Below are positions 1 to 64,000 of a stretch of 64,000 bases of DNA, one piece after another; the first letter of the stretch is position 1; every line of letters begins with the position of its first letter. The notes under the pieces were generated by a model that was not told the origin of the DNA, ran no database searches, and saw only the letters and a program-made list of their open reading frames with translations. Made by a program: the position numbers and the translations under genes. The DNA lies in the NCBI GenBank assembly GCA_028285525.1, contig JANQOZ010000015.1, positions 51,590 to 115,589 on the forward strand. The letters are read 5' to 3'. Origin of the DNA: Lysobacterales bacterium. Its GTDB lineage: Bacteria; Pseudomonadota; Gammaproteobacteria; Xanthomonadales; SZUA-38.

Positions 1-541
1 TCAGTTTTCTGAAGTTGCGTTTATCGGCCGGGCTGCCTGTAATGGCCTCGTAGATCTGCTGGACCGCGCTGAGGGTGAATTGCTCGTCGAGCAGTTGGAA
101 GGCAATGGTTGAATATCCCAGTTTGGCGCGGAGGCGTTTGACGGCGGAAGCAACAATTTCGGCGTGGTCGAAGGCTAGTTCCGGCAGATCGCCGACCGGA
201 AACCATGCTGCTGCATCCGCATCTGAATCGGCCTGGATAACCAAATCGCCTGATGGAATTAACGCGTAGTAGGCGACTGTGATGACACGGCCTCTAGGGT
301 CTCGCTCTGGAGCGCCAAAAGTCTGCAGCTGCTCAAGATAAAACCCGGCTACGCCGGTTTCCTCCTCCAGCTCTCGCCGAGCGCAGTCGGCGAGGTCCTC
401 ATCTTGTCTCACGAAGCCGCCCGGCAGCGCCCACACGCCCTTGAACGGCTTCGCCGCTCGACGGACCAAAAGGACTTTCATCGAGTCGGTCTGCACGGTA
501 AACAGCACAATGTCGGTGGATACTTGGGCGTTTGCAGTCAT
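1..541 (-). CDS. nrtR: NrtR-family Nudix hydrolase / ADP-ribose-responsive transcriptional regulator (partial; C-terminus runs off the left edge)
   Basis: Absent from the ORF track because no stop lies inside the window. My minus-strand translation from ATG 541-539 reads MTANAQVSTDIVLFTVQTDSMKVLLVRRAAKPFKGVWALPGGFVRQDEDLADCARRELEEETGV... It has a canonical Nudix box GX5EX7REUXEEXGU (GFVRQDEDLADCARRELEEETGV). The tail ...LAFDHAEIVASAVKRLRAKLGYSTIAFQLLDEQFTLSAVQQIYEAITGSPADKRNFRKL matches the NrtR winged-helix domain. The frame stays open to position 2. Confidence 0.8.
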   Translation of the reverse strand, partial: MTANAQVSTDIVLFTVQTDSMKVLLVRRAAKPFKGVWALPGGFVRQDEDLADCARRELEEETGVAGFYLEQLQTFGAPERDPRGRVITVAYYALIPSGDLVIQADSDADAAAWFPVGDLPELAFDHAEIVASAVKRLRAKLGYSTIAFQLLDEQFTLSAVQQIYEAITGSPADKRNFRKL

Positions 542-550
542 TGGAACAAA

Positions 551-569
551 TAGTGTAAAAATAACACTA
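551..569. promoter_or_regulatory. Candidate NrtR operator 1 (19-bp perfect palindrome TAGTGTAAAAATAACACTA)
   Basis: The arms TAGTGT/ACACTA are exact reverse complements with a GT-N7-AC core. It lies 10 bp upstream of the nrtR start codon. Confidence 0.6.
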
Positions 570-576
570 TCTATCT

Positions 577-595
577 TAGTGTCTTAAAGACACTA
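577..595. promoter_or_regulatory. Candidate NrtR operator 2 (19-bp perfect palindrome TAGTGTCTTAAAGACACTA)
   Basis: The arms TAGTGTC/GACACTA are exact reverse complements, with the same TAGTGT...ACACTA ends and GT-N7-AC core as operator 1. The two centres are 26 bp apart. Confidence 0.6.
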
Positions 596-808
596 TGTCA
601 ATTCAGCTGGAAGTGCAGGTGCGAGCAGACATAAAAATCAATCCTTCGCGCAATTTTCCGAAACCATCTCGAAATACAGCGCTGCTGGTAAGCCCGCTGA
701 GCGGGCGAACAATCCCATTTGCGCAGGACAATTGCGACCGGCAGTAAAGCCCGCTAGTGTGCAAAGAGCAACCGGCCGCCGCATCGTCGGCCCGCAGCTG
801 AAGGCGTC

Positions 809-3067
809 TTGTTTATGTTTCGCCTGCTCGACCTGAATTCGCCACGCAACGCCTACATGCTGGGACTTGCCCTGATTGCAGTGCTGGTCACGCTGCAGTT
901 TGTTGGCATGCACGTGGTCACGAAACGTCAGGAAGTCTCTGCGATTGAAATCAACCTGTCGGGCCGCCAGCGGATGCTGTCTCAGCGCATCGCATGGACA
1001 ATGAACCGGCTGGCAGCCAATCCCGCATCTCCCGCCGAAGAAGCACGATTGCGCTCGCTGTTGGGCGTCTGTACCGATCTGATGGAAAGATCGCACCTCG
1101 CGCTTACCGGCAAGGTGCTAGCCGAATTGCGCGCCGTGCTGGACGCTGGCAGGCCGTGCCTGATGCTCGACGCCACTTCGCCTTTGCGTCTGCCGCTGGA
1201 TCGGGTCGATCTGCAGCAACCCGCCATCCTGGCAGACTTCACCCGGCAGGCATGGAAAGTTGCAGACGGGGAGGTATCACGTGAGGAGCTTGCGGAGCTG
1301 CCGGTTCCGTTGGAAGGGCCGCTGATCGAACTGCTGGATCAGCTGGATCGGGCGACGTTGGCGGCACAGGAGGCGTCAATCGCGCAGCTCAAGAAGCTCC
1401 TGTCACTCAACTGGGCCTTGATCCTCATCCTTGTCGTTGGTGAGGTGCTGCTCATCTTCAGGCCGATGGCGAGCGCCGTGGAACGCACTTTGAGTCGGCT
1501 GCGCGACGCCAACAAGCGCCTCAGGCTCAGTGAGACACGCTTGCAGGACTTTGCCAGTACCGCAGCCCACCAGTTCTGGGAAACTGACGATGAGCACCGT
1601 TTTGTTTCGATTGGCGCGTCCGACCCGAATGCCCGTCTGCACAGCGTGTCCTCCAGCCTCAAGCGACGGTTTTGGGAACTCGATGGTGTGCTGACGGACG
1701 AGCCGGGGGTGGATTGGGATGCGCACCGCGCAACGCTTGATGCCCGTCTGCCGTTCAACGGATTTGAGTATGCGGTTGAGGGGGCTGACGGCCACAAGGC
1801 ATGGTGGCGTGTCCACGGGCGGCCGGTTTACGCGGAGGACGGGCGCTTTCATGGGTACCGCGGCACCTCGCTTGAGATCACCAGTGAACGTGAGGCCGAA
1901 GAAAAAATGCGAACTTCCCAGCGCATGCAGGCTATCGGCCAGCTCACCGCTGGGGTCGCCCACGACTTCAACAATATCCTCGCCGTGATCCAGGGCAACG
2001 CAGACCTGATCCCCGGGGAGACTAGCAAAGCGGATCGGGAGGGGTTTGTTCGCGCCATTTCCGATGCAGCTTCCCGCGGCGCCTCTCTGACCCACCGCCT
2101 GCTTGCCTACGGACGCGTGCAGCGTTTGCATGCTGAGCCCGTTGATCTTGCTGACTTTATTGGCGAGCTGCAGACGCTGCTCGCGCGCACCCTGGGTGAA
2201 AACTTCACGGTGCAGGCAACGCTGCCGTCTGAGCAGCTGCACGTCTACGTCGATAGACATCAGCTCGAAGATGCCTGCCTCAACATTGCGCTCAATGCGC
2301 GCGATGCGGCAAGCGAAAGCGGCAAGCTCGAGCTAAGCGCCACCGTCGCCGATCGAGCCAAGGTTGCAGCGATGGCAAACACCGATGTCGAGCTGAGGGA
2401 CTACGTATGTATCTCCTTCTGCGACAACGGAAGTGGGATGCCGCAGAGCGTGCAGGACAGAATCTTCGACCCTTTTTTCACTACCAAGACTGTCGGTCGA
2501 GGAACGGGTCTCGGGCTGAGCATGGTGTATGGATTTGTGCTGCAGTCCAACGGCTTTGTCGATGTCTGCAGCGCTCCCGGTGACGGCACCACGGTCAGTC
2601 TCTACCTGCCACAAACGACCCGTAAAAGCAGCGCCCGGCCAGCGGCCGCACTCAGTGAACTGGATTTTGCCGAAAACAGATCCGCTCTTCTGGTTGAAGA
2701 TAACGACGCTCTGCGAACCGTCATGCGCCGCCATCTTGAAACGCTGGGTTTTACGGTTGTTGAGGCCGGCGACGGCGGCTCGGCCCTGGAGCGGCTGGAA
2801 CATGAAGAACATTTCGATGTCCTGCTACTCGATATCGTATTGCCGGGAGGCATTGACGGTATCGAGATCTTTCGCCGAGCAAGGCTTAAGGACCCAGACG
2901 TCAAAGTACTGTTCTGCTCCGGCTTCACGGGAATGAACGATCAGAATCAATCGCCGGAAAACGTGCCTGGCCCGGTCCTGCGCAAACCGTTCAACGTTGA
3001 TCAGCTCGTCAGCGCGCTGGCCGAGGTCTTAACTGAGGCTGCGGCGTTCCAATCTACCGGCTCCTAG
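809..3067 (+). CDS. Hybrid sensor histidine kinase / response regulator with PilJ/NarX-type N-terminal sensor and PAS domain
   Basis: 752-aa ORF. It has an N-terminal TM helix then LSGRQRMLSQRIA (PilJ-type sensor motif), a second TM, and a PAS-like region. H-box AGVAHDFNNILAVIQG; ATPase G-box GRGTGLGLSMVYGFV. The C-terminal receiver reads ALLVEDNDALR...DVLLLDIVLPGG...LRKPF. Confidence 0.9.
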   Translation: MFMFRLLDLNSPRNAYMLGLALIAVLVTLQFVGMHVVTKRQEVSAIEINLSGRQRMLSQRIAWTMNRLAANPASPAEEARLRSLLGVCTDLMERSHLALTGKVLAELRAVLDAGRPCLMLDATSPLRLPLDRVDLQQPAILADFTRQAWKVADGEVSREELAELPVPLEGPLIELLDQLDRATLAAQEASIAQLKKLLSLNWALILILVVGEVLLIFRPMASAVERTLSRLRDANKRLRLSETRLQDFASTAAHQFWETDDEHRFVSIGASDPNARLHSVSSSLKRRFWELDGVLTDEPGVDWDAHRATLDARLPFNGFEYAVEGADGHKAWWRVHGRPVYAEDGRFHGYRGTSLEITSEREAEEKMRTSQRMQAIGQLTAGVAHDFNNILAVIQGNADLIPGETSKADREGFVRAISDAASRGASLTHRLLAYGRVQRLHAEPVDLADFIGELQTLLARTLGENFTVQATLPSEQLHVYVDRHQLEDACLNIALNARDAASESGKLELSATVADRAKVAAMANTDVELRDYVCISFCDNGSGMPQSVQDRIFDPFFTTKTVGRGTGLGLSMVYGFVLQSNGFVDVCSAPGDGTTVSLYLPQTTRKSSARPAAALSELDFAENRSALLVEDNDALRTVMRRHLETLGFTVVEAGDGGSALERLEHEEHFDVLLLDIVLPGGIDGIEIFRRARLKDPDVKVLFCSGFTGMNDQNQSPENVPGPVLRKPFNVDQLVSALAEVLTEAAAFQSTGS

Positions 3068-3293
3068 TGAAGGTTTGCCGCTCATTGTTGGATACACTTT
3101 GGGGTCAGGGGTGAGGCGGCGGAGCCGCGGAACCATCCTCTCAAGCGCGCCACGATCCGATTCGCCACTTGCAAACGTTGCCACGACCTTATGCAAGCGA
3201 GCTCGCTTGGTCCGGGCCCAGCTCGCAAACGACAGACGAATAAAACCGGTGTGGTGCTTCAAGACCTGAACCCGAGTTATCTTCGGTTAGGCC

Positions 3294-5315
3294 CTACTCA
3301 AATCCATCGGCGAAAAGCAGGTCTCCTCCTACATCGAAGCCGACGCTTACCAGGTTGGCGTCATTGGCAAAGCCTCCGAGCGCGCCAATCGCGTCTGTGA
3401 TATCCACCTGCGGACCGGCGTTTCGAAATCGCCCATCCCACATGCGCAACGTCAGCTGCGCCGGTGTGCCGGTGAACTCTGGCTCCGGCACAAAGCGCAG
3501 TCGCGCTGATGGCGTTAGAACCAGGGCGCTTGCGTCGCTAACCTGCGGCACGTCCACAAATGCCCCGCCTTCGGAAAACTGCCAGCGCCCCTCGCCCGGG
3601 CTCTCCGGGTTAGCAACGACGGCGGCGCCGGCCAATGCATCCTGGTCTTCGTAGGTGTTCGCCAGTATGTCGGCAAGCGTGGGCAGGTCAGCTGGAGCGA
3701 GAGAAACCGAGCCAGCGCCGACACGATTTGTCCGAGCGCGGGGCGCTGCGTTGCCGAACACGATGTACGCTTCACCAGCGGTTTGTTGCGTATCGCTTCT
3801 GGCGTTTTGGGCGCCAACCAACAGGTCGTCGACTCCATCCTGGTTAATGTCGCCGGCGGCGCTAACCGAATTTCCCGCCCGATCAGAAGTATCGATCCCG
3901 GCCAGCACCAGGCCATCCCGGCCACTCAGTGCCGCCAATTCCAAACGCGCGGGAAAGCTGCCCGGGCGACCAAGCACCACAAATGCGCGCCCCGTTGCGG
4001 GGTCTGTTGCCGAATCGGCATCAGCACCGATTATCAAGTCGCTGAACCCGTCGCCGTTCACATCGCCCGCCAGGTCGACGTCGCCTCCGACACTGTCGCC
4101 AAGAGCCCCAACCAGCTGGAACCCGTTGCTGCCGTCCAGCGTGTCGAGCCGAAGCGACTCGGCCAACGGTTCTCGAGAGCCGAATACCACAAAGCTCACG
4201 CCGGCTACTGGCTGTTCGGCGCCTTTTGCTGCTGCGGGTGCTTCGGAGAAGGGTGAGCCGATCAGAATGTCGTGCAGCCCGTCGGCGTTTACGTCGCCGG
4301 CGTCGCTGACGGCCAATCCGGTTTCAAAAGCACTGCCCGTCAGCGTGATTCCGTTGGTCCCGTCAATGCTGTCCAGATCGAACGTGGCAGGAAACATAGT
4401 GTCGCTGGTGCCGAATACCAGATACACCTTGCCGCCACTTTCAACCCCGTTAGCTGTGGCCGACGGGTCTGAGATGATCAGATCGTCAATACCGTCACCG
4501 TTAAAGTCTCCTGCGCTTCCCAAATCCAGTCCGAGAAATCCCTCGGCGCTGACGTTTGGAATGATGAAGCCGTCTGCACCATCCAGGGCGGTCAGATCGA
4601 TGGTTGGAGGGAAGCCTTGGCTGGAGCCAAACAGAACGAAGACCTGTCCACCACCGGGTGCCGAAGGCGCGGCGATGGCGATATCGTCAAAGCCGTCGTT
4701 GTTGAGATCTCCAACGCCGTTGGCACCTCGCCCCAGGCGAGCAGAATCTGTGACTGGTCCGGACAGCACGAAGCCGTTTGAACCATCCAGCGTCGAGAGG
4801 TCGAAGGCCGCACCGAAGTTTTCGCTGGAACCGAATATCACGTACGCCTCGCCGTTCGATGCTGCGCCGCGGTCAGCGTTCTGCGCTCCAATGACCAGGT
4901 CGGGAAGGCCGTCACCGTTTATGTCCCCTGAGCCGTTCACCCGTCGCCCTAAGAATTCACCATTATTCAGACCTCTCACCGCAAACCCGTTGCTGCCGTC
5001 GAGGAGGGCTGTGTTAGTTGGAAGCGTTCCGCCGGGGGCGGCCCCAAAGATCACGAAGACCGCTCCCGGAGCGTTGAAATCTCCGTCGTCAGAGCCAATC
5101 GCGATATCATCGATCCCATCGCCGTTGAAATCACCGATATCCGTTAGGGCGATACCAAAATTGCTGAATCGAATATCTCGACCCACAACGGTAACGCCGG
5201 TGTCGTTGGACAGGTCTGCCAGCTGGAACAAGCCCTGCGCGAACCCAGGCTTGGGCCCTGCCAGCACAGTCGCAACGACCAGTAGAGGCATGATGGTGCG
5301 TAATGCGAAGGTCAT
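3294..5315 (-). CDS. Secreted FG-GAP repeat protein (seven-bladed integrin-alpha-like propeller) with extra C-terminal domain
   Basis: Signal peptide MTFALRTIMPLLVVATVLAGPKPGFAQ. Seven Ca-binding FG-GAP loops: GDFNGDGIDDIAIG, GDINGDGLPDLVIG, GDLNNDGFDDIAIA, GDFNGDGIDDLIIS, GDVNADGLHDILIG, GDVNGDGFSDLIIG, GDINQDGVDDLLVG. A roughly 150-aa C-terminal domain ends in LLFADGFE. Confidence 0.9.
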   Translation of the reverse strand: MTFALRTIMPLLVVATVLAGPKPGFAQGLFQLADLSNDTGVTVVGRDIRFSNFGIALTDIGDFNGDGIDDIAIGSDDGDFNAPGAVFVIFGAAPGGTLPTNTALLDGSNGFAVRGLNNGEFLGRRVNGSGDINGDGLPDLVIGAQNADRGAASNGEAYVIFGSSENFGAAFDLSTLDGSNGFVLSGPVTDSARLGRGANGVGDLNNDGFDDIAIAAPSAPGGGQVFVLFGSSQGFPPTIDLTALDGADGFIIPNVSAEGFLGLDLGSAGDFNGDGIDDLIISDPSATANGVESGGKVYLVFGTSDTMFPATFDLDSIDGTNGITLTGSAFETGLAVSDAGDVNADGLHDILIGSPFSEAPAAAKGAEQPVAGVSFVVFGSREPLAESLRLDTLDGSNGFQLVGALGDSVGGDVDLAGDVNGDGFSDLIIGADADSATDPATGRAFVVLGRPGSFPARLELAALSGRDGLVLAGIDTSDRAGNSVSAAGDINQDGVDDLLVGAQNARSDTQQTAGEAYIVFGNAAPRARTNRVGAGSVSLAPADLPTLADILANTYEDQDALAGAAVVANPESPGEGRWQFSEGGAFVDVPQVSDASALVLTPSARLRFVPEPEFTGTPAQLTLRMWDGRFRNAGPQVDITDAIGALGGFANDANLVSVGFDVGGDLLFADGFE

Positions 5316-5512
5316 GATTTTTCACCCTTATAGCGGATGCCCCAGGCTAAGCTACGAACGTGTGAGTCAGCGTTGAATTTCCCGTGGGAACGGCAAGACT
5401 TTTCGCGTATACCGCGCGAACAACGGAGTCGGTTTTGGCTACGAAGCCTTGTTGGCCTTGAGCTCATAATCGACAAGCCTGAAATTCGCATCTGGTTTTG
5501 ATCGATTGGTAG

Positions 5513-6268
5513 ATGGCAGTAGCTGGACGTAAAGAAGTTGAATGTTGCGGGAGAACAGGAAAAGACGCTGTGCTCTTCGATTTGGGCAATACGCTCGTGT
5601 CCTACTATGAACCCGCCAATTTCCTCCCCGTGCTTGACGACTGTATTCGTTCGATCAGTCACGTTTTGCATGGCAATGGAGCTGCGGCGGGTCAGAATGC
5701 TCTGCTTGAAAAAGCAAAGCCGCTGAACCGCGAGCGTGATGACCTTCGGGTTTGGCCTTTGCATGAACGCCTGGCACTGATAGTCGAAGACGAGGAGACC
5801 AGTCGCGACGACTCGTTCATGCGTCAAATGGTCGAGGCGTTTCTTGCTCCTATATTCGAGCTTGGGTCTATCGACCCGCAGGCTTTGGATGTTCTCAGCC
5901 GGTTGCAGGAGCTGGGCTACAAGACCGCGATTGTTTCAAACACTCCCTGGGGGAGCCCAGCAGACCTCTGGCATCAAGAGCTTGACCGCCATGGGCTGCT
6001 GGATGTGGTCGACGCGGTAGTATTCTGTGTTGACGTCGGATGGCGAAAGCCGCATCGGGCGCCCTTCGAAGAGGCGCTGTCGAGTCTCGGGGTCCCGGCA
6101 AGTCGGGCGGTTTTTGTGGGCGACGATCCTGTGTGGGATGTTCAAGGCGCGAAAGGTGTCGGAATCGAGCCTGTGCTGATTCATCGTGCGCAGAAAACTT
6201 CAGACGATGTGCCGTCCATCGCCAAACTGTTGGACCTTCTTGGTCTGTTAAATTCTCCCGGCAATTAG
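5513..6268 (+). CDS. HAD-superfamily hydrolase (subfamily IA-like, variant motif I)
   Basis: Motif I is AVLFDLGNTLV (D-x-G-x-T rather than DxDxT). Motif II is IVSNTPWG. Motif IV region is VFVGDDPVWDVQGAKGVG. Confidence 0.75.
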   Translation: MAVAGRKEVECCGRTGKDAVLFDLGNTLVSYYEPANFLPVLDDCIRSISHVLHGNGAAAGQNALLEKAKPLNRERDDLRVWPLHERLALIVEDEETSRDDSFMRQMVEAFLAPIFELGSIDPQALDVLSRLQELGYKTAIVSNTPWGSPADLWHQELDRHGLLDVVDAVVFCVDVGWRKPHRAPFEEALSSLGVPASRAVFVGDDPVWDVQGAKGVGIEPVLIHRAQKTSDDVPSIAKLLDLLGLLNSPGN

Positions 6269-6350
6269 CCGGCGTCCGCGCGCCGGCGAACACTGCTGAC
6301 GCCAAATATTCTTACCGCAGCGCAAGGTTAGTTCGCTTGATCAGCCTCCT

Positions 6351-6926
6351 TCAGTCCGAATCCGCGTCATCAAGTGGTCTTGTCAAACTATTTTTCTGGT
6401 CGTTACGAACTAGCATCGGCAAGTTTCGCAACCAAAACTGGCCGTTGTGCTTATCGCGGTGGAGAATAAAGGTACCTCGAGAGCCTGGGACAACTGCGTG
6501 TCTCAAGGACGTAACGGCAAAGCTGGTGCCAACCCTTCCACCGAATCGGAATATTTGAACCGTGTTACCCGTGATTTGACCCTTGAGTAGTTCCTCCAGA
6601 GTAGCTGAGCAAACTGTGTAGATGCTGGTTCTTGCGAAAGGGCCGTTGCTTGTATCGTGGGTTAGGGTCATCCAGGAGGAGCTGCAGTCAGTGACTTCGC
6701 CCTCGAAAGCATAAGCTGCCTCTTCTATAGCTTTCTCGGTCGGATTGAGGTCTGCCATAGACTCGATTTCGTTTGATTGGGCAGCGGTGTTCGCCAGAGC
6801 AAAGACAGGCGCTAGAAGAATTGTGTGCTGAACGATTCGAGCTCTGGTGATTGAACCGCCGTACGGCTCGCGGCCTCCCCGGTCCAATCTGTATATGTTG
6901 GTTCTCTTTGCCCTATGAGCACTCAT
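6351..6926 (-). CDS. Hypothetical secreted protein (orphan operon gene C)
   Basis: 191-aa ORF. Its ATG overlaps the stop of the upstream gene as ATGA (6923-6926). A hydrophobic signal-like stretch HTILLAPVFALANTAAQ is present. I recognised no family motif. The region is lower in GC. Confidence 0.5.
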   Translation of the reverse strand: MSAHRAKRTNIYRLDRGGREPYGGSITRARIVQHTILLAPVFALANTAAQSNEIESMADLNPTEKAIEEAAYAFEGEVTDCSSSWMTLTHDTSNGPFARTSIYTVCSATLEELLKGQITGNTVQIFRFGGRVGTSFAVTSLRHAVVPGSRGTFILHRDKHNGQFWLRNLPMLVRNDQKNSLTRPLDDADSD

Positions 6927-8116
6927 TGGTCCAAATACATTATGACCTGCTTACCCGTTGTGCTCCGCAGTGCAGCATCCTGATTTCGTTTGACCGCGTT
7001 TACGCAGTGCCGACTATATCCGCTGTTGAGTTCCCGCTTTCCATCCCGGAGCTCGCATAGGGCATCTATTGTCCAAGGGTGCAGTTCTTCAATAAAACTA
7101 AGAGCAAGTGCGGCATTTTCTCTTTCGTCCAAATCTGATGCTGTCAGTTGTGTTTCCAACAATCCAATCAGGTGCTGTGCGGCGTCTCCAGATAGTCTTT
7201 CAGTCGAGCGGCTGGCAACGTCTTGCACCCACTCACTCGGATCAGACATTCCCCGTTTGATCCAATTGGCCAGCTCATGACCTTCACCTAATTCGCCAAG
7301 CACGCCCATCCAATCGCCCCTCACATCGACAGACTCAGAAGTGGATATTTCTGGGTCCAAGTCCCTAACAAGCGGAAGTGCGGTTTCCCCCGAAAGCAAA
7401 AGGACATGAATCAATTGATCGAAAGATGGTCCTGGTGAAATGTCCCACTTTCGTGCGCTGCCCCATTCGACCAAAGTCTTCTGCAGGCCGTGATCAGCAA
7501 GAATGCTGGCTGCCCGATTCGCGACCGTTCCGGGTTGCTCCATGGCGCGCCATAGAAACTCGTGCGTTACTAGCTCAGGCGGTGCCGTATAGCTCACCTC
7601 GGGTTCACCAAGCACGATGCGCTGCTTCAGGGCGTGGGAGAAGCGCTCTGATCCTGAGCAGGAACCATGGCTCCAAAGCCCCTCAGGCCGGAAACGAGCG
7701 AAAATTAGATAAACTTCGTCGACAGCCGCCGTCCCGCGTCGACCGCGCAAAAAACCGGCGTAGCCCGGGTCACCTTTCCAGCTGTGAAGGGTTTCGAACT
7801 CGTAGACTAGGATGTCGCTGCTGGTCGTGATCGACTCTCCAGCCCGAGGGTCACTCAACCCGGTAATATGTGCGGAGAACACCACATCGGCCTTGTCGAA
7901 TTTCTCCTCGACTGGTCGAGCTATACATAAACTGAAACAAGGCCATGGAATGGTAATCAGCGATAGCAGCAGTCCAGTCATGAGGCTTGGTGGCGTCAAG
8001 CATGCTCCTCGTCTTAGTGTAGATTTTCCTGTCACTCTGCCTCCCGTACAATGCGACACAGATGACTTCGAAAGAGGGTGATCAGGACACTCATTATTCT
8101 GTCGATGTCCGTTCAC
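6923..8116 (-). CDS. Hypothetical secreted protein, N-terminal beta-rich (possibly NTR/TIMP-like OB) domain plus C-terminal helical-repeat domain (orphan operon gene B)
   Basis: 397-aa ORF from GTG 8116. The more plausible start is ATG 7981 (MTGLLLSLITIPWPCFSLCIA, signal-like). Downstream come RPVEEKFDKADVVFSAHITG...YEFETLHSWKGD...VYLIFARF...SCSGSERF, then a helical region. Confidence 0.55.
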   Translation of the reverse strand: MNGHRQNNECPDHPLSKSSVSHCTGGRVTGKSTLRRGACLTPPSLMTGLLLSLITIPWPCFSLCIARPVEEKFDKADVVFSAHITGLSDPRAGESITTSSDILVYEFETLHSWKGDPGYAGFLRGRRGTAAVDEVYLIFARFRPEGLWSHGSCSGSERFSHALKQRIVLGEPEVSYTAPPELVTHEFLWRAMEQPGTVANRAASILADHGLQKTLVEWGSARKWDISPGPSFDQLIHVLLLSGETALPLVRDLDPEISTSESVDVRGDWMGVLGELGEGHELANWIKRGMSDPSEWVQDVASRSTERLSGDAAQHLIGLLETQLTASDLDERENAALALSFIEELHPWTIDALCELRDGKRELNSGYSRHCVNAVKRNQDAALRSTTGKQVIMYLDQ

Positions 8117-9716
8117 GATTGGCTTTGTTTAGCGCGTCGATAGTCTGCTGGATTCTGTTCGCGCGTGAGGAAAATGGCCACGGCTGATCGGCTTGCCTTT
8201 CCGCGGCATCGTTCATTTCTTTTAAAACGTCCAGGTACTCGAAACCCAAAGCCGGATACGCGCTTAGAGCAAACAGCACGTCAAATGAGCCGCTGAACTC
8301 AGGATCGCGGAGAAGCGAAAAGACCCTCACGAAGAGCTTTCTCGCCATCGGTTCAGGGGGTTTCGTATGCAACATGGCTCTCAGCGCCTCGTAAGCGAGA
8401 TCGAAGTCAGCGGAATTGAGAGCGAGTTGCGTCAGTTCCTGGTCAACGCTCGCCTGGGCGATTCCATCTCTTGAGATCACGTCTGCAGGCCGAAGCCAAC
8501 CCCGTACCCTTAGCTTCGGGCGCGCCTTAAGAATTTCCAATATCGATTGCTCCCAGTGATCAGCGCTGCCGACGGGCCAGCCTTCATTGAGCGCGTGGAC
8601 GGCCAACAAGGCAGCTTCTGGATCAGCGGACTCCGCCAAAGCTTCAACGATTGGTCTGATGCGATAGAACTCACTGGTAGCTCGATCAGTTTCTTCCTGC
8701 CACAGGCCTATGTGAATATTCGGGTCGCGATAAATGTTCGGGTCGCGCGGCAAACCGAGTGGTGGCGGCGGAATCATCGGAACCATATCCGTTGTCCTGT
8801 GCCCGTAAAGCGAGGCCCACCGCTCGAACATGAATAGTGCGAGCTTTTGCACTTCGATGTCTGGGTACTGGAGGGCTGCTTCGAAGAAGTCTATGGCGGT
8901 GGCGCCCGCTGCGTCAGGTCGCATCTCCCGAGCTAGCCTGAGGACTGCGAGAGCTCTTCGAGGCTCTGCGTATTGCAGTTCCTTTATTGCCCAGCCGAGT
9001 CCAGCGATATCCAGCCACGCCTGTCTCGATTCTAAGCTGGGGGTGAGCAGGTCGAATAACTTTTCGGGCAACGTATCCAGGCATGGATGAACATCTCTGC
9101 GTCGTCCCATTTGCCAGATGTTCTCAACCTCGGCCAACGCATCCACGCATGCTTCTCGTGAGGCGAATAGATCTGCCGCTCCGCCCGATGTTGCTACAAA
9201 GAGACGGCCGACTTCGGTGCGACCGGGATCCAGCCTTTCAACCGTCTCCACAACGTACGTGCCACCAGGTTCAATGACAAAGACCATGGGGTTACGACGA
9301 TTGTCGGTGACAACCACCAGGTGTCGATTGCCAGTCGCCAGCTCGACCTGCTCGAATACGCTGATCCTGCCAACCCGGTCAGCTGTCAGCTCCTCCTCGG
9401 ACAGTGAAAGCGGGATTTCGGGTTGCAGGATGTTTCCGTTGATCATCAACTGTCCGACCAAATTGAAGTGCCCTTCGTTGCCGGTCGGTTCCCGGTTTAA
9501 CTCAAGAATGTCGAGGGTGACGTTGCCAAAGAACACCGGAAAGTGAGGCGGCAGACGCCAGCGCAGGGTCCCACCGGGAGAGGCGGAAACTATTGGAGCC
9601 TTGTCAGATCCAACAACTTCAGAGATCGGGGATGGCCCAGAAGCAACAGCCAAAACCGACAGCACGATAGACAGCAACGCTTCCATAGGTAGGTTGAGTG
9701 ATAATTCCGGCGTCAA
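8094..9716 (-). CDS. Hypothetical secreted protein (orphan operon gene A)
   Basis: 540-aa ORF with signal-like MEALLSIVLSVLAVASGPS. It has a beta-rich N-terminal half and a helical (HEAT/ARM-like by eye) C-terminal half. No family motif recognised. Confidence 0.6.
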   Translation of the reverse strand: MTPELSLNLPMEALLSIVLSVLAVASGPSPISEVVGSDKAPIVSASPGGTLRWRLPPHFPVFFGNVTLDILELNREPTGNEGHFNLVGQLMINGNILQPEIPLSLSEEELTADRVGRISVFEQVELATGNRHLVVVTDNRRNPMVFVIEPGGTYVVETVERLDPGRTEVGRLFVATSGGAADLFASREACVDALAEVENIWQMGRRRDVHPCLDTLPEKLFDLLTPSLESRQAWLDIAGLGWAIKELQYAEPRRALAVLRLAREMRPDAAGATAIDFFEAALQYPDIEVQKLALFMFERWASLYGHRTTDMVPMIPPPPLGLPRDPNIYRDPNIHIGLWQEETDRATSEFYRIRPIVEALAESADPEAALLAVHALNEGWPVGSADHWEQSILEILKARPKLRVRGWLRPADVISRDGIAQASVDQELTQLALNSADFDLAYEALRAMLHTKPPEPMARKLFVRVFSLLRDPEFSGSFDVLFALSAYPALGFEYLDVLKEMNDAAERQADQPWPFSSRANRIQQTIDALNKANRERTSTE

Positions 9717-9975
9717 GTTCCCAAACGGACGTAAGGGCGGAGTGGGGCTTCTAGATTTGGAGGATCGCCAAAACCGTTTCTCTACTGTGGAAAAACTGAA
9801 AATCGACGTCAGGCGATGAACTGCCGCGTATTTTCGCGTCGTTCCGGTTGCCGTGGCACCTCAAGATCAGCCCTAATCGTACTGACGCTGACGGCCCCTG
9901 GAATTCCAAACTTACCTGCGGACCTATTCAGCGAATTGAAAACCAGCGATCGGGCTCCTGGCTCGGCCGACAAAG

Positions 9976-10461
9976 GTGAGTCTTATGCGAGTCTCTACTA
10001 AATGGCGCGTACGGCGAATCGCGCTTTGCTTTGTTGGTCCACCTTTTCTTGGAGTGCTGTTTTTCCTGCTGACGCTACTCTTGGAGGGCGAAAAAATCCC
10101 GCTTCTTGAGTTGGTGAGGTTCGTCGTTTTGGGTACCTGGGTTGCTTTCATTTTCGTCTTTATGCAGGCGATGATTTATGCCGGCGTTATGGAGCTTTAC
10201 ATCATCCCGTACGTACGCAGTCGGCTGATGTTTTACTGTCTGAGCGGCATTTTGGGATATCTCGCTGGGTATTCAGTTGAACACTTTCAGTCTTTCAGAT
10301 CGATGACGTTGGTAGGTCTCTTGGTAGGTTTATCACTCGGGCCGGTGATGTTTTGGGCGTCGATAGACGTGAGAGCCATAATTTCTGGGGTCAGAGTAAA
10401 GGGACAGAGTAAACCGACAGCGAATTGCGGCGCGTTCTCACTGGGCTTCGGTCGTCGGTGA
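9976..10461 (+). CDS. Hypothetical 4-TM membrane protein
   Basis: Four hydrophobic segments (ALCFVGPPFLGVLFFLLTLLL, FVVLGTWVAFIFVFMQAMIYAGV, FYCLSGILGYLAGY, LVGLLVGLSLGPVMFW). The likely start is ATG 9985, preceded by AAGGTG. The last 25 codons are encoded by the left REP repeat, so the native C-terminus may have been replaced. Confidence 0.45.
   Translation: MSLMRVSTKWRVRRIALCFVGPPFLGVLFFLLTLLLEGEKIPLLELVRFVVLGTWVAFIFVFMQAMIYAGVMELYIIPYVRSRLMFYCLSGILGYLAGYSVEHFQSFRSMTLVGLLVGLSLGPVMFWASIDVRAIISGVRVKGQSKPTANCGAFSLGFGRR
10387..10413. repeat. REP element, left copy (GGGGTCAGAGTAAAGGGACAGAGTAAA)
   Basis: It is the perfect 27-nt inverted partner of 11156-11182. It contains an internal direct repeat CAGAGTAAA-GGGA-CAGAGTAAA. 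Confidence 0.85.
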
Positions 10462-10501
10462 TTCAGACTGAGTAACCTTAAGGCCGACGTAGGTATTGCT
10501 T

Positions 10502-11146
10502 ATGCCAAGACAACCCCGATTCTGCCCGGCGGGTCTGCCGGTCCATTTGATACAGCGGGGCAACAATCGACAGGTTTTGTTCACGTGCGATTCTGATCTA
10601 GCAGCTTATTCCAATTGGCTGGCGGATGGCGCCGAACGATTTGGCGTTTCGGTTCACGGCTGGGTTTTTATGACAAACCATGTGCACCTGCTGGCGACGC
10701 CTGACGAAGAAGACAGCCTCTCGAGATTGATGCAGTTTCTTGGACGCCTGTATGTGCGCCACTTCAATTACACCTACCAACGCAGTGGTACGCTGTTCGA
10801 AGGACGATTCAAATCTTGTGTTGTACAGGACGATCAATACCTTCTGAGCTGTCTTCGCTATATTGAGCTGAATCCGGTACGAGCAGGGATGGTTTCCGGC
10901 CCTGGTGACTATCTGTGGTCAAGCTTCGGCGCTCATGCTTTTGGCGTGCGACCGCGGATGTGGTCTCCCCACGATCTCTACTTGCAACTAGGATTAGATG
11001 AAAAGCAACGTGCGGGGGCTTGGCGGGCGTTGGTCCGCGATGCCCTGGACGCTGAGGTGCTGGCTAAGATCCGCCGTTGCGCTAACACCGGGTTGGTTTT
11101 GGGTACCGAGGCATTCCGACGACAGGTGGACAGGCTCAGAGAGTAA
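10502..11146 (+). CDS. REP-associated tyrosine transposase (RAYT; IS200/IS605 Y1 transposase superfamily)
   Basis: Sequence MPRQPRFCPAGLPVHLIQRGNNRQVLF... It has the HUH motif in TNHVHLLATP and the Tyr-helix region LRYIELNPVRAGMV, both typical of RAYT/COG1943 proteins. The ORF track starts at TTG 10496; ATG 10502 is more likely. Confidence 0.85.
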   Translation: MPRQPRFCPAGLPVHLIQRGNNRQVLFTCDSDLAAYSNWLADGAERFGVSVHGWVFMTNHVHLLATPDEEDSLSRLMQFLGRLYVRHFNYTYQRSGTLFEGRFKSCVVQDDQYLLSCLRYIELNPVRAGMVSGPGDYLWSSFGAHAFGVRPRMWSPHDLYLQLGLDEKQRAGAWRALVRDALDAEVLAKIRRCANTGLVLGTEAFRRQVDRLRE

Positions 11147-11155
11147 GCCGCTCTG

Positions 11156-11182
11156 TTTACTCTGTCCCTTTACTCTGACCCC
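11156..11182. repeat. REP element, right copy (TTTACTCTGTCCCTTTACTCTGACCCC)
   Basis: Perfect reverse complement of 10387-10413. Confidence 0.85.
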
Positions 11183-11205
11183 AGGAATTCTGACCCCAGG
11201 AATTC
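11176..11205. repeat. 15-bp perfect tandem duplication (TGACCCCAGGAATTC x2) at the outer end of the right REP
   Basis: 11176-11190 is identical to 11191-11205. Each unit holds the last 7 nt of the REP plus 8 nt of flank. Confidence 0.9.
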
Positions 11206-11323
11206 CGAGAGCTGGACAGCGAAGCCAGAGACTCAGCGGGCATACCGGAGCAGCCCCCGCGCTAAAGGTTTACCGCTCCCGGCCGTTAGGAGACGCAGCG
11301 TAGCAATGCGATGACGATCCGCC

Positions 11324-14300
11324 GTGAAACTCCACGCCCTTCTTCTAGCAGCCCTGGCCGCCGCCCTGGTAACCCCTCCGGCTGCCGGCAACACCTTGCC
11401 GCTCCTGGCCGATTCACCGTTTCGGATTTACTCGGTCGCCGAGGGGCTGAACCAGAAGACGGTTCATGCGGTCGTTCAGGACAACGACGGCTTCCTGTGG
11501 ATCGCGACGTTTGGTGGTCTTAACCGCTTCGACGGCCGCACCTTTGAGAGCCTTACGGCCCGCGAGGGGCTGCGCCAGAACCTGATTCAGGCGCTGCGTG
11601 TCGACGCCCAAAACCGGCTCTGGGCTGGCGACGCCGGCGGCGGCCTGACCCTGATTGAGAACGGCAAGGTTGTGCGCACGTTTGAGCCCGACGAAGCATC
11701 GCGTGGCGTGGTCCGGGCGATCATCGACGTCGGGGATACCCTGTACATCGGCTCGCAGCCGGGCGGAATCCGAACCTTGTCCCTGAACGACATGGATAGC
11801 GGGTTTCAGCATCTTGAGAACGCCCCAGACGAGATCTACACCATGGACCTCGCCGGCGACGACACGCTGTACTTGATCAGCCCAACCGGCCTTCAGCGGC
11901 TCACGGTGGAGGGCGGTGCAGTGTTCGAGGACGTCGGCAATAACCTGACGGCCGTTGCTACGGACCGGCAGGGTCGCGTCGCGGTCGGCGACGCCAACGG
12001 TCGTATCGGCTGGCTACGGGGCGATCGCATCGAATGGCTCGACGTCAACTATGAGGATCGGATCTCTGGGCTGGTCCTCGATCGAGGAACGCTGAAATGG
12101 GTCTTTCTCGAGGAGCTCGGTATGTTCCGATTCGGCGATAAGGACCCATCAGAGTTGGGCCTCGCCATCGCCGGCACCGCACAACCGCTGCGGGACCAGG
12201 AAGGCTTGTTCTGGGTCCCAACGCGAAGCGGACTGGCTCGTTACCTCGGTCCGCGTTTCGAACACTACTCGCTGGAGTTGGAAGGCAGAAGTCCGGAGGT
12301 GTTCGCTGTCCGCCCCGGAGTTGGCGACGATTACTGGTTTGGCACCAACTTAGGCCTTTTGTATCTGGACGGCGACGGCAAGTTGATCAACGTCTCTGAC
12401 GAGCTGGGTATCGATCGTCGCGAGGTGCGTGACATCAGAATCACGCGCGATGGCAGTACGTTGTGGTTTGGCCAGGTTCAGGGCGCCGTTCACGGCATCG
12501 ACCCCGTCACTCGAACCTTGCAAAAAACGTTAGCCGATGACACGTCCTTGACCGTTGGGCTGACGCTGGATCACCGCGACCGGCTATGGATCGGCTCATT
12601 CCTGGGCACGCTGACAATGCATGACCCGGAAACCGAAGAGACACGAACGTACACGATTGGCAACAGCGCGAGCGTGTATTCGCTGGACATGGCCGACGAC
12701 AGCTACCTCTGGTTCAGCGCCAATTTTGCGGGCGTTTTTCGCATCGACACGGACGATCCGGACGCCGAGCCGGAGCGGATGGCGGCCGAGGAGCAATTGC
12801 AGCAGGAGTACTACACGCACGTCGTCGCCACCGGCAGCGGCGAAGGCACGGATGTCTGGTTTTCTGGCATCAAAGGCAGCGTGTTCCGGCTACGCGACGG
12901 TGAGCTCAGCAGTGTATTTACGGAGTCGGCCCTGTCCAATGTGACGATGTATTCGATTCAGCCGCTGCCGGACAACAACCTCGTGGTCGCGACGAGTCGC
13001 GGCGCTTACCGCTATGCGCTCGACACCGATACGCTGGAGCGTTACGGCGCGCTGGACGGCTTCGTCGCGCTGGAATCCAAAGTACACGCGATGTACTACG
13101 ACGGCGGCGACGATCTTCTGATCGGGACGAGCAGCGGCCTCACGGTGATGGATCTGACCATACCCTTCGACGGCGTCACGGCACCGGCAGTGCAGATCAC
13201 CGCCCGCAGGGTCGATGGCCTCACGATCAACGGCTCCTCGTTGTTGGACGCCCTCGACTTCGATGAGGTTGTGATCGACTTCACCGCGGTATCGACGCGC
13301 AAGCCCGATGGTATTGAGTACAGCTATCAGCTTGCGGGCCATGACACAGCTTGGAGCGATGCGGCCAAGACCACGTCGATCTCGTACTCCAATCTGCCGC
13401 CCGGCGAATTTACCTTCGGTGTTCGGGCACGCCTTCCCGGCGGTGCATGGAGCTCAGCTGCCAGCTGGCAGTTCACGGTTCCAACGCCGCTGTGGCGCAC
13501 ACCGTGGTTCATCACGGCGGCCGTTCTCGCCACGCTGGCACTGGTCTGGTCAGCCGTCCAGCTGCGGCTCCGCTCGATTGCAAACGCCAACCTCCGGCTC
13601 CGGCAGGAAGTCGCGGAGCGGACCCAATCCATTGAGGCAGGCCGCCGCGAACTCGAGCTGATCAATGAGCAGCTCAGCAGTGAAATCTTAGAGCGAAAGA
13701 AATCCGACGCGCTGCGCGCCGAGGTAGAGGCGCGCTTTCATCAGGCCTACCAGAACTCGCCCATCGGTATGGCGCTGGTCGACACTGACGGCCTGGTTTA
13801 TGACGCGAATCCGCGGATGAAGGCGCTGTTTTGGCCTGAGTCGGACCGCGAAAAGCGCGAGCCGCTGCTCACCGTCGTCAGCGATGAGGATCGCGCCGAA
13901 TTTTCCGATTTTCTTGCGGACTACGCGGCCGACAGGGCGGAAGTGGCCAGTATGGAAGCGGGTTGTCTGGCCCACGACGGCGCGATCCGACGCATCGACT
14001 TCCACCCGTCGGCCGTCCGAAATCAGGACGGCGAATTGCGATACATCGTACTACTCGCGCACGACGTTACCGAGAATCGGGCGATGACCGATCAGCTTGC
14101 GTATCAGGCCCGCTTTGATGAGCTGACGGGGCTCGTCAATCGGCGCGCATTCGCCGAACGCCTGTCAGCGGTGAGCGAGGAAGACAAAGCGAGCGCCTAT
14201 TTGATGTTCCTCGATCTTGATCAGTTCAAGGTCGTCAACGATACGTGCGGGCACTCCGCCGGTGATGAGTTGCTGTGCATGGTCGCCGACGCGCTGCGTG

Positions 14301-15421
14301 CCTGTGTGCGCAAGGCCGACACGGTCGCACGGCTCGGCGGCGACGAATTCGCCATGATCATCGTCGGTTGTTCCGAAGACACTGCGCTGAAGCGGGCCGA
14401 GACCGTCCGGCAGCGCATTCAGGACCTGAAGTTTTTCTGGGAGAACGACGTATTCCGGGTCGGCGCGAGTATCGGCGTCGTGCCGATCGGCGCCGGATCG
14501 CGGGATCTCAATGAGCTACAGCAGTTGGCCGACGCCGCCTGTTACGCCGCTAAAGACGCTGGCCGCAATCGCGTGCACATGGTCACCGGTGCTGAGGATG
14601 AAGTGCATGCGCATCGCGGCGAGATGCGCTGGGTGCAGCGACTCAACCATGCCATTGACAACGAGAACTTCGAGCTGTTCGGCCAGCGCATACTGCCCCT
14701 GGCCGATCACAGCCAGTCAATCGAGCGGATCGAGATTCTGCTGCGCATGCGTGACCCGGTCACCCATCGGCTGATTCCGCCGGGCGCGTTTCTGCCTGCC
14801 GCTGAACGTTACGGTCTGCATGGGCGACTGGACCAATGGGTGGTTGGTCGAGTTATCGATTCGATGGTGGAGCAGCTCACCAGTGAGGTCGAGAACCGCG
14901 AGTTCTGGGTCAACCTCTCTGGCGCGAGTGTCGGCGACCCGACAGTATCGCGCGAACTGATTCGTATGGTCGAAGCGGCAGACTTGCCGCGCGGCAGCCT
15001 GAACTTTGAGATCACCGAAACCGCCGTAATCCGGAAGATCGGCGAGGCCAAGCAGCTCATCGCCGCGCTGCAGGAGATGGGTTGTCGGTTCGCACTGGAT
15101 GACTTTGGCAGTGGGCTGTCGTCCTTCAGCCACCTGAGGCAGCTAAGCGTCGACTGCCTCAAGGTCGACGGTCAGTTCATTCGCGATATCGGCAAAAACC
15201 CAACCGATCGCATCTTTGTAAAATCGATTATCGACATTGCGCACACGCTCGACATGAGCGTGACCACAGAGTTTGTCGAGGACGATGACATCTTAGGAAT
15301 CGTGCAATCGCTGGGCAGCGACTACGCGCAGGGCTTCGGTATTCACCGGCCGGAACCGCTTAGCGCGCTGGTCTCGACAACGACGGAGGTGCGGGTCAGC
15401 GGGTTGAATCAGTCGGCCTGA
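11324..15421 (+). CDS. Periplasmic two-component-regulator-propeller / Y_Y_Y sensor fused to PAS-GGDEF-EAL (c-di-GMP turnover protein)
   Basis: 1365 aa with signal peptide MKLHALLLAALAAALVTPPAAG. The N-terminus has a long beta-propeller repeat region and a Y_Y_Y-like segment (FTFGVRARLPGGAWSSAASWQFTVPTPLW). Then come a TM helix, a coiled coil and a PAS domain. The GGDEF site is RLGGDEFAMII. The EAL domain has EILLRM...FEITE...DDFGSG. Confidence 0.9.
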   Translation: MKLHALLLAALAAALVTPPAAGNTLPLLADSPFRIYSVAEGLNQKTVHAVVQDNDGFLWIATFGGLNRFDGRTFESLTAREGLRQNLIQALRVDAQNRLWAGDAGGGLTLIENGKVVRTFEPDEASRGVVRAIIDVGDTLYIGSQPGGIRTLSLNDMDSGFQHLENAPDEIYTMDLAGDDTLYLISPTGLQRLTVEGGAVFEDVGNNLTAVATDRQGRVAVGDANGRIGWLRGDRIEWLDVNYEDRISGLVLDRGTLKWVFLEELGMFRFGDKDPSELGLAIAGTAQPLRDQEGLFWVPTRSGLARYLGPRFEHYSLELEGRSPEVFAVRPGVGDDYWFGTNLGLLYLDGDGKLINVSDELGIDRREVRDIRITRDGSTLWFGQVQGAVHGIDPVTRTLQKTLADDTSLTVGLTLDHRDRLWIGSFLGTLTMHDPETEETRTYTIGNSASVYSLDMADDSYLWFSANFAGVFRIDTDDPDAEPERMAAEEQLQQEYYTHVVATGSGEGTDVWFSGIKGSVFRLRDGELSSVFTESALSNVTMYSIQPLPDNNLVVATSRGAYRYALDTDTLERYGALDGFVALESKVHAMYYDGGDDLLIGTSSGLTVMDLTIPFDGVTAPAVQITARRVDGLTINGSSLLDALDFDEVVIDFTAVSTRKPDGIEYSYQLAGHDTAWSDAAKTTSISYSNLPPGEFTFGVRARLPGGAWSSAASWQFTVPTPLWRTPWFITAAVLATLALVWSAVQLRLRSIANANLRLRQEVAERTQSIEAGRRELELINEQLSSEILERKKSDALRAEVEARFHQAYQNSPIGMALVDTDGLVYDANPRMKALFWPESDREKREPLLTVVSDEDRAEFSDFLADYAADRAEVASMEAGCLAHDGAIRRIDFHPSAVRNQDGELRYIVLLAHDVTENRAMTDQLAYQARFDELTGLVNRRAFAERLSAVSEEDKASAYLMFLDLDQFKVVNDTCGHSAGDELLCMVADALRACVRKADTVARLGGDEFAMIIVGCSEDTALKRAETVRQRIQDLKFFWENDVFRVGASIGVVPIGAGSRDLNELQQLADAACYAAKDAGRNRVHMVTGAEDEVHAHRGEMRWVQRLNHAIDNENFELFGQRILPLADHSQSIERIEILLRMRDPVTHRLIPPGAFLPAAERYGLHGRLDQWVVGRVIDSMVEQLTSEVENREFWVNLSGASVGDPTVSRELIRMVEAADLPRGSLNFEITETAVIRKIGEAKQLIAALQEMGCRFALDDFGSGLSSFSHLRQLSVDCLKVDGQFIRDIGKNPTDRIFVKSIIDIAHTLDMSVTTEFVEDDDILGIVQSLGSDYAQGFGIHRPEPLSALVSTTTEVRVSGLNQSA

Positions 15422-15471
15422 ATGAGCTGTCACCCATGAAAATCGGCGTCAGTTCTTGCAACGCTGCGTCT

Positions 15472-16692
15472 TTACGCCTTTTCTCCCTCTCGTTTTCTCA
15501 AGTGGCGAGAAGCCAAGCTCATCGCACCGACAGCCACGAGGCAGTATCCGCCTAACCAGTTCATTTGCCGGGGCAGATCGACGCCCCAATCGATCAGCGT
15601 ACCCGTGATGCCCGGTCCAGCAGCCGTTGCCAGCACCATGGCAGACACAATGACGGAGCGGATAGCGCCGAGATTCAGCACGCCATAGATCTCGGGCCAC
15701 AACGCGCCAAGGAGCGTGGATGAAACGCCATAGCTGATGCCGAGCAAAACCATCACCACAAACAGCGACCAGGCCGGGCCGCTGAGCGCCATGGCAAAGC
15801 AGGCGCAGGCCAGGGGCAGCAGGTAGAGCGGAAGGACACGCACCGCACCGATGCGATCGATTACTCCGCCCGTCACGAGCGCCATGCAAACCGTCGTGAT
15901 GGCCATGGGTATCAGTGCGCTCGGAAAGAGCTGGGGCGCCCAGCCGTTCAGGGTTGCGAGATAGTCCTGGTGGTAAAAGATTGTAGTGCCGATAAACGGC
16001 GGGGCCAGCACGCCGATCAACAGCACCCAGAATATCGGGTCACCTAAAACCTCGGCCCGCGTCCAGTTGCGGCCGACGAATCGTGGTTGGGGGTCGTCAG
16101 CGTGCTCATCGCCTGGTGCACGTGGCTTCCGGTAGGCCCAGGTTGCGAGCGGCAGGGCCACCAGCGAAAGAATGCCTGCCGCGGCCAGCCAACCAGCGCG
16201 ATAGCCGAACGCCAGAGACAGGCTCGCAAACGACAACGGCAGGGTGGCTTCGCCCGCCTGGTGGCCCAGCACCACCAGCGAGACGGCGCGTCCCCGGCTG
16301 GCGGAAAACCATCGTCCGGTAGCGGTCAGCGCGATATGGGTCATCATGCCCTGGCCGAGCAGGCGAAGTAGAAAAATGCCTACCGACAGCATCACCACCG
16401 AGTTCGCGAAGCCCGCCAGCACCGCTGCCCCGGCTAAGGAAATGACCACAAGGGCGACCAGCCGGTGCGTCGGCATCACGTCGACAAGGCGACCCACAAA
16501 CGGTAAACAGCAGGCGCTGGCCAGGGTCGCGAGCATGTACAGGCGACCGAACTGACCTTGGCTTAGGGCAAAGGCCTCCTGCCACTCCGCGACCGAAGCC
16601 GAAACAAAGTAGGTTTGCCCGAAGCTTGAGAATGCAGTGAGGAGGAAGCCACCCGCCAGCCAGCGGAAATTACGCTTTGCGAACGCGAGCAT
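15472..16692 (-). CDS. MFS transporter
   Basis: 406 aa with about 12 hydrophobic segments and the typical MFS loop GRLVDVMPTHR. No substrate can be inferred. Confidence 0.8.
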   Translation of the reverse strand: MLAFAKRNFRWLAGGFLLTAFSSFGQTYFVSASVAEWQEAFALSQGQFGRLYMLATLASACCLPFVGRLVDVMPTHRLVALVVISLAGAAVLAGFANSVVMLSVGIFLLRLLGQGMMTHIALTATGRWFSASRGRAVSLVVLGHQAGEATLPLSFASLSLAFGYRAGWLAAAGILSLVALPLATWAYRKPRAPGDEHADDPQPRFVGRNWTRAEVLGDPIFWVLLIGVLAPPFIGTTIFYHQDYLATLNGWAPQLFPSALIPMAITTVCMALVTGGVIDRIGAVRVLPLYLLPLACACFAMALSGPAWSLFVVMVLLGISYGVSSTLLGALWPEIYGVLNLGAIRSVIVSAMVLATAAGPGITGTLIDWGVDLPRQMNWLGGYCLVAVGAMSLASRHLRKREGEKA

Positions 16693-16786
16693 GGCGCGAT
16701 TTTACATGAAGGAGGGGGGCTGACTGCGGACAAAAACCGAGATGATGACGCCTCAAGACCGCCGGTTCGTCACCCGGCGCCGGCTA

Positions 16787-17167
16787 TCAACTACGCCGGA
16801 GCCCGTATTGATCAAGCCGCCAGCGGAGCGTATCCACTCGATCCTGCCCAAAAAACGGTTCACCCCTAACAACCATCGTCGAGACGCCCCAATGTCCGGC
16901 CGCATCCAGCCCAGTGTGGTTGCGCTCGATTTCGTCGAGGTGGTCTCCATGCTCAATCGCGCGCTCCATGGCGTCGAGGTCAAGGCCTGCTGCCGAGCTT
17001 GCTTGATGCATGAGATCGCCCTGATCCCAGTCTTTTGTTCCGCTGAAAATCAGGTGAGAGATTTCCTTGGCAAACGCCAGTCCCTTGCCTTGTCTTTGGG
17101 CCTCCACGCCGAGCTTCGCCAAACGCATGATGAGCGGCTGTTCCGCCGCTACTTCGGTGCGGCCCAT
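16787..17167 (-). pseudogene. DsbA-family / 2-hydroxychromene-2-carboxylate-isomerase-like gene, C-terminal two-thirds only (probable 5'-truncated remnant)
   Basis: The 126-aa ORF ends ...GLDLDAMERAIEHGDHLDEIERNHTGLDAAGHWGVSTMVVRGEPFFGQDRVDTLRWRL, which matches the C-terminal GVP(T)xxVxGExFWGxDRL signature of the family. In frame upstream there is a TAG at 17252-17254 and no other start codon. The N-terminal thioredoxin beta-alpha-beta is therefore missing. It may still be expressed as a short protein. Confidence 0.45.
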
Positions 17168-17287
17168 GAAATCTCTGTCCCCTGGGCATGCCCCTCGATC
17201 CCAGCTTCGGGCGCCATTGGTGTTGGTTGGCTTTATACTCCCCGGTTGCTGCTAGAGCATTCCGGGTATCGCTAAAAGAGGTCTGAT

Positions 17288-18637
17288 TTGTCAAATAGGT
17301 TCTTACCATCTGGTCTTTGCCTATGGCTGATTATTCTTGGCGGGTGCGCCACGATGCGGACGCCGGATGAGGTTGCCCTAGCCCAAGTGGAGGGGAGCAT
17401 TTGGGCGGTTGATTACCGATTAAGCAACCCCGCCAAAGCTCTGGTTTTTGCCCGCACCGACGATGATTCGCGACGCCAACGGTGGCGTTCAGAATCGGTT
17501 GCTATCGAACTCGCCCGTGCCAGCGGTTTCGACTTCATGCGATCGGACACCAGCGGCGCCTTTTCCTCCGCTCGTTTCGTGTTCTCGAGTACGCCGTTTC
17601 CAACGAGTGACTTCCCGCCGTATCAACGATTCAGCGACGGTGGCATGCTGATATACAGCGGTAGGTTTCATGCTTGTCGACATCATGGTCTCGTGTACTC
17701 GGTGGACTGCAAGGGCCCATGGGCAATGAGTGTGACCGCTCCCCCGGGCACACATATTGTAGTGAACGGCCAGGTGTATGAGTCAGAAGCACGTTGGCTA
17801 GACGATCGGTGGGGAAGCCGATTTTACATTGGCCCGCTAAGGCCGGTAACACGGAGCGGCGTCCCGACCGTCATCGACTCCGGGCTGCCAGACCCCATCA
17901 CAAAGCTCCTATTGTCAAAGTTACCTGATGTGCAAGCCGGCTTTTCGCAGAGGTTGTCGGTCGACTTAACACCTTTCCTTTTCGTTTCCTACGATCGCTC
18001 AAGCCCGGTATCGCGCATTTCGGGCAATACGATAAGAAATCAGGTGTTCATTCACTTTGCAGGTCGCTACTGGGATGAGGCCGTTGTCGAGGGCAATGAC
18101 GCTGGTGAGATTCTGTGGCTATTGACCCACGAGCTTGCGCACGTTTTTCAGTTGGGACTTGAGGGTGACGAGGACGCAAGGTGGATTCACGAAGGGTCAG
18201 CTGAAGCTTTCACTTACTTGCTCTTGCAGGCACAGTTTCCCGAGTCTCACGGCTTTTGGGAAAGTAAACGGAAGGACGCCTCGAAAATCTGCGCCGAAGG
18301 TCTAAGCGCAGGCCCTCTGGCAACCGCGGTCGGACACCACCGAGTAAAGGAACACTATGCGTGTGGCCTGCTGATTTTTCTCGCCATCGACCAAAGCCTT
18401 AGGCATCAGCCAGCGCACAGCCAGACGTTGTTTGATTTGTGGCTTTCTTTGGTGAATGACGCCAAGATCTCGCTTACCAACTCACGAGACTTTCTGCGGG
18501 CACTGCAATCCCGACTGCCTGCTGATCTGGTCAGCAAGATTGGTGCAATAATTCAGGAATCGAAGGAAGATCCGGCAGAGGCGTTGCTTCAACTTGATGC
18601 GATGGCGCAGAACATTACTCTGTTACATTCTCAATGA
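17288..18637 (+). CDS. Putative lipoprotein zinc metallopeptidase (gluzincin-like HExxH...E)
   Basis: TTG start preceded by AAGAGG (17276-17281). Lipobox LIILGGC. Zinc-binding motif LTHELAHVFQ with a downstream WIHEGSAEAF, in an M1/M61-like arrangement. The coding sequence is lower in GC. Confidence 0.65.
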   Translation: MSNRFLPSGLCLWLIILGGCATMRTPDEVALAQVEGSIWAVDYRLSNPAKALVFARTDDDSRRQRWRSESVAIELARASGFDFMRSDTSGAFSSARFVFSSTPFPTSDFPPYQRFSDGGMLIYSGRFHACRHHGLVYSVDCKGPWAMSVTAPPGTHIVVNGQVYESEARWLDDRWGSRFYIGPLRPVTRSGVPTVIDSGLPDPITKLLLSKLPDVQAGFSQRLSVDLTPFLFVSYDRSSPVSRISGNTIRNQVFIHFAGRYWDEAVVEGNDAGEILWLLTHELAHVFQLGLEGDEDARWIHEGSAEAFTYLLLQAQFPESHGFWESKRKDASKICAEGLSAGPLATAVGHHRVKEHYACGLLIFLAIDQSLRHQPAHSQTLFDLWLSLVNDAKISLTNSRDFLRALQSRLPADLVSKIGAIIQESKEDPAEALLQLDAMAQNITLLHSQ

Positions 18638-18667
18638 TCAGGTTGTGTCTGTGCACCCGGTCCGAGA

Positions 18668-18737
18668 TTCTGGGGTCAGAGTAAAGGGACAGAGTACGCC
18701 GCTCAGTTTACTCTGTCCCTTTACTCTGACCCCAGAA
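18668..18737. repeat. REPIN (inverted REP doublet; 29-bp perfect arms, 12-nt loop)
   Basis: 18668-18696 (TTCTGGGGTCAGAGTAAAGGGACAGAGTA) is the exact reverse complement of 18709-18737. It is the same sequence as the REPs flanking the RAYT gene. It lies 31 bp after the stop of the peptidase gene. Confidence 0.9.
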
Positions 18738-18835
18738 ATTTAAGTTTAAGGATGGCCGGGTAATCAGTTTCTTGGAGCTCTACGACACCTTTAACTTCGT
18801 GGAGGCTGCTCGAGGCTAGCTGCCGCCTTCCAATT

Positions 18836-19555
18836 TTGATCGCCGGCACGACTCAGCAAATGCAGTTTACGTCTAAAGACATCTTCATCTTCGATCTGGA
18901 CGGGACCTTGGTTCAGAGTGTCGAGTTTGACGACATGCTGTATCAGGAAGCCATCGCGGAGGTGATCGGTACCCGCAGTTTTGATACGAACTGGGAGTCA
19001 TACCAACATGTCACCGACACCGGACTCCTGAGCGAGTTGCTCGCGCGGCTCGGATTGGCGGTCACTCAGAAGGTCATCAGCGATGTCCGATCGGTGTTTT
19101 TCGACAAAGTCAGCGCGTACCTCGAAGCCGGGTTTGAGTGTCTGCCCGTGCCGGGAGCCATCGATGTGATCGCTGCACTGCAGGAAGCCGAGGTTCCCTT
19201 TGGCGTCGCAACCGGCGGCTGGGGCAGTACAGCTCGGCTGAAGCTGGAATCTGCCGGCTTTGAATTGCCCCGCTTCATCTCGAGCGGCGATGATGCAATA
19301 TCCCGCTCGGGCATCATGCTGCATTGCCTGCAGCAAATCGGTGGAGAGTCCGAACAAGCGGTTTACTTCGGCGATGGGCCTTGGGACAGCGAGGCCACCA
19401 AAGAACTCGGTTGGCGGTTTGTTGGCGTTGGCGAACGTGTGCAGCGATCGGCCGACTTCGCGCTGGCAGACTTCAGTGACTCAACCTGGTTAGACGCGGT
19501 CAAAGGCAAACTGACACCCGGGGCTGAGCGAAGTGCCACGGGCCCTGCCTCCTGA
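18836..19555 (+). CDS. HAD-superfamily hydrolase (canonical DxDGT)
   Basis: Motif I is IFIFDLDGTLVQS. It also has GVATGGWG and YFGDGPWDSEA. The likely real start is the ATG of MQFTSKD, a few codons after the TTG. Confidence 0.8.
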   Translation: MIAGTTQQMQFTSKDIFIFDLDGTLVQSVEFDDMLYQEAIAEVIGTRSFDTNWESYQHVTDTGLLSELLARLGLAVTQKVISDVRSVFFDKVSAYLEAGFECLPVPGAIDVIAALQEAEVPFGVATGGWGSTARLKLESAGFELPRFISSGDDAISRSGIMLHCLQQIGGESEQAVYFGDGPWDSEATKELGWRFVGVGERVQRSADFALADFSDSTWLDAVKGKLTPGAERSATGPAS

Positions 19556-19616
19556 GTTATTAATCTGAACTGAAGCGCCTTCGTGGCATACCTTTGAAAG
19601 GTTGCAGCGCTAAAAT

Positions 19617-19841
19617 TTGCGTCGTGGTCGCTGCGAATTGATTATGCAAACCAGGTTCAAAATCGCTTGGGCTTGCTTGGCCATTGCATCTTTGGGTTCA
19701 TTTTTGGCCTTCAGAGGCTACCCGTTCGGTTGGATGGTCCCGCTGGCAGCCGTAACTCTAACTATCACCTCAATCGTATCCGTAAGGCAGGATGTGACTG
19801 AGAAGAGGCGTGGCAGGCGGGAAAGCGAATCAAGGGACTGA
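19617..19841 (+). CDS. Small hypothetical 2-TM protein
   Basis: 74-aa ORF with an internal ATG at 19644 (MQTRFKIAWACLAIASLGSFLAF...MVPLAAVTLTITSIV). Support comes only from hydrophobicity and the lack of competing ORFs. Confidence 0.3.
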   Translation: MRRGRCELIMQTRFKIAWACLAIASLGSFLAFRGYPFGWMVPLAAVTLTITSIVSVRQDVTEKRRGRRESESRD

Positions 19842-19968
19842 GCAGTCAATCGATTCCGGTGAGCGCTGTCGTTGATCTTTCGGTGGCTTTTCATAGACTC
19901 CTGGGTGATCCGGCATCCCTGCCGATTTCGCCTCTATACACTGAGGCCACCAAAAACAGGCACGATCA

Positions 19969-21339
19969 ATGCGTTTAACCATTCAGCGTCAGGGACGACA
20001 CTTTCAAACTCTCTTCGGTCTTATGGCCGCCAGCGTGGCATGGCCGCTGGTCAGCATGGCCCAGATTGAGCGGATCAGCGTGCCCAATGGCGGCGGTCAG
20101 GCGGACAGCGACAGCTACGTCGCTCAGCTGTCCGATGATGGCTCGGTCATCGTTTTTCGGTCCAACGCGGAAAATCTGATCGTGGATGACACCAACGGAT
20201 GGTCCGATATCTTCGTCCACGACCTGAACACCGACACGGTGGAACGAGTCAGCGTGTTAACCGATGGAAGTCAGAGCCCGCGTTTCTCGTCACATCCCTC
20301 AATTTCGGATGACGGCCAGCTGATCGTCTTCGAAGGCCGCCCGGTGACGAACACAGCCTGGCCCACAATCTTTGACCGCAGTGACGACAGCGTCCTGCAG
20401 CCCCTTCCGCGGCTGCAGAGCGGCAATCCGGCGAGCCCCCAGCGTGCGCGCAATGAGCCCCAGATTTCGGGTAACGGCCAGTTCCTCCTGTTCCATACCT
20501 GGGAGACGCTTCAAAATCTGTTCGACGTCGACGCGCGCCCGCCGAATGACGACAGCAACAGCGCTGACGACGTCTTCGTGTTCGACCTGACAGCAAGCCC
20601 CATCGAACCCCTTGATCGGGTCAGCCGCGATTCCAGCGGCAACAGCGTCGAAGGCGACAGCCTGTCGGGATCGATGTCCGACGACGGTCGCTACGTCACC
20701 TTTTTCTCGTACTCCAATGAGCTCGTGCCCAACGACCTGAATGGTCATGAAGATGTCTTTATCAAAGATCGCAATACCGGAACGCTTGAACTGGTCAGCG
20801 TTAGCACCGGTGGAGGGCCCGGTGATGCCGACAGCTATAACCCCATGGTTTCAGGAAACGGCCAATTCATCGTCTTTCGGTCGCTGGCAAGTGACCTGGT
20901 TACTGGAGACAGCAACGAGAGCTGGGATATTTTTGTGCGCGACCGCATCGCCCAGGTGACGCAGCGCGTCAGCGTTTCCAGCGCCGGCCTGGAGGGCAAC
21001 AACCACAGCTTTGAAGGTTCGATTTCCGACGACGGTCGCTACGTTACCTATCGTTCGGCCGCGTCCAACCTGGTTGCAGGCGACTCCAACGGCCGCTACG
21101 ACATCTTTGTGCACGACCTGACTCGGAGTCTGACCGAGCGCATCTCTACAGGCACAGCCGGGGAAGCGAACGGGAATAGCTTTGAGCCGGCGATCTCCGG
21201 CGATGGGCGCTGGATTGTCTTTGAGTCCGACGCGACCAACCTGGTGGCAGGAGACACCAACGAGGCGCGTGACATCTTTCGAGTGCCTAACCCGCTGTTC
21301 CAGGTGAGTAAGATCCAGACGACGGGAGCACAGCGATGA
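19969..21339 (+). CDS. Secreted PD40/TolB-like beta-propeller repeat protein
   Basis: Signal peptide ...AASVAWPLVSMAQ. The unit S(D/G)DG(R/Q)(Y/F)(V/I)xFxSxAxNLVxxDxNxxxDIFVxD is repeated about 7-8 times, e.g. SDDGRYVTFFSYSNELVPNDLNGHEDVFIKD. The stop overlaps the next start as ATGA. Confidence 0.85.
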   Translation: MRLTIQRQGRHFQTLFGLMAASVAWPLVSMAQIERISVPNGGGQADSDSYVAQLSDDGSVIVFRSNAENLIVDDTNGWSDIFVHDLNTDTVERVSVLTDGSQSPRFSSHPSISDDGQLIVFEGRPVTNTAWPTIFDRSDDSVLQPLPRLQSGNPASPQRARNEPQISGNGQFLLFHTWETLQNLFDVDARPPNDDSNSADDVFVFDLTASPIEPLDRVSRDSSGNSVEGDSLSGSMSDDGRYVTFFSYSNELVPNDLNGHEDVFIKDRNTGTLELVSVSTGGGPGDADSYNPMVSGNGQFIVFRSLASDLVTGDSNESWDIFVRDRIAQVTQRVSVSSAGLEGNNHSFEGSISDDGRYVTYRSAASNLVAGDSNGRYDIFVHDLTRSLTERISTGTAGEANGNSFEPAISGDGRWIVFESDATNLVAGDTNEARDIFRVPNPLFQVSKIQTTGAQR

Positions 21340-24300
21340 GTAAAGTTACCCGACGCCCACGCCGTTTCCTGCCCGTCGTCATTGCGGCTCTATGCTGTCA
21401 TCAGGCCGATGCGATCGACTGTGGAGAGATCCTGAGCGATGGCTTCGAAAATGACACACCGCTCTCGCTGCCCCAGATTGCGGCTATTCCCGATCAAGTG
21501 ACGCCAATCGGCGAGCGGATCGAATTCGATATCGATACAGCAATCCCGTCTGAGCAGACTGGCAATACCTTTGCCCTCGTCGAAGCGCCCGACGGTATGA
21601 CGATCGATGCAAGCACTGGCGAGGTGGCGTGGACACCCTCGTCCGCCCAGGTAGGTACCACGCTCGTTTCGGTCCAGGTGACAACGGGTGCGGGCATCAG
21701 CAATGCGCGGTGCTTCGCCGCGCAGGGGATTGGCACCTCAGGTTCCCCGCTGATTGATTCCATCGCGGACCAGGTAGCCGTTGTCGATCAGCCGTTCAGC
21801 GTGACGGTGACCGCCACAGATCCCGATCCGGGCGACGTCCTGTCCTTCGAACTGATCAGCGCGCCGGTCGGTATGGATATCGACCCCGCCAGCGGCGTGG
21901 TGAGCTGGATGCCTTTGCCTGGCGATATCGGCGTTGTTCCGGTGCGCGTAAGAGTATCCGACCCCGGCGGAGCCGCTGATGAAGAGGCATTCCAGCTTCA
22001 GGTGGTGGCGCAGAATGCGCCCCCGGTGCTGGATGTTGTTCAGGACCGCGGTGGCGCACCGAATGTTCAGGTCGCCATTGACGCGCGTGCCGTCGATCCG
22101 GATGGCGATGACGTCACGTATGCGTTGTCTGTGCGGCCCACTGGAATGATCATCGATCCGGACAGCGGTGCGATCCGCTGGACGCCAACGTTTCAGCAGT
22201 TGGGTCCCCATAACGTAACCGTCGCTGCCCGGGACTCGCTGGGTGCCAGCGATAGCCAATCGTTCGAAATTCTTGTCGACCTGAACCGTGCGCCCGTTGC
22301 GGTGGACGACTCAGGCTTCCGGGTTGAACGTGGCGATACGCTCACCGTCCCGGCATCGGGCGTCCTCGCCAACGACACGGATCCAAACGGCGACGTGCTG
22401 AGCAGCCTGCTCGAAACCGGGCCCTTCCGCGGGAATCTATCGCTGAACAACGACGGTGGCTTTGAGTACACCCCGGACAATCCGGCGGGCACCATCGGCA
22501 TGCGGCTTAAGTGGGAAAACATCAGCACCAATGGCGGGCCTTCGGGAGGCTGGCAGCCGCTGATCGGGCAGCTGGATGATGACCCTGCTTCCGAGATCAT
22601 TATTCTTGACTCTGGCGGCATAACCGCGACACGAATTGAAGCTTACGACGGGGACACCGGCGCGGAAGAGTGGGTCCGCACTTTCGGCAGTCGAGACCTT
22701 GGAGCTTCCAGCCAATGGGAGGGGGCCCTCGCGGATATCGATCTTGATGGAAAGCCCGAGATTCTGCTGGTGGGTGGGGATCCGGACAATTCGCCGACGC
22801 GGCTGCTTCGTCTTTACGCGCTTGAGCACGATGGCGGGCTGAAGTGGATCAGCGAGTCGCTACCGAAGCAGGGCTTCGATCCCACGCGCTCGGACATTCG
22901 CAACTCGGCAAATGGCGATCTGTCCGATTCTGCGATCAGCGTTGCCGATCTGGATGGCGACGGCCTGCCGGAAATCATCGTTGCCCCCAATAGCGATTTC
23001 ACGTCCTACCAGGTTTGGGACGCCAACGGGCGTAAGGTCGACTACGCCTTTGCGCCGGGTGTGAGAGAAAGCACCAGCGGGACAAGGGTCAGCGTGGTTG
23101 ATTTGGATCTGGATGAGGTCCCCGAGGTTGTCGTGTCTAATGCGGCCTTCACCAACAGGGGTGAGGTGATCTGGACCCGAGACGACGTTGAAGACGGTCT
23201 CGCGCCCTATGCCCATCCCCAGGTCGCCAATCTCGACGACGACCCCTATCCGGAGCTGGTGCGCCGCCTGGGTGGCTTTCGTGAAACCAACGTTGTTCTA
23301 GCGCTGAACCACGATGGATCGACGCTGTGGGATTATGAATTCCCGGGTGGCAATAGTTCACTCTGGTCGCCGATCACCATCGCTGACGTCAACAATGACG
23401 GTCAGGCCGAAGTGCTTGCCGCTGGTGGTGTGAATGCCGATCGGTTCGACGTCATCAACGGGCAGGACGGCACGCTGCTTTGGTCAAACACCTTACAAAC
23501 GGGCCGGTCGGGTGCCACCGTGTTCGATATGGATCGCGACGGATTCAACGAAGTGATCTACATCGATGAAAACAGCGATCTCTATGTCTGGGACGGCCGT
23601 GACGGGTCGGAAAAGCTTGTGGTAGACCTGGTCACTAATGACACATTTCCTACGGAGCATACCGTCCCGGTCTTTTCCGACGTTGATGCCGACGGTCAGG
23701 CCGAGCTGATCCTTCCAATCGGTTTCACGTTTAGCGCGACACCCAGCCTACAGGTATGGGAGAGCACCAGCGACGACTGGGCGCCGGCGCGTTCAGTCTG
23801 GAACCAGGCTCGCTATTACGTCACCAACGTCAACGATGATCTGACGGTGCCTGCCAAGCAACGGCCGCACTGGCTGCTGCCTGGCCTGAACGTGGCGATG
23901 GTGAACGAGCGGCTGCCCGAAGACCGCATCGAAGATTCCGATCAGTTCAGCTATCGAGCCAGTGACGGCGAGCTGATCTCCAACGTGGCGACGGTCGATA
24001 TCACGATCCTGCCGCCCAACACCGCGCCTCGGATTTTGTCTTCGCCTCGGCTGGGTGCCTCACCGGGTTTCGAGTATGTCTATCGCGCCCTGGCGGTAGA
24101 CGCGGACGTCGGTGAATCGCTGACCTGGTCCATTGCCGAGGGGCCGGTAGGTATGGCCGTGGACTCGCTGGGTACGGTGACCTGGACGCCAACGGCAGGC
24201 GACCTCGGCCCGAATTCCGTTGTGCTGCAGGTCACCGACAGCGTGGGTGCTGCGGGATTTCAGAATTACGTCATTGAGGTTGAGGCTCCCGTGTCGGTGC

Positions 24301-26159
24301 CCGATGTCAATGGGCTGGCCCAGGCGCAGGCGGTTAACGCGATCGAGTCAGCAGGACTCGCCGTCGAATCCGTCCGCGAAGTCTTCAGCGATACCGTGGC
24401 TGCTGGCTTGGTGGTCGACCAGCAGCCAGCCGCCGGCGCAACCGCTGCGGCCGGTGACGGTGTGGTGATCGACGTGTCGCTGGGGCCTGTGCCGCTGCGA
24501 GTACCGGATGTCGTTGCGCTCACGTTGAATTCAGCAACCGCCGACATCGTTGGCGGAGGCTTGACCGTCGGAACCGTAGCGTTTGTGAACGACAGCCTGC
24601 AGCCCGCCAATACGGTGCTGATCCAGGATCCGGCGCCCCGTGCATTTGCGGTGCCAGGCAGCCCCGTGGACATCACTGTGTCCGGCGGCCCGAGAGCCTC
24701 GATCGATATCACGCCGCGGGTGATCGCCGCTGGTAGTAACGCCGAGGTGTCGGTGATCGTTCGCGATCTGGACGGCACGCCGCTCGATCCTCAGCCAGCA
24801 GTTGCCCTGTCGCTCGATATTGGGCCGGGAGATATCGACGGTACGCCGCCGACGCTGAACGTCACTACGATCAATACGGCCATCGACAGCCAGGGTTCGT
24901 TTGAGGTGACCGCCAGCTTCACGGGCAATGGTCCGGAGACGATCTCCACCGTAGGTGTAATCGCTCAGCCCATCAGCGACGGCGACGATGCGGATGTATT
25001 CAACCTGTTCGCTGCGCAGCTCAGATCTTTTGAGGTCCTGATCGGCGATCTGATTACGGCCGTCAACGCCAACGACAGCGCTACCATCGTCGCCATCGAT
25101 AGCGATTTGGGTGATCTGCTTGACGAGATCGATGTTGCACTGCTGAGCGTATTGAGCCCGATTGCTCCGGTAGGTGGTGTTCCGCCGAGCCCAGAGACAG
25201 CGGCCATGAACGGCTTTCCACCGGCCCCGGATGACGCGGCCTACGTTGGCGCCGCGCTCGATCTGTTTGTTTCCCTGGAGCAGACGGAACAGGTCATTAC
25301 GGAAGGAACCGCACCAGACGCCGTCATTAACGCGCTCAACCAGGACCTGGCAGAAGTGGCTTCGGTGGTCAGCTCTCTGGATCCGAGCGTTTACGGTGTG
25401 CTTGACGCCTCAGAGGTGCTGATCTCGCTCCTCGGCTCGCGGGCTCCACGTATGCTCGTGGCTGATATCCGTGCGGTTCGCCAGGCCCTTCGCGACCAGG
25501 GCCTGATCGCCTCGAAAGAAGCCCCGGCGGCGCAGAAATTCAGCCTCATCGGCATCATGTCCGCTAGCCAGCTTCGGTCGAAGATCATCTCAGAGATCTA
25601 CGTCCCGTACCTGGGTCAGGTCGCTCGCTCCATCGGGACTATCGTCGGGGCAAACCTCCTTGAGCCCTACGGCAACCCGGGCGCGATTGCCGGGATCGTT
25701 ACGGGCGGCAGCCTGGCGCTGCACGTGTTCGATATCCAAAACTCCGTCATCGAGGGAATCGGTTTCGACACACTGTTGCCGGAGGGCAACTCGGTGATCT
25801 TTGTGGGTCCTGAACTCATCAGTGCAGTTCTGGCCATCATCAATCAGGATCTGCCGAACGCCAACGACCTGAAGGACCTGAACTCCATAAAGGACGCCAT
25901 CCAGAAACAGATCAAAATGGGGAACACCCTGCAAAGCGCGATCGATAATGCGTTCAGCAGCCCAACGACGGTGCTGCGTGGATGTATCCTCGACAACCTG
26001 CCGGACTGCCGGCAGCTGGTCTATCCCGATGGATTCAAGTCCGTCTACAAGATTGATTCCGGACTCGCGTTGCCGGCATCTGTTGCGATCATCGTGCATA
26101 ACCTGGCAAAGGGCGGGTTCGCGGTGACGGTCGCTAACTTCTTCCCGACCAGGGAGTGA
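21336..26159 (+). CDS. Giant secreted/surface multidomain protein: cadherin-like Ig (He_PIG-type) x4, cadherin-like VxDD modules, 7 FG-GAP/VCBS-like blades, 2 PASTA domains, uncharacterised C-terminal domain
   Basis: 1607 aa with signal peptide MSKVTRRPRRFLPVVIAALCCHQADA. He_PIG-like units include FALVEAPDGMTIDASTGEVAWTP, FELISAPVGMDIDPASGVVSWMP, YALSVRPTGMIIDPDSGAIRWTP and WSIAEGPVGMAVDSLGTVTWTP. An APVAVDD...VLANDTDPNGD module follows. The seven blades carry loops such as DLDGDGLPEIIV and DVNNDGQAEVLA. The two PASTA units start VPDVNGLAQAQAVNAIESAGL and VPDVVALTLNSATADIVGGGL. Confidence 0.85.
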   Translation: MSKVTRRPRRFLPVVIAALCCHQADAIDCGEILSDGFENDTPLSLPQIAAIPDQVTPIGERIEFDIDTAIPSEQTGNTFALVEAPDGMTIDASTGEVAWTPSSAQVGTTLVSVQVTTGAGISNARCFAAQGIGTSGSPLIDSIADQVAVVDQPFSVTVTATDPDPGDVLSFELISAPVGMDIDPASGVVSWMPLPGDIGVVPVRVRVSDPGGAADEEAFQLQVVAQNAPPVLDVVQDRGGAPNVQVAIDARAVDPDGDDVTYALSVRPTGMIIDPDSGAIRWTPTFQQLGPHNVTVAARDSLGASDSQSFEILVDLNRAPVAVDDSGFRVERGDTLTVPASGVLANDTDPNGDVLSSLLETGPFRGNLSLNNDGGFEYTPDNPAGTIGMRLKWENISTNGGPSGGWQPLIGQLDDDPASEIIILDSGGITATRIEAYDGDTGAEEWVRTFGSRDLGASSQWEGALADIDLDGKPEILLVGGDPDNSPTRLLRLYALEHDGGLKWISESLPKQGFDPTRSDIRNSANGDLSDSAISVADLDGDGLPEIIVAPNSDFTSYQVWDANGRKVDYAFAPGVRESTSGTRVSVVDLDLDEVPEVVVSNAAFTNRGEVIWTRDDVEDGLAPYAHPQVANLDDDPYPELVRRLGGFRETNVVLALNHDGSTLWDYEFPGGNSSLWSPITIADVNNDGQAEVLAAGGVNADRFDVINGQDGTLLWSNTLQTGRSGATVFDMDRDGFNEVIYIDENSDLYVWDGRDGSEKLVVDLVTNDTFPTEHTVPVFSDVDADGQAELILPIGFTFSATPSLQVWESTSDDWAPARSVWNQARYYVTNVNDDLTVPAKQRPHWLLPGLNVAMVNERLPEDRIEDSDQFSYRASDGELISNVATVDITILPPNTAPRILSSPRLGASPGFEYVYRALAVDADVGESLTWSIAEGPVGMAVDSLGTVTWTPTAGDLGPNSVVLQVTDSVGAAGFQNYVIEVEAPVSVPDVNGLAQAQAVNAIESAGLAVESVREVFSDTVAAGLVVDQQPAAGATAAAGDGVVIDVSLGPVPLRVPDVVALTLNSATADIVGGGLTVGTVAFVNDSLQPANTVLIQDPAPRAFAVPGSPVDITVSGGPRASIDITPRVIAAGSNAEVSVIVRDLDGTPLDPQPAVALSLDIGPGDIDGTPPTLNVTTINTAIDSQGSFEVTASFTGNGPETISTVGVIAQPISDGDDADVFNLFAAQLRSFEVLIGDLITAVNANDSATIVAIDSDLGDLLDEIDVALLSVLSPIAPVGGVPPSPETAAMNGFPPAPDDAAYVGAALDLFVSLEQTEQVITEGTAPDAVINALNQDLAEVASVVSSLDPSVYGVLDASEVLISLLGSRAPRMLVADIRAVRQALRDQGLIASKEAPAAQKFSLIGIMSASQLRSKIISEIYVPYLGQVARSIGTIVGANLLEPYGNPGAIAGIVTGGSLALHVFDIQNSVIEGIGFDTLLPEGNSVIFVGPELISAVLAIINQDLPNANDLKDLNSIKDAIQKQIKMGNTLQSAIDNAFSSPTTVLRGCILDNLPDCRQLVYPDGFKSVYKIDSGLALPASVAIIVHNLAKGGFAVTVANFFPTRE

Positions 26160-26221
26160 TTACTTCGGGTGAGGGTTTTTGGTGTAGCGGGCGGCTGAAA
26201 TTTCGGTCGCAGAAACGCACG

Positions 26222-27280
26222 CTAAGCACCACAGGAGGCACGCACGATCAGCTCAGGCTCCATGACCTGCGACTCGTACTCGTCATGCTCAATTTGCCGC
26301 ACAACCAGATCGACCAGGTTTGCGCCGGCCAGAATGACGTCCTGTCTCATCGTTGAGAGGGGCGGGTTGCCGTACGCGGCCGCTTCAATATCGTCGAAGC
26401 CCATCACGCTGATTGTGCCGGGTACCGACAGCTTTCGGGTTTTCAGTTCCTGCAGAGCCCCCAGGGCAATCAGGTCGCTGGCGCAGACCAAACCGTCCGG
26501 TTCGAATCCCTCGTCCAGGAGCGTCTTTACCGCCTGCCGGCCACTCCCCTCACTGTTTTCCGCCGTGACCTGCGTCGAGCTGCCGCCGTCCAGACCCGCT
26601 GCCATCGTGGCCTTCCGGTAGCCCGCGTAACGATCGGCAAACTCGGGTGCCTGACCGGCCACCTTATTGCCGACAAAAGCGAGTCGCTGCCGGCCGTTGT
26701 CCAAAAGGTGCTGCGTGGCTCGGTAGCCGCCGAGCCGATTATCGCAGCCGACGTAGGAAGCGCGACCGAACTCCAGGCTGGGACCCCAGAGCACCCAGTG
26801 CGCCCCGTTTTCGCAAAGCCGTTCCAGCGTGGGATGTGAGTCGACGTAATCGCCATAGCCCAGGAGAATCAGCCCGTCTGCTCGATGCGCCTCCTCGTAG
26901 CGTGCATACCAGTCCTCTCCGGGTCTCTGCATCGACACCAGGAGGTCATAGTCACGCGCTGAGCACTCGCGGGTGATGCTCCCCAGCATCTGGAGAAAAA
27001 ACGGATTGATCGGCGACGCGGCGTCCGGTGCATCCTCAAACAGCAGCAGCGCCAGCGTCCGGGTGTTGCCCGAGCGAAGGCTGCTGGCGCTGCGGTCGAC
27101 CTGGTAGTTGAGCTCCGCGGCGATTTCCCGAATGCGTTTGCGCGTATCGGCGTTGACTAAAGGGCTGTCACGAAGCGCGCGCGAGACCGTGGCCTGAGAA
27201 ACACCGGCTCGGTAAGCAATGTCGAACGACGTCGGTTTTCTGTTGGGCATGGCAGGCGGGCCCTCGCAAGATGGACTCAA
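26222..27280 (-). CDS. LacI-family transcriptional regulator (probable maltodextrin-locus repressor)
   Basis: HTH KPTSFDIAYRAGVSQATVSRALR followed by a periplasmic-binding-protein-like sugar-binding core. The likely start is ATG 27250 (MPNRKPT). It is divergent from malQ. Confidence 0.9.
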   Translation of the reverse strand: MSPSCEGPPAMPNRKPTSFDIAYRAGVSQATVSRALRDSPLVNADTRKRIREIAAELNYQVDRSASSLRSGNTRTLALLLFEDAPDAASPINPFFLQMLGSITRECSARDYDLLVSMQRPGEDWYARYEEAHRADGLILLGYGDYVDSHPTLERLCENGAHWVLWGPSLEFGRASYVGCDNRLGGYRATQHLLDNGRQRLAFVGNKVAGQAPEFADRYAGYRKATMAAGLDGGSSTQVTAENSEGSGRQAVKTLLDEGFEPDGLVCASDLIALGALQELKTRKLSVPGTISVMGFDDIEAAAYGNPPLSTMRQDVILAGANLVDLVVRQIEHDEYESQVMEPELIVRASCGA

Positions 27281-27359
27281 GGGTGAGTTAAAAAAGTCCC
27301 CACGCCGGCCAGAGGCTAATACAAAAAGCGCTGATCGTCATATTCAGACTCCGGCGTTC

Positions 27360-27373
27360 TGAATACGTATGCA
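27360..27373. promoter_or_regulatory. Candidate LacI-family operator (TGAATACGTATGCA, CG-centred 14-bp palindrome)
   Basis: The half-sites TGAATAC / GTATGCA have one asymmetric position. The 16-mer TGAATACGTATGCAGG (27360-27375) recurs exactly, reverse-complemented, at 34308-34323. It sits between the divergent lacI-family and malQ genes. Confidence 0.65.
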
Positions 27374-29645
27374 GGATATTGCCTCCCTAATGACCCGCTG
27401 GCTTACTGAGGGCGATCGAACGAAGGCGCCAGCGCGCGTGGGACCGTTGGCGGCAAAAGGTGGCGTTTACGACATGAGGCAGGAGGCTCTGGCACAGCTC
27501 GCCGACGCGTGGGGCATAGAGCGGAATTTTCTCGACTATAAGAAAGACCCCGTAGCCATTTCTTTTGAAGCACGTTCCCGGGTGCTGTCGCTCATGCGTG
27601 ACGCGCCGCAGGACGAACAGGCGCTGGTCCGAAAACTCCAGGAGGCGCGCTCGGCGATGCTTTCGCCCTGCCTGGTGTTCAGCGAGGGTCAGGAACGGCG
27701 TTTTACGGCCCGCCTGCCGCAAGGTGAAAAGGGAGGTGTCAGCCTGTCTGCACGGATCACGCAGGAAGACGGCTCGGTGACGCACTGTTCTGTCCGGCAT
27801 TGCTGCCCCGAAATCGTCGAAACGACCGACCACAAGGCGGAAAGTGACACGTGCGAGCTGGTGTTGGAGTCAGCGCTGCCGCAGGGTTATCACCACCTCT
27901 CGCTCGTTAATCGCACCACAACGCTGGCGGAGACTTTCCTTTACATCACACCGGTCCAGGCATTCCAGCCGCAGTCACTGGGCGGCGGCCAACGTCTTTT
28001 TGGACTCAGCATTCAGCTTTACACGCTGCGGAGCTCGCGCAATTGGGGCATGGGCGACTTTACGGACCTGCAGACACTCATCCGCGACGCGGCCGCCGAA
28101 GGCGTTGACGTCATCGGGGTCAATCCGCTGCACGCGCTGTTTCCCGGGAATCCGCTGCACTTCAGCCCCTACAGCCCGTCGAACCGGGCGTTCCTCAACG
28201 TGATGTATATCGACCCCGAGGCGACTGAGGAATATGCGTCCTGTGCCGCGGCTCGCGAGCTGGTGGCATCGAACAATTTTCAGCAGCGTCTCGCGCAGCT
28301 TCGGGAGACCCGCGGCGTCGACTATGAGGGCGTCGCCGCCGCAAAAGGGCAGGTGCTGGAGCTGCTCTTTGATCACTTTTGCGACCGGGAGCTGGCGCAC
28401 AAAACCGAGCGGGCCGCGGCGTTTCAGAAGTTCTGCGAAAGTCGGGGTGAAGCGCTTCGCCTGCACGCAAGCTACGACTGCCTGCATGAGCATTTTCTTC
28501 GTCGGGATCCCGACTGCTGGGGCTGGCCGGTATGGCCCGAAGCGTATCGACACCCGTCGAACGCGGCGGTGCAGAAATTTGCCAAAGCAAACGCCGATCG
28601 CGCGCGCTACTTCTGTTTCCTGCAGTGGCTTGCCCAGGAGCAGCTGATGGCGGCGCAGGACCTGTCGCGCGTCCTCGGCATGGGGGTCGGGCTCTATGTC
28701 GACCTCGCTGTGGGTGTGGACATGAACGGTTCAGAGGTCTGGTCCAATCAGGAAGCGTTTGCGCTGGAGGCCAGCGCTGGGGCCCCGCCGGACGAACTCG
28801 CCAGATCCGGGCAAGACTGGGGCTTTCCGCCGCTGTGCCCCAGGATGTTGGCATGCACCGGCTATGCGCTGTTTGCGCAAAACCTTCGCGCGAACATGGC
28901 GCTGTGCGGCGCCGTCCGCTACGATCATGCGGTCTCGCTGCTGCGGCTTTGGTGGATACCGAAGGAACGGTCTGCCAGCGATGGTGCCTACGTCCGCTAC
29001 GACCTCGAGGCCATGCTCGGTATCCTTGCACTCGAGAGCCAGCGACACGAGTGCCTGGTGATCGGTGAGGATCTGGGTACAGTTCCGGACCTGCTGACCG
29101 AGCGCCTGCAGGCACGAAATATTTATTCTTACCGCGTGCTCTATTTCGAAAAAACGACGACCAAACTGCTCGGACCGCAGGAGTATCCGCGTGAAGCGAC
29201 AGCGACCATCACCACCCACGACCTGCCTACGCTGGCCAGCTGGTGGGACGGCTCAGACATTGATTTGCGCGCCAGGCTTGGCCTGCTCGGGACTGACGCG
29301 GTGGTAGCGCAGATGCTCGCCGAGCGAGCGCAGGATCGCGAGCACCTGCTGCACGCCCTGCATGAGGCCGGGTGCTGGGACGGCTTGCTGAGTGCTGAAG
29401 ACTTCCCCGATCTTCCCACGGAGCTCAACATCGCCGTCCACCGGTTTCTCTCGCGCAGCCGGTCCGGTGTCATGATTGCGCAGCTGGAGGACCTGATGGA
29501 GATGCTGACGCCGGTCAACGTGCCTGGAACCTTTCGGGGTCACCGCAACTGGCAGCGCAAGCTTCGCTACCCCATCGAGGGCCTGTTCGAGCGACCTGCG
29601 GCGCGGGCGATCTGCGCCGCGATGCGCGAGGAGCGTCAGGCGTGA
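27369..29645 (+). CDS. malQ: 4-alpha-glucanotransferase (amylomaltase, GH77)
   Basis: 758 aa with the characteristic FGLSIQLYTLRSSRNWGMGDFTDL and GVNPLHALFPGNPLHFSPYSPSNR motifs. The true start is probably ATG 27474 (MRQEALAQLADAWGIERNF), because the tracked ATG lies inside the operator palindrome. Confidence 0.9.
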   Translation: MQDIASLMTRWLTEGDRTKAPARVGPLAAKGGVYDMRQEALAQLADAWGIERNFLDYKKDPVAISFEARSRVLSLMRDAPQDEQALVRKLQEARSAMLSPCLVFSEGQERRFTARLPQGEKGGVSLSARITQEDGSVTHCSVRHCCPEIVETTDHKAESDTCELVLESALPQGYHHLSLVNRTTTLAETFLYITPVQAFQPQSLGGGQRLFGLSIQLYTLRSSRNWGMGDFTDLQTLIRDAAAEGVDVIGVNPLHALFPGNPLHFSPYSPSNRAFLNVMYIDPEATEEYASCAAARELVASNNFQQRLAQLRETRGVDYEGVAAAKGQVLELLFDHFCDRELAHKTERAAAFQKFCESRGEALRLHASYDCLHEHFLRRDPDCWGWPVWPEAYRHPSNAAVQKFAKANADRARYFCFLQWLAQEQLMAAQDLSRVLGMGVGLYVDLAVGVDMNGSEVWSNQEAFALEASAGAPPDELARSGQDWGFPPLCPRMLACTGYALFAQNLRANMALCGAVRYDHAVSLLRLWWIPKERSASDGAYVRYDLEAMLGILALESQRHECLVIGEDLGTVPDLLTERLQARNIYSYRVLYFEKTTTKLLGPQEYPREATATITTHDLPTLASWWDGSDIDLRARLGLLGTDAVVAQMLAERAQDREHLLHALHEAGCWDGLLSAEDFPDLPTELNIAVHRFLSRSRSGVMIAQLEDLMEMLTPVNVPGTFRGHRNWQRKLRYPIEGLFERPAARAICAAMREERQA

Positions 29646-31159
29646 GGCGCGGAGCGGTGGTAAAGGCAAGCCTCATCCTGGGGCTTGCGGTCTCTTCGGT
29701 GCCACTTCCAGCGGCTGCGAATGATCCCGGTGCTTCCGGGGACGTATTTGTTCAGCTCTTCGAATGGCGCTGGGACGATGTCGCCAAAGAGTGTGAGCTG
29801 GTGCTTGGTCCCGCGGGTATCCATGCCGTCCAGGTTTCACCACCGAATGAGCACATCGACCCTCAGGCCCTGCCTGAGCCCTATCGGGGTGCATGGTGGG
29901 CGCGGTACCAGCCCGTCAGCTACCGGCTGAACAGCCGCTCGGGCAGTGATGAGGCGTTTCGTGACATGGTCGAGCGCTGCGCGAACAGCGGCGTTGAAAT
30001 CTACGCGGACGCGATTCTGAACCATATGGCTGATTACGGTCGAACGGGGATCGCCGGCACCACCTTCGATCGCAAGGCGCGCCGCTATGAGGATTATGTG
30101 GATGCCCAGTTTCATGAGTACTGCGTCATTGACGGGGAAGACTACTGGCTGAGAGACGACCCTTCGCCGGCCGTGGCGCGCGAACGAGCCAGGCGAGTGC
30201 GCGACTGCCAGCTCGGCAAGCTGCCGGATCTGGCAACCGAGCGGCCGGACGTCCGCGCCACGCTGAGCGCCTATCTCAACACGCTGCTGGAGACTGGCGT
30301 GAAGGGTCTGCGCATCGACGCGGCAAAACACATGCGGCCCGAGGACATCACGGCGGTTCTTGCGGATCTGAACCAGCCGGCCTACATCTTTCAGGAAGTG
30401 ATCGACACACGCGGTCAGTCGGTGGCTGTTGATGAGTACCTGCCGAACGGCGCCATCACCGAGTTTCTCTACAGCCTGCGCATCGGCGAAGCCTTTGCGC
30501 AGGACAATCTGCCGGCCCTGAAGGACCTGAATGAAGCAGGCGGTCTGCTGCCGTCGGCGACGGCGGTGGTCTTTGTCGACAATCATGACAACCAGCGCGG
30601 ACACGGCATGGCGGCGAGCACCACCCACCGCGACGGCACCCGCTATCAGCTGGCGACTACGTTCATGCTCGCATGGCCCTATGGGTATCCGCGACTGATG
30701 TCGAGCTACGAGTGGGGTGGCGTCAACGACCATCTCGGCCCACCGGCAGACGACACCGGCAACACGCTGCCGGTGTATAGCGCGGACGGATCGTCGGACT
30801 GCGGGGAGGGGCGCTGGATCTGTGAACACCGCACGGCCCAAACGCTGCGCATGGTCGAATTCAGGCGGCGCGCTCGTGCTGCGGGCGCCACCACGGTGGC
30901 GAGCTGGTGGGATAACGGCAGCACGGCGGTTGGCTTCTCGCTTCGCAGTCCGGACGCCGCTTTTGCACAAATCGTGATCAACAGCTCTACGGAGGAACTG
31001 GATGCGCTCATTCCGACAGCTTTGCCTGACGGCGCCTACTGCGCGCTCGGGGATTCCCAACAGCCATGTGTAGAGCACACCGTGAGGGACGGCAGGTTGG
31101 TGGCGAGGCTGGCGGCGGAAAGCGCATTGGTCCTGGAGCGAGCGTCCGCAAAGCGCTGA
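29642..31159 (+). CDS. Secreted alpha-amylase (GH13)
   Basis: GTG start overlapping the malQ stop (GTGA). It has a signal peptide. GH13 regions are VFVQLFEWRWDDVAKEC, DAILNHM, GLRIDAAKHM, FQEVID and FVDNHDNQRG. Confidence 0.9.
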   Translation: MRRGAVVKASLILGLAVSSVPLPAAANDPGASGDVFVQLFEWRWDDVAKECELVLGPAGIHAVQVSPPNEHIDPQALPEPYRGAWWARYQPVSYRLNSRSGSDEAFRDMVERCANSGVEIYADAILNHMADYGRTGIAGTTFDRKARRYEDYVDAQFHEYCVIDGEDYWLRDDPSPAVARERARRVRDCQLGKLPDLATERPDVRATLSAYLNTLLETGVKGLRIDAAKHMRPEDITAVLADLNQPAYIFQEVIDTRGQSVAVDEYLPNGAITEFLYSLRIGEAFAQDNLPALKDLNEAGGLLPSATAVVFVDNHDNQRGHGMAASTTHRDGTRYQLATTFMLAWPYGYPRLMSSYEWGGVNDHLGPPADDTGNTLPVYSADGSSDCGEGRWICEHRTAQTLRMVEFRRRARAAGATTVASWWDNGSTAVGFSLRSPDAAFAQIVINSSTEELDALIPTALPDGAYCALGDSQQPCVEHTVRDGRLVARLAAESALVLERASAKR

Positions 31160-31217
31160 GGTTGAGTTTTCTGCCTCGAAAGCCCCGCCTTCTAAGAGAG
31201 CTTCCCAAAGCCGGGGC

Positions 31218-31250
31218 AAAAAAAAGGGGCCCTCGCAGCGCGAGAGCCCC
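31218..31250 (-). terminator. Rho-independent terminator of the maltodextrin TonB-dependent receptor gene
   Basis: The hairpin GGGGCCCTCGC-AGC-GCGAGAGCCCC (31226-31250; 11-bp arms, one mismatch) is followed on the minus strand by an 8-U tract (the A-run at 31218-31225). It begins 30 nt after the stop at 31280. Confidence 0.75.
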
Positions 31251-31279
31251 TAGTGAGCCTACTAGTTTCTGCGGAAATG

Positions 31280-34243
31280 CTAGTACGCGTAGCTCAAGCC
31301 GACAAACATCTGCCGACCAAAGAAAGCGTTGCTGCTGATTTGCTCAGGCTGGTTGAAGTAGGTGACCACCGGCTCGTCAGTCAGGTTGTTCACCTGGAAC
31401 AGCAGGGTCAGCCCCGCCAGATTTCCACCCTCGTAGAAATCGTAGGACGCCTGGAAGTCAAACACAGACTCCTCGTCGTTGATCGGCAGCTGCTCACCGA
31501 TGCCGCGCTGGCGTGAGATGAACTCGTCCCGGTAGCGATAGCCGAGGCGCGTTTCAAACCCGCCCTTCTCGTAAAACACCGTCGCGTTAAAGACGTTCTC
31601 GGACAGGCCCGGCAGCGTGATGTTGCCGCCGCGGCCACTCTGCGTGTCGGGCAGCGCGATCGAGCTTTCGGTGTACGAGTAGTTCGCCGTGACGCCCAGG
31701 CCGTTGAACGGCTCGGGAAGCAGTTCATCGAAGGACTGGGTGAAAGCGAACTCGATACCGCGGACAAAGCCACCGTCTCCATTAGCGGGCGACGTAAACT
31801 CACCGACCGGATTCAGCGTCACGCCGGGATTCAAGTTCACGTTAGTCGGATCGATGAAGCCCTGGTCAACAAAGTTCTGCTCCAGGGTCTGCGAAATGAT
31901 GAACGTTTTGATGTCTTTGTAGAACACCGCCGCCGTGTAGATGCCGCCACCGTCGGTGTAGTACTCAAACGAAAGGTCAATCTGGTCGGCCTCAAACGGA
32001 TCCAAATTGGTGTTGCCGCCGTTGCCGTTGACGATACCCGTATTGGCATCGACGTTCACCGAGTTGCCTGCGCGCAGGTCGTCCAGATCGGGGCGAGCGA
32101 TCACCTTGGACAGACCCAGGCGGAGCTGCTGGTTGTCGGTCAGCTGAAACGCGGCGTTGAACGACGGCAGGATGTCGTCGTAGTCATAGTCGATGGAGAT
32201 CGGCTCAGGCACGCCGTTCAGGATCGTGTTCGAATCGGAGCTTTGCTCCGTATCGATGGCGCGGATTCCGAAGTTACCGCGAACGGGGATGCCGAACAGC
32301 TCGACGTCGTAGTTCGCCTGCACGTACGCAGCCGTCGTATCTTCCTCGACCAGGAACGATTCGGTGATCAGAAAATCCAGGTTGCCCCCAGCGATCGCTC
32401 CCGCGCGACCCTGCAGCTGGTTGGGCGTCAGCCCCGGAAACAGGCCAGTTACCGCGTCAAAGTCGATGGCCAGATAGCTCGGATAGCCGCTGAAATCGCC
32501 GTTGAATTGCTCAATCGTATACAGGCTCGGGTCGACAAACACCGGCGAGAAACCAGGAATGTCGTTCACGAACGGGTTGGGGTTAGCAGCTGGTGAGTCC
32601 ATGTTGTTGCGCGCGAACTGATAAAAGCCCGCCTCGTTACCCACCGCAAATCCGGTTCGTTCCTGACGAGTTTCGCGAGAGGAGCGTCTCACGCCCCCTT
32701 CGATTGAAATGATGCCGGTGACGCGCTCAAAGTCGTACTTGACGTCGAAGGCCGCGGCATCGAGCGTGTCGTCATTTTTCGTCGGGAACGACTGATAGAC
32801 GCCGACATGCGGCTGCGAGGGGTCATCGCCGAAGTTGTTCCCGAAGGTGAACGTTTGCGGTACGTCCAGTCCGTTCAGCAGGAAGTCGAACTGCACGTCG
32901 CTATCCAGCTGGAATCCGTTGTTCACCTGATGGATGACCACCCGGGTGTCAGGCTGGAAGGCGTCGGAGTCCGAGTAGGACAGGTCGCCCGAGAAGGTCC
33001 AGGGGCCGCGATACCACTTGGCGCCGAGACCCAGGTTCAGAATTTCGTTATCGAAATCCCGCGTCTGCGTATCGCTGCTCGGGGTGATGCCGAACCCTCC
33101 ACAGCAGGCGTCGGTCGAGAACGGGTTGTTGGGATCGGTAATCGGCGACCCCGCATCGCGGGTATAGGTGCCGCCGATGATCACGTCATTCGAGATGCGT
33201 GGGTTGGTCAGGGTGGTTCCACCGCCGATCGACTGGGGTCCAATGAGCGTGACGCCTCGGGCGAAGCCGGTGGAGTCGAACTGGGAATAGTAAGAATCGA
33301 ACGTCAGCTCGAAATCGTCGTTGGGCTGCCACTGAATCGACGCGATGAACGCATCGCGCGCGTCCTCGCCCCCTAGCTCCTCTGCGCCGTAGCGGAACGG
33401 AACGAAGTCGTTGACGCCATTGCCATCGAAGTCCGAGCCGGTTTGCGTAAAGGTGTCCGTACCGAACCGCGAAGCGACGTTGGCCTGCTCAAGCCGGGCG
33501 TAGCCGAGGACCACGCCGAGCGTCTCGTCAGCGAAAATGCCGCGATAGGTGAAGCTGCCGCGGTAGCCGTAGTCGTCGGAGTCCACCGAGTCGCCGGCCA
33601 GATCGTTGTACGACGCTCGCAGGTTGAGATTGAGGTTGTGCTGTTTGTCCAAACCCTGGGATAGCGGACGAGCCAGCTTCAAAGCGACCGTCCCTCCGAG
33701 GCCACCCTCGATCAGACGTGCTTCGCTGCCCTTGTAAACATCAACGCCGGAGATCAGCTCTGAGGGGTACTGCGAGAAGTCGATCGCCCTGCCGCCGCTC
33801 GTGGCGACCTGCTCCCGGCCGTTCAGCGTCGAGAGAACGAGCCCCTGATCGAGGCCGCGGATGTTGATGGCGCCGGCCTGACCGCCGGTACGCTGTGCGG
33901 TGACACCGGGCAGGCGCGCAATGGAATCGGCGACGGAAATATCCGGAAGCCGCCCGATGTCCTCGGCCGAGATCGATTCGATTACCGTACCCGCGTCACG
34001 CTTATTGTCGATCGCGTTTTCTAGGCTGCGTCGGAAGCCGGTGACGACAAGTTCTTCCAATACCGCCTGATCATCGTCATCCTGACCCTCAGCCGGCTGC
34101 GCATACGCAGGCAACCCTGTGAATGTGGCGGCGGCAACGGCTGCGGCAAGGAGTTTGCGGCGAAAGCCTGGCTGTTCAGGCGGTGTGGGATTATTTTGTG
34201 TGCTTTGTGCGTGGCGACGGCTGCGGGAGCGATTCATGGGCAC
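31280..34243 (-). CDS. TonB-dependent outer-membrane receptor (probable maltodextrin/alpha-glucan uptake)
   Basis: 987 aa with the plug region EELVVTGFRRSLENAIDNKRDAGTVIESISAEDIGRLPDISVADSIARLPGV. The long beta-barrel ends FVGLSYAY. The substrate is inferred only from the flanking mal genes. Confidence 0.9.
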   Translation of the reverse strand: MPMNRSRSRRHAQSTQNNPTPPEQPGFRRKLLAAAVAAATFTGLPAYAQPAEGQDDDDQAVLEELVVTGFRRSLENAIDNKRDAGTVIESISAEDIGRLPDISVADSIARLPGVTAQRTGGQAGAINIRGLDQGLVLSTLNGREQVATSGGRAIDFSQYPSELISGVDVYKGSEARLIEGGLGGTVALKLARPLSQGLDKQHNLNLNLRASYNDLAGDSVDSDDYGYRGSFTYRGIFADETLGVVLGYARLEQANVASRFGTDTFTQTGSDFDGNGVNDFVPFRYGAEELGGEDARDAFIASIQWQPNDDFELTFDSYYSQFDSTGFARGVTLIGPQSIGGGTTLTNPRISNDVIIGGTYTRDAGSPITDPNNPFSTDACCGGFGITPSSDTQTRDFDNEILNLGLGAKWYRGPWTFSGDLSYSDSDAFQPDTRVVIHQVNNGFQLDSDVQFDFLLNGLDVPQTFTFGNNFGDDPSQPHVGVYQSFPTKNDDTLDAAAFDVKYDFERVTGIISIEGGVRRSSRETRQERTGFAVGNEAGFYQFARNNMDSPAANPNPFVNDIPGFSPVFVDPSLYTIEQFNGDFSGYPSYLAIDFDAVTGLFPGLTPNQLQGRAGAIAGGNLDFLITESFLVEEDTTAAYVQANYDVELFGIPVRGNFGIRAIDTEQSSDSNTILNGVPEPISIDYDYDDILPSFNAAFQLTDNQQLRLGLSKVIARPDLDDLRAGNSVNVDANTGIVNGNGGNTNLDPFEADQIDLSFEYYTDGGGIYTAAVFYKDIKTFIISQTLEQNFVDQGFIDPTNVNLNPGVTLNPVGEFTSPANGDGGFVRGIEFAFTQSFDELLPEPFNGLGVTANYSYTESSIALPDTQSGRGGNITLPGLSENVFNATVFYEKGGFETRLGYRYRDEFISRQRGIGEQLPINDEESVFDFQASYDFYEGGNLAGLTLLFQVNNLTDEPVVTYFNQPEQISSNAFFGRQMFVGLSYAY

Positions 34244-34309
34244 CTCGTGATTTGGACTGATCGTTCGCTATCACAGATTCTAGGAATGTGCTTTGAAACA
34301 GCAATGGCC

Positions 34310-34323
34310 TGCATACGTATTCA
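34310..34323. promoter_or_regulatory. Candidate LacI-family operator, second copy (TGCATACGTATTCA)
   Basis: Exact reverse complement of the site at 27360-27373 (16/16 identity over 34308-34323). It lies in the divergent TBDR/MFS promoter region, 50 bp upstream of the MFS start and 67 bp upstream of the TBDR start. Confidence 0.65.
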
Positions 34324-34372
34324 CTATTGAGTACGTCCGCTACAGCGCCCTAAGATCGAGCAAATCGCGAAA

Positions 34373-35944
34373 TTGCCTTCCGACCCATTGACCGATAAAG
34401 AGAAAAAATCTGCGGTTCGTCCAGAGCTGTCGTTCCTTCAGATTTGGAATATGTGTTTTGGTTTTCTGGGCATCCAGATGGGTTTTGCCCTGCAGAATGC
34501 CAACGTCAGCCGCATCTTCCAGTCACTCGGTGCCTCGATGGAGGAAATTCCGATTCTATGGATTGCCGCTCCGGTGACCGGGCTGCTCGTCCAGCCGATC
34601 GTCGGGTACTACAGCGATCGAACTTGGGGTCGACTGGGGCGTCGCCGTCCGTACTTTCTGTTCGGAGCCATCGCTACCACCGCAGCGTTATTCTTCATGC
34701 CGTACGCGCCGGGCCTGTGGATTGCCGCCGGGACGCTTTGGATCATGGACGCCTCGATCAACGTCTCCATGGAACCGTTTCGAGCCTTCGTGGGCGACAA
34801 CCTCCCCGAGCGACAGCGCAGCAAGGGTTTTGCCATGCAGAGCTTTTTTATCGGCATCGGCGCTGTCTTCGCATCAGCGCTGCCGTGGATGCTCGCCAAC
34901 TGGTTTGCGGTCAGCAACACCGCAGCCGAGGGTCAGGTGCCCGACTCCGTGCGCTACGCGTTTTACGTCGGCGGCGCCTGCTTGTTCCTGGCCGTTTTGT
35001 GGACGGTGCTTACCAGCCAGGAGTACAGCCCGGACGAGCTTAAGTCGTTTGAGCGTGGGTCAACGCCCGCTGGGGATCTCGCCGCGGCAAGCGGTCTCGT
35101 GTCCGAAGCTTTTCTGAGGCGCAGCGCGCTCTACTGGCTGCTGGCTGGATTGCTTGGCAGCGCCGCCGTGGCGTTTTGGGACTGGGATGCGCAGCTGCTC
35201 ATCCTGACGGCCGGTGCCGTGCTGTTCGCCGTCGTTCAGCGAATCGCTGCCAGCCTGCTGGCGGCCGGGCGCTACGACCACGGATTCTGCGAGGTAGTCG
35301 TCGATCTGTTCACCATGCCTCGGACGATGCGTCAGCTTGCGGTTGTGCAGTTTTTTTCCTGGTTTGCGCTGTTCGCTATGTGGATCTACACCACGGCCGC
35401 GGTAACGAGTCATCACTACGGGAGTGACGATCCCGCCAGCGCCTTATTCAACGAAGGGGCCAACTGGGTCGGCGTGCTGTTCGCCGCCTACAACGGCTTC
35501 GCCGCGATCGCCGCTGTGGCGCTGCCGTTCCTAGCCGGGCATCTTGGCCGCCGCGGTGCTCACGGCCTGTGTTTGATGATCGGCGCTGCCGCCTTTTTGT
35601 CGTTCTTTGTCATCGACGATCCCCGCTGGCTTCTGGCTTCCATGGTCGGCATCGGTATCGCTTGGGCGTCCATTCTGGCGATGCCCTATGCCATTCTCTC
35701 CGTGCATCTGCCGGCCAATAAAATGGGCGTGTACATGGGTATCTTCAATTTTTTTATCGTGATTCCGCAGCTGGTCGCCGCGAGTATTCTTGGCCTGTTG
35801 CTGCGTGAACTGTTTGCCAGCCAGAGCATCTACGCGATGGCGATCGCCGCTGGGTCCATGGCGATTGCTGCGGTGTCACTGATCTGGGTTGATGACCCCG
35901 AGACCGTTACCCATTCAGTTCAGGAGACGTCCGCGCATGCTTGA
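34373..35944 (+). CDS. MFS sugar transporter, SLC45/GPH-like (copy 1)
   Basis: 523 aa, 12 TM. The signature loop is YYSDRTWGRLGRRRPYFLFGA. Confidence 0.85.
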   Translation: MPSDPLTDKEKKSAVRPELSFLQIWNMCFGFLGIQMGFALQNANVSRIFQSLGASMEEIPILWIAAPVTGLLVQPIVGYYSDRTWGRLGRRRPYFLFGAIATTAALFFMPYAPGLWIAAGTLWIMDASINVSMEPFRAFVGDNLPERQRSKGFAMQSFFIGIGAVFASALPWMLANWFAVSNTAAEGQVPDSVRYAFYVGGACLFLAVLWTVLTSQEYSPDELKSFERGSTPAGDLAAASGLVSEAFLRRSALYWLLAGLLGSAAVAFWDWDAQLLILTAGAVLFAVVQRIAASLLAAGRYDHGFCEVVVDLFTMPRTMRQLAVVQFFSWFALFAMWIYTTAAVTSHHYGSDDPASALFNEGANWVGVLFAAYNGFAAIAAVALPFLAGHLGRRGAHGLCLMIGAAAFLSFFVIDDPRWLLASMVGIGIAWASILAMPYAILSVHLPANKMGVYMGIFNFFIVIPQLVAASILGLLLRELFASQSIYAMAIAAGSMAIAAVSLIWVDDPETVTHSVQETSAHA

Positions 35945-37391
35945 GATGCAGCGTCGCTGCACGTCGCCTTTTCTGGCGCTTCTCAGCCTGCCCGCGACGG
36001 CGATGGGCTTTGCCCTGTCGGTTCAGATTTCAGCACTCAGCTGGATCCTCACGACCCAATACGGGCTCGATATCCACGACGTGGGTTTGGTGTGGGCGGC
36101 AGGCCCGCTCGCCGGAATAATCGGCCAGGTCATCATCGGCATTGTCAGCGACAACACCTGGCTCTGGGGCGGGCGGCGCCGACCCTACATTCTCATCGGG
36201 GGCGTCCTGGCCGCGCTGATGCTGCTCGCGCTGCCCAACATCGACGTGATCGCGGATGGCCTGGGTGTTGACGGCATTCTGGGGATCGCGATTTTGATTG
36301 CGCTGGCCCTGGACCTGTCGATCAACGTCAGCTTCAACCCCACCCGATCGATTATTGCTGACGTCACAAGCACCGGCCCGAATCGCACGCGCGGATACAC
36401 CTGGATGCAGACCATTTCCGGCAGCTTTGGCGTGCTTGCCTATGCGATCGGCGCGATCTGGGACAACTACACGCTGATCTACTTTGGCGCGATCCTGGTG
36501 CTGCTGTTTTCCGTGCTTCCGCCGCTGTTCGTAGAGGAGCCCCGCGAGCTGAAGGAGAGCTCTGAGGCGCAAGACCCGCAACCGGTCAATCTCGGTGCTG
36601 TACTGATCAATATTCGACCGTTGTGGGGGTTCCTGGTCTATGGGGCTTACGCCCTCACGATGCGGTTGCTGCACGTTGAAGTAGAGCACTACTGGGTCGA
36701 GGGAGTATGCGCCGTCGCGACCTTGATCCTGGTTGTCCAGACTCTGTTCAGCCGTAAGACGACCGACAATCGGAGCGGCGGCAGTCTCGAGGGATTTCGG
36801 CGTGTGCTGGCAGCCCACGCGTTCAGCTGGCTGGGCGTGCAGACAATGTTTGTCTATATGTTCGCCTACGTACAGCAGACGCTGCCCGACCTGAGCGACG
36901 TGGACATGGGTCGGGTGGTATCCATCAGTTTTCTGATTCTCAACGCGGTCGCCGCCGTCCTGCCGGCGTTTGTTCTCGAACCGCTCACCCGTCGGCTTGG
37001 ACGGGTCAAGACCCATGTGCTTTGCCTTGCGGTGATGACCCTCGGCTATGGCGCCATCCTTCTGGCTGGCAGTTCTCTAGCGATGCTCTATGCCTGCATG
37101 GCGCTGCTCGGAGTCGGCTGGGCGGCGATTGTCAGCCTGCCCTTCGCGATCATGTCCAACAAGGTAGATCCCGCCCGCATGGGGCTGTTTATGGGCCTTT
37201 TTAATCTCGCCGTGGTCCTTCCCCAATTGACGGCGAGCCTTGGAGTTGGCGTGGCCGTCAGCCGCGCGGAGGACAAGGGCCTGATTTTTGTGATCTGCTG
37301 CGCATCCCTCCTGCTATCCACCATCGCCTGGATGCGAGTCGAAGAAGACGAGGAAGCCGAGTCATCGCTGATGCCCAGCTCGGTTCATTGA
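35937..37391 (+). CDS. MFS sugar transporter, SLC45/GPH-like (copy 2, tandem paralogue)
   Basis: The equivalent loop is SDNTWLWGGRRRPYILIGG. I place the start at ATG 35937, which overlaps the upstream stop as ATGCTTGA. The track starts at TTG 35889. Confidence 0.85.
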   Translation: MLEMQRRCTSPFLALLSLPATAMGFALSVQISALSWILTTQYGLDIHDVGLVWAAGPLAGIIGQVIIGIVSDNTWLWGGRRRPYILIGGVLAALMLLALPNIDVIADGLGVDGILGIAILIALALDLSINVSFNPTRSIIADVTSTGPNRTRGYTWMQTISGSFGVLAYAIGAIWDNYTLIYFGAILVLLFSVLPPLFVEEPRELKESSEAQDPQPVNLGAVLINIRPLWGFLVYGAYALTMRLLHVEVEHYWVEGVCAVATLILVVQTLFSRKTTDNRSGGSLEGFRRVLAAHAFSWLGVQTMFVYMFAYVQQTLPDLSDVDMGRVVSISFLILNAVAAVLPAFVLEPLTRRLGRVKTHVLCLAVMTLGYGAILLAGSSLAMLYACMALLGVGWAAIVSLPFAIMSNKVDPARMGLFMGLFNLAVVLPQLTASLGVGVAVSRAEDKGLIFVICCASLLLSTIAWMRVEEDEEAESSLMPSSVH

Positions 37392-37740
37392 ACGGAGATC
37401 TTCCGACGCCGAACATTTCTCCGAGGGTTGTGAGTTGGATTTTATTCGCCTCGAGACTTGAGCGAAAAAGCAGGGCAACCGGAAACACCTCAATGTCAGC
37501 GACGAACGTAAGCTGAGACTCTTCCGGAGTTCCGGCGGTGACCGGCGCGGACGAGATCTACAGCCATCTTGGCTGAACCCACTCGGAAGTCGATTCACTG
37601 GCCCGAAAGCTCCTTGCTCAGCAGCTGGCGCAAGCCCGGACAATACGCCCGACTGTCACCCAACTATCGATGGTGGCCGCTGCGGGGAAGGGCGGTTTAT
37701 ACTCGCGCGCCGCAACACAATCAGAGATTGCTCCGCCCTC

Positions 37741-38811
37741 ATGAAAGCCTTAATCCATCTGTTTTTCGTCACCATGAGCCTGCTCTCGACCTGCGCCTTT
37801 GCCAACGACCAACTGACGGCGGCGGAGCGAAATTCCGTGATCAAAAGAATCCAGGCGTTGATCGAGTCTGACTATGTGATGGTCGAGCAGGTCGAGCGCG
37901 TGAATCGTGCGCTCAGCGACCTGAATGCCAGCGGCAAGTACGACAACATCAACGACCGCGAGGCCTTTGCAGAGGTCTTGACTGAGGACCTGCGCGATAT
38001 CTCGAGCGACAAACACTACGGCGTTGGCTATAAGCCCGAGCTGATCGCCTCGCGTCGAGCACGCGCGCAGGAGTCAGAGGCTGAAGCGGCGGTTGTAGAG
38101 GAACCGACGATAGACTGGAACGAGTGGTACGCGGCGCAAGACAATTTTGGCGTTGAAAAAGCAGAGGTGCTGGACGGCAACATCGGCTATCTGAAGATCA
38201 CGTTTTTTCAGCCGCTGGACTGGATGCAGCCAGTGATTGATTCAGCGATGGCCTTCGTCGCAAATACCGATGCCTTGATTATCGACCTCACCAAGAATGG
38301 TGGTGGCTACAGCCCGTCGGACAGCTATCTCGGCAGCTTCTTTTTTGACCCTGAGCCGGTCCTTTGGTCAACCAGCTACTATCGACCCACCGGCGAACGC
38401 AGCAGCGACTCAACTTTTGCCGAGGTCGGGGCGCCGAGGTATCTGGACCGCCCTGTCGTGGTGCTGGTCGGCCCCGAGACGTTTTCCCTCGGTGAGAAGT
38501 TTGCCTACAGCATGAAACACTTCGACAAGGCGGTTGTCGTCGGTGAGGTGACCGCGGGAGCCGCCAACGGCATCAGCTTCTCCTTTGTGGACGACAACTT
38601 TGTCATCCAAATTCCCGCGCAGCGGACGGTGAACCCCATCACCCAAACGAATTTTGAAGGTGCCGGCGTTCAACCGAACGTCGCAGCCTCTGCCGACGAA
38701 GCCTTCAACGTTGCGTACGGCTATGTCTTGGACCGCCTCATCGAGTCAGCGGAATTTGACAGGATGGTTCAGGTTTACAAGAAAGCAAAGGCGGCAAGAG
38801 CAAACGACTAG
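37741..38811 (+). CDS. Secreted S41-family (tail-specific/IRBP-like) peptidase
   Basis: Signal peptide MKALIHLFFVTMSLLSTCAFA. It has an N-terminal helical IRBP-like domain, then IGYLKITFF, LIIDLTKNGGGY and VVLVGPETFSLGEKFAYSMK. Confidence 0.75.
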   Translation: MKALIHLFFVTMSLLSTCAFANDQLTAAERNSVIKRIQALIESDYVMVEQVERVNRALSDLNASGKYDNINDREAFAEVLTEDLRDISSDKHYGVGYKPELIASRRARAQESEAEAAVVEEPTIDWNEWYAAQDNFGVEKAEVLDGNIGYLKITFFQPLDWMQPVIDSAMAFVANTDALIIDLTKNGGGYSPSDSYLGSFFFDPEPVLWSTSYYRPTGERSSDSTFAEVGAPRYLDRPVVVLVGPETFSLGEKFAYSMKHFDKAVVVGEVTAGAANGISFSFVDDNFVIQIPAQRTVNPITQTNFEGAGVQPNVAASADEAFNVAYGYVLDRLIESAEFDRMVQVYKKAKAARAND

Positions 38812-38879
38812 TGGTTCGCATCTAAACGATCCGGACCTTGCGTGTGTGCCGGTCTTTGGCTTCGAGCTCTGCCTATCCG

Positions 38880-40439
38880 CTAAAGCCGATCGGTTTCCCG
38901 AATGAAGTCGGCTAGGTCGCGCCGAAATTTCTCGAGTGAAGGCTCGTGCAGGTACATCATGTGGCCAGCGTCGTAGTACTCCATACGAATACGGTCGCGG
39001 GCTTCTTCCGGGATGTCGAGGTGGTTGATGTCGAACCTGGTGGCGCCGATCGGCGTCGCCATATCAAAGTAGCCTTGCTGCACAAGAAGATGCAGGCCCG
39101 GGTTGGTGCTCAGCGCCATGGAGAGATCCGGACGCAGATCCGCCCATGGCATGGCCCAGCCACCTGAGGAGGGCGGTGTGTGCGACCAGTCCCAGCTCGA
39201 GCCGACTTCTCCAAAGGCGGATACCTGATAGGTCTCGTCCTGCCCGAACTCGAGCTCGTTGTGCAGGTAATCGAGAAACGCGGCCGTGTAGGCGGGTCCA
39301 ACGGACGGGAAGAACGGGTCGTAGTTCATCGCCTCGGCAAGAGGATTGATCGCTGGACCGAGAAAGCGGCTGTCGACGCGGCCGGTTACGATGCGCTTGT
39401 CGCGCTGCAGTTCCTGCAAGAACTGCTGATGGCTAACGCGCAGGTCCGCCTTCAACCAATAGTCCGCAGAGACGCTTGTGTAGGCTGCCAGGCGCTCGGC
39501 CACCGCCGCCTTCTCCGACAAGGATATCGTGTAGCCCTTCAGAAGCGCGGCGGTGTATTCCGACAGCGCAAACTCATCGACCTCCTGAACAAAAGCCTCG
39601 AGATTCTCCGGCCGATCGTCGAGCAGGTTGTGATACCAGGCAGTGGCCGCAAAGGTCGAAAGATAAAGCGCGTGCGGCAGGTCGATGTTCGCGCCATCCA
39701 CGCCCGACCCCATGCTCAGAAACGGTGACACGACCACAACGCCGTTGAAATGCATGCCGTGGCTGTCCTGCACGTGATGCACCAGTCCAGCGGACCGGAT
39801 GCCGCCGTAGCTTTCGCCGAGAATGTACTTCGGTGACGCCCAGCGACCCTGTTCTGAGATGTACTGCTTCATGAAGGCGCCGACCGACTCAATGTCGGCG
39901 TCCACGCCCCAGAAGAGCTCCTTGGGATCCGCGTCGCCCAGCGGCTTGCTGAAGCCGGTTCCGACCGGGTCCACCATCACCAGATCAGTGACGTCGATAA
40001 TACTGTGGGCATTGTCCACCCGCTGTGCCGGCGGCGGTGGTGCAAAGCCGGCATCGTTCACTACGGCACGCTGCGGACCGAGCACGCCCATGTGGAGCCA
40101 AACTGACGAAGAGCCAGGGCCGCCGTTAAAGGCGAACATAATGGGGCGTTGTGCCGGGTCTCTGAAGCCCGTGCGCGTGTACGCTGTATAGCCAAAGCGC
40201 GCGATCGGGGAGCCTTCTCTATTCCGGAGGATCAGCCATCCAACCGTGGCGTCGTACTCGATGTTATTGTCGTCAATGCGGATCGTGTGACGGGTGGTGC
40301 TCGAGCGTGGTTCTGCCTCACCAGCGCTGGGCTTTTCGACATCTTGATCAGCGGCAATAACAGGGCTGGTCGAAAGGCAAAGTGCCAGCAGAATGAAAAA
40401 CGGTGTTCGCATCGAAGACTCCAGGGTCAAGGTCCGCAT
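38880..40439 (-). CDS. Secreted S10-family serine carboxypeptidase
   Basis: FAFNGGPGSSSVWLHMGVLGP, and the nucleophile motif GESYGG. The likely start is the second Met (MRTPFFILLALCLS, 40412). Confidence 0.8.
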   Translation of the reverse strand: MRTLTLESSMRTPFFILLALCLSTSPVIAADQDVEKPSAGEAEPRSSTTRHTIRIDDNNIEYDATVGWLILRNREGSPIARFGYTAYTRTGFRDPAQRPIMFAFNGGPGSSSVWLHMGVLGPQRAVVNDAGFAPPPPAQRVDNAHSIIDVTDLVMVDPVGTGFSKPLGDADPKELFWGVDADIESVGAFMKQYISEQGRWASPKYILGESYGGIRSAGLVHHVQDSHGMHFNGVVVVSPFLSMGSGVDGANIDLPHALYLSTFAATAWYHNLLDDRPENLEAFVQEVDEFALSEYTAALLKGYTISLSEKAAVAERLAAYTSVSADYWLKADLRVSHQQFLQELQRDKRIVTGRVDSRFLGPAINPLAEAMNYDPFFPSVGPAYTAAFLDYLHNELEFGQDETYQVSAFGEVGSSWDWSHTPPSSGGWAMPWADLRPDLSMALSTNPGLHLLVQQGYFDMATPIGATRFDINHLDIPEEARDRIRMEYYDAGHMMYLHEPSLEKFRRDLADFIRETDRL

Positions 40440-40610
40440 CCAGTGTAGCGGTTTCGGGTCCGTTGCTCTGCCTCCCTTTATGACAATACCTCTTTCCCAG
40501 GATGGCTTGGGTGGATTCTCCGCCTACATGGCCATGCTGACTGTGGGGCGACGGACCACCAAGTCGGCCGATGCTACACTCTCGCCCCTTGTCAGTAGGG
40601 GGCTAAGCCC

Positions 40611-41273
40611 GTGTTTATGAGAAAGGAAGCGGCCGGGTGGTTGTTTACAAGGACCTTGATCTTTGTGGTCGCGATGGCAGCGGTCACCGCCTGCCGCTCC
40701 GTCGATGCTCCTCCAGCAGAAAGCCTGCAATTTATTTCGATTGAGGAGGCAGCTGAACTTCCCAACATCGAGCGCGCGGGCTTCGACATCGACGACACGC
40801 TGCTGTTCTCGACGCCGGCCTTTGACGTTGGCCAGGCCAGCTCTCACGCTTATGACTCCGAGCCTTTCTGGACGTTGGTGAACGGAAGTGACCGGGGAAA
40901 CAGTCGAGTGAAACTCTCAACGCGTCAGATCGTCGAGCGCTATCAGGCGCGTGGTATCCCCATCTATGCGATCACGGCTCGGTCAGGGTTTGGCGGCGAT
41001 GGATTGAAGTCGTTCATCAGCGATGAGCTGGGAATTCCGGCGAATCATGTGTTCTTTGAGCCGGACGGAAAGGCCGACCGAATTCGCAGCCTGCGGCTGG
41101 ACGTCTATTTTGGTGATTCTGATTCCGACATCGAAGACGCGATGGACGCTGAAGCAAAGCCGGTTCGCATTCAGCGATCGCCTAAGTCTTCCTACCGCAA
41201 TAAAGACGGCAGCTTGCGGAAGTACCAACCGGGCCGCTACGGCGAAGCGGTTGTTGCCGATAGCGAGAACTAG
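40611..41273 (+). CDS. aphA: Class B acid phosphatase (AphA-like HAD), predicted lipoprotein
   Basis: GFDIDDTLLFSTPAF and YFGDSDSDIEDA match AphA motifs. The lipobox is AAVTAC after MRKEAAGWLFTRTLIFVVAM (ATG 40617). Confidence 0.8.
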   Translation: MFMRKEAAGWLFTRTLIFVVAMAAVTACRSVDAPPAESLQFISIEEAAELPNIERAGFDIDDTLLFSTPAFDVGQASSHAYDSEPFWTLVNGSDRGNSRVKLSTRQIVERYQARGIPIYAITARSGFGGDGLKSFISDELGIPANHVFFEPDGKADRIRSLRLDVYFGDSDSDIEDAMDAEAKPVRIQRSPKSSYRNKDGSLRKYQPGRYGEAVVADSEN

Positions 41274-41298
41274 AGGCACGACTCGCGCGGGTGCTGCT

Positions 41299-42399
41299 TC
41301 ACCACCCAGGTTTATGGGACGCGCTACCGATCTTTTGGAGCCAATCGCTCATCGCGTCATAGTAACCCTGGCAAGCGGGAACATCGGGAGGGAGTTCCTC
41401 ATAGATCCCGCCCGTGTCACTTTGCTGCATGACGTGGTTGCAGCGGTCAAGGTACACAGACGTTAAGTCGATGCCCCCTCGTTCTGAGGCTCTCTGGTAT
41501 AGCTCGCCGGTCGCCTTCCAGTCGACCTGAGTGTCGAGCCGACCGAGAATAGCCAGAACGGGGATTTCGAGGCTGCTCAGCGTCTCCTCAAGGTTCGGAT
41601 ACATCACCGCCAAGTTTGTGTTCTCATCAAATTGGAGCTCGCCGGATTGAAAATATTGCTGGATGTTGTTCAGGACCTCTTCGGTCATCTGAAAGTCATT
41701 CGCATTGAAATACGGGTCGGCCATCAAGCGACGAGTGCCCTCAGAAAACTCGTCGAATGATCCACCTCTGACCAATATCCGCTGATAGTGATCCCACTCA
41801 GCCATCAATACCTCGATATCTTTGGCGCTGCGTTTTTCCGCTCTTAAGTTTGCCTCCAGCATGTAGCGGCTGTTGTCCAGTTCGGTGGTGCCGCTGACCG
41901 AGATCCAGAAATCGACCTCCGGCAACAGCTCGAACACTTTAGGAACGATCCACCCGCCGCGACTGATGCTCCAGAACCCCAGCTGGTCTGCGCCAGGCAC
42001 CTGCAGCGATTGAATCGCTTTGATCGCGGCAACGGCTTCTTCAGCACTGCTTTGAATGCTCTGGTTGTGGTCGTAGTCGCCTTCGCTCAATCCGTTCCCG
42101 GCTTTGTCCCAGTAGGCAACGCCGTAACGCTGACCAACCAGGAATTCGCGCAGCTCCCGCCACTGGTCGCCGCCGACCAAGTCGGTGGGACCATGTCCGG
42201 GAATGACAACAATCAGCCCCTTGGCAGATTCTGGCGGCACCAGGATCTCGCCGGTGTACCGCAAGCCCTGGTATTCAAAAACAAAGGTCGATTGGTGGTG
42301 CTTGCCGGCAAAACAGGGAGCCGTTATTCCCAGGGCAAGAAAAAGTGGTGCTAAGTATTTCAAAGCCGCCTCCGCGCCATCGTTCGACCCGAGCATCAA
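41299..42399 (-). CDS. Secreted alpha/beta-fold hydrolase
   Basis: It has a signal-like N-terminus, VVIPGHGPTD, the nucleophile-elbow-like FWSISRGGW, and a C-terminal ...RCNHVMQ (His). Confidence 0.65.
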   Translation of the reverse strand: MMLGSNDGAEAALKYLAPLFLALGITAPCFAGKHHQSTFVFEYQGLRYTGEILVPPESAKGLIVVIPGHGPTDLVGGDQWRELREFLVGQRYGVAYWDKAGNGLSEGDYDHNQSIQSSAEEAVAAIKAIQSLQVPGADQLGFWSISRGGWIVPKVFELLPEVDFWISVSGTTELDNSRYMLEANLRAEKRSAKDIEVLMAEWDHYQRILVRGGSFDEFSEGTRRLMADPYFNANDFQMTEEVLNNIQQYFQSGELQFDENTNLAVMYPNLEETLSSLEIPVLAILGRLDTQVDWKATGELYQRASERGGIDLTSVYLDRCNHVMQQSDTGGIYEELPPDVPACQGYYDAMSDWLQKIGSASHKPGW

Positions 42400-42562
42400 T
42401 GTGCTTTGAGTCCCTAAAACCGCTAAAACGGTCTTCGAGAGGTTTGGTTACAGCGTGAAATCTAACGAGAACGAGACTTGCTTCGACGTGGAGCTTCTCT
42501 AAAGCGATGTCGTCGTCTCCGCTGGGTCCTATCGGCGCGGCGAAATTGGGTCCCCACCCTAA

Positions 42563-43780
42563 CTATTGTTGACGAGCTCTTTCCCTGTGCTGCCGGAGTA
42601 GGTCATGGGCAAGATCTTCAGCTTCTGAGACCTGGTCCTGGGTCATCAGATAGCGAGTGAGCTCTTTCCACTGCCCACCCGCTTGCAGGGTGCCTGTACT
42701 GCCCTCGAGGATCGCTGCTTGGGCGTAGGCGTAGGTCATGACCAGGTCTCTGGGGTAAACATCCCCCTGGTAGTACATGCGGGCAAGTAGCGTGAGTGCG
42801 TGTGGTGTCCCGGAGTTCCAGAGCAAATCGGCATAGCGCTGCGCACGCTGCTTAAACTCCTCGATGAGCATGGGCTGCTGAAAGCCCAGAACTCCACTCG
42901 GAAAACGGCCGTTGTTCATCAGCAGGTAGTTCGCGTGTGCATGGTATGCTCGCTGCGCCGTCGGGTGACCCAGGTCGGCGGCGAGGCCGTAGTAGTTGAA
43001 TGACTCCAGGACCAGATCAGGTTCCCCGGGAATATCGCTGCACATTTCGAACCTATCTATCGCTTCCCGCGTGACGCGATCGGGCCAGTCTCCAAGTTCC
43101 GTTTCCGGGTTTCTTTCCAGAATGGTCTTGACCTGTTGTTCGACCTGCGCGAGACGCCGGTCCAGCAGTTCATAGCTCGGGGGCGCGCTTGCACACTCCT
43201 CGAAAAACATGGCCAGCCATAGCGCTGCCTCGGCATCACCTTCTGCGGCGTCAGCACGGCGGTTAGTAATGTCGGCCGCGGTGGCGCCATCCATCTGCGT
43301 TTTGAGGGCCTCAAGCGAGTCTTCGATCGACAGCGTGATGTCCATCGGGCCGATGCCTGGCAATGGCGGTTCACTATCACCCGGCCAGGAATTCTCGATG
43401 GCGTTAGCCGAGGTTATCGACGCGCGCTGAGTCTCGAAGCCAGGGTTTTGCGGTGTTGTTGCCCCTGGCGCTCCGTGCTGTGGTGTCGTTACGGTAGCTG
43501 GCTCAAGCGAATGCTCCGCCGATTGGTCCGCGCCGAGGTTGATTGCCGAGGATTCTTCGGTGGACCTGCTGGACCACAAGAACACGATCAGCAGCGCGAC
43601 CGCTGCAGTTCCTAAGATGCCAATCAGGCCTTTCTTGGCAGAAGACACTCCCGTAGCTCCGTCGTGAGTCTCTCCACACAGTGTAGCTGCCTTGGGGATA
43701 AAGTTCTGCTGACCCGGGCCGCTCACGAAATTTGAATGCGTGCCTATGCCGCGTGACAACCGATTGAGGTCCGGGCACAC
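42563..43780 (-). CDS. Membrane-anchored Sel1/TPR-like repeat protein
   Basis: One TM helix (LIGILGTAAVALLIVFLW). Sel1-like units are EGDAEAALWLAMFF, AADLGHPTAQRAYHAHANYLL and GTPHALTLLARMYYQGDVYPRDLVMTYAYAQAA. Confidence 0.6.
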   Translation of the reverse strand: MCPDLNRLSRGIGTHSNFVSGPGQQNFIPKAATLCGETHDGATGVSSAKKGLIGILGTAAVALLIVFLWSSRSTEESSAINLGADQSAEHSLEPATVTTPQHGAPGATTPQNPGFETQRASITSANAIENSWPGDSEPPLPGIGPMDITLSIEDSLEALKTQMDGATAADITNRRADAAEGDAEAALWLAMFFEECASAPPSYELLDRRLAQVEQQVKTILERNPETELGDWPDRVTREAIDRFEMCSDIPGEPDLVLESFNYYGLAADLGHPTAQRAYHAHANYLLMNNGRFPSGVLGFQQPMLIEEFKQRAQRYADLLWNSGTPHALTLLARMYYQGDVYPRDLVMTYAYAQAAILEGSTGTLQAGGQWKELTRYLMTQDQVSEAEDLAHDLLRQHRERARQQ

Positions 43781-43844
43781 GAATGGTAGCCGGAGCTGTG
43801 TAGTACAGTGACTTCACTTTCCTCCTGGCCATTGACCCAAGCCC

Positions 43845-44243
43845 TTGAGCGCCTCGAAGCCGCCGCCGAAACGTTATGCCGTGCTCGCCATCGGGTTGGG
43901 GCTCTATGCGCTGTCGCTATCCCTCGGCTGGTTGCCGGCTGAGGAGGGCGGGGCGGGGAACTGGCTGCTTGCGCTGGTAGGTATCGCTTTTGTTCTTGCG
44001 GGGCTGATTATGCTGCTACAGCCCGGTGATCGCAGAGCCGACGCGCTGGCGGGACTTTTGCTGATGGCGTTTTCACTGGTGGGATTCTCGATCGCTATAG
44101 GCATGGATGGAAACCCAGGACGGCGCGGAGCTGCATCAATGAGTTTGCCGCAGCTGTTCGTTGGCCTTGGGTCGCTGGTCACCCTGCTGATGTCGCTGTG
44201 GGCGGTCCGCCGCTGGCTCCGCTCGGACGATCCGTCTGAGTGA
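43845..44243 (+). CDS. Hypothetical 4-TM membrane protein
   Basis: 132 aa with four hydrophobic segments and a TTG start. No motif recognised. Confidence 0.45.
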   Translation: MSASKPPPKRYAVLAIGLGLYALSLSLGWLPAEEGGAGNWLLALVGIAFVLAGLIMLLQPGDRRADALAGLLLMAFSLVGFSIAIGMDGNPGRRGAASMSLPQLFVGLGSLVTLLMSLWAVRRWLRSDDPSE

Positions 44244-44327
44244 TTCCTCAGCGCGATCGGCGGCTGACCCCTGGCCGTAGCGTTTTACAATCCTTGTGAA
44301 CCCTGATTCGTTTGCGGCCTGCTCGCT

Positions 44328-46307
44328 ATGGTGGTTTCGGGCCTTCCGGTATGCTCACCGCGTGACGCCACGACTCAACCAACGGCCTGCATGACTGCGG
44401 TCAACATCCCCGGTCATACCATCCTGCGCGAACTGGGGCGTGGGGGTACTGCCGTTGTGTACCTGGCGCTGCAGGAGCACCTGAAGCGCGAGGTTGCGGT
44501 CAAAGTCCTGCGCCCGCCCGACAACGATGACGGCTCGATCACCGAGCGCTTTCTTAACGAAGCGCGAACCATCGGTCGTCTGCACCATCCGAACATCGTG
44601 TCCATTTTTGATTTCGGCGAGACCGACGACGGCGGGCTGTTCTATACGATGCCCAATCTGCCGATGGCCCTGGCCGATTTTAACTATGAGTCGGACACGC
44701 AGCTCAGCGAGATTCTCCTGCAGGTGTGCGACGGACTGGACTACGCTCATCGCCAGGGCATCGTGCATCGCGACATCAAGCCTGAGAACCTGCTGCTCGA
44801 TCAGCGGGGCAACGTTCAGATCGCCGACTTTGGCATCGCGTTTTCCACGCGCTCGGTGGCGTCCCGGGTGACTCGCGAAGGCCATACGATTGGCAGCAGT
44901 CATCATATGAGTCCCGAACAGGCGCGGGGTAAGCCGGTTGACCCGCGTTCCGACGTCTACAGCCTGGGTGTCGTGCTGTATGAGATGCTGACCGGTGGGC
45001 CGCCTTTCCAAGGGCCTGACGACGTTTCGGTGTTGGTCGCCCACGTCTCCGATCCAGTTCCGTCGCTCCCGAATCAGCATCGTCACTGGCAGCGTATCGT
45101 CAATCGTGCGCTGCAGAAAAAACCGCAGGATCGTTATCAGACGGTTTCCGCTATGGCCGACGATATTCGTCGCGTCGGCAGCGGCCAGCAGGGCATCACC
45201 ACTCCGCTGGCATCGCTTTCGGCCGGCACCCGCAGGCCGATTTATCTGGGTGCTGCCGTGCTGGGAGCCGTCATCCTGTGGTGGCTGGTTCCTGGCGAAC
45301 AGGAGCCAGCGCAGGTCTCGGAGAGTCCAGCGTTGCTGACCCCCAAGCGCGCAGTGGATTCAGGCGTTGCTGCTGAAGTCACGGAACCGCTCCAGCCCAA
45401 GGCAGACGCGCCGACGGAGTTGTCGGAGGCCCCGGCTACGGTGCAAGAGGTGACGAAAGACGATGGGCCGAGTGCAACCGCCGAACCGTCGCCCGAGGAA
45501 ACCGACACACCGACGATGCCGGACGCGGCCCCGCTAGCTGAAGCCGAAAAACCCGAGGTAAAGAAAGCCTGGTCGCCCGGGGACCTGCTCGGCGATCCGT
45601 TGGGTATCGAGACCTTTTACGTTCCCAGCAGGGTTACGGGCGAAAAAGGTGAGGTCAGTGAGGTTGCCAGCGCGTTTGCCATGGCGGGTCTTGAAATCAC
45701 TGTCGGTCAGTATCGCGAATTCACGAAGGAAATGCGGCGCCCAGGCAGTCCGTGCAGCCAGCCCGAGGGCATCTCGCTGCGGCGTAAATCCTGGTATGCA
45801 CCCGGCTACATTCAAAGTGACGATCATCCCGTTGCCTGCGTCAGCTATCAGGATGCGGTGGACTATGCCGCGTGGCTCTCGAAGCGAAGCGGCAATCGCT
45901 ATCGCGTCCCCAGCGCCAGCGAGTGGAACCACGCGGCGTTGGTGGGGCACGCCGCAACCACCGCCTGTCAAACCGGCAACGTTGCCGGTCGAGAACGCAG
46001 AAAGCTGTTTTCGAGCGGCCAGTTCAGCTGTGCGGACGGCCATCGCTTCACGGCGCCGGTCGGCAGCTTCCGCGCAAACCGGCTGCAAATCTCGGATCTA
46101 CGAGGCAACCTAAGCGAATGGACCAGCGACTGCGCCGAGACCGTGCCGGAGGGCATCGAACCCTGTTCGCTTCGAACTGTCCGCGGAACCTCGTGGGAAG
46201 ACGGACGCGATCAATCCATGCTCGATCACGAAGAGACGCTGGAAGCAGAGCAGGGTTATCCGACGGTCGGCATACGCCTTGTTCGAGAGATTAGCCAAAG
46301 CCCCTGA
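44328..46307 (+). CDS. Transmembrane Ser/Thr protein kinase fused to an FGE-sulfatase (SUMF1-like) ectodomain
   Basis: The kinase has LGRGGTAVVYLA, VAVK, HRDIKPENLL, DFGIA and SPEQ. It is followed by a TM helix (PIYLGAAVLGAVILWWLV) and a Pro/Glu-rich linker. The FGE-like domain reads FAMAGLEITVGQYREF...HPVACVSYQDAVDYAAWLS...RVPSASEW...NLSEWT...RGTSWED. The likely start is ATG 44391. Confidence 0.85.
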   Translation: MVVSGLPVCSPRDATTQPTACMTAVNIPGHTILRELGRGGTAVVYLALQEHLKREVAVKVLRPPDNDDGSITERFLNEARTIGRLHHPNIVSIFDFGETDDGGLFYTMPNLPMALADFNYESDTQLSEILLQVCDGLDYAHRQGIVHRDIKPENLLLDQRGNVQIADFGIAFSTRSVASRVTREGHTIGSSHHMSPEQARGKPVDPRSDVYSLGVVLYEMLTGGPPFQGPDDVSVLVAHVSDPVPSLPNQHRHWQRIVNRALQKKPQDRYQTVSAMADDIRRVGSGQQGITTPLASLSAGTRRPIYLGAAVLGAVILWWLVPGEQEPAQVSESPALLTPKRAVDSGVAAEVTEPLQPKADAPTELSEAPATVQEVTKDDGPSATAEPSPEETDTPTMPDAAPLAEAEKPEVKKAWSPGDLLGDPLGIETFYVPSRVTGEKGEVSEVASAFAMAGLEITVGQYREFTKEMRRPGSPCSQPEGISLRRKSWYAPGYIQSDDHPVACVSYQDAVDYAAWLSKRSGNRYRVPSASEWNHAALVGHAATTACQTGNVAGRERRKLFSSGQFSCADGHRFTAPVGSFRANRLQISDLRGNLSEWTSDCAETVPEGIEPCSLRTVRGTSWEDGRDQSMLDHEETLEAEQGYPTVGIRLVREISQSP

Positions 46308-46529
46308 ACGCTCCTCCAATGCGGCGAATTCGTTCAACGTCCATCGGCGATCGGTTCGACGTTGGCTGTTTCGGGCGGTATCCTGAGCTCGCTTGTAACT
46401 TGAGATTTTCATGACTGCGTAATCGGGTCGCGCACGGACCCTGAAATCTGATGCTTTTGTACACGCCGACGTCTGTCATCGGCGTACGGGGGCGTATGCC
46501 CTGGCAAAATCAATAAAGGATGATTCGCA

Positions 46530-46988
46530 GTGAATATCAGAGTTCCTACTCGGGCAGACCTGCCCGCTATCTCGCTGGTGTTACGAGACACCGAGCTTTT
46601 TCCCGTCGAAATGCTCGACGACCTGATCAGTCCCTTTCTGTCCGGCTCCAGCACTGACGATCGATGGTTGGTGTGTGAAACCGACAATCGAAATGTGGTC
46701 GGCTTCAGCTACTGTCGGCGCGAACCGTTGACCGAAGGAACGTGGAACCTCCTTGCGATCGGCTTGCGCAAGCAGCAGCAGGGCCGTGGCCTGGGAAAGG
46801 CGCTGCTGCATGGCGTTGAGCAGTTGTTGGCCAACGAGCGGTTGCTCATCGTTGACACCTCGGGCCTGGAAACCTTCTCGGCAACCCGAGCGTTCTATGA
46901 AAAGTGCGGCTATGAGCGGGAGGCCGTCATCCGTGACTACTGGGCAGACGGCGACGATAAGGTGACGTACCGAAAGCCCTTGCGGTAG
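46530..46988 (+). CDS. GNAT-family N-acetyltransferase
   Basis: 152 aa with the acetyl-CoA motif LRKQQQGRGLGKALL. Confidence 0.8.
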   Translation: MNIRVPTRADLPAISLVLRDTELFPVEMLDDLISPFLSGSSTDDRWLVCETDNRNVVGFSYCRREPLTEGTWNLLAIGLRKQQQGRGLGKALLHGVEQLLANERLLIVDTSGLETFSATRAFYEKCGYEREAVIRDYWADGDDKVTYRKPLR

Positions 46989-46997
46989 GTCTTGTTG

Positions 46998-47030
46998 CGC
47001 TACGTCAGCTCAGGCTGGCGTAGCGTTTTT
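46998..47030 (+). terminator. Rho-independent terminator after the GNAT gene
   Basis: CGCTACGTCAGC-TCAG-GCTGGCGTAGCG forms a 12-bp stem with one G-U pair. It is followed by TTTTT (47026-47030) and starts 10 nt after the stop. Confidence 0.8.
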
Positions 47031-47070
47031 CGTGTCGGCGTTCCCTTGGCGTCCGAGTCAGGAGGGAGGT

Positions 47071-49284
47071 TCACTCAAAGCCGTTTTCGAAAACGATCTG
47101 GTTGGGGACTGCCTCGAAGTCGAATGGCTGCATCTGAATGGTCGGTATCGCAACGGTTTCGCCCGCCATGATCGTCACTGGGTCAACCGGAGTGGTTTGG
47201 TAGTCGGGATGAAACACGCTGAGCTGCAGCGGTCCGACAAGCGACGCAAGATCAAAATCGCCGGTTGGATCTGAAAACGTTGACCCGCCCTCACCCGAAA
47301 GCCAGGCGCCGAGCACTGGCGCTCCGCTGATGGCGTCGACAACGCTTCCGGTGGCGCGCCCAATTTCGAAGGGGAAGGTCCCGAAAAAGTCTTCGCCCAC
47401 CTTGCGAAACTCGATGGTATAGCGACCCACAGGCTGGTTGCCGCAGGCCTGAACCCGCAAAAACTCCTGGCCAAAGGAAGCTACGGAGCGGGAAAGCAGC
47501 AGGTTGTCAGCCGTGCAGTCGCCAGCGGCTCGGTCCGGGTTAAGACCGTTTCCCTTGTCGAAGAGGTAGCGATACGCCTGAACCCTGAGGCCGCTGCCGG
47601 TGCTGATCTCCGCTTCGAGAGCTTTGACCTCGTCGGCAGGCTGGACGACCCGATACCAGTCCACCTCCTGGGTGCCATTTAGCATCCCGCTGCGGGTAGC
47701 GGTGTCGACGTTGGTCAGATCTACGAGCTCCGCGGAGCCGGGCAGGTTGGCCTGCGGGAAAACCTGGTTTCCGTCTCGATCAACCTGTAGCGCCAGGCAC
47801 CAATAGTCCAGGGTGGCTTCCGCATTTTCCGCATTGTCGATGCGAAGACGCCACGGCTGCCCACCTGTGGCGCGCGTATTGCGAAAGCTGGCGAGCGGCA
47901 CGTCTGGCTCAAGCTCCCCGGCGATTGCAACCGGGCTGGCGCACTGTGGCTGTGCCGGCCATCTCGCCGAATCGCTGAACAGCGCGCCAATGTCTGCGTT
48001 TTCACAGTCTTTGTTCTTGCTGGCGCCGGGCTGCGCCAGCAGCGGCTGCACCGAGCCGTCGGGGCTCTCTAGCAGCAGTGATAGATCCGCGACGCGCGGA
48101 TGGTCGACGCGTGTCTCAACCCAGGCATTAATTACCCGCGCCGTTTCATCGACCGGGTCGCAGTTTGGCCCGCTGTACCGACCGCAGTCGCCGGGCTCCG
48201 AAAAGTCCAAGATGCTGGTAAAAGAGCTTGAGGATGATGCCGGGCCGCCGCATCGCACCACGACGTCGCTGGCGAAATTCGGCAACTGCACCCCGTTTGG
48301 GCTTACTACCCGAAGCGCAACGTCGAGGTCACCGTCACTTGCGATATTGTTGCCGCTGCGTCCAGTGCTGTCGGTCGCGACCAGCGAGAAAACCGGGTCG
48401 ACTCCAGTGAGCGCTGGATCGATTGCCCCGGTGATCCTGGCGTTAAGCGAGTCCAGTACCAGGTCGTTCGGTAGGCTAGGTTCTACGCTGTAGGTCAGCG
48501 GATCATTGTTGAGGTCAGTAAACAGGCTGGCGTAGTCGAAATCCACCGATGCGCCGGCGACTACGGTTTCCAGCACGAGCTGCGGGTCGACAAAAGGACC
48601 GACCTGGTTAACGACGCTGCCTTCCATTGAGAAACACAGGTCACGGCGAGTCGGCTCTGATACGCAGCTTGGTCCCGGGCCAAAGCTGGTGCAGCTGATT
48701 TCCGGGATATCGTTATCCGGATCACGGATGGCCCACTGCAGTGCGCCGTTTCCGTTGTCCACGTTAGCCCAGTACCACGGAGGGCAGTTGTCGCCGCCGC
48801 AGTTTGCGAGCGGCTCGACGTCCACATACTGGACGGAGAGCCAGTAGCGGCCTTCGTCCAGGACACATGCCGTGGGCAGATTCATTCGAAAGCCGAAAGT
48901 AAATTCACCCAATCCTTTGTTGAACTGTGGTGGCTCAGCCGGGACGAATGCGTCGCAAACCGGGCTGCCGGTCGGCAGGTTGCTGCCGTTTTCATAGACG
49001 CGGACCCGCACGTTTTCGCCTTCAATATTGATGTCACCGAATGCCTGCACGGTGTTGATTGTCCAGGTCTCGTCAGCAGGTACCACAAAATCGTCAGCGC
49101 TCTCCGTGTCGTTGATGCGATTGGAGCCGCTGCCAAAATTGAATGTGAGCGTGAACCGCGTACTCATCGCCCGACCGTTAGCGATTGTGCAGTCGATGGA
49201 CTGGTCCAGCAGCGTTGTCTGCGCGGCGGCCGGCATAGCCAAGACTGCCAGCAGTATTGAAAGAGTGTGCGCGCTGATCTTCAT
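47071..49284 (-). CDS. Secreted multidomain protein with cadherin-like domain, proprotein-convertase P-domain and C-terminal carboxypeptidase-regulatory-like domain
   Basis: Start placed at ATG 49284 (MKISAHTLSILLAVLAMPAAAQ); the track extends to TTG 49389. The P-domain signature is VDHPRVADLSLLLESPDGSVQPLL...WRLRIDN. A cadherin-like unit reads NDPLTYSVEPSLPNDLVLDSLNARITG. The C-terminus is VFENGFE. No protease catalytic domain is present. Confidence 0.7.
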   Translation of the reverse strand: MKISAHTLSILLAVLAMPAAAQTTLLDQSIDCTIANGRAMSTRFTLTFNFGSGSNRINDTESADDFVVPADETWTINTVQAFGDINIEGENVRVRVYENGSNLPTGSPVCDAFVPAEPPQFNKGLGEFTFGFRMNLPTACVLDEGRYWLSVQYVDVEPLANCGGDNCPPWYWANVDNGNGALQWAIRDPDNDIPEISCTSFGPGPSCVSEPTRRDLCFSMEGSVVNQVGPFVDPQLVLETVVAGASVDFDYASLFTDLNNDPLTYSVEPSLPNDLVLDSLNARITGAIDPALTGVDPVFSLVATDSTGRSGNNIASDGDLDVALRVVSPNGVQLPNFASDVVVRCGGPASSSSSFTSILDFSEPGDCGRYSGPNCDPVDETARVINAWVETRVDHPRVADLSLLLESPDGSVQPLLAQPGASKNKDCENADIGALFSDSARWPAQPQCASPVAIAGELEPDVPLASFRNTRATGGQPWRLRIDNAENAEATLDYWCLALQVDRDGNQVFPQANLPGSAELVDLTNVDTATRSGMLNGTQEVDWYRVVQPADEVKALEAEISTGSGLRVQAYRYLFDKGNGLNPDRAAGDCTADNLLLSRSVASFGQEFLRVQACGNQPVGRYTIEFRKVGEDFFGTFPFEIGRATGSVVDAISGAPVLGAWLSGEGGSTFSDPTGDFDLASLVGPLQLSVFHPDYQTTPVDPVTIMAGETVAIPTIQMQPFDFEAVPNQIVFENGFE

Positions 49285-49392
49285 AGCATTACTGTAGAAC
49301 AACATCGGCGTCGCGCCATAGCTTATCGCAGCGGTAGAATGTCCCGGGCCCGTCAGGGTTCGACCCGTACCGTCAGAGCAAGGCTTCAACTG

Positions 49393-51591
49393 ATGAAAAC
49401 TTCTGCGCCGTGGCAGCGTGTTTGCGCCCTCCTGTTCATTCTACCCATCGCAGCCTGTGCGCCGCAGACCAAGCCATATGCTGATTCGGAGCTTGAACGC
49501 CTGCAGGCGCGCGCCGCGAACATAACCATCATTCGCGATGATTTTGGCGTGCCGCACATCTACGCAAGAACCGACGCTGATGCGGTATTCGGCCTCCTCT
49601 ATGCGCAGGCGGAAGACGACTTCCCCCGGGTCGAACGAAACTACTACTGGGCGATTGGCCGCCTGGCGGAGGCCGAGGGTGAAAAGGCGCTATTCAGTGA
49701 TTTACGGGCGCGTCTGTATATGACCACCGCGGAGGCAAAAGCCGCTTACGAGGCGGCCCCGGACTGGCTGCAAGACCTTTGCGATGCGTTTGCCGACGGA
49801 CTCAACTATTACCTGGCTACTCATCCAAACGTCAGACCCAAAGTCATCACAAGATTTGAGCCCTGGATGCCCATGTTCTTTTTTGAGGGCTCCATCGGCG
49901 GCGACATTGAGCAGATCCCGCTCGATGGTATCCGCGCGTTTTATGGTTCGGGGGAGAGTGTGGGGCACCGTATGAGCGCCACTGAAGTCTCTGACGACGA
50001 ACCACGCGGGTCCAACGGCTTTGCGATAGCCGGTACGCACACGCGATCAGGAGACGCGATGCTGCTGATCAATCCGCACACCTCGTTCTACTTTCGGGGC
50101 GAGGTGCATGTGGTCAGCGAGGAGGGCTTAAACGCCTATGGCGCTGTCACCTGGGGACAGTTTTTTGTTTACCAGGGGTTCAACGAAGACACGGGCTGGA
50201 TGCATACCTCAACACGAGTCGACTTCATGGACGAGTTTGTTGAGGACGTCACCGAGGTCGGCGGCAAACTCATGTATCGCTACGGCGATGAATTGCGTCC
50301 GGTTGAGGTGTCCGAGGTCACGCTGAGATACAAGGACGGCGAAACCTACTCGGAGCGGACGTTCCCCATGTATCGGACCCATCACGGCCCAGTCACTCAC
50401 ATGGTCGATGGTCGATGGGTGGCAACCAAGATCAACTGGGACCCGGTCAACGCGCTACGGCAGTCTTTTGTCCGAACCAAACAGGACGGTCACGAGGGTT
50501 TTCGGGCGATGATGGATATCCGGACGAACTCATCGAACAACACTGTCTACGCAGATTCCAGCGGGAACATCGCCTACTACCACGGTAATTTTGTCCCCCG
50601 TCGGGATCGACGATTCGACTTTTCACAGCCGGTTGACGGCAGCGATCCCGCCACCGACTGGCAAGGGCTGCACAGCGTCGACGAGACCGTGACGCTGCTG
50701 AATCCGGAAAACGGTTGGCTGCAGAACTGCAATTCCACGCCTTTCACGGCGGCCGGGCCGTTCAGCCCGGATCCGGCTGACTATCCCGTTTATATGGCGC
50801 CAGACCCGGAGAACTTCCGCGGTGTGCACGCGCTGCGCGTGCTTGATGGCGTGTCCGACCTGACGCTGGACGGCCTGATCGATCTGGCCTACGACCCGTA
50901 TCTGCCGGGATTCGAGCGGCTGATTCCCGGACTGATCGAGGCGTTCGATGACTCGGGTGCTGCGTATCCCCAACTCGCCGAGGCTGTAGACCAGCTTCGA
51001 GGATGGGATTACCGCGTGACGGCGGAATCGGTCGCCATGACGCTGGCGCATTTTTACGGCACTCGTTACCGCCGGGAGGGTGAAGCGCCCGATGGCTTAA
51101 GCCGGATGGAGAAGATCAACTACTTCGCAACGGAGTCGGATCACCGCGAACGGCTCAGCCTGTTCGCCGCTACCGTGGACATGCTGGAAGAAGACTTTGG
51201 TGATTGGGAAATTCCCTGGGGTGAGATGAACCGATTCCAGCGACTCACCGGCGACATTACCCACCCGCATGACGACAACGCGCCGAGTCTTCCAGTGGGG
51301 ATGGCGTCGGGCAACTGGGGCGCGCTGGCGTCCTACGGCGCGCGCCGCTTTCCGGGCACGAAAAAGATTTATGGCGTTGCGGGCAACAGCTTTGTCGCCG
51401 TCGTTGAATTTGGCGACAAGGTCCGCGCGAAAACGATGTTGGCGGGTGGTCAGAGCGGCGACCCAAGCTCGCCCCATTTCGACGATCAGTCCGAACGCTA
51501 CGTTAATCGTGCGTTTAAAGATGTCGCCTACTACCGTGAGGAGGTCGAGGCACGAGCGGTGCAAACTTATCGGCCCGGTGAACGACACTAG
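49393..51591 (+). CDS. Penicillin-acylase-family Ntn hydrolase (S45), predicted lipoprotein
   Basis: Start placed at ATG 49393 (MKTSAPWQRVCALLFILPIAAC, lipobox). It has ITIIRDDFGVPHIYARTDADAVFGLLYAQAEDDF and the nucleophile junction PRGSNGFAIAG. Confidence 0.85.
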   Translation: MKTSAPWQRVCALLFILPIAACAPQTKPYADSELERLQARAANITIIRDDFGVPHIYARTDADAVFGLLYAQAEDDFPRVERNYYWAIGRLAEAEGEKALFSDLRARLYMTTAEAKAAYEAAPDWLQDLCDAFADGLNYYLATHPNVRPKVITRFEPWMPMFFFEGSIGGDIEQIPLDGIRAFYGSGESVGHRMSATEVSDDEPRGSNGFAIAGTHTRSGDAMLLINPHTSFYFRGEVHVVSEEGLNAYGAVTWGQFFVYQGFNEDTGWMHTSTRVDFMDEFVEDVTEVGGKLMYRYGDELRPVEVSEVTLRYKDGETYSERTFPMYRTHHGPVTHMVDGRWVATKINWDPVNALRQSFVRTKQDGHEGFRAMMDIRTNSSNNTVYADSSGNIAYYHGNFVPRRDRRFDFSQPVDGSDPATDWQGLHSVDETVTLLNPENGWLQNCNSTPFTAAGPFSPDPADYPVYMAPDPENFRGVHALRVLDGVSDLTLDGLIDLAYDPYLPGFERLIPGLIEAFDDSGAAYPQLAEAVDQLRGWDYRVTAESVAMTLAHFYGTRYRREGEAPDGLSRMEKINYFATESDHRERLSLFAATVDMLEEDFGDWEIPWGEMNRFQRLTGDITHPHDDNAPSLPVGMASGNWGALASYGARRFPGTKKIYGVAGNSFVAVVEFGDKVRAKTMLAGGQSGDPSSPHFDDQSERYVNRAFKDVAYYREEVEARAVQTYRPGERH

Positions 51592-51602
51592 TGACCCACT
51601 AA

Positions 51603-52259
51603 CTACGTTTGCATGCCCATGGCGAGCAGCGCCTGCCGGTCGGTCATGGTGATCTTGCCGTAGCCCAGCCGAATCAGGCCGCGCTGCTTAAGGCGGTCAA
51701 GAGCCTTGCCGACACTGACCCGGGACATGCCGAGCGCAAAGGCGATGTCGGCCTGGCGCAGCGGCAGGTCATCTTCTTCGAAACCGCCGGTCCGGGCGAT
51801 TCGCAGCAGCAGCATCGCAATCTGCTGCTCAACGCCACGCCGCCGGAGGTCGTCGGCGATATCGAGCGCTTCGTAGAGCCGTTGCGTCACCGTAACGGTC
51901 ACCGCTCGAGAGAAGTGCGGGTGAGCGTCGTAAAGCGCATCGAACGATCCCTTGCCCAGCGACAGCACCTCGGCCTGCCCGAACGCCTCGGCGTGATAAA
52001 CGCGTGGCCGGTTCGCGAACAGCGTAGCTTCGCCAAAACAATGTCCGTGACCGAGTATGCCGGTGAGATTGAAGCTGCCGTTCGCGGCGTAGAGCCCAAA
52101 GCGGACCCGGCCCCTCATGACAATCGACAGTCCGACCGACGCCGCATCCTGCGTGTGAATGACCTGGCCGTCGTCATACGATCGAATTGTCCCCGCCGCT
52201 TTGAGTTCGGGCAGAAACGCCGCGGGCAGCAGATCGAGCAGGCTTTGGTGCGTCGCCAT
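51603..52259 (-). CDS. Crp/Fnr-family transcriptional regulator
   Basis: It has a cNMP-binding beta-roll (VMRGRVRFGLYAANGSFNLTGILGHGHCFGE) and a C-terminal HTH (RQADIAFALGMSRVSVGKALDRLKQRGLI). Confidence 0.85.
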   Translation of the reverse strand: MATHQSLLDLLPAAFLPELKAAGTIRSYDDGQVIHTQDAASVGLSIVMRGRVRFGLYAANGSFNLTGILGHGHCFGEATLFANRPRVYHAEAFGQAEVLSLGKGSFDALYDAHPHFSRAVTVTVTQRLYEALDIADDLRRRGVEQQIAMLLLRIARTGGFEEDDLPLRQADIAFALGMSRVSVGKALDRLKQRGLIRLGYGKITMTDRQALLAMGMQT

Positions 52260-52303
52260 CCAGGCACCTGAAATGCTAAAAATTTAGTATTTTAGAGGAG
52301 CGC

Positions 52304-53173
52304 GTGGCCGTAGTCTGCAGTCACGCTAAACGGTACACCGCCATGGAAAAGCTCGTCATCCTGCTGGTTTTCGCCTTCTTTGCTGGCCTAGAGATCGCCA
52401 AAACGCGATTTTTCTCGAAACGCGGCCAATCGCGCGATGACGCCAAGGTCGAGATCGCCAGCGTGCTGGCGCTTCTGCTGTTCACCCAGCCTCTGGCTCT
52501 CGCCGGCGGTGGATTTCTCGCCAGCCTGATCTGGCCGGATGCCGAAGGTGCGCTCAGCTCGATCCCGCTCGTGGCGGCGATCGGTCTGTTTCTGGTGTTT
52601 GATGATTTGACGCAATACTGGTGGCACCGGCTTTCGCACACGGTGCCGTGGCTTTACAAGCTCCACCGCCCGCATCACAACGCCAGCTACCTGTCGATCC
52701 GTGTCGTCTACCGGAACAACATCTTTTATTACGCCATGATGCCGGGAATCTGGTTCTCGGGTGCGCTCATCTATCTGGGTCTTGGCTGGGTTTATGCGGG
52801 CTACATCATCGTAAAGATGACCATCATCTTTGGCGCCCACTGTGATGTGCGCTGGGACGAGCCGCTGTACAAGATCCGCTGGCTTTCACCGGTGATGTGG
52901 GTGGTTGAGCGCGTGATCTCGACGCCGGCTACGCACAGCGCCCACCACGGCAAACACGCCGCCGACTCGGCCACCCACTACAAAGGCAATTACGGCAATC
53001 TGCTGTTTTTCTGGGACGTGCTCTTCGGGACCGCAAGGATCACCCGGCGGTATCCCGAGTCCTTTGGCGTCGAGAACCTGCCCGACACGACCGTTGGTGA
53101 GCAGCTCCTCTGGCCGCTGATCAAGTCGACCGATAGCGTCGCTGACGCGACCCGGGAGGCAGCCTCAACCTAG
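52304..53173 (+). CDS. Sterol desaturase / fatty-acid hydroxylase family membrane protein
   Basis: Histidine boxes WWHRLSH, HRPHH and HSAHHG. The GTG start is preceded by AGAGGAG (52294-52300). An alternative ATG lies at 52343. Confidence 0.8.
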   Translation: MAVVCSHAKRYTAMEKLVILLVFAFFAGLEIAKTRFFSKRGQSRDDAKVEIASVLALLLFTQPLALAGGGFLASLIWPDAEGALSSIPLVAAIGLFLVFDDLTQYWWHRLSHTVPWLYKLHRPHHNASYLSIRVVYRNNIFYYAMMPGIWFSGALIYLGLGWVYAGYIIVKMTIIFGAHCDVRWDEPLYKIRWLSPVMWVVERVISTPATHSAHHGKHAADSATHYKGNYGNLLFFWDVLFGTARITRRYPESFGVENLPDTTVGEQLLWPLIKSTDSVADATREAAST

Positions 53174-53331
53174 CGAGGCCCGCCGCTGCTCTCCGTAGGA
53201 CGTTTAACGCGAGATTGCCTTCGAGAGAATGACCGACAACCTTTGGCCCATGCGGGCCCTTGAAGAATCGCAAAGGATGGCTGACGACAAACGTCAGCCC
53301 TGACTCCAAGAGCGATACCAAGGAGGTCTTC

Positions 53332-53682
53332 ATGTCAGAAACTCTCAAGCGGTGCGGTCTGTACCTTACGGCTTTTTGCGCAATCACCCTCGCCTGGCTG
53401 CCCGCACGCGCCGCGCTAGTCGCCGATCGACCCGACGCCATCATCTGTTCCGTGAAAGACCCGACCGGCGTACTGCCTTGGGATGAACTGGTCTTCTACA
53501 TCAGCGCCCACACCAAAACCGGTCGAACGCTTTACAAAACGCTGACCTCCGATCCGGTTGTGCTGATCGTTGACGCCGACAACGTGGTCAACGGGGAAAA
53601 CCTGGCGAACTGCGATGGCCGGCCGGTGAAAGACCTGCGTGATGAGGGCCGGGCCGTGAACTGGTCGAAGACGACACCGTAA
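53332..53682 (+). CDS. Small hypothetical secreted protein
   Basis: ATG 53332 is preceded by AGGAGG (53321-53326). Signal peptide MSETLKRCGLYLTAFCAITLAWLPARAA. No motif recognised. Confidence 0.55.
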   Translation: MSETLKRCGLYLTAFCAITLAWLPARAALVADRPDAIICSVKDPTGVLPWDELVFYISAHTKTGRTLYKTLTSDPVVLIVDADNVVNGENLANCDGRPVKDLRDEGRAVNWSKTTP

Positions 53683-53686
53683 ACCG

Positions 53687-54175
53687 ATGAGCGAGCCCGG
53701 AGTTCTGCTGCTCGTCGCCGGCAAAATGGGGGCGGGCAAGTCAACAAAGTCGCTGCAGCTGGCGCGCGAACGAAACGCCATTCGGTTATCGGAGGACGAG
53801 TGGCTCGCGGCCCTGTACCCCGATCAGATTAAGAACCTTGACGACTACATCCGACTCTCGCGCCAGCTTAAGACGGCGATCAGGAACCACATCATTTCGG
53901 TCTTAAGGTCGGGGTCTAACGTCGTGCTGGATTTTCCTGCCAACACCGTCAAGCAGCGTCGCTGGCTGAAAGCGCTTGCCGACGACGCAGCTGCGCCCCA
54001 TGAGCTGGTTTACCTGAAAAGAAGCGATGAGCGCTGCTTACAACAGATTGCTCAACGGCGCGTTGAGCAGCCCGAGCGAGCGGCGTTCGATACGGAGGCG
54101 GTCTTTCACGACGTGACCCAATACTTCGAGGAGCCAACGGAAGAGGAAGGGTTCGTGCTTTCGGTCATCGAGTGA
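53687..54175 (+). CDS. P-loop ATPase/kinase (AAA_33 / zeta-toxin-like fold family)
   Basis: Walker A is LLLVAGKMGAGKST. 162 aa. It starts 5 nt after the preceding stop. Confidence 0.65.
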   Translation: MSEPGVLLLVAGKMGAGKSTKSLQLARERNAIRLSEDEWLAALYPDQIKNLDDYIRLSRQLKTAIRNHIISVLRSGSNVVLDFPANTVKQRRWLKALADDAAAPHELVYLKRSDERCLQQIAQRRVEQPERAAFDTEAVFHDVTQYFEEPTEEEGFVLSVIE

Positions 54176-54263
54176 CCCGCTTGGGCCGGGTGCTGTCGGG
54201 GGAGGACCCCCGGGGCAACTGGCGTCATAATAGTCGGATGGCTCGCGGATTTTTCCTCCCTCT

Positions 54264-57200
54264 TTGTCGATGAGCATGTTCGCCGGCACGTGCTTCCGCC
54301 GCGGCAAGCTGTTGATCCCGCTCCTGCTGGTCCTTCCGTGCATACTGCTGGCCCAGGAGTCGCTGATTCCCACGCTCCAGGCTGATGGCTCAATCAGCAG
54401 TGAGCAGATCGAAGCGGCGATCGAAGCCGTCCAGGCCCGCGACGAGCTGGGTGAAGAGGCTCGCAACGACGTTGTCGGTGAGCTCCGTCAGGCGCAGGTT
54501 GAGCTGTCGGCCCGCGCGGCCTTCGAGGCTGACGCGCAGGCGTTTGCCGCGGTTTTGGATACGGCTCCTCCCGAGATCACGAGGCTTCGTTCGGAGCTGG
54601 ACGATTCGGCGGCGACGCCCCTTTCGCTCTCCGATCTAGATGTGGCGGCTGACGCAACGCTCGGTGAGCTAGAGCAGGCGCTTGCGCGTGAGGTGGCCGC
54701 GGCATCCAGCGCACAGGCGAGTCTGAATCAACTTGAATCGGCCCTCGCCGCGCAGCGGGAACGGCCGGCGGCGATCAGGGCTCGTCTGGTGGAGCTGCAG
54801 GCGACGCTGGACGATCTTGCCGCGCAGCTCAGCGCGCCGGCGCCGGCAGGCGGCACCGCCATCTTGAGTGAAGCGGAGCGACTCACGGCCGCGCTCACGC
54901 GCGAGGCGCGAAGGGCAGAGCGGGTGCAGCTCGAGCAGGAGCAGCTGAGCTACGACCTTCGGCTGGAACTGCTTCGAGCACAGCGCGACATGGCACAGCT
55001 TGCCTCCAATGAAGCGTCACAGCGGGTCGCGTTACTGGAGACGACGGTCAACCAGGCAAGGCAGGCCGCGGCGCAGCTGGCGCAAACCCAGGCGGCAGAG
55101 GCTGAGCTGGCTGCCGCGGACAAACATCCGGCCTTGCAACAGATTGCTGAAGGCAATCTGGAGCTGACGCGCGAACTGCCGACGGTGGCGCAGGCGATTG
55201 AGCTTGCTACCTCCGAACTCAATGAGGTGGAAACCCAGATTGAGCAGGTTGAGCAGGCTCGCGAACGCGCCCAGCAAAGGCTCGATATCGGCGGGATTTC
55301 TCAGGCCACGGGTCGCCTGTTTGTGGATCAACGCCGGAGTCTGCCGCAGTTTTCGCAGTACCGGCTTGAGGTGCGCAGGCGTCGGGAAACGCTGGCGGAA
55401 ATCGGTCTGGCACAGGTGCGGGTCGAGGAGCAGCGCCGCGACTTGACCCCTTTAGACGCCGCCGTCGAGCGGGTGATGGATACGGTTCGGGACGAGCTTA
55501 CGGCGACGGACGAGCTGGAGACGATCCGCGGCGAGGCGTTGGAGCTGCTGCGGAAACGTCGCGAGCTGCTGCAGCAGGCGGCGCGCACCTACCGAACCTA
55601 TATCCGACTTCTGGGCGATCTGGATGCCGCGCAGCAGCAGCTGCTCGACAGTGCGGCCGCCTTCCGGAGCTTTCTGGATCAGAACCTCATCTGGATACCG
55701 AACAGCAAACCGGTTGGCCCCGCAACGCTGGACGCCCTGGAGCGGGCAGTTCCCTGGGCGCTGTCGCCCGCAAGCTGGAGTCAAACAGCCCGGTCCGCCT
55801 TTTCCACGCTCACCGCCATGCCGCTGCGCGTGACCGGAGCCCTGCTTGTTGTGCTTGGCCTGCTTGCGCTGCAGCCGGTGTTGAAGCGCTGGTATCGCCA
55901 GCTGAACCGTCGACTTGGCAAGCTTTCGAGCGACCAGATATCGGTCACGCTCGGCGCGCTCGCCATCGCCGCGGTTGAGGTGATCCCGGTGCCGCTCGCG
56001 CTCGGGCTGGTCGGTATCGCCGTGCAGAATATCCCTGACCCGACCGACTTCTCGTCCTCGCTGGCGGCAGCGTTTCTGACGACCGGTCCGTTTCTCTACA
56101 ACATCCTCTTCATTAGAGTTCTGTCCGCGCCGAAAGGCGTACTGCGCACCCACTTCAGCTGGAAGGAAGAAAACGTTGCGATGGTGCGGCGGCAGCTGGA
56201 CCGGGTGATCGTCATCGGCATGCCTTTGGCGTTTGTCACCGTGCTCGGGCTTACTACTGACGAAACCGCCTACCGCGACAGCCTCGGACGAATTGCCTTT
56301 GTGCTGCTGATGGGCCTGTTTGCCGCCGTAGCCTGGCCGCTCGGACACCCCAACAGGGCGGTCGGATCTTCTTATTACACGAGTCGCCCCGACAGCTGGC
56401 TGAGTCGTTTCAAGTGGCTGTGGTTTGGCCTGGACGTCGGAATCCCGCTGCTGCTGGCCCTGCTCGCATTGGTGGGCTACCTCTATACGGCGGCGGTCCT
56501 GGTCGAAAAATCGGTTGAAACGGTGTGGCTGATTCTCGGGCTGGTGCTGATCGGCCTGATTATCCGTCGCTGGCTGGCGTTGGAGCGGCGCAAGATCTTT
56601 GTGGAGCAGGCCCGGGAACGTCGCGAGGCATTAAAGGCTGAGCGGGCCGCCAGCGAGGACCCGGACGCTGAGCCGGATCCCGAGGGTGAACAGGCCCCGG
56701 CAAAGAGCACGCCGCTGGATCTTCACGCGGTGGACCAGCAGACGCAGAAGCTCCTGCAAGCCGGCATGATCGTAGCCGGAATCCTCGGTGGCTGGGCGAT
56801 CTGGGCCGAGGTCTTTCCGGCGCTGACGGTGCTGGAGGAGGTGAGTCTCTGGACGCAGACGATCACCGTCGACGGCGAGCAGGTGGTGAAACCCGTATCG
56901 CTGGCTGACGTCCTGCTCGCTGTGTTGATCGGCCTCGCGACGGTGGTGGTGTCTCGCAACCTCCCGGGTCTCATGGAGATTGCGGTGCTCAGGCACCTGG
57001 AGCTGCAGCCCGGCGGTCGCTACACGATCAACACGCTGCTGCGCTACGCGATCATTACGGTCGGCGTGGTGTCGATTCTCAGCATCATCGGCTGGAACTG
57101 GTCCCGGATTCAGTGGCTGGTCGCTGCCCTGTCGGTCGGGCTGGGATTCGGCCTGCAGGAAATTGTTGCCAACTTTGTTTCCGGCCTGATCATCCTGTTC

Positions 57201-57725
57201 GAACGACCGATTCGAGTTGGTGACACGGTGACGGTGGGTGATCTGACGGGCAACGTCTCAAAGGTGCGGATCCGGGCGACCACCATTACGGACTGGGATC
57301 GCAAAGAGATCATTGTCCCCAACAAGGCGTTTATCACAGACCACGTGGTGAACTGGACGCTGTCCGATCCCATCACGCGTGTGGTGGTCCCGGTAGGGAT
57401 TGCCTACGGCTCCGACACGGCGCTCGCCACGCAGGTCATGCGGGAGACCCTCAGGACTATGCCGCTCGTGCTCGATGAACCCGAGCCGAGCGTTTACTTC
57501 ATCGGCTTCGGCGACAGCTCGCTCGATTTCAAGCTCTACGTCTACTCGCGGCAGTTGTCTGACAGGCTGCCGCTGATGCATGCGGTTCACTCCACCATCC
57601 TTGAGGCCCTGCGCGAGCACGATATCGAGATCCCGTTTCCTCAGCGCGATCTGCACGTTCGCTCCGTGACCGAGGAGATGAAGGGGCTCAGCACCACAAC
57701 ATCTGCACCCAAATCGGCCGACTGA
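54264..57725 (+). CDS. Large MscS-family mechanosensitive channel (MscK/KefA/MscM-like)
   Basis: 1153 aa with a signal peptide, a long periplasmic coiled-coil region rich in A/E/Q/L, multiple TM helices, and the MscS core LQEIVANFVSGLIILFERPIRVGDTVTVGDLTGNVSKVRIRATTI. Confidence 0.9.
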   Translation: MSMSMFAGTCFRRGKLLIPLLLVLPCILLAQESLIPTLQADGSISSEQIEAAIEAVQARDELGEEARNDVVGELRQAQVELSARAAFEADAQAFAAVLDTAPPEITRLRSELDDSAATPLSLSDLDVAADATLGELEQALAREVAAASSAQASLNQLESALAAQRERPAAIRARLVELQATLDDLAAQLSAPAPAGGTAILSEAERLTAALTREARRAERVQLEQEQLSYDLRLELLRAQRDMAQLASNEASQRVALLETTVNQARQAAAQLAQTQAAEAELAAADKHPALQQIAEGNLELTRELPTVAQAIELATSELNEVETQIEQVEQARERAQQRLDIGGISQATGRLFVDQRRSLPQFSQYRLEVRRRRETLAEIGLAQVRVEEQRRDLTPLDAAVERVMDTVRDELTATDELETIRGEALELLRKRRELLQQAARTYRTYIRLLGDLDAAQQQLLDSAAAFRSFLDQNLIWIPNSKPVGPATLDALERAVPWALSPASWSQTARSAFSTLTAMPLRVTGALLVVLGLLALQPVLKRWYRQLNRRLGKLSSDQISVTLGALAIAAVEVIPVPLALGLVGIAVQNIPDPTDFSSSLAAAFLTTGPFLYNILFIRVLSAPKGVLRTHFSWKEENVAMVRRQLDRVIVIGMPLAFVTVLGLTTDETAYRDSLGRIAFVLLMGLFAAVAWPLGHPNRAVGSSYYTSRPDSWLSRFKWLWFGLDVGIPLLLALLALVGYLYTAAVLVEKSVETVWLILGLVLIGLIIRRWLALERRKIFVEQARERREALKAERAASEDPDAEPDPEGEQAPAKSTPLDLHAVDQQTQKLLQAGMIVAGILGGWAIWAEVFPALTVLEEVSLWTQTITVDGEQVVKPVSLADVLLAVLIGLATVVVSRNLPGLMEIAVLRHLELQPGGRYTINTLLRYAIITVGVVSILSIIGWNWSRIQWLVAALSVGLGFGLQEIVANFVSGLIILFERPIRVGDTVTVGDLTGNVSKVRIRATTITDWDRKEIIVPNKAFITDHVVNWTLSDPITRVVVPVGIAYGSDTALATQVMRETLRTMPLVLDEPEPSVYFIGFGDSSLDFKLYVYSRQLSDRLPLMHAVHSTILEALREHDIEIPFPQRDLHVRSVTEEMKGLSTTTSAPKSAD

Positions 57726-57767
57726 TCCCCCCTCGCACCGACGAGTCGCTTTTGGATGTGCCGAAAG

Positions 57768-57779
57768 TTGTATATACAA
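57768..57779. promoter_or_regulatory. Perfect 12-bp palindrome TTGTATATACAA (GntR/HutC-type operator-like) upstream of the second TBDR
   Basis: It is self-complementary and contains GT-N-TA-N-AC. It lies 109 bp upstream of ATG 57888, in an otherwise GC-rich intergenic region. Confidence 0.45.
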
Positions 57780-57887
57780 ATCTGGTAATCTGAGGCGCGT
57801 TGTGGCACGTTACGCGCTGGGCAAACCGGTCGGGACATCGATCACAAGCCCGGAAAGCTCTGACCACTGACTTTGGGAGGCCCCCGA

Positions 57888-60170
57888 ATGAACCGAAGAA
57901 CAACAATTTCGCTGCTGGCAGCAGCGACAGGTCTGGGGGGGCTGCCAATGGCAGTGACCGCCCAGGATGATGGATCTGGACCGCTGGAAGAGGTCATCGT
58001 GACCGCGACTCGGCGCGAAGCCAGCCTGCAGGACGTTCCGATTGCGGTGACCGCGATCAGCGAAGAAGCGCTGCTTCGCAGCGGCATCGTTGACGTGACC
58101 CGACTCGACGCCGTCACGCCAGGTCTGAGTTTCGGTCAGTCCGGCTCGGACGCCCGTCCCGCTATTCGGGGTGCGCGTACCGAAACGATCAACGAGCGGC
58201 AGGATCCCGTGATCGGCTTCTTTGTCGACGGCGTCTATCAGGCGCGTACGTCGCAGGCCCTCGCAGCGTTTTATGACGTCCAGCGGGTTGAGGTGCTGCG
58301 CGGACCGCAGGGCACCCTGTTCGGTCGAAACACGTTTGGCGGCGCGATCAGCGTCACGACGAACCGGCCCGATATGGAGGGTATCGACTACCGGATCTCG
58401 GCTCAGGCGGGCAGCTTCGGGCACACCCGCTTCGAGGGCTTCTTCAACACGCCGCTCACCGACACGGTCGGCCTGCGGATTGCCGGCATGACCGAGCAGA
58501 GCGACGGCTTCATCAACAACCTGATCGGCGAAGACTGGGGACAGCAGGACAACGACGCAGTCCGCCTCAGCCTGTCGTTTGAACCGACCGACACCTTCAG
58601 CGGCTTGCTCCGGCTTTATGGCTGGCAGCAGGGCGGTCTCGGTGGCGGTGACTTCGGTTACACGGTGCTTGGGACGCTGCGCGATCCGGCAACGGGCATC
58701 ACAAGCCTGAACGGCGTGCTCGACCCGAACAACCCGCGAAACGGCTCCGGCGGCCTGCCTGCTGACCGCGGTCCTTACGACATCTTCCGCAACACGCCGT
58801 CGCTGCGTGATACGGACGCCTTTGGTATCGACCTCAACCTTGAGTGGGATCTCGGCGCGGTGACGCTGAAGTCCATTACGTCAAGTCAGCAGTTCGAAAC
58901 CTTCCGTCAGAACGATTCGGACTTCAGCGGCGGCGACGGTTCGTTCTCATCTGTGGATACGGACACGGACACGCTGACCCAGGAGTTCCAGCTGTACTCC
59001 AACGACAGCAGCAGCGGCCTGGACTGGATTGTCGGTGCGTACTTTATCGAAGACGAGACCGAAGAGATCTTCCTGTTTGAAGGGCTGTGCGCGGCGAGTG
59101 ACGTCGACATGGACCCGACCACGGCCACCGTCTGCACCGGCCCTGCCAGCCCCACGATCGACTTCGCCGCTCGCGGTGTGGTCGACACGTCTGGCTACGC
59201 CGTTTTCGGTGAGGCGACCTACGAGATCAGCGACACTTTCAGCATCACCGGCGGCATCCGCTACACGGAAGATGACAAGGACTTCGATCGCTTCGACCAG
59301 GACCGCTTCATCAACACGGGTGAGATTGTCCAGATCGTGGACGAGTCCGAGACGTTTGACGAGGTGACCTACAAGCTGGGCGCCCAGTGGATCGTCGGTG
59401 ACGACAGCCTGATCTACGCGCACTACTCCACGGGCTTCAACTCCGGCGGCTTCAACACGGCCGGCGCCGAGCTAAGCTTCGACGAGCAGACCGTGGATGC
59501 GTTTGAGCTGGGTACCAAGAACGTTCTGGCTGACGGGCAGCTCGTGCTGAACGCCGCGCTGTACTACAACTCCTACGACGACCTGCTGTCGCAGGGTTTC
59601 ATCAGCGTAGGTCCGACCGTCTCGGTATTCAGCACCAACGCCGGTGAAGCGGATATCCTTGGCCTGGAAGCTGAGCTCGAGTGGGAACCCTATGAAGACC
59701 TGGTCTTCACCGCGGCCCTCAACTTCACCGATGGAGAGCTGGGTGACTACATCGTAGGCAACCCGTTTGTGCTCGGTGGCGAGACGATCAACGGTGTGAA
59801 CAACCTGATTCAGCTCGACGGTTCCAAGATTGCCTTCACCCCGGACTTCACCGCCGCGTTCACCGCGCGTCAGCGGATCGATCTGGGTGAGTTCGGCTCA
59901 CTGACCCCGTTCATCCAGGTGTCTCTGTCCAGCGACTATCAGACGAACGACGTTCGCTACGAGGGCAGTGTTCAGGATGACTACGCGTTGGTGGACCTTC
60001 GCCTGAGCTGGCTGAGTGAAAGCGAGCGCTGGGGCATCGAAGGTTTCGTCAACAACGTCAGCGACGAAGCGGTTCTGAACCGCACGGTCGTCGGCGGCCA
60101 GGACGCCATCTTCGCCAACTTCAACATGCCTCGCTACGGCGGGCTGCGGGTCAATTATCAGTTCCGCTAA
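57888..60170 (+). CDS. TonB-dependent outer-membrane receptor (substrate unknown)
   Basis: Start placed at the ATG after GGAGG (the track uses TTG 57873). It has a signal peptide, the plug LEEVIVTATRREASLQDVPIAVTAISEEAL, and a barrel ending GGLRVNYQFR. Confidence 0.9.
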   Translation: MNRRTTISLLAAATGLGGLPMAVTAQDDGSGPLEEVIVTATRREASLQDVPIAVTAISEEALLRSGIVDVTRLDAVTPGLSFGQSGSDARPAIRGARTETINERQDPVIGFFVDGVYQARTSQALAAFYDVQRVEVLRGPQGTLFGRNTFGGAISVTTNRPDMEGIDYRISAQAGSFGHTRFEGFFNTPLTDTVGLRIAGMTEQSDGFINNLIGEDWGQQDNDAVRLSLSFEPTDTFSGLLRLYGWQQGGLGGGDFGYTVLGTLRDPATGITSLNGVLDPNNPRNGSGGLPADRGPYDIFRNTPSLRDTDAFGIDLNLEWDLGAVTLKSITSSQQFETFRQNDSDFSGGDGSFSSVDTDTDTLTQEFQLYSNDSSSGLDWIVGAYFIEDETEEIFLFEGLCAASDVDMDPTTATVCTGPASPTIDFAARGVVDTSGYAVFGEATYEISDTFSITGGIRYTEDDKDFDRFDQDRFINTGEIVQIVDESETFDEVTYKLGAQWIVGDDSLIYAHYSTGFNSGGFNTAGAELSFDEQTVDAFELGTKNVLADGQLVLNAALYYNSYDDLLSQGFISVGPTVSVFSTNAGEADILGLEAELEWEPYEDLVFTAALNFTDGELGDYIVGNPFVLGGETINGVNNLIQLDGSKIAFTPDFTAAFTARQRIDLGEFGSLTPFIQVSLSSDYQTNDVRYEGSVQDDYALVDLRLSWLSESERWGIEGFVNNVSDEAVLNRTVVGGQDAIFANFNMPRYGGLRVNYQFR

Positions 60171-60190
60171 GAAGAACTGTTGATCCAAAG

Positions 60191-60220
60191 AAAAGGCCAG
60201 CCCTCGGGCTGGCCTTTTTT
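60191..60220. terminator. Bidirectional rho-independent terminator between the TBDR and AcnX genes
   Basis: AAAAGGCCAGCCC-TCG-GGGCTGGCCTTTTTT has a perfect 9-bp GC-rich stem flanked by an A-tract and a T-tract. It sits between convergent stops at 60170 and 60239. Confidence 0.85.
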
Positions 60221-60238
60221 GTGGGGAATAGGTTGTGG

Positions 60239-60676
60239 TCAGGCGGAGGCGGGGCGCCGGATCTCCACGACACCTTCGTTACCGTCGACCTTGACCCAGT
60301 CGCCGTCCTGAATCACCTCCAGCGGATTCTGATCCAGGTCCGTCACCGCCGGTACGCGCATCACCACCGCACCGAGCGCCATCTTCGTAGTCAGCTCGTT
60401 GAAGATCACGGCCAGCGGGCCGGCGCCGGCAAGCCTCGCTGTCTGAAAGTTGCTGGCCCAGCCTGACGACCCCTTGGCGCCGCGAAACACCAGCACCTTG
60501 CCGGCAAACGACTGGCCAACTTTTTCATGACGCCGTTCGGTGACCGTCCCCGTCATCGGATCGATGCCGCCGAAGCCCGAAAGAGTCTGGGAGGTGACAA
60601 ACGCTTCGCCCTCAGCAACACCCTCGACCACACCACGGCCGCGCAGCACAATCACGTCCTGCTGCTCGTCGCTCAC
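60239..60676 (-). CDS. Aconitase X small subunit (swivel domain, DUF126)
   Basis: 145 aa: ...GEAFVTSQTLSGFGGIDPMTGTV...GKVLVFRGAKGSSGWASNF...AVIFNE. The GTG start overlaps the large-subunit stop (GTGA at 60673-60676). Confidence 0.8.
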   Translation of the reverse strand: MSDEQQDVIVLRGRGVVEGVAEGEAFVTSQTLSGFGGIDPMTGTVTERRHEKVGQSFAGKVLVFRGAKGSSGWASNFQTARLAGAGPLAVIFNELTTKMALGAVVMRVPAVTDLDQNPLEVIQDGDWVKVDGNEGVVEIRRPASA

Positions 60677-61953
60677 GTCAGCTCCCCCTGCCAGCGGCCG
60701 GTGATGGCAGCGTTGACGCAGTCCTCCACCGAGCCGAACCAGGTGTCGAAACCCAGCGTGGCGGGCAGATAGTGGGCCTGCTTACAGGAGTCGGTGGCTG
60801 CAACCTTCACGCCCTCCGGGCTCACCCGGCTGAGCGCGGGGCAGGAGTCTGACATCAGGTAAGCACCCGCTTTTTCGATGATCTCGCTGTAGCCCATGCG
60901 GTCGGCATGCTGCTTTAGCGCCTTGGGCGTAAACATCCAGAGCTCGGTGTTGGGCGAGAGCTTTTTGCCCTCCAGCAGCTTGGCCACGATCTGCACCTGC
61001 TCGATGGACGCGTGTGGACAGCCGAGCATGATGAAGTCGACCTCCGGATCGGTGGCGCAGTTCAGGTTCTCATACGCTTTGCGCATCTCGGCTTTGCCGA
61101 AGTGGATCGTCTCCTCCGGCGCCTTGTCACCCAGCGCCCGTTCCAGCGACGGCGCTTCCGGCGTCATGCCCACCAGGTGATACATCTCCACCCCGCCGGA
61201 CGTCGCCGCCGCCGCGCCGAAGTGTTTCGCCTTGCGCAGGCTGGGGTGGTGCTGGAGGCCGTTGACCACCGGCGATTCCTCCTGGACCACCTCGCCCACG
61301 TAGTAGCCCAGCAAACCCCAGTGCATCATCGACTCTACCTCGCACTCCACCTCGATCAGGTGCGTCCCGTAGCGGTTCTCCGGGATGTGCAGCCCCCAGT
61401 AGGGAATGCGCGCGGTCAGCATGGCCGCTGCTGCGCTCTGCGCACCTTCCACGTTGCCGCGAGCGCCGATGATGGAGTTGGCGAAAACGATTGCGGACGA
61501 TTCCATCCAGGCCAGGTGTTCACCGTAGGTGGGCACGTTCCCGACCTGGTAGGGCGTACACGTGTTGCAGCGCTGAATGCCGATACGGTCGCAGAAGTCA
61601 GCGTTCTTCTTCACCAGCTTCTGGGTCCGCTCGGACACTCGCTGCTGATCGTAGTAGTCCGGATCGCCGGCCTCGATGAGCTTATAGGCCATCGTCTTCA
61701 CCCGGGGAATTTCCAGCGGCACGTCGCTGTCGAGGTTCATGAGGGAGAAGATGGCTTCCATATCGTCATCGGAAGACACGACGTTGCGGCGATTTGGTAG
61801 CGATCCGACGCTGCCGCCGCAGACGTTGTTGGTCTCGACCAGCCGTTCGGCGCCCAGCGCTTTGCCGTAGCGCGTCAGCAGCGACATTGCCTGCTGGATT
61901 GCCGGGCCCTCGGCGCCGTCCAGCATGGCCTGCTCATGATCCGTTAATTTCAT
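60673..61953 (-). CDS. Aconitase X large (catalytic) subunit (DUF521)
   Basis: 426 aa. The N-terminus MKLTDHEQAMLDGAEGPAIQQAMSLLTRYGKALGAERLV is typical of AcnX. GGGGA lies upstream of the ATG. Confidence 0.8.
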   Translation of the reverse strand: MKLTDHEQAMLDGAEGPAIQQAMSLLTRYGKALGAERLVETNNVCGGSVGSLPNRRNVVSSDDDMEAIFSLMNLDSDVPLEIPRVKTMAYKLIEAGDPDYYDQQRVSERTQKLVKKNADFCDRIGIQRCNTCTPYQVGNVPTYGEHLAWMESSAIVFANSIIGARGNVEGAQSAAAAMLTARIPYWGLHIPENRYGTHLIEVECEVESMMHWGLLGYYVGEVVQEESPVVNGLQHHPSLRKAKHFGAAAATSGGVEMYHLVGMTPEAPSLERALGDKAPEETIHFGKAEMRKAYENLNCATDPEVDFIMLGCPHASIEQVQIVAKLLEGKKLSPNTELWMFTPKALKQHADRMGYSEIIEKAGAYLMSDSCPALSRVSPEGVKVAATDSCKQAHYLPATLGFDTWFGSVEDCVNAAITGRWQGELT

Positions 61954-61963
61954 GAATTCCCCA

Positions 61964-61981
61964 AATTTGTCAATACAAATT
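61964..61981. promoter_or_regulatory. 18-bp perfect palindrome AATTTGT-CAAT-ACAAATT in the divergent AcnX / oxidoreductase promoter region
   Basis: The arms AATTTGT/ACAAATT are exact reverse complements. The site lies 11-28 nt upstream of the AcnX start. The 11-mer CAATACAAATT is repeated directly at 62036-62046. Confidence 0.45.
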
Positions 61982-62056
61982 GTCGATATTACCGCATAAG
62001 TCCCTAGAACACAGCGGCCACGTCAGGCAAAATAGCAATACAAATTTGAGCTTGAC

Positions 62057-63649
62057 GTGAACGGTGCTGCCAGGATGACCCGAGTATACGATGCCATCAT
62101 TATCGGTGGAGGCCACAACGGTCTGACCTGTGGCGCCTACCTGTCCCGGGCCGGGCTGAAGACGCTGGTGCTCGAACGAAAGCACATCATTGGGGGCGGC
62201 GCCGTCACCGAAGAGTTTTCGCCCGGCTTCCGCGCGTCAACCTACTCCTTCATCATGGGCCACCTGCACCCCAAGGTGGTCTCCGAGCTCGAGCTCACCA
62301 AATACGGCCTGGATAAGGTTGAGGTGCCGGATGTGATCAATCCGACCTTCGACAACGACTGCATCGTTTTCACCAAAGACCCGGTGAAGAATCAGCAGCA
62401 AATCGCCCGCTTTTCCAAGAAGGACGCGGAGGTCTATCCCAAGTTCTTTGAATACTTGAGCGGCGCGATCGATCTGCTCCGGCGGCTGCAGCTGGAAACA
62501 CCTTTTGACCCGACCAAGCGCGACCTTCGTTCTCTCATGAAGATGGCCGGTTTTGCCTGGCGCTATCGGAACGTTGGGCGCGACCTGTATCGCATCATCG
62601 ACACGCTTTCGATGAGCGCCTACGACTACATCTCTCAGTGGTTCGAAACCGACATCGTGAAGGCCAAGTTCCTGTACTGGTCGACCATCGGCGGCAACGT
62701 CGGGCCCTACGCGCCCGGCACGGCTTTCTATCTGGTCGCGCACCTGATCGGCCAGACCGGTATGAGCTTTACGCGCGGCGGTATGGGGTCGATTTCCAAC
62801 GCGATCAGCGCTTCCGGTCAGGCTCACGGAATGGAGGTTGAGGTGTCGCACGGTGTTGAGCAGGTGCTCGTTAAGGACGGCCGCGCCCGCGGCGTGGTCC
62901 TGGCGAACGGTGAAGAGATCCATGGGCGACTGGTCGTGTCGAACGTCAACGCCAAGACCACCTTTACCCAGCTGGTGGCGCCCGAGCACCTGCCGGACGA
63001 GTTCCTGCACGACATCCGTTCGTTCCGAGCGCGAGGCTCGTCCTTCAAGCTGCTTTGTGCGGTCGACGCGCTGCCTCAGTACAGCGGCTTCGACAAAGAA
63101 AAAGCGGGGACCAACTACCCGGCCTATGCGCATATCGCGCCAAGCTGCGAATACCTGGAGCGGGCGTTTGATGACGCGAAGTACGGCGGCTTCTCGGAAA
63201 ACCCCTTCATGTCGCCCATCGTGCCGTCTTACTTCGACGATTCGCTCGCCCCGGAAGGCAAACACGTAGTTTCGCTCTATGGCGGGGTCACGCCGTATGA
63301 GCTGAAGAACGGCAGCTGGGACGATGAGCGGGAAAACGTGGTCAGAAACGCGTTCAAGGTCATGGATCGCTTTGCGCCGGGCTTTTCCGCGACCGTGCTC
63401 GACTACAAGCTTTACCTGCCGCCGGACATCGAGGCGGATATCGGCATGCCGGGCGGCAACACGCAGCATGGTGACCTGACGCTTGATCAGATGTTCTTTA
63501 TGCGCCCGGCGCCTGGCTACGCCGACTACCGCTCGCCCGTGAAGGCGTTGTTTCAATGCGGCGCGTCAACGCATCCCGGTGGTTCGGTTTCCGCGGTGTC
63601 GGGCCACAACGCGGCGCGGGAGATCCTCAAAGACGTCAAACGCCTCTAG
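62057..63649 (+). CDS. FAD/NAD(P)-dependent oxidoreductase, phytoene-desaturase (CrtI)-like family
   Basis: Rossmann motif YDAIIIGGGHNGLTCGAYLSRAGLKTLVLERKHIIGG. The likely start is ATG 62075 (MTRVYD). Confidence 0.8.
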   Translation: MNGAARMTRVYDAIIIGGGHNGLTCGAYLSRAGLKTLVLERKHIIGGGAVTEEFSPGFRASTYSFIMGHLHPKVVSELELTKYGLDKVEVPDVINPTFDNDCIVFTKDPVKNQQQIARFSKKDAEVYPKFFEYLSGAIDLLRRLQLETPFDPTKRDLRSLMKMAGFAWRYRNVGRDLYRIIDTLSMSAYDYISQWFETDIVKAKFLYWSTIGGNVGPYAPGTAFYLVAHLIGQTGMSFTRGGMGSISNAISASGQAHGMEVEVSHGVEQVLVKDGRARGVVLANGEEIHGRLVVSNVNAKTTFTQLVAPEHLPDEFLHDIRSFRARGSSFKLLCAVDALPQYSGFDKEKAGTNYPAYAHIAPSCEYLERAFDDAKYGGFSENPFMSPIVPSYFDDSLAPEGKHVVSLYGGVTPYELKNGSWDDERENVVRNAFKVMDRFAPGFSATVLDYKLYLPPDIEADIGMPGGNTQHGDLTLDQMFFMRPAPGYADYRSPVKALFQCGASTHPGGSVSAVSGHNAAREILKDVKRL

Positions 63650-63684
63650 CGGGAGAGGCGGCCCACACACGGCACGAGCCGGGG

Positions 63685-64000
63685 TTAATCGATTCGCGGC
63701 GAACGGATCAGCAGCGTAAACCCCGCAGCGAGAATCAGGGTGAGTGCAAACCAGCGAAAGTTGGTGCCGATCGCCAGCCCCATACCCACCAGCATCCCGC
63801 CCACCAGCGGACCCACGATGGCCCCGGTTCGCCCGGCACCGATGGCCCAGCCAACGCCGGTGGTTCGGATCTCTGTGGGGTAGAGCCTTGCAGCGATGGC
63901 ATAGAGCCCGACAAACCCGCCCTGCATAAAAAATCCAATGAGGCCGAACAGCACCAGAATGGTGATCGAACCGGTCGCAAAGCCGAAAGCCCCCATCAGG
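63685..64000 (-). CDS. MFS transporter (C-terminal part; gene continues beyond the right edge)
   Basis: The sequence GGFVGLYAIAARLYPTEIRTTGVGWAIGAGRTGAIVGPLVGG shows a typical MFS TM11-12 region. The frame is open to the window end. Confidence 0.7.
   Translation of the reverse strand, partial: LMGAFGFATGSITILVLFGLIGFFMQGGFVGLYAIAARLYPTEIRTTGVGWAIGAGRTGAIVGPLVGGMLVGMGLAIGTNFRWFALTLILAAGFTLLIRSPRID

Follow-up and report, generated by a model that had tools for sequence, protein, structure and literature searches.

A short conserved terminal element on unrelated exported proteins of Lysobacterales-type bacteria, a candidate recognition tag

Several described systems recognise cargo proteins by what lies at their C-terminus. 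In PEP-CTERM/exosortase cargo the C-terminus has a PEP motif, then a transmembrane (TM) helix and a cluster rich in Arg, and cargo of the LPXTG/sortase and GlyGly-CTERM/rhombosortase systems carries a signature motif, a hydrophobic helix and charged residues. T9SS cargo ends in a beta-sandwich of ~70-100 aa (PF18962, TIGR04183/TIGR04131). T1SS/RTX substrates have no N-terminal signal peptide, Gly-Asp-rich nonapeptides (PF00353) and an uncleaved C-terminal signal, and the OMP beta-signal is a C-terminal beta-barrel strand whose last residue is aromatic, most often Phe. For PEP-CTERM, LPXTG and the T9SS C-terminal domains alike, the signal led to a dedicated machinery, and the surface and secreted proteomes of whole phyla are defined by such signals. 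Eukaryotes use very short signals at the exact C-terminus, KDEL and PTS1 SKL, which are portable between unrelated proteins. A different kind of relative is the full choice-of-anchor J or MAM-like jelly roll, a domain of ~160-190 aa in which the motif described below corresponds to strand 1.

Here we analyse a 64,000-nucleotide stretch of DNA (the window) from a member of the Lysobacterales; bacteria of this type abound in activated sludge, in soil and in marine sediment. The window translations place a seven-residue peptide, hydrophobic-Phe-x-Asp/Asn-Gly/Ser-Phe-Glu, at the end of two unrelated exported proteins and at the start of a third, which we call the giant protein. The relevant features are:

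3294..5315, minus strand: gene encoding an exported protein of 673 aa with FG-GAP repeats (Pfam FG-GAP, E = 3e-40; identical to P0001)
3297..3323, minus strand: tail of the FG-GAP protein, DLLFADGFE, with the core D-x-h-F-x-D-G-F-E, from the translation
3294..3296, minus strand: TAG stop directly after the terminal Glu, from the sequence, with nothing coding beyond
47071..49305, minus strand: gene encoding an exported protein of 744 aa that has a proprotein-convertase P-domain and CarboxypepD_reg (Pfam)
47074..47097, minus strand: tail IVFENGFE of the P-domain protein, from the translation
47071..47073, minus strand: TGA stop of the P-domain gene
21336..26159, plus strand: gene for the giant, a 1607-aa exported He_PIG / Big_9 / FG-GAP / PASTA protein (Pfam)
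21336..21413, plus strand: predicted Sec signal peptide of the giant, MSKVTRRPRRFLPVVIAALCCHQADA, read from the sequence
21426..21449, plus strand: N-terminal copy EILSDGFE, four residues past the predicted cleavage site, from the translation
1757..1768: fourth [DN]GFE, in NGFEY, internal to a sensor kinase (six-frame scan)

In the FG-GAP protein a signal peptide is followed by seven FG-GAP repeats, and a C-terminal beta domain precedes the tail; the protein ends ...GGDLLFADGFE before TAG, with LFADGFE at 3297..3317. The P-domain protein, for which we adopted the start of P0122 (100% identical over 744 aa; the TTG at 49389 chosen by the ORF lister is probably too far upstream), ends ...NQIVFENGFE before TGA, with NGFE at 47074..47085. 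In the giant, the signal peptide has a basic n-region, a hydrophobic core and A-x-A, and AlphaFold2 gives a low-confidence helix at residues 12-19; after the predicted cleavage the sequence runs ...HQADA followed by IDCGEILSDGFEND, with DGFE at 21438..21449. The translations quoted for all three proteins in the original prediction match as described, except that the range 21429-21449, to which it assigned ten residues of the giant, encodes only ILSDGFE. The giant has Leu in this peptide where the tails LFADGFE and VFENGFE have Phe, and the three-copy alignment holds because most of the giant's orthologues (35/50) have Phe at the Leu position. The core is longer than the tetrapeptide first noticed, reading D-x-[ILV]-F-x-[DN]-[GS]-F-E, or D-x-[ILV]-[FL]-x-[DN]-[GS]-F-[ED] when the N-terminal copy is included.

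A six-frame scan of the whole window found [DN]GFE four times in total: twice as the last residues of signal-peptide proteins, once directly after a signal peptide and once inside the sensor kinase. With a chance model based on the residue composition of 39 proteins of the window (19,442 residues in all), the expectation was 0.43 occurrences overall, with 0.00086 at exact C-termini; the probability of at least two exact C-terminal occurrences was 3.7e-7, and that of at least two terminal ones, given four occurrences, was 2.4e-5. On these composition-based values the earlier claim that the sharing is not accidental holds, and together with the recurrence of the motif in other genomes they rule out a chance origin.

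The terminal residues are conserved in orthologues of all three proteins, with the tail retained down to 32-43% identity. An FG-GAP orthologue at 43% identity (P0089) ends GETIFEDGFE. Orthologues of the P-domain protein found with phmmer, from 81 to 32% identity, have ...F-x-[NS]-[GD]-F-E at the exact end: NQIVFENGFE in P0123 (81%), NQIIFSNGFE in P0124 (about 38-41%), NQVIFANDFE in P0245 (37%), VFVNGFE in P0247 and VFASGFE in P0248 (32%). Across wider sets of homologues the tail was present in 9/119 FG-GAP homologues and in 15/148 remote homologues of the P-domain or the N-terminal domain. RTX repeats (PF00353) often occupy the tail's slot among the FG-GAP homologues. For the N-terminal copy, the columns in 50 orthologues of the giant read [IV][LIM][F/L][VIL][DN][SGR]F[EDQ], and across the first 85 positions no residue other than the motif Phe, F37, is invariant; the full-length orthologues, at ~50% identity, are named Wenzhouxiangella by NCBI.

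The gene before the giant also belongs to a tail-bearing family:

19969..21339, plus strand: PD40 beta-propeller gene (Pfam PD40), with a 4-nt overlap with the start of the giant gene

The window PD40 protein itself has no tail, and its homologues in Lysobacterales loci end ...IFADGFE; the window gene is linked to tail-bearing ORFs in four loci (L051, L117, L091 and L014; tblastn and clustering). The order of the PD40 and giant genes is conserved, as seen from P0173, which we rejected as a true PD40-giant fusion since its start is mis-called.

To follow the motif beyond the window we scanned a genome collection and metagenomes, each scan selecting one codon-restricted motif variant. In the genome collection, FADGFE followed by a stop closed long ORFs in at least 70 matches, 62 of them, among the matches listed, from Lysobacterales-type genomes and 8 from genomes of unclassified proteobacteria; in other taxa, again among the matches listed, 0/45 such strings ended long ORFs. 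Variants outside the search pattern are also terminal (24 C-terminal versus a handful elsewhere). The motif is strongly enriched at termini in related genomes. Neither of the two outcomes named as refuting the original prediction, a lack of terminal enrichment and a lack of conservation in orthologues, was observed. The 54 tail proteins match at least 62 different Pfam families, nearly all of 63 tail carriers have Sec or Tat signal peptides, and among the carriers are proteases and propellers as well as beta-helix proteins and adhesin-like giants. A second motif copy was found in 0/113 tail ORFs, and a search for a complementary motif at the opposite end of tail proteins found none. Several loci have two tail genes and several MAGs gave two to four loci, with the carrier genes scattered and not grouped around any machinery. 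The element moves between unrelated protein families and occurs once per protein. We assign to the terminal element hFx[DN][GS]FE those conserved cores of Sec/Tat-exported proteins that lie 0-5 residues from the stop or directly after the signal peptide, and the window copies belong to it.

Selection on the element acts at the protein level. In the motif codons the wobble positions vary freely, as does the hydrophobic codon just before them, which led us to reject a DNA-level repeat or recombination site. We also rejected stop read-through or a frameshifted downstream domain, as translations past the stop have no conserved continuation; beyond the stop of the window FG-GAP gene, the next feature is the end of a convergent gene 226 nt away. 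TAG is over-represented in tail genes (26/56 versus 77/329, p = 6e-4) and the leaky stop TGA is depleted (20/56 versus 225/329), a depletion that fits selection on the exact C-terminal end. The TAG excess could also be read differently: since TCG (Ser) becomes TAG by one possible substitution, and since the motif starts modules in multidomain proteins and the nested end points described below fall after E, W and VP, the motif could be a functionless stub marking where a downstream jelly-roll module once began. We regard such a vestige as improbable, because the exact end is kept to 32% identity while the flanks diverge, at least 70 independent proteins end at the identical residue, no continuum of longer remnants is seen, the long tails have a conserved VP ending of their own, and F37 is invariant in the 50 orthologues of the giant.

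The long tails emerged from the metagenome scan for IFADGFE, in which, among the matches listed, 9 were exact ends, 24 had 1-5 extra residues and 43 had 6-25. Most of the last group, among the same matches, have exactly 12 extra residues, SGDxSxWSxxVP followed by the stop. Three discrete C-terminal end points are seen overall, following E, W or VP. Judged by its sequence, the window tail is a shortened version of a C-terminal element of 19 residues, hFxDGFE-SGDxSxWS-xxVP-COOH, which is widespread across metagenomes; the long form also occurs in Thermoanaerobaculia MAGs. The motif resembles the first strand of choice-of-anchor J and MAM-type jelly-roll domains, a similarity that lends some support to the original prediction's idea of a module-boundary strand. 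In metagenomes, internal IFADGFESG..W copies stand at the start of a repeated jelly-roll-like domain of ~210 aa (L158, L160, L175, L200 and L192), and one opens a choice-of-anchor J domain (NF038128, E = 6.6e-9, match from residue 5). A weak match links the long tail to the first 22 positions of NF033675 (E = 0.09), and the end of a MAM domain together with the tail aligns, through the tail region, to the InhA-like_MAM and rhombosortase-dependent M36 profiles. Since jelly-roll domains ordinarily have the motif as their first strand, the element may plausibly have a structural origin. Outside such domain openings, the element is confined to free termini. The window proteins have no full jelly-roll domain, with no match to NF038128 or PF20773, and carry the first strand alone.

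One mechanism that would build on this likeness is donor-strand assembly, in which the tail would be an orphan first beta-strand of a MAM/choice-of-anchor J/LamG-like jelly roll (the long form being the first hairpin), docking non-covalently onto a protein or domain that lacks that strand and assembling exoproteins on a scaffold by beta-augmentation. This would be a specific mechanism within the idea of a tag, and it corresponds to the second suggestion of the original prediction. The internal copies, the weak NF033675 match and the InhA-like_MAM and M36 alignments are consistent with it, as is the tail's being unpaired in the monomer models. However, an acceptor domain without its first strand was not found, the VP end conserved in long tails is absent from jelly-roll domains and sets the tails apart as a class of their own, and seven residues are short for stable complementation. 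Donor-strand assembly is, in our judgement, unlikely.

AlphaFold2 models place the element outside folded domains. In the FG-GAP protein (mean pLDDT 85.6), residues 661-673 have pLDDT <50 and no secondary structure, and in the giant the N-terminal copy is coil at pLDDT ~50, with the first Ig-like domain beginning near residue 47. The element is thus predicted to be a flexible appendage, although disorder in a monomer model is weak evidence for a flexible tag. It lies outside all Pfam and NCBIfam models tested and outside the literature found: Pfam and NCBIfam searches with the three proteins and with isolated short and long tails (E up to 10) returned no model covering the motif apart from the weak N-terminal match to NF033675, a PDB sequence search with the long-form peptide gave chance-level matches (E ~0.16-0.29; a WD40 hairpin and HasA), and a full-text literature search found nothing on it.

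Its position at the C-terminus of exoproteins, and the RTX repeats in the same slot of many FG-GAP homologues, would be expected if the motif were an unfamiliar form of a secretion or sorting signal that is already known (PEP-CTERM, GlyGly-CTERM, LPXTG, T9SS, T1SS/RTX or OMP beta-signal). The proteins, however, stop right after GFE, with neither a TM helix nor a basic cluster, in agreement with the earlier statement that the absence of a TM helix after the motif separates it from PEP-CTERM, LPXTG and GlyGly-CTERM signals. Specifically, PEP-CTERM/exosortase cargo was rejected because no residues follow GFE, a C-terminal classifier found ends with a TM helix and basic residues absent among tail proteins, and no NCBIfam model matched; LPXTG/sortase and GlyGly-CTERM/rhombosortase cargo was rejected because nothing follows the motif. 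The three window proteins have no Pfam or NCBIfam match to the T9SS domain, and in place of a C-terminal domain of ~80 aa there is a tail of 7-9 residues that is predicted to be disordered. A T1SS/RTX substrate is contradicted by the Sec or Tat signals at the N-termini of carriers, including the window proteins, which lack PF00353 repeats, and an OMP beta-signal by a terminal Glu in place of an aromatic residue and by soluble multidomain folds (FG-GAP propeller, P-domain). With no match to any NCBIfam or Pfam sorting domain at E up to 10, the known sorting signals are refuted as far as sequence criteria reach, and we give this explanation almost no credence.

Another reading is Asx-directed processing. 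GPI-transamidase belongs to the C13 family, and its omega-site can be likened to the motif. A periplasmic legumain-type (C13) cysteine peptidase would cut after Asp/Asn and free Gly-Phe-Glu, either trimming the protein or transferring it to an amine acceptor, and a cut N-terminal copy would expose a Gly-Phe N-terminus as a possible acceptor; this would account for the motif on both kinds of free terminus, once per protein. Asx is present in 43/50 N-terminal orthologue copies and D or N in 56/57 tails, followed by a small residue (G or S) and then the invariant Phe, a pattern that in most copies fits the hallmarks of transpeptidation by asparaginyl endopeptidases (AEPs), namely Asx at P1, a small P1', a hydrophobic P2' and an N-terminal Gly acceptor (PMC8106488). 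A gene for a signal-peptide protein with MORN and Peptidase_C13 domains adjoins the P-domain orthologue P0124 divergently (L251/L252). This is a single adjacency, however, with no C13 homologue in the window or in the other ~240 loci; in addition, Asx is missing from ~14% of N-terminal copies and from several tails (FRSGFE, FASGFE, FQSGFE and LGSFD), and the strongly conserved upstream D-x-h-F is atypical of AEP recognition. We consider Asx-directed processing highly improbable and a C13 transpeptidase as the motif's reader speculative. A yet bolder version, anchor-free ligation in which such an enzyme would cut ...hFx(D/N) from G-F-E and join Asx to an amine acceptor, possibly the Gly-Phe-Glu N-terminus from the giant's N-terminal copy, is a very long shot; if true, diverse exoproteins would be tethered covalently to a scaffold, with the same motif regenerated at the junction.

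The reading that we cautiously favour, at slightly better than even odds, is that the three peptides are one conserved terminal element, a truncated long form, that works as a recognition tag read after export. Lysobacterales/Wenzhouxiangella-type bacteria would append the element to Sec- or Tat-exported proteins, in most cases at the extreme C-terminus and now and then directly behind the signal peptide; one shared partner would read it on many different exoproteins, and reading may lead to sorting, retention or processing that involves no membrane anchor, cargo being marked by analogy with PEP-CTERM, T9SS C-terminal domains or KDEL. A tag fits best because the tail is modelled as disordered (AlphaFold2) and because of the 62 Pfam families, the export signals and the lineage restriction. 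Of the original prediction's proposal of a recognition tag for secretion, processing or anchoring, it is the tag that stands as the best-fitting reading, and any of these roles may apply. Its accompanying expectation of a dedicated peptidase or transporter was not borne out by neighbourhood clustering of ~240 loci, in which none recurs beside tail genes; no sortase-like enzyme was found among these neighbours, and those that recur are regulators (a Ser/Thr kinase with TPR repeats, SARP-like proteins and histidine kinases) and generic ABC ATPases. The N-terminal copies and the three discrete C-terminal end points do not fit easily with a tag read via its free carboxylate. If the element is a sorting, retention or processing tag, it would point to an unrecognised step in the handling of proteins beyond the inner membrane of diderm bacteria and bear on how cells choose cargo for secretion or surface display. 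It would then also provide a simple sequence rule to predict the exoproteome, and engineering would gain a small tag; if it is structural only, it would still be a useful annotation mark for module boundaries.

The element bears likeness to several known systems and differs from each. It shares with PEP-CTERM, GlyGly-CTERM and LPXTG a lineage-restricted C-terminal signature on unrelated signal-peptide proteins encoded by dispersed genes, but it is 7-19 residues long, ends the protein, and also has copies at the mature N-terminus. With choice-of-anchor J (NF038128) and MAM-like (PF20773) domains it shares the pattern h-F-x-[DE]-G-F-E-x-G-...-W, whereas the C-terminal copies in the window are followed by a stop codon with no remainder of the domain, the giant's N-terminal copy, modelled as unstructured, precedes an Ig-like He_PIG domain, and long tails end in a VP that the domains lack. 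Like the targets of plant asparaginyl endopeptidases and ligases (PMC8106488), it has Asx-small-hydrophobic near the C-terminus with a short leaving peptide, and the product Gly-Phe N-terminus would resemble an AEP acceptor; here, however, Asx is not invariant, upstream residues are strongly conserved, the compartment would be the bacterial periplasm and the link to an enzyme is one adjacency. In its exact C-terminal placement, acidic or defined last residue and portability it resembles KDEL and PTS1 SKL, a resemblance that is conceptual only, since those signals belong to another kingdom and other compartments.

The original prediction was that two exported proteins end in a (D/N)GFE peptide and that a third carries one directly after its signal peptide. 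Translation of the three genes located each copy as described:

3294..5315, minus strand, FG-GAP protein of 673 aa, C-terminus GGDLLFADGFE followed by TAG
47071..49305, minus strand, P-domain/CarboxypepD_reg protein of 744 aa, C-terminus PNQIVFENGFE followed by TGA
21336..26159, plus strand, He_PIG/Big_9/FG-GAP/PASTA giant of 1607 aa, signal peptide ending in CCHQADA, cleavage, then IDCGEILSDGFEND

A six-frame scan of the whole 64-kb window found only four [DN]GFE copies, the fourth internal to a sensor kinase. From the composition of 39 window proteins, the expectation is 0.43 copies in all and 0.00086 at exact C-termini, and the probability of two exact C-terminal copies is 3.7e-7. The terminal-peptide finding in the window is real, and the window contributes three clear examples, one of them a rare N-terminal copy on a conserved gene pair. 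The other member of that pair, a PD40 propeller gene (19969..21339, plus strand), shares 4 nt (ATGA) with the giant gene, and the order is conserved in a relative, where a mis-called read-through of both genes gave the database protein P0173. The longest listed ORF of the P-domain gene starts at TTG 49389 and overlaps (49267..49389) the divergent penicillin-amidase gene, listed from GTG 49267; because P0122, the database entry for the P-domain protein, starts at 49305, the true starts probably lie downstream of both listed ones.

Conservation of the peptide in orthologues, set beforehand as the test on which the proposal could fail, was observed for all three proteins. P0089, a full-length orthologue of the FG-GAP protein at 43% identity, ends in IIGETIFEDGFE. 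Relatives of the P-domain protein are few, and the tail stands at the exact end of every full-length one: NQIVFENGFE in P0123 (81% identity), NQIIFSNGFE in P0124 (38%), NQVIFANDFE in P0245 (37%), VFVNGFE in P0247 and VFASGFE in P0248 (32%); in P0246 and P0249 the tail is followed by 2-6 extra residues. In an alignment of 50 full-length orthologues of the giant, F37, the Phe of DGFE, is the sole invariant residue among the first 85 positions, and the columns of the N-terminal copy read [IV], [LIM], F (35/50), [VIL], D (22) or N (21), S (25), G (16) or R (9), F, E (43), G. The conserved unit is therefore longer than a tetrapeptide. The extreme C-terminus, (G)FAVFVANFVPT(R/S)E(E/D), is also common to the giant orthologues, many of which carry the NCBI name Wenzhouxiangella, placing the window in or near Wenzhouxiangellaceae.

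Terminal enrichment in related genomes, sampled from public collections, was likewise borne out. Scanning a collection in which each GTDB species is represented by one genome for TTC-GCN-GAY-GGN-TTY-GAR-TRR (FADGFE, then stop or Trp) gave at least 120 loci, with FADGFE and a stop ending a long ORF in at least 70 matches. Among the 70 listed, 62 are in Lysobacterales-type records (including Dokdonella, Aquimonas, Rhodanobacteraceae, Ahniellaceae, Chiayiivirga, Tahibacter, Rudaea, Pseudofulvimonas and Wenzhouxiangellaceae) and 8 in unclassified Proteobacteria; the 45 matches listed from other taxa include none that ends a long ORF. Upstream of the listed tails, Asp occupies position -9 in 38/69 and Ile, Leu or Val position -7 in 65/69, giving an extended motif, D-x-h-F-A-D-G-F-E, that the window FG-GAP tail fits exactly. 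Variants outside the search pattern, and hence unselected, occur in the same loci almost always 0-5 residues from a stop (IFNDGFE, LFANGFE, IFTNGFE, IFRSGFE, VFADGFESD, LFASGFEP and others). Among the matches listed, some loci contain a pair of tail genes, and some MAGs contribute 2-4 loci. In the separate homologue sets, the tail is present in 9/119 FG-GAP homologues and 15/148 remote homologues of the P-domain protein, often straight after a P-domain (WCL....hFxDGFE). Three tandem FG-GAP/DUF11 paralogues and a fragment in locus L002 (9131..16491) all end in DPVAQFADGFED(D/S), showing local amplification of tail-bearing genes. The window also encodes an IS200-like Y1 transposase (PF01797; 10496..11146, plus strand), possibly a REP-associated tyrosine transposase, homologues of which adjoin tail-bearing FG-GAP paralogues in L002 (8178..8654) and in the Lysobacterales locus L049 (800..1255).

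Nearly all of 63 tail proteins from these loci begin with a Sec or twin-arginine signal, and 54 of them match 62 different Pfam families, among them DUF5122 and PD40 propellers, beta-helix/NosD, peptidases M14, S8, M28 and M12B, CotH, DUF1501 and GSDH. None of 113 tail ORFs has a second copy. The motif codons differ in their third bases (GAC/GAT, all four Gly codons, TTC/TTT, GAG/GAA), and no conserved sequence follows the stops, indicating that selection acts on the peptide and that the stop is genuine. In the Lysobacterales-type loci (L011-L130), tail genes end in TAG, TAA and TGA in 26, 10 and 20 of 56 cases, compared with 77, 27 and 225 of 329 for other ORFs of the same loci; TAG is in excess (Fisher p = 6e-4), TAA is also commoner and TGA rarer. 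TGA is the leakiest stop codon, and on one reading its depletion would reflect selection against leakiness where the exact end matters. Together, these data show a portable free-terminus peptide, present once per protein and under purifying selection, on Sec/Tat-exported proteins of many families in particular lineages.

The tail is predicted to be disordered in monomer models. For the FG-GAP protein, AlphaFold2 with an alignment of 40 sequences gave a model that is confident overall (mean pLDDT 85.6); its last strand spans residues 655-658, and residues 661-673, including GGDLLFADGFE, have pLDDT <50 and no secondary structure. When the first 355 residues of the giant were modelled from 50 orthologues, residues 21-45 were coil (pLDDT ~50), with the first Ig-like domain beginning near residue 47. 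Being highly conserved and unstructured in these models, the motif appears to behave like a short linear interaction motif and not as part of the fold. We lean towards the view that it is a recognition tag: the exported protein would cross the inner membrane, after which a shared partner would read the tail. Of three ways considered in which the tail could be read, one is recognition by a secretion or retention machine encoded elsewhere.

A co-occurring dedicated peptidase or transporter had been named as something to look for, and neighbourhood clustering of ~240 loci found none that recurs beside the tail genes. What does recur there are genes for regulators. Ser/Thr kinases lead, as the commonest neighbours other than tail genes, and occur with TPR repeats in 19 of these loci (including L022, L024, L028, L031, L035, L038, L050, L051, L108, L123, L248 and L251); in L251 an ECF sigma-factor gene lies directly upstream. 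The set includes the window's own kinase gene:

44328..46307, plus strand, kinase with Pkinase and FGE-sulfatase domains

Such kinases and ECF sigma factors may regulate these exoprotein genes. The window also encodes two exported peptidases in adjacent, convergent genes (37741..38811, plus; 38880..40439, minus). One is an S41-family member whose N-domain is IRBP-like and in which no PDZ domain was detected; the other is an S10-like serine carboxypeptidase. Both families act on C-termini; neither gene is adjacent to a tail gene. A maltodextrin/starch utilisation locus occupies 26222..37391 (LacI-family regulator, GH77 4-alpha-glucanotransferase MalQ, alpha-amylase, TonB-dependent receptor, two MFS sugar transporters).

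Next to the gene for P0124, and divergent from it, lies one (L251 2127..3842, minus; L252 1246..2961, minus) whose product combines a signal peptide, MORN repeats and a Peptidase_C13 domain of the legumain family, with His and Cys catalytic motifs (LTSHGG, SACFSGG) visible in its sequence. Cleavage or transpeptidation after Asx by such an enzyme, the second way in which the tail could be read, would fit this adjacency and the motif itself, since Asx-small residue-Phe, together with a product that starts with Gly-Phe, agrees with the hallmarks of plant AEP ligases (PMC8106488). The adjacency is, however, unique among the ~240 loci, with no C13 homologue in the window or the other loci, and Asx is not invariant; we rate this route as very improbable, and covalent processing is a speculative but testable possibility.

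An unbiased metagenome scan for IFADGFE with any continuation (at least 120 loci, at least 121 matches) placed the window peptides in a wider context. Among the 121 matches listed, 9 are at the exact C-terminus, 24 have 1-5 further residues before the stop and 43 have 6-25, mostly exactly 12 (SGDxSxWSxxVP, then stop); 11 are in ORFs <100 aa, treated as chance, and 34 are elsewhere, including spurious-looking ORFs, three direct post-signal-peptide copies and ~11 internal copies. Among the genome-scan loci listed, the long forms were in Thermoanaerobaculia MAGs (L026, L099, L115). The terminal element in full thus has 19 residues, and the window peptides represent its short, Lysobacterales-type form. 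In several of the internal copies the motif is the start of a repeated, jelly-roll-like domain of ~210 aa (IFADGFESGNLSAWSSS..GGDLSVS...RYRARFYFDPN...GTYYFDxFESRR), and in one it is that of a choice-of-anchor J domain (NF038128, E = 6.6e-9, with the alignment beginning at residue 5). The ~210-aa domain, which has no Pfam or NCBIfam match, occurs in L158 (1..6456, minus), L160, L175 and L200 as tandem repeats with Pro-rich linkers, starting IFADGFESGNLSAWS and ending GTYYFDxFESRRxxYIGP; in L158 it appears by eye to follow an RHS/YD-repeat-like region.

The first half of the element is similar to strand 1 of jelly rolls of the MAM/choice-of-anchor J type, whereas the conserved VP ending of long tails is absent from jelly-roll domains. 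Kinship with a jelly-roll first strand would suit non-covalent docking by strand addition, the third way in which the tail could be read, which we consider doubtful though conceivable. The VP ending and the lack of a continuum of longer remnants argue against simple domain decay, and that the tail is only a vestigial boundary stub is unlikely because it is conserved. A recognition tag remains the reading we favour, and the caution of the original prediction about the motif's meaning was appropriate.

Searched against Pfam and NCBIfam up to E = 10, neither the short nor the long tail is covered by a model; the sole profile match is a weak one, in which the long form aligns with positions 1-22 of NF033675 (E = 0.09). 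A PDB sequence search gave chance-level matches only, and full-text literature searches, on the motif strings and on sorting signals of these taxa, found nothing. On sequence criteria, the known sorting signals of TM-anchored or domain type were excluded. We would class the tail as an apparently new variant, without an anchor, of the terminal cargo tags of other systems.

Follow-up and report, generated by a model that had tools for sequence, protein, structure and literature searches.

What kind of element is a Y1/HUH transposase gene that stands between inverted copies of a repeat, when the same repeat recurs elsewhere as a hairpin? We addressed this question for a locus in a 64,000-nucleotide stretch of a Lysobacterales contig (hereafter the window), which a sequence-only reading had taken for a likely active REP/RAYT system. 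In our judgement the locus is probably a TIRtron: a chromosomal, single-copy TIRYT gene with its cognate terminal inverted repeats (TIRs), accompanied by scattered gene-less TIRs, most of which are inverted doublets forming hairpins of ~30 bp.

Structure of the inverted repeats

The features of the locus are listed in Table 1. The inverted repeat pair around the gene is 41 nt long and 93% complementary, with a perfect core of 30 nt (CTGGGGTCAGAGTAAAGGGACAGAGTAAAC) that extends to 35 nt with one mismatch and to 41 nt with three; the sequence-only reading had found the pair, while slightly understating it (27 nt perfect, 34 nt with one mismatch). The repeat 25-mer occurs four times in the window, against 0.00 expected from 100 shuffles, with two copies around the gene and two in a doublet. 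The internal CAGAGTAAA direct repeat that had been proposed is real, each arm being made up of the tandem units GGGGTCAGAGTAAA and GGGACAGAGTAAA. The arm starts with GGGGTCAG (10387–10394), which fits the consensus GGGGWSAS, and the second unit (AGGGACAG) fits it at seven of eight positions. GGGGWSAS is given as the consensus of the TIRs that flank TIRYT genes (Di Nocera 2013, PMC3733652; PMC6006769). ‘Stuttered’ outer units or tandem arms, like those of the right TIR, are also present at L067, L118 and L049. A 6-nt direct repeat, GAGAGC, lies just outside the TIR ends (10371–10376 and 11207–11212).

Taken by itself, an arm has no palindromic structure: the folding energy of the left arm is −2.3 kcal/mol (z = 0.14), and an equally good fold was obtained for 102 of 200 shuffled sequences. 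No GTAG or GT[AG]G tag was found in the arm or at the hairpin foot, the tetranucleotides at the feet of the window doublet being GAGA and AAAT. In a set of 190 arms, positions −7 to −4 on the outer side vary, and the outer flanks show no palindromy past the consensus.

The second copy of the gene-flanking repeat reported for the window is indeed a hairpin doublet, with a perfect 29-bp stem and a 12-nt loop, and as single-stranded DNA it folds at −34 kcal/mol (z = −12.5). Its loop (CGCCGCTCAG) matches the right inner flank of the TIRtron (AGCCGCTCTG, 11147–11156) over 10 nt, so the doublet looks like a TIRtron from which the gene has been deleted. It lies ~30 nt past a stop codon, between two co-directional ORFs, and no U-tract terminator signature was seen at the hairpins. 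We found no orthologous empty site for this doublet, because the adjoining 449-aa ORF has no close homologue except in the source.

Table 1. Coordinates of the probable TIRtron and the TIR doublet within the window
Feature	Position	Strand	Details
Left TIR	10377..10417	+	perfect core 10385–10414; units GGGGTCAGAGTAAA 10387–10400, GGGACAGAGTAAA 10401–10413
Spacer, left TIR to start codon	10418..10501	+	poorly conserved among orthologous TIRtrons
TIRYT gene, 214-aa Y1/HUH tyrosine transposase-like protein	10502..11146	+	H60/H62 HUH motif, catalytic Tyr Y120, then N124
Right TIR	11152..11192	-	perfect core 11155–11184; starts 8 nt past stop codon
Tandem duplication, outermost 15 nt of right TIR	11174..11203	+	TCTGACCCCAGGAAT x2
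TIR doublet, non-autonomous hairpin element	18668..18737	.	arms 18668–18696, 18709–18737; loop 18697–18708

The transposase and its family

The open reading frame of the transposase is intact, with an alternative TTG start at 10496. The product scores 40 bits against Pfam Y1_Tnp (E = 4.9e-10; cutoff 23 bits), and H60-V-H62 and Y120 (within YIELNPVRAG) are invariant among 36 homologues, in agreement with the earlier view of the product as a HUH/Y1 transposase, intact and belonging to the RAYT superfamily in the broad sense. An AlphaFold2 model based on 36 homologues had a pLDDT of 61.8, and this low-confidence model has three helices at residues 167–213; its top Foldseek matches are all Y1 transposases and all weak (E > 0.03). 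The C-terminal ~65 residues, helical in this pLDDT-61.8 model, can be aligned with the C-termini of published TIRYTs. A search for a C-terminal HTH gave no Pfam match for the last 74 aa at E ≤ 0.1, and a PDB profile search with the C-terminal alignment returned nothing meaningful. Around the gene, a consensus scan found no sigma-70 promoter or terminator signal, and Rfam gave no matches in the window. The exact window protein, with either start codon, was absent from the records.

The best NCBIfam family for the protein is REP_Tyr_transpos (NF047646), yet the score of 62.3 bits lies below the 80-bit cutoff; the sole PDB sequence match is TnpA_REP (4ER8). By blastp, the protein is 39–52% identical over essentially its full length (E = 1e-47 to 1e-84) to ten published TIRYTs (mpc_0880, sse_3670, pfs_148A, psu_2716, swd_1484, hch_1378, cps_4446, sml_1152, sml_4509 and tkm_1558), while TIRYTs at a greater distance have lower scores. 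Identity to canonical RAYTs (eco b0228, pfs_3939, pfs_4255, ppf_5083, sml_1101 and sml_2816) is 22–32% over ~85–145 residues (E = 1e-5 to 1e-11), both comparisons being purely pairwise and made with the sequences of Additional file 5 of PMC3733652. At 214 aa, the protein is also extended at its C-terminus relative to the RAYTs of 148–165 aa. By sequence, the product is a TIRYT-type HUH/Y1 enzyme with its reading frame intact.

Classical REPs are 20–50-nt palindromes that follow GTAG and occur in association with RAYTs of Group 2 or Group 3 (PMC8266576; PMC5581495). The non-palindromic arm, the lack of GTAG, the GGGGWSAS match, the TIRYT-like protein and the sub-cutoff RAYT score together place this locus, as far as its sequence features go, in the already described but little-studied TIRtron/TIRYT class, and not among classical REP/RAYT systems. 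In the published cross-mapping, 20 of 26 TIRYTs and 291 of 292 Group 1 sequences fall into TnpA_Y1 subclass 2.1, through which we infer that the protein belongs to RAYT Group 1, equivalent to subclass 2.1.

Conservation of arms, spacers and protein

Mean identities from pairwise comparison of eight TIRtrons were 0.97 (TIRs), 0.69 (coding sequence), 0.44 (third codon positions) and 0.40 (inner spacer). Conservation of the TIRs therefore far exceeds that of the gene they flank, and the difference between coding sequence and third positions, with the invariant catalytic residues, is evident purifying selection on the transposase. In a protein-ascertained sample of 86 loci (85 fetched via the protein, plus the window), the TIR type is the same on both sides in all 45 typed loci (A/A 12, B/B 9, C/C 24). 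TIR sequence type co-varies with protein lineage, the types largely tracking bands of protein identity with an overlap at ~63–66%, and the same TIR is kept across proteins that have diverged to ~64% identity. The description of the repeat as lineage-specific holds for the inner arm unit, which is clade-specific, but not for the outer unit GGGGTCAGAGTAAA, which in many metagenomes flanks homologues down to 52% identity.

The sequence between paired arms shows no such conservation. For 22 doublet spacers of at least 22 nt, the mean local alignment score was 6.41, versus 6.12 for shuffled spacers and 6.47 within the same genome; long spacers are thus unrelated between copies, even within a genome and at one orthologous atp-operon site. 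The loops of the short-loop doublets of one MAG are related. Inner stem positions 4–5 vary, yet 63% and 57% of doublets have complementary bases there (controls: 25% and 35%), while changes inside the 22-mer (three symmetric versus 25 in one arm) are uninformative because the loci were selected for an exact arm.

Dispersal, copy number and genomic context

At least 34 species-level assemblies, from Wenzhouxiangellaceae and allies, contain the exact 22-mer, chiefly in hairpin doublets, so the expected dispersal of the repeat beyond the window as inverted doublets was confirmed in related genomes. In 115 sequence blocks from these assemblies and the window we counted at least 72 hairpin doublets (arms no more than 120 nt apart, up to four mismatches allowed), at least eight gene-sized pairs and at least 108 unpaired arms; pairs of exact 22-mers on opposite strands numbered 67 among the matches listed. 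Gene-less TIR copies run to tens per genome, exact arms numbering at least 39 for MAG MO_188.B40 and no fewer than 35 for Elongatibacter sediminis, and orthologous sites of doublets are filled in some genomes and empty in others. A doublet with identical arms lies between atpA and atpG in three species and another between atpH and atpA in a fourth, and E. sediminis has three doublets within an 8-kb block containing the atp operon.

A single gene copy, as had been suggested, was also what the records showed for the two related genomes checked, with one exact copy apiece: OZ244212.1 (a complete 5.0-Mb chromosome) and the isolate E. sediminis CH-27. The repeat is thus found elsewhere, and multiple identical gene copies were not seen. 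Homologues occur in 21 of 72,556 plasmid records, all at less than 60% identity, with two or three homologues on a few plasmids. Viral contigs contained neither homologues nor the 22-mer; a 15-mer gave 52 matches in them, each single, which we judged to be within the range of chance.

The placement of the repeats at the edges of lower-GC accessory DNA was partly borne out. GC content is 0.51–0.55 at 5–11 kb and 0.52–0.56 at 17–20 kb, versus ~0.60 elsewhere in the window, most ORFs in the lower-GC stretches lack a Pfam match, as do those upstream of the gene, and nothing corresponding to the left flank is found in the closest relative. The neighbouring ORFs that have a Pfam assignment are GGDEF-EAL and MFS. 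In the closest relative, which is ~90% identical, the gene adjoins the same GGDEF-EAL gene, homology begins and ends at the outer TIR ends, and an indel of 1754 bp lies directly beside the right TIR. No flanking ORF is common to ten orthologous TIRtrons of different species. Given the synteny break at the TIR ends and the unshared flanks, the gene-plus-TIR unit itself could move.

Alternative explanations

In a canonical REP/RAYT system (a REPIN-RAYT or REPtron of Group 2 or 3), the arms would be REPs and the doublets REPINs copied as units. This would account for a single-copy Y1/HUH gene between inverted copies of a dispersed repeat, for the prevalence of hairpin-forming inverted doublets, and for TnpA_REP and REP_Tyr_transpos being the best matches in PDB and NCBIfam, respectively. 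The classical REP reading was nevertheless rejected on the folding of the single arm, the missing GTAG or GT[AG]G at the hairpin foot, the NCBIfam cutoff and the pairwise comparisons, in which similarity to RAYTs of E. coli, Pseudomonas and Stenotrophomonas is of partial length and that to TIRYTs of full length. The C-terminal extension also counts against it, and the long doublet spacers are unconserved, so the doublets are not one replicating REPIN population. We therefore hold a REP/RAYT identity, as put forward in the sequence-only reading, to be very improbable. An ordinary autonomous insertion sequence, in which a 0.8-kb TIR–gene–TIR unit transposes whole and the doublets are short-lived MITEs, would explain why the unit is bounded by TIRs, why homology with the relative stops at their outer ends (with the unrelated left flank and the indel at the right TIR), why orthologous TIRtrons share no flanking ORF, and why the window doublet resembles an internal-deletion derivative; the GAGAGC repeat and the few plasmids with two or three homologues point the same way. 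Each of the two genomes tested, one a closed chromosome, has only one exact copy on record, however, identical gene copies were not seen anywhere we looked, and the closest relative has the same GGDEF-EAL neighbour. The persistence of one TIR across proteins down to ~64% identity and at least 34 species is also unlike the turnover of insertion sequences and MITEs. The GAGAGC repeat is absent in the relative and at the doublet and has a chance expectation of roughly 2%. Y1/HUH transposition (IS200/IS605), moreover, is not known to make target duplications. On balance, an ordinary insertion sequence is unlikely.

The hairpins might instead have been exapted by the host as mRNA 3′-end stabilisers, attenuators or terminators in operons, the transposase being irrelevant or historical. 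The doublets in the atp operons of four species and the three in the E. sediminis block are what this would lead one to expect, as are the very high stability of the hairpins and the position of the window doublet shortly past a stop codon between co-directional ORFs. Yet structural selection alone would not fix ~28 nt across species while the spacer is randomised, TIR type follows protein lineage, the transposase keeps all its catalytic residues under purifying selection, and the hairpins lack a U-tract terminator signature. As a full account exaptation is quite unlikely, but it is compatible with the TIRtron explanation and does not exclude it.

Proposed mechanism and significance

For the TIRtron, a mechanism can be outlined with IS200/IS605 TnpA and E. 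coli TnpA_REP as models. The enzyme may recognise the GGGGTCAGAGTAAA units, two per arm, either on the single-stranded hairpin of paired arms or on duplex DNA via its C-terminal helical region. Tyr120 and an HUH-bound metal would cut one strand near the outer edge and then rejoin it; TIR copies would be created, moved or homogenised in trans, and the gene itself would stay put. Some copies, for example those within the atp operon, probably persist because the host benefits from the transcribed hairpin or is not harmed by it. The system may be ‘active’, as had been proposed. The unrelated long spacers do not sit well with simple copy-and-paste of a fixed doublet.

Unrelated DNA between paired arms would point to insertion, replacement or homogenisation at the level of the arm and not to copying of a fixed doublet. 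We tentatively raise the idea, possible though rather doubtful, that a Group 1 RAYT (TIRYT) sustains, across a whole bacterial family, hairpin-forming repeats that are long-lived and passed on mainly by vertical descent, the conserved and maintained unit being the individual ~30-nt arm. If true, arm-level maintenance by a Group 1 RAYT would differ from the REPIN mode, and it would also fit the TIR ends as breakpoints of adjacent rearrangements.

TIRYTs, or Group 1 RAYTs, are the most populous group of RAYTs and rank second in size among the TnpA_Y1 subclasses; we found no experimental study of them in the literature searched, and review-level statements describe Group 1 RAYTs as not accompanied by a population of repeats. 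This locus and its relatives offer a clean, sequence-defined test system, with an intact enzyme, a short two-unit cognate site, three naturally co-varying enzyme/TIR pairs and a cultured host, E. sediminis CH-27, that has dozens of copies, several of them within the atp operon. Such a system could show how the TIRYT branch of HUH enzymes recognises DNA and whether the repeats are really mobilised. For annotation, the gene should be labelled neither as a REP/RAYT system nor as an insertion sequence. The doublets also matter for short-read assembly: one public contig (L117) terminates within a doublet.

Comparison with known systems

Like IS200/IS605 elements, the locus encodes a Y1/HUH enzyme. 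The ends of those elements are subterminal imperfect hairpins on one strand, without TIRs, whereas here there are TIRs and the arm forms no hairpin; those elements are multi-copy and often accompanied by tnpB, whereas this gene is single-copy with unrelated Pfam-assigned neighbours. The window doublet resembles IS-derived MITEs in looking like an internal-deletion derivative of a gene-carrying unit, but MITEs share internal sequence and turn over quickly. With the REPIN-RAYT systems or REPtrons of Groups 2 and 3 (E. coli TnpA_REP, 4ER8; P. fluorescens SBW25), the locus shares the catalytic fold and motifs, a single-copy gene with inverted copies of a dispersed repeat, hairpin doublets and long persistence in a bacterial lineage. 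It differs in the missing GTAG tag, the non-palindromic units and the low, partial-length protein identity. As in a REPIN (Bertels & Rainey 2011), two inverted units form a hairpin, here with a perfect 29-bp stem; unlike REPINs, the doublet copies have no common long spacer and hence do not form one ‘master sequence’ population.

RAYT Group 1 (Bertels, Gallie & Rainey 2017) corresponds to TnpA_Y1 subclass 2.1 (Quentin et al. 2018), and the present gene resembles its members in being chromosomal, single-copy and seldom found on plasmids. In the literature, Group 1 is not associated with REPINs, its flanking 16-mers occur ~12 times, and no REP-like sequence is found near subclass 2.1 genes, whereas here the flanking 22-mer occurs at least 35–39 times per genome, mostly in hairpin doublets. 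Subclass 2.1 proteins are reported to have a C-terminal domain like Bac_DnaA_C, HTH_23 or HTH_28; here the last 74 aa gave no Pfam match at E ≤ 0.1, and the region aligns with the C-termini of published TIRYTs.

TIRtrons and TIRYTs were described by Di Nocera, De Gregorio & Rocco (2013, BMC Genomics 14:522; PMC3733652), with examples in S. maltophilia K279a (ORFs 1152 and 4509), P. fluorescens SBW25 (148A) and Shewanella sediminis (3670). They share with this locus a RAYT-like Y1/HUH gene with long TIRs in place of GTAG-tagged REPs, GGGGWSAS in the TIR, a full-length protein similarity that includes the C-terminal region, and TIRs that form moderately abundant dispersed families, occurring as singles, dimers or clusters. 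Relative to that description, as given in the text of the paper, this family differs in that the arm is a tandem duplication of a GGGGWSAS-type unit, that doublets at orthologous sites have unrelated spacers, and that the family, traced through at least 34 species-level genomes, has three TIR types co-varying with the protein.

Identity of the locus

A transposase gene between inverted repeats, as the sequence-only reading had proposed, was confirmed by the repeats themselves, the single ORF that they enclose, a match of its protein to Pfam Y1_Tnp above the cutoff, and the invariance of H60 and H62 (HUH), the catalytic Y120 and N124 across 36 homologues. The terminal inverted repeat (TIR, each copy being an arm) opens with GGGGTCAG, and each arm comprises two tandem units, GGGGTCAGAGTAAA and GGGACAGAGTAAA. 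The window contains four copies of the 25-mer reported in that reading; 100 shuffles gave none. Feature coordinates are reported in the table.

Features of the TIRtron, the doublet and neighbouring sequence in the window
Feature	Position	Description
TIRs	10377-10417 / 11152-11192	Inverted pair, 41 nt, 93% complementary
Perfect TIR core	10385-10414 / 11155-11184	30 nt, CTGGGGTCAGAGTAAAGGGACAGAGTAAAC; from sequence
TIRYT ORF	10502-11146	214 aa; sole ORF between TIRs; mechanical ORF start is the upstream TTG at 10496
Stutter, 15-nt scale	11174-11203	Outermost TIR part in tandem, TCTGACCCCAGGAAT x2
GAGAGC direct repeat	10371-10376 / 11207-11212	6 nt, just beyond both TIRtron ends; absent around the doublet and in the relative; chance ~2% (rough estimate); probably coincidence
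161-aa ORF	9976-10461	Runs through left TIR; no Pfam match; last 26 residues from TIRtron DNA, unchanged in the TIRtron of the relative; either truncation/extension of a gene by the element or a spurious ORF
Doublet	18668-18737	Perfect 29-bp hairpin, 12-nt loop; between two co-directional ORFs
Unrelated hairpin	60185-60224	Imperfect, 19 bp, CCAAAGAAAAGGCCAGCCC / GGGCTGGCCTTTTTTGTGG, T-run inside 3' arm; resembles an ordinary intrinsic terminator

TIRtrons and their TIRYTs are RAYT-like genes with long flanking TIRs that have GGGGWSAS in common and are not REPs (PMC6006769, PMC3733652), and TIRYTs for the most part fall into TnpA_Y1 subclass 2.1, equivalent to RAYT Group 1 of Bertels (PMC6006769). 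We compared the window protein with the reference proteins that Di Nocera et al. published in 2013 (PMC3733652, Additional file 5). Ten TIRYTs aligned over approximately the full length, with identities of 39-52% and E-values between 1e-47 and 1e-84, including mpc_0880 (52%), sse_3670 (48%), P. fluorescens 148A (47%), and S. maltophilia 1152 (46%) and 4509 (39%), whereas canonical RAYTs from E. coli, Pseudomonas and Stenotrophomonas showed 22-32% identity over only ~85-145 residues. The C-terminal 65 residues of the window protein also align with the TIRYTs, and an HTH was not demonstrable within them using Pfam, the AlphaFold model or a PDB profile search. Judged by sequence comparison, the window locus is a TIRtron encoding a TIRYT, adding a member to the TIRtrons with moderately abundant TIR families known since 2013 (PMC3733652).

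Contrasts with classical REP systems and multi-copy ISs

The repeats had also been read as REPs, and this part of the earlier reading did not hold. Classical REPs are 20-50-nt palindromes with GTAG in front (PMC8266576, PMC5581495). On folding, a single arm displayed no structure (-2.3 kcal/mol, z = 0.14), and only paired arms fold (-34 kcal/mol, z = -12.5). No GTAG was found in or beside the arm, TIRYT scored 62.3 bits against NCBIfam REP_Tyr_transpos (cutoff 80), and the match of E. coli TnpA_REP (4ER8) to TIRYT was weak (E = 0.004). A classical REP identity was rejected on the unstructured arm, the missing GTAG, the score below cutoff and the pairwise protein comparisons.

Nor does the TIRYT gene behave like a multi-copy IS, because a single exact copy of the respective TIRYT is on record in each of two genomes, OZ244212.1 (a closed 5.0-Mb chromosome) and Elongatibacter sediminis, and the TIRtron adjoins the same GGDEF-EAL gene in the closest relative, GCA_039033415.1 (~90% nucleotide identity). 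Its borders are nonetheless rearrangement points. Homology with the relative spans window 10380 to 11183, from the outer end of one TIR to that of the other. On the left the relative has unrelated sequence with integrase and IS3-type genes, and on the right 1754 bp carrying two genes (one for a protein of 132 aa, the other for a TPR/TonB_C protein) separates its TIR from the GGDEF-EAL gene. More distant orthologues have no flanking ORFs in common, and TIRYT homologues are rare on plasmids.

A second indel is located at window 15428-15483, where the window has 56 bp and the relative 2.8 kb with HAMP/GAF and protein-kinase genes. The relative also contains another GGGGTCAG-containing stretch (TTGGGGTCAGGAGACCTTTGGGGTCTC, block L115 12288-12320), ~140 nt before window homology resumes, which may be a remnant of a further TIR type.

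The repeat family and its gene-less copies

Scanning for the 22-mer GGTCAGAGTAAAGGGACAGAGT in one genome per species yielded at least 114 sequence blocks (numbered with the prefix L) from at least 34 assemblies. Among the matches listed, carriers were Wenzhouxiangellaceae / 'Lysobacterales' MAGs, the isolate E. sediminis CH-27 and two Azotimanducaceae genomes; the repeat was absent from viral contigs. The blocks listed and the window contain at least 72 hairpin doublets (two inverted arms with no gene), at least 8 gene-sized pairs and at least 108 unpaired arms; exact arms number at least 39 for MAG MO_188.B40 and at least 35 for E. sediminis. T-GGGGTCAGAGTAAAGGGACAGAGT-AAA is the unit conserved over 190 arms, 84% of which also have A at position -8.

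The repeat is also present in a MAG labelled Rhodothermales (L045 / L048). In one contig so labelled, 517 nt match a gammaproteobacterial MAG (L082) at 98.8% identity, which suggests binning contamination and not inter-phylum transfer. Assemblies seem to break at the repeat, as the Logan short-read contig L117 (window 10861-18696) begins inside the TIRYT gene and stops at the final base of the doublet's left arm.

The window doublet is laid out as left TIR, CGCCGCTCAG, right TIR. It looks like a TIRtron minus its gene, because its loop resembles the right inner flank of the TIRtron (AGCCGCTCTG in the window, ACCACTCAG in the relative). Possible endpoints of the deletion are ACAGAGTA, within the left TIR, and a sequence like it in the gene's last codons, CAGAGAGTA. 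Doublet loops elsewhere range from 3 to 78 nt. The two positions past AAA/TTT are variable yet complementary in 63% and 57% (controls, 25% and 35%). Unlike those of REPINs or MITEs, the long spacers of TIR doublets are unrelated between copies, also within one genome.

The atpA-atpG site contains a doublet in three species (L022 2923-3009, L001 2135-2220 and L098 3067-3187), with identical arms and wholly different spacers of 42-77 nt. A fourth species (L067, ~3927-4118) lacks a doublet at this site and has one between atpH and atpA (5637-5695) instead. E. sediminis has three doublets within an 8-kb block containing the atp operon. Host retention of transcribed hairpins in this operon is plausible, and compatible with the enzyme mechanism proposed below.

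Co-variation of TIR and protein

Mean pairwise identity across eight TIRtrons was 0.97 for the TIRs, 0.69 for the CDS, 0.44 for third codon positions, 0.40 for the inner spacer and 0.18 for the outer flanks. Since these eight were ascertained by the repeat, we drew a protein-ascertained sample (n = 86), comprising 80 metagenome loci (52-91% identity), 5 protein-fetched loci and the window. Three TIR types were distinguished: type A (...AAAGGGACAGAGT), with proteins ~64-100% identical to the window protein, type B (...AAGTGCCAGAGT; 63-66%) and type C (a single unit, GGGGTCAGAGTAAAAAC; 52-64%), all retaining the outer unit GGGGTCAGAGTAAA. The type was equal on both sides in 45 of the 45 loci typable at both, with none discordant. 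This two-sided concordance is the strongest evidence in this analysis that the TIR is the enzyme's cognate site.

In MAG JANOGQ, the arms of the doublet at L001 447-532 share two substitutions (GGGAC to GTGCC, giving a type-B TIR), and this doublet occurs alongside type-A doublets, so this genome may hold two TIR families. Block L007 contains a full-length, more distant TIRYT (3482-4117; 58% identity), the right end of which retains the outer unit only. Approximately 2.3 kb away on the same MAG contig (6408-6551), a 34-residue C-terminal TIRYT fragment beside an exact type-A arm is apparently a decayed second TIRtron.

Proposed mechanism and comparison with known systems

By analogy with IS200/IS605 TnpA and TnpA_REP, TIRYT would bind the repeated units, either on a hairpin formed in ssDNA or on duplex DNA, with one strand then cut near the outer edge by Y120 and the HUH-bound metal and re-ligated. 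Arms could in this way be generated, moved or homogenised in trans. Tandem duplication of the outermost TIR part is recurrent: L067 5590-5740 reads GGGGTCAGCGAGTTCC GGGGTCAATTCC GGGGTCAGAG..., L118 has whole arms at 32-nt spacing (4931-4984 and 6685-6738), and L049 (~2127-2190) is also duplicated. These stuttered outer units may be a footprint of repeated end processing, being consistent with it, not proof of it.

Group 1 RAYTs have been described as lacking a repeat population (PMC5581495), and subclass 2.1 genes as lacking nearby REP-like sequences (PMC6006769). One TIR persisting family-wide, three co-varying enzyme/TIR types and unrelated spacers go beyond this literature, and fit awkwardly with both descriptions.

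Follow-up and report, generated by a model that had tools for sequence, protein, structure and literature searches.

The right end of the window, the 64-kb stretch of Lysobacterales DNA that was analysed, carries a gene for a TonB-dependent outer-membrane receptor, the genes for the two subunits of an aconitase X (AcnX), a gene for a CrtO/CrtI-like FAD-dependent oxidoreductase and the 3' end of a gene for a major facilitator superfamily (MFS) transporter; ORF and domain searches recovered this whole set where the initial annotation had placed it. The receptor gene (57888..60170, plus strand) lies in an ORF (57873-60170) that opens at TTG 57873, and its likely start is ATG 57888, with GGGAGG in front of it and a signal peptide and the TonB-box-like sequence EEVIVTATRRE behind it. 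Profile searches found in the product both domains expected of a TonB-dependent receptor, Plug (PF07715, 53.1 bits) and the 22-strand barrel (PF00593, 123.5 bits), and in a search with NCBIfam-type models the product reached none of the equivalog cut-offs for siderophore, haem or B12. Downstream, a hairpin (GGCCAGCC-ctcg-GGCTGGCC, 60195..60220) bordered by runs of A and T was read from the sequence; it lies where the receptor and AcnX genes converge, probably serves as a terminator in both directions, and is not among the listings of a consensus terminator-type scan of the window.

Both AcnX genes are on the minus strand. The large, catalytic subunit (60673..61953, 426 aa) scores 394.9 bits with PF04412 (cut-off 31.5), and the small subunit (60239..60676, 145 aa), corresponding to the swivel or domain 4, matches PF01989 at 74.5 bits against 27; the DUF521 catalytic domains and DUF126 swivel of the AcnX subfamily are thus present as two subunits. 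The small subunit starts at a GTG that overlaps the large-subunit stop as GTGA, a coupling that had been noted before and can be read directly from the sequence (ctg acG TGA gc).

The flavoenzyme gene (62075..63649, plus strand, 524 aa; PF01593 and NAD_binding_8) occupies an ORF of 62057-63649 that opens at GTG 62057, with ATG 62075 as the likely start. Its product scores 268.8 bits with the CrtO model (E=9e-80; cut-off 1000) and 105.5 bits with crtI_fam (cut-off 238.1), and membership of the CrtI/CrtO desaturase/ketolase family was rejected because both cut-offs were missed. Among solved structures CrtI 4dgk comes closest (E=1e-16), and by these scores the kinship is distant and confined to the amine-oxidase/CrtI fold. 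The transporter fragment (63685..64000, minus strand) consists of the last 104 codons of a gene that runs past the window, and matches TIGR00895 (E=4e-16), the aromatic acid/H+ symporter type, and MhpT/PcaK models.

Collinear relatives and a candidate HutC-type operator

The arrangement of genes to the right of the window can be read from relatives. Positions 54480-63999 are collinear with a contig referred to here as L001 (83.6% DNA identity), whose receptor orthologue is 93% identical and whose 438-aa MFS protein has a C-terminus near-identical to that in the window; this full-length orthologue scores 356.5 bits with TIGR00895, below the cut-off of 418.55. L001 continues from the MFS gene with genes for a HutC-type GntR regulator, a methylenetetrahydrofolate reductase (MTHFR), a LigM/DesA-like demethylase, an isochorismatase-like hydrolase (Cys-amidohydrolase), an aldehyde dehydrogenase (ALDH) and a short-chain dehydrogenase/reductase (SDR). 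The same gene order occurs in three further loci (L003, L022 and L024), where AcnX identity is 82-83%, and the genome of the window would be expected to continue to the right of 64000 as its relatives do.

In a wider set of 16 loci, AcnX is present at an identity of at least 61% with partners kept. These include Parasphingorhabdus marina DSM 22363 and Sphingomonadaceae genome bins, as well as bins from the Gamma-, Alpha- and Betaproteobacteria and a single chromosome of the Anaerolineales. A comparison of orthologue neighbourhoods, which the initial annotation had proposed, shows that they hold AcnX with the flavoenzyme, whose gene is beside or near the AcnX genes in 13 of the 16, and without hydroxyproline genes. 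Receptors at 33-43% identity are found in L004, L006, L007, L009, L010 and L023. Not every orthologous locus has the full set within 10 kb: some are without the amidohydrolase, some without the SDR/ALDH pair and about half without the demethylase, and the pathway may therefore be modular.

The regulator whose existence had been predicted is the second gene past the window edge in L001 (6112-6888). It combines a GntR winged-helix domain (PF00392) with a UTRA domain (PF07702), features that would extend to the genome of the window through collinearity, and it passes the HutC equivalog cut-off (TIGR02018, 232.8 bits against 220). The likeness to HutC extends to the palindromic operators; the difference is that regulator gene and operators are embedded in an AcnX cluster, and none of the genes that HutC would control (hutU, hutH, hutI and hutG) was found in the loci. 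Because of this setting the effector is probably not urocanate itself, and it may be an enoate related to urocanate.

The operators share a palindromic core of the TGTATATACA type, which is typical of the HutC subfamily. The window contains just two matches to TTGT-N4-ACAA, TTGTATATACAA (57768-57779) and TTGTCAATACAA (61967-61978), a count that is weak by itself, with a mean of 0.51 in shuffled sequence and two matches reached in 9 of 100 shuffles. Operator 1 (57764..57783, AAAGTTGTATATACAAATCT), a HutC-family palindrome, precedes the receptor start by about 105 nt. Operator 2 (61963..61982, AAATTTGTCAATACAAATTG) falls within the 121 nt that separate the divergent AcnX large-subunit and flavoenzyme genes, and 13 nt lie between the end of its 12-nt core palindrome and the large-subunit ATG downstream of it. 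With an independent 20-nt position weight matrix, trained only on sites in the orthologous loci of other genomes, the two score 30.3 and 28.3 bits respectively, the next best position in the window 13.0 bits and the best of 100 shuffles 21.1 bits. A matrix built from loci of the alphaproteobacterial lineage alone (L008, L010 and L019) still ranks the two operators first and second, the second at 20.4 bits being about equal to the best shuffle (20.6 bits). In L001 there are four operator sites, one per promoter region, including one at 14176 upstream of the receptor gene; equivalents of operator 2 occupy the same intergenic region in L001 (9972), L003, L022 and L024. The co-regulation first suggested by the two related palindromes is borne out to the extent that a candidate HutC-family operator precedes the cluster operons in the proteobacterial orthologous loci examined, as expected of the promoters of a HutC regulon, while no operator-type site was found in loci of the AcnX sister clade.

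The remaining genes of L001 recall the lignin-aromatic catabolism of Sphingobium sp. SYK-6. The demethylase (3455-4837) matches LigM structures over its full length (E=1.8e-139), and, as with LigM/DesA and the MetF C1 module of SYK-6, a predicted tetrahydrofolate-dependent GcvT-fold O-demethylase stands beside MTHFR, with PurU in relatives; an aromatic-acid-type MFS transporter and a TonB-dependent receptor are also present. The demethylase differs, however, in falling below both equivalog cut-offs (LigM, 565.5 against 580 bits; DesA, 605.5 against 800 bits), and ring-cleavage dioxygenase and protocatechuate/gallate genes are absent from the cluster. Conversely, AcnX, CrtO-like enzymes, a Cys-amidohydrolase and RidA, which are partners here, are not known to belong to the vanillate/syringate route; the amidohydrolase retains its Asp-Lys-Cys triad.

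AcnX compared with its two known functions

The closest solved relative of the window AcnX is TkAcnX, the type IIb mevalonate-5-phosphate dehydratase of Thermococcus kodakarensis (TK1248/TK1249, PDB 7cnr/7cns). The large subunit matches 7cnr_A with E=3.5e-58 (200.7 bits), at only about 35% identity, and 7cnp/7cnq with E=4e-42; the small subunit is closest to TK1248 (7cnr_B, E=1.2e-20) and AF0055. As in TK1248/TK1249, large and small subunits are separate, the catalytic Ser (At S70, Tk S62) is retained in the small subunit, and the large subunit keeps the equivalents of E292, S293, K530 and Y534. In the described mechanism, the Ser is the general base on domain 4, and the Glu, Ser, Lys and Tyr bind the 3-OH and carboxylate (PMC8184944). 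Cys residues occupy the C273, S449 and C508 equivalents, which are the three cluster-ligating positions of TkAcnX (C110, C283 and C342), and would be expected to bind a [4Fe-4S] cluster. This catalytic core and the three Cys are intact in the window and in all 12 aligned sequences of the clade. The Cys pattern is that of type II and differs from AtAcnX, in which the second of these positions is Ser449 and which has a second Cys in its CWC motif that is missing in the window.

Two functions are established for AcnX enzymes, and each was weighed for the window protein. That it is a dehydratase for cis-3-hydroxy-L-proline could be argued from the best NCBIfam match of the large subunit by name, the LhpI equivalog (E=8.6e-70), and from the existence of two-subunit bacterial AcnX enzymes with this activity (PMC8184944); this is a bacterial family in which type IIa enzymes, too, have two subunits. 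With that equivalog (NF051439, cut-off 700), however, the large subunit scores 235.7 bits and the small subunit 55.3 bits, AtAcnX is 29.6% identical, and the hydroxyproline-specific positions, whose roles are known from earlier work (PMC8184944), are substituted in the window and throughout the orthologous clade (W35F, C71S, T72G, D203G, I206V and N294S). The losses include all of the nitrogen- and ring-binding residues D203, T72, W35 and I206. Proline-racemase-like epimerase, pyrroline-2-carboxylate (Pyr2C) reductase and HypO/HypD-type genes were found neither in L001 nor among the annotated genes of the 16 loci, and the absence of hydroxyproline partners first noticed within the window therefore holds past its edge too, as judged by these relatives. 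Residues, equivalog score and gene location all place the protein outside the family of dehydratases for cis-3-hydroxy-L-proline, AcnX does not cluster with the proven enzymes, and this activity is very improbable.

Still slightly less probable is a bacterial mevalonate-5-phosphate dehydratase of the modified mevalonate pathway, a reading to which the similarity to TkAcnX, with its shared three-Cys ligand set and E-S-S motif, might point. At N233 has been equated with the phosphate-binding Asn79 of TkAcnX (PMC8184944). In the alignment, in which the Gly48-Ser50 loop could not be placed, the corresponding position is Thr in the window and Thr or Ala in the whole clade, and type IIb membership was rejected on the Asn79(L) position even though the three Cys are present. 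The small-subunit pocket also differs, reading F-S-S-G in the window as against W-S-C-T in AtAcnX and L-S-T-V in TkAcnX (F/S/G for L/T/V). No mevalonate-pathway, decarboxylase or UbiX gene was found within 10 kb in any locus; unlike an isoprenoid biosynthetic setting, the genes lie, together with that for a TonB-dependent receptor, in what is predicted to be a regulon for uptake and catabolism under a repressor. Judged from its sequence, the window AcnX is neither of the two known AcnX enzymes. The earlier suggestion that its substrate may be new gains support. The specificity residues of both functions are absent. Bacterial subclasses IIc-IIf, which are without landmark residues, have been described as uncharacterised (PMC8184944).

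CoA-type sister clusters and the proposed pathway

Flavoenzyme orthologues at 65-73% identity also occur on contigs without AcnX, four of them long (L028, L029, L030 and L111) and one short (L031). Where present, the partners in these clusters are orthologous to those of the AcnX type: demethylase (56-58% identity), ALDH (41-47%), SDR (about 50%), tautomerase (55-65%), second flavoenzyme (80-83%) and amidohydrolase (about 50%). In all five an enoyl-CoA hydratase sits in the operon slot of AcnX, as in the order SDR>Taut>ECH>CrtOx compared with SDR>AcnXL>AcnXS>CrtOx and Taut>AcnXL>AcnXS, and an NDP-forming acyl-CoA synthetase is encoded in the four long loci, L031 being too short to show one. 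CoA genes were found in none of the 16 AcnX loci and AcnX in none of the five CoA-type loci, four of which were picked because no AcnX orthologue shared their contig; within this sample the AcnX and synthetase-plus-crotonase versions are mutually exclusive. The presence of a crotonase in the AcnX slot, between SDR/tautomerase and CrtO-like flavoenzyme and among orthologous partners, argues for an equivalent addition or removal of water next to the carboxyl group. The proteins themselves are unrelated: the crotonase route uses thioester activation and an oxyanion hole and needs ATP and CoA, whereas the AcnX version would use an Fe-S Lewis acid on the free acid. Both the extent of the cluster and this CoA-dependent sister version lie beyond what the window shows, and the latter suggests a role for AcnX.

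The overall explanation that we favour, and consider probable, is a HutC-controlled catabolic regulon in which AcnX is a type-II hydro-lyase on a free acid. The window would hold the left part of a regulon of about 17 kb under a HutC-subfamily GntR repressor encoded just past its edge, which would bind a palindrome of the AAAGTTGTATATACAACTTT type in each promoter region and presumably be released by a pathway intermediate. A carboxylic acid bearing a methyl ether would enter through the TonB-dependent receptor and the aromatic-acid-type MFS transporter, and the LigM/DesA-like tetrahydrofolate-dependent demethylase, with MTHFR (and PurU in relatives), would strip the methyl group. The type-II, three-Cys ([4Fe-4S]-type) AcnX we infer to be a CoA-independent enoate hydratase or 3-hydroxyacid dehydratase, which would hydrate a 2-enoate or dehydrate a 3-hydroxy acid as the free carboxylate, the step that acyl-CoA synthetase and crotonase would carry out on the CoA thioester in the sister clusters. 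Working on the free acid, the adjacent CrtO-like flavoenzyme most likely makes or consumes an unsaturated or oxidised centre close by. SDR, aldehyde dehydrogenase and Cys-amidohydrolase would handle the products, together with 4-OT tautomerase, RidA and FAH-like proteins in many relatives.

Likely substrates fall into two classes, methoxylated acids of the (hetero)aryl-propanoid or aryl-acrylate kind, free or conjugated, and nitrogen-containing metabolites with a methoxy group. The partner genes give a mixed picture: phenolic esters are suggested by the esterases, GST and the aromatic-acid transporter, while RidA, Cys-amidase, amine-oxidase-fold enzymes and XylG/HpaE-like ALDH with 4-OT point to nitrogen-containing, muconate-semialdehyde-like intermediates.

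Among other readings of the cluster, the one with the largest share of probability, itself rather unlikely, is that AcnX works not on the acid taken up by the aromatic-acid-type MFS transporter but on a non-aromatic hydroxy-acid or sugar-acid moiety, with only a loose link to the demethylase. This could be the quinate, tartrate, malate or uronate portion of phenolic esters or glycosides once set free, or a 2,3-dihydroxy acid that would be turned into a 2-oxo acid. Tannase/feruloyl-esterase or BD-FAE esterases, transporters of the glycoside-pentoside-hexuronide type and a BNR beta-propeller (109 bits with a glycosylhydrolase-like model) recur in the clusters and would fit such a substrate, as would the lack of the demethylase within 10 kb in about half the loci and the sugar-acid-like context of the sister AcnX clade, which adjoins IlvD/EDD dehydratases and TRAP transporters. 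Yet in the lineage of the window the promoters for AcnX, demethylase, MFS transporter and receptor all share a single type of operator, and the AcnX slot in the CoA-type clusters holds a crotonase, not a sugar-acid dehydratase. Degradation of isoprenoid or apocarotenoid acids, in which AcnX would hydrate a 3-methyl-2-enoate in the reverse of the mevalonate-phosphate dehydratase reaction and the CrtI/CrtO-like enzyme would act at a polyene or allylic position, is improbable. Its case is mainly one of family names, namely the CrtO match and a closest AcnX relative that acts on a 3-hydroxy-3-methyl acid; both scores are far under the family cut-offs, and the LigM/DesA-like demethylase, aromatic-acid-type MFS transporter, Cys-amidohydrolase and RidA are left unexplained. 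That the genes are chance neighbours and not one system might be thought from the convergent receptor and AcnX genes and from the unrelated MscK and PvdQ-like acylase genes upstream, but synteny is preserved across bacterial classes and the operator is common to these promoters in proteobacterial orthologous loci and found nowhere else in the window, which leaves hardly any room for coincidence.

A more far-reaching reading, less likely than not, would have the route run from the CrtO-like flavoenzyme to AcnX, SDR and a FAH-like C-C hydrolase. Plant or seagrass phenolics could then supply the substrates as methoxylated aryl-acrylates or aryl-propanoates; alternatives would be nitrogen-containing algal metabolites with methoxy groups, for example mycosporine-like amino acids; catabolic genes for these were not found in the searchable literature, which is thin on subscription journals. 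Tentatively, the clade might then represent a third AcnX function, an Fe-S enoate hydratase or 3-hydroxyacid dehydratase at the core of a CoA-independent route resembling beta-oxidation, which could serve a widespread and unrecognised substrate of aquatic and soil bacteria, and which other bacteria would run by means of an acyl-CoA synthetase and a crotonase.

Gene content of the AcnX cluster and its relatives

ORF listing and profile searches bear out the gene calls of the initial annotation at the right end of the window, namely a TonB-dependent receptor gene (57873/57888-60170, forward strand), the AcnX small-subunit (60239-60676) and large-subunit (60673-61953) genes on the reverse strand, a CrtO/CrtI-like FAD oxidoreductase gene (62057/62075-63649, forward strand; hereafter the flavoenzyme) and the final 104 codons of an MFS gene (63685-64000, reverse strand), which runs off the window edge and whose best models are aromatic acid/H+ symporters. 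In the sequence, the large-subunit stop codon overlaps the GTG start of the small subunit as GTGA. Between the convergent receptor and AcnX genes lies a GC-rich hairpin (60195-60220), flanked on one side by a T6 tail and on the other by a run of A, and absent from the output of a consensus promoter/terminator scan that was otherwise uninformative. Because the genes further left (MscK, small ORFs and a PvdQ-like acylase, by profile searches) are unrelated, the receptor gene and its upstream palindrome mark the left border of the cluster.

Elsewhere in the window, a locus at 27369-37391, probably for uptake of maltodextrin or alpha-glucan, comprises a MalQ 4-alpha-glucanotransferase (27369-29645), a 987-aa TonB-dependent receptor (31280-34243) and two adjoining MFS/GPH-like transporter genes (34373-37391), on which the window's strongest AT skew (-0.24) falls. 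Three further genes encode a fusion of a Ser/Thr protein kinase domain with a C-terminal FGE-sulfatase (sulfatase-modifying-factor-like) domain (44328-46307), a 1607-aa surface protein with He_PIG, cadherin-like, FG-GAP and PASTA domains (21336-26159), and a 1365-aa signalling protein of Reg_prop/Y_Y_Y-PAS-GGDEF-EAL architecture (11324-15421).

A genome-collection scan returned 21 loci, the closest of which, L001, encodes an AcnX large subunit 97% identical to that of the window and runs collinear with it from position 54480 through to the window's end (83.6% DNA identity). From such relatives we infer the right-hand half of the cluster in the window's own genome. Past the MFS gene, L001 carries a GntR/UTRA regulator scoring above the HutC equivalog cut-off, the kind of cognate regulator that the initial annotation had proposed to look for, followed by a methylenetetrahydrofolate reductase (MTHFR) with a DUF5981 domain and a GcvT-fold demethylase. 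LigM structures match the demethylase over its full length (E=1.8e-139), and its model scores are 565.5 for LigM (cut-off 580) and 605.5 for DesA (cut-off 800). A divergent set consists of an isochorismatase-like hydrolase with the amidohydrolase Asp-Lys-Cys triad, an HpaE/XylG-like aldehyde dehydrogenase (ALDH) and a short-chain dehydrogenase (SDR). The same arrangement is found in three other relatives (L003, L022 and L024), and no hydroxyproline genes occur in these three or in L001 past the window edge.

Partners of AcnX are kept in 16 loci whose large subunit is at least 61% identical to that of the window. These loci come from gammaproteobacterial and unclassified Pseudomonadota genome bins, Parasphingorhabdus marina DSM 22363 (cluster at NZ_FSQW01000001.1, 1540754-1562043), Sphingomonadaceae bins, an unclassified alphaproteobacterial bin, a lake betaproteobacterial bin, an Anaerolineales chromosome and three unassigned metagenome contigs. 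The flavoenzyme adjoins AcnX or lies near it in 13 of the 16, and recurring members include a second flavoenzyme paralogue, the ALDH-SDR pair, the regulator, the Cys-hydrolase, the demethylase with MetF and PurU, a 4-OT tautomerase, RidA, a GST, a BNR beta-propeller with a DUF2848 protein (for which the structure database gave no match) or an FAA-hydrolase, esterases, one of them of the tannase/feruloyl-esterase family, TonB-dependent receptors, and aromatic-acid-type and GPH-type transporters. One cluster (L023) has no GcvT-fold demethylase in the 21 kb examined and contains a PF02574 homocysteine-S-methyltransferase-like gene (3508-4488); methyl removal may be a recurring need served by different enzymes. 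On the Anaerolineales chromosome (OZ252150.1; L017, 9511-13989), the AcnX large subunit stops at residue 286, the small-subunit gene follows after another 2.9 kb, and a 24-nt string, GGTCATTTGTACGCACAAAAAACG, is present twice (9511 and 11283). The truncation, the displaced small subunit and the repeated string suggest that this AcnX gene has been disrupted by insertion or duplication.

A conserved predicted operator

The initial annotation had proposed co-regulation from two related TTGT-N4-ACAA palindromes, upstream of the receptor and of AcnX. The motif has only these two matches in 64 kb, a count not significant in itself, and it is found in promoter regions of the orthologous loci. A 20-nt weight matrix built from 16 sites in other genomes only (consensus AAAGTTGTATATACAACTTT) gives the two window palindromes 30.3 and 28.3 bits, against 13.0 for the next best site and 21.1 for the best of 100 shuffles. 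The two sites still rank first and second when the closest relative is left out of the matrix, and also when the matrix is built from alphaproteobacterial-lineage loci alone (L008, L010 and L019). The palindromes thus constitute a conserved predicted operator. In L001 each promoter region of the cluster contains one such site, four in all, which places the operons of the receptor, AcnX, flavoenzyme, regulator-MFS, demethylase and hydrolase in one predicted regulon. The 12-nt core of the second window operator ends 13 nt upstream of the start codon of the AcnX large subunit, a position that would fit repression. Judged from sequence, the cluster is a real, conserved and co-regulated catabolic unit, and both the observation and the interpretation of the initial annotation stand.

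AcnX identity and its sister clade

To our knowledge, only two AcnX activities have been described so far, represented here by AtAcnX (a dehydratase of cis-3-hydroxy-L-proline) and TkAcnX (mevalonate-5-phosphate dehydratase of Thermococcus kodakarensis). A structural study has described bacterial type-II subclasses c to f, which lack both sets of landmark residues and are uncharacterised (PMC8184944, 2021). With residue roles taken from that study, the mechanism-defining residues are kept in the window AcnX: its small subunit has the Ser base, and its large subunit has Glu, Ser, Lys and Tyr. All three positions of the TkAcnX cubane cluster are Cys; among them are the Cys at the position of AtAcnX Ser449 and the one Cys that replaces the At C508-W-C510 motif. 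The residues that recognize hydroxyproline are all changed (W35 to F, C71 to S, T72 to G, D203 to G, I206 to V and N294 to S), and Thr replaces the phosphate-binding Asn of the mevalonate-5-phosphate enzyme. These residue states are constant across the orthologous-clade alignments (12 loci for the large subunit, 7 for the small). The window protein also falls far short of the NCBIfam equivalog for the hydroxyproline enzyme (235.7 against a cut-off of 700). By its residues, the window AcnX is predicted to be neither of the two known enzymes and would fall among the uncharacterised type-II subclasses without landmark residues (PMC8184944); it may represent a new functional variant within an established family of enzymes.

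A sister clade of AcnX at 52-60% identity (L011-L016 and L025-L027; large-subunit coordinate 10001 or 8001), has a fixed context of a PF12831 FAD oxidoreductase, an IlvD/EDD-family dehydratase and the AcnX large and small subunits, together with a TRAP or NMT1-type transporter and a LysR regulator; the operator motif is absent from these loci. Because this clade is paired with a PF12831 protein, the pairing of type-II AcnX with a flavoenzyme recurs with unrelated flavoenzymes.

Proposed replacement of a crotonase by AcnX, and candidate substrates

Database match tables show that flavoenzyme orthologues outnumber those of AcnX. All of the best 120 matches, from varied public genome and metagenome assemblies, are at least 62% identical, and many share a contig with an AcnX match, whereas 17 contigs of at least 100 kb do not, as judged by comparing the tables by hand. 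Every AcnX-free contig examined has a cluster with orthologous partners (L028, L029, L030 and L111), and a fifth such cluster (L031) came from a metagenome scan with a flavoenzyme alignment. That scan relied on generic FAD motifs and yielded mainly paralogues of 38-43% identity in unrelated contexts, useless for a larger count of displacements. These distant homologues (among L031-L110) very often occur as tandem paralogue pairs in contexts without AcnX, which hints at a two-protein unit.

Where present, the partners in the AcnX-free clusters match those of the AcnX-type loci at 56-58% identity for the demethylase, 41-47% for ALDH, about 50% for SDR, 55-65% for the tautomerase, 80-83% for the second flavoenzyme and about 50% for the Cys-hydrolase; RidA and an orphan protein of ~470 aa are also common to both versions. 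In AcnX's stead, all five clusters of this small and partly selected sample have a crotonase-type enoyl-CoA hydratase, and the four long ones also have an NDP-forming acyl-CoA synthetase. These CoA genes are found in none of the AcnX loci, and AcnX in none of the CoA-type loci. The operon slot is the same: the CoA version runs SDR, tautomerase, hydratase, flavoenzyme, and the AcnX version runs SDR, AcnX large subunit, small subunit, flavoenzyme (P. marina) or tautomerase, large subunit, small subunit (L006 and L008). The orphan protein (L028 2361-3770, L029, L030, L111 and L021; 45-64% identity), without a Pfam, NCBIfam or PDB match, adjoins RidA and the acyl-CoA synthetase in CoA-type clusters and occurs in one AcnX-type cluster.

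The simplest reading of this gene order is in-situ non-orthologous displacement between AcnX and the hydratase. AcnX would then hydrate or dehydrate a free acid, a step for which the crotonase uses the thioester. Such a role agrees with known AcnX chemistry, in which a proton is abstracted alpha to a carboxylate and an Fe-S cluster assists loss of the beta-hydroxyl. Flavoenzymes of the two versions share 66-73% identity, which argues that the flavoenzyme probably acts on a species not bound to CoA; it might, for example, make the enoate prior to activation. Among the loci compared, the BNR and DUF2848 pair was seen in those of the AcnX type only, and the FAA-hydrolase, for which the CoA type was not screened, occurs in one locus; as speculation, they could provide C-C cleavage that does not depend on CoA.

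As to the substrate, the LigM/DesA-like demethylase, aromatic-acid-type MFS transporter, esterases, GST and HutC-like regulator suggest, as candidates, aryl-acrylate or aryl-propanoate acids that are methoxylated, together with their esters; the paradigm effector of HutC is urocanate, itself an aryl-acrylate. RidA, the RutB-like Cys-amidohydrolase, the two amine-oxidase-fold flavoenzymes and the XylG/HpaE-like ALDH with the 4-OT tautomerase point to putative nitrogen-containing intermediates of enamine or amide as well as muconate-semialdehyde-like character. No cluster contains a ring-cleaving dioxygenase. A DMSP-type demethylation route was rejected, the demethylase matching DmdA at just E=2.5e-7 as against E=4.7e-182 for DesA, as was a role as gallate/oxalomesaconate hydratase, for which there is no dioxygenase or aldolase. 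Nicotinate, picolinate and trigonelline catabolism, whose key enzymes are absent, and vitamin B6 catabolism were set aside too. A literature search, with most subscription journals outside its reach, returned nothing relevant that tied AcnX, DUF521 or DUF126 to the catabolism of aromatics, to O-demethylase or mycosporine catabolism, or to the cluster's partners.

One uncharacterised AcnX subclass thereby gains a predicted regulon with its cognate regulator and operator, a cultured host in Parasphingorhabdus marina DSM 22363 and, from the proposed non-orthologous displacement, a testable functional prediction, namely that AcnX substitutes for an acyl-CoA synthetase and a crotonase. If that prediction is true, a CoA-free hydratase would be added to catabolic enzymology, and an abundant, conserved pathway would be opened to experiment.
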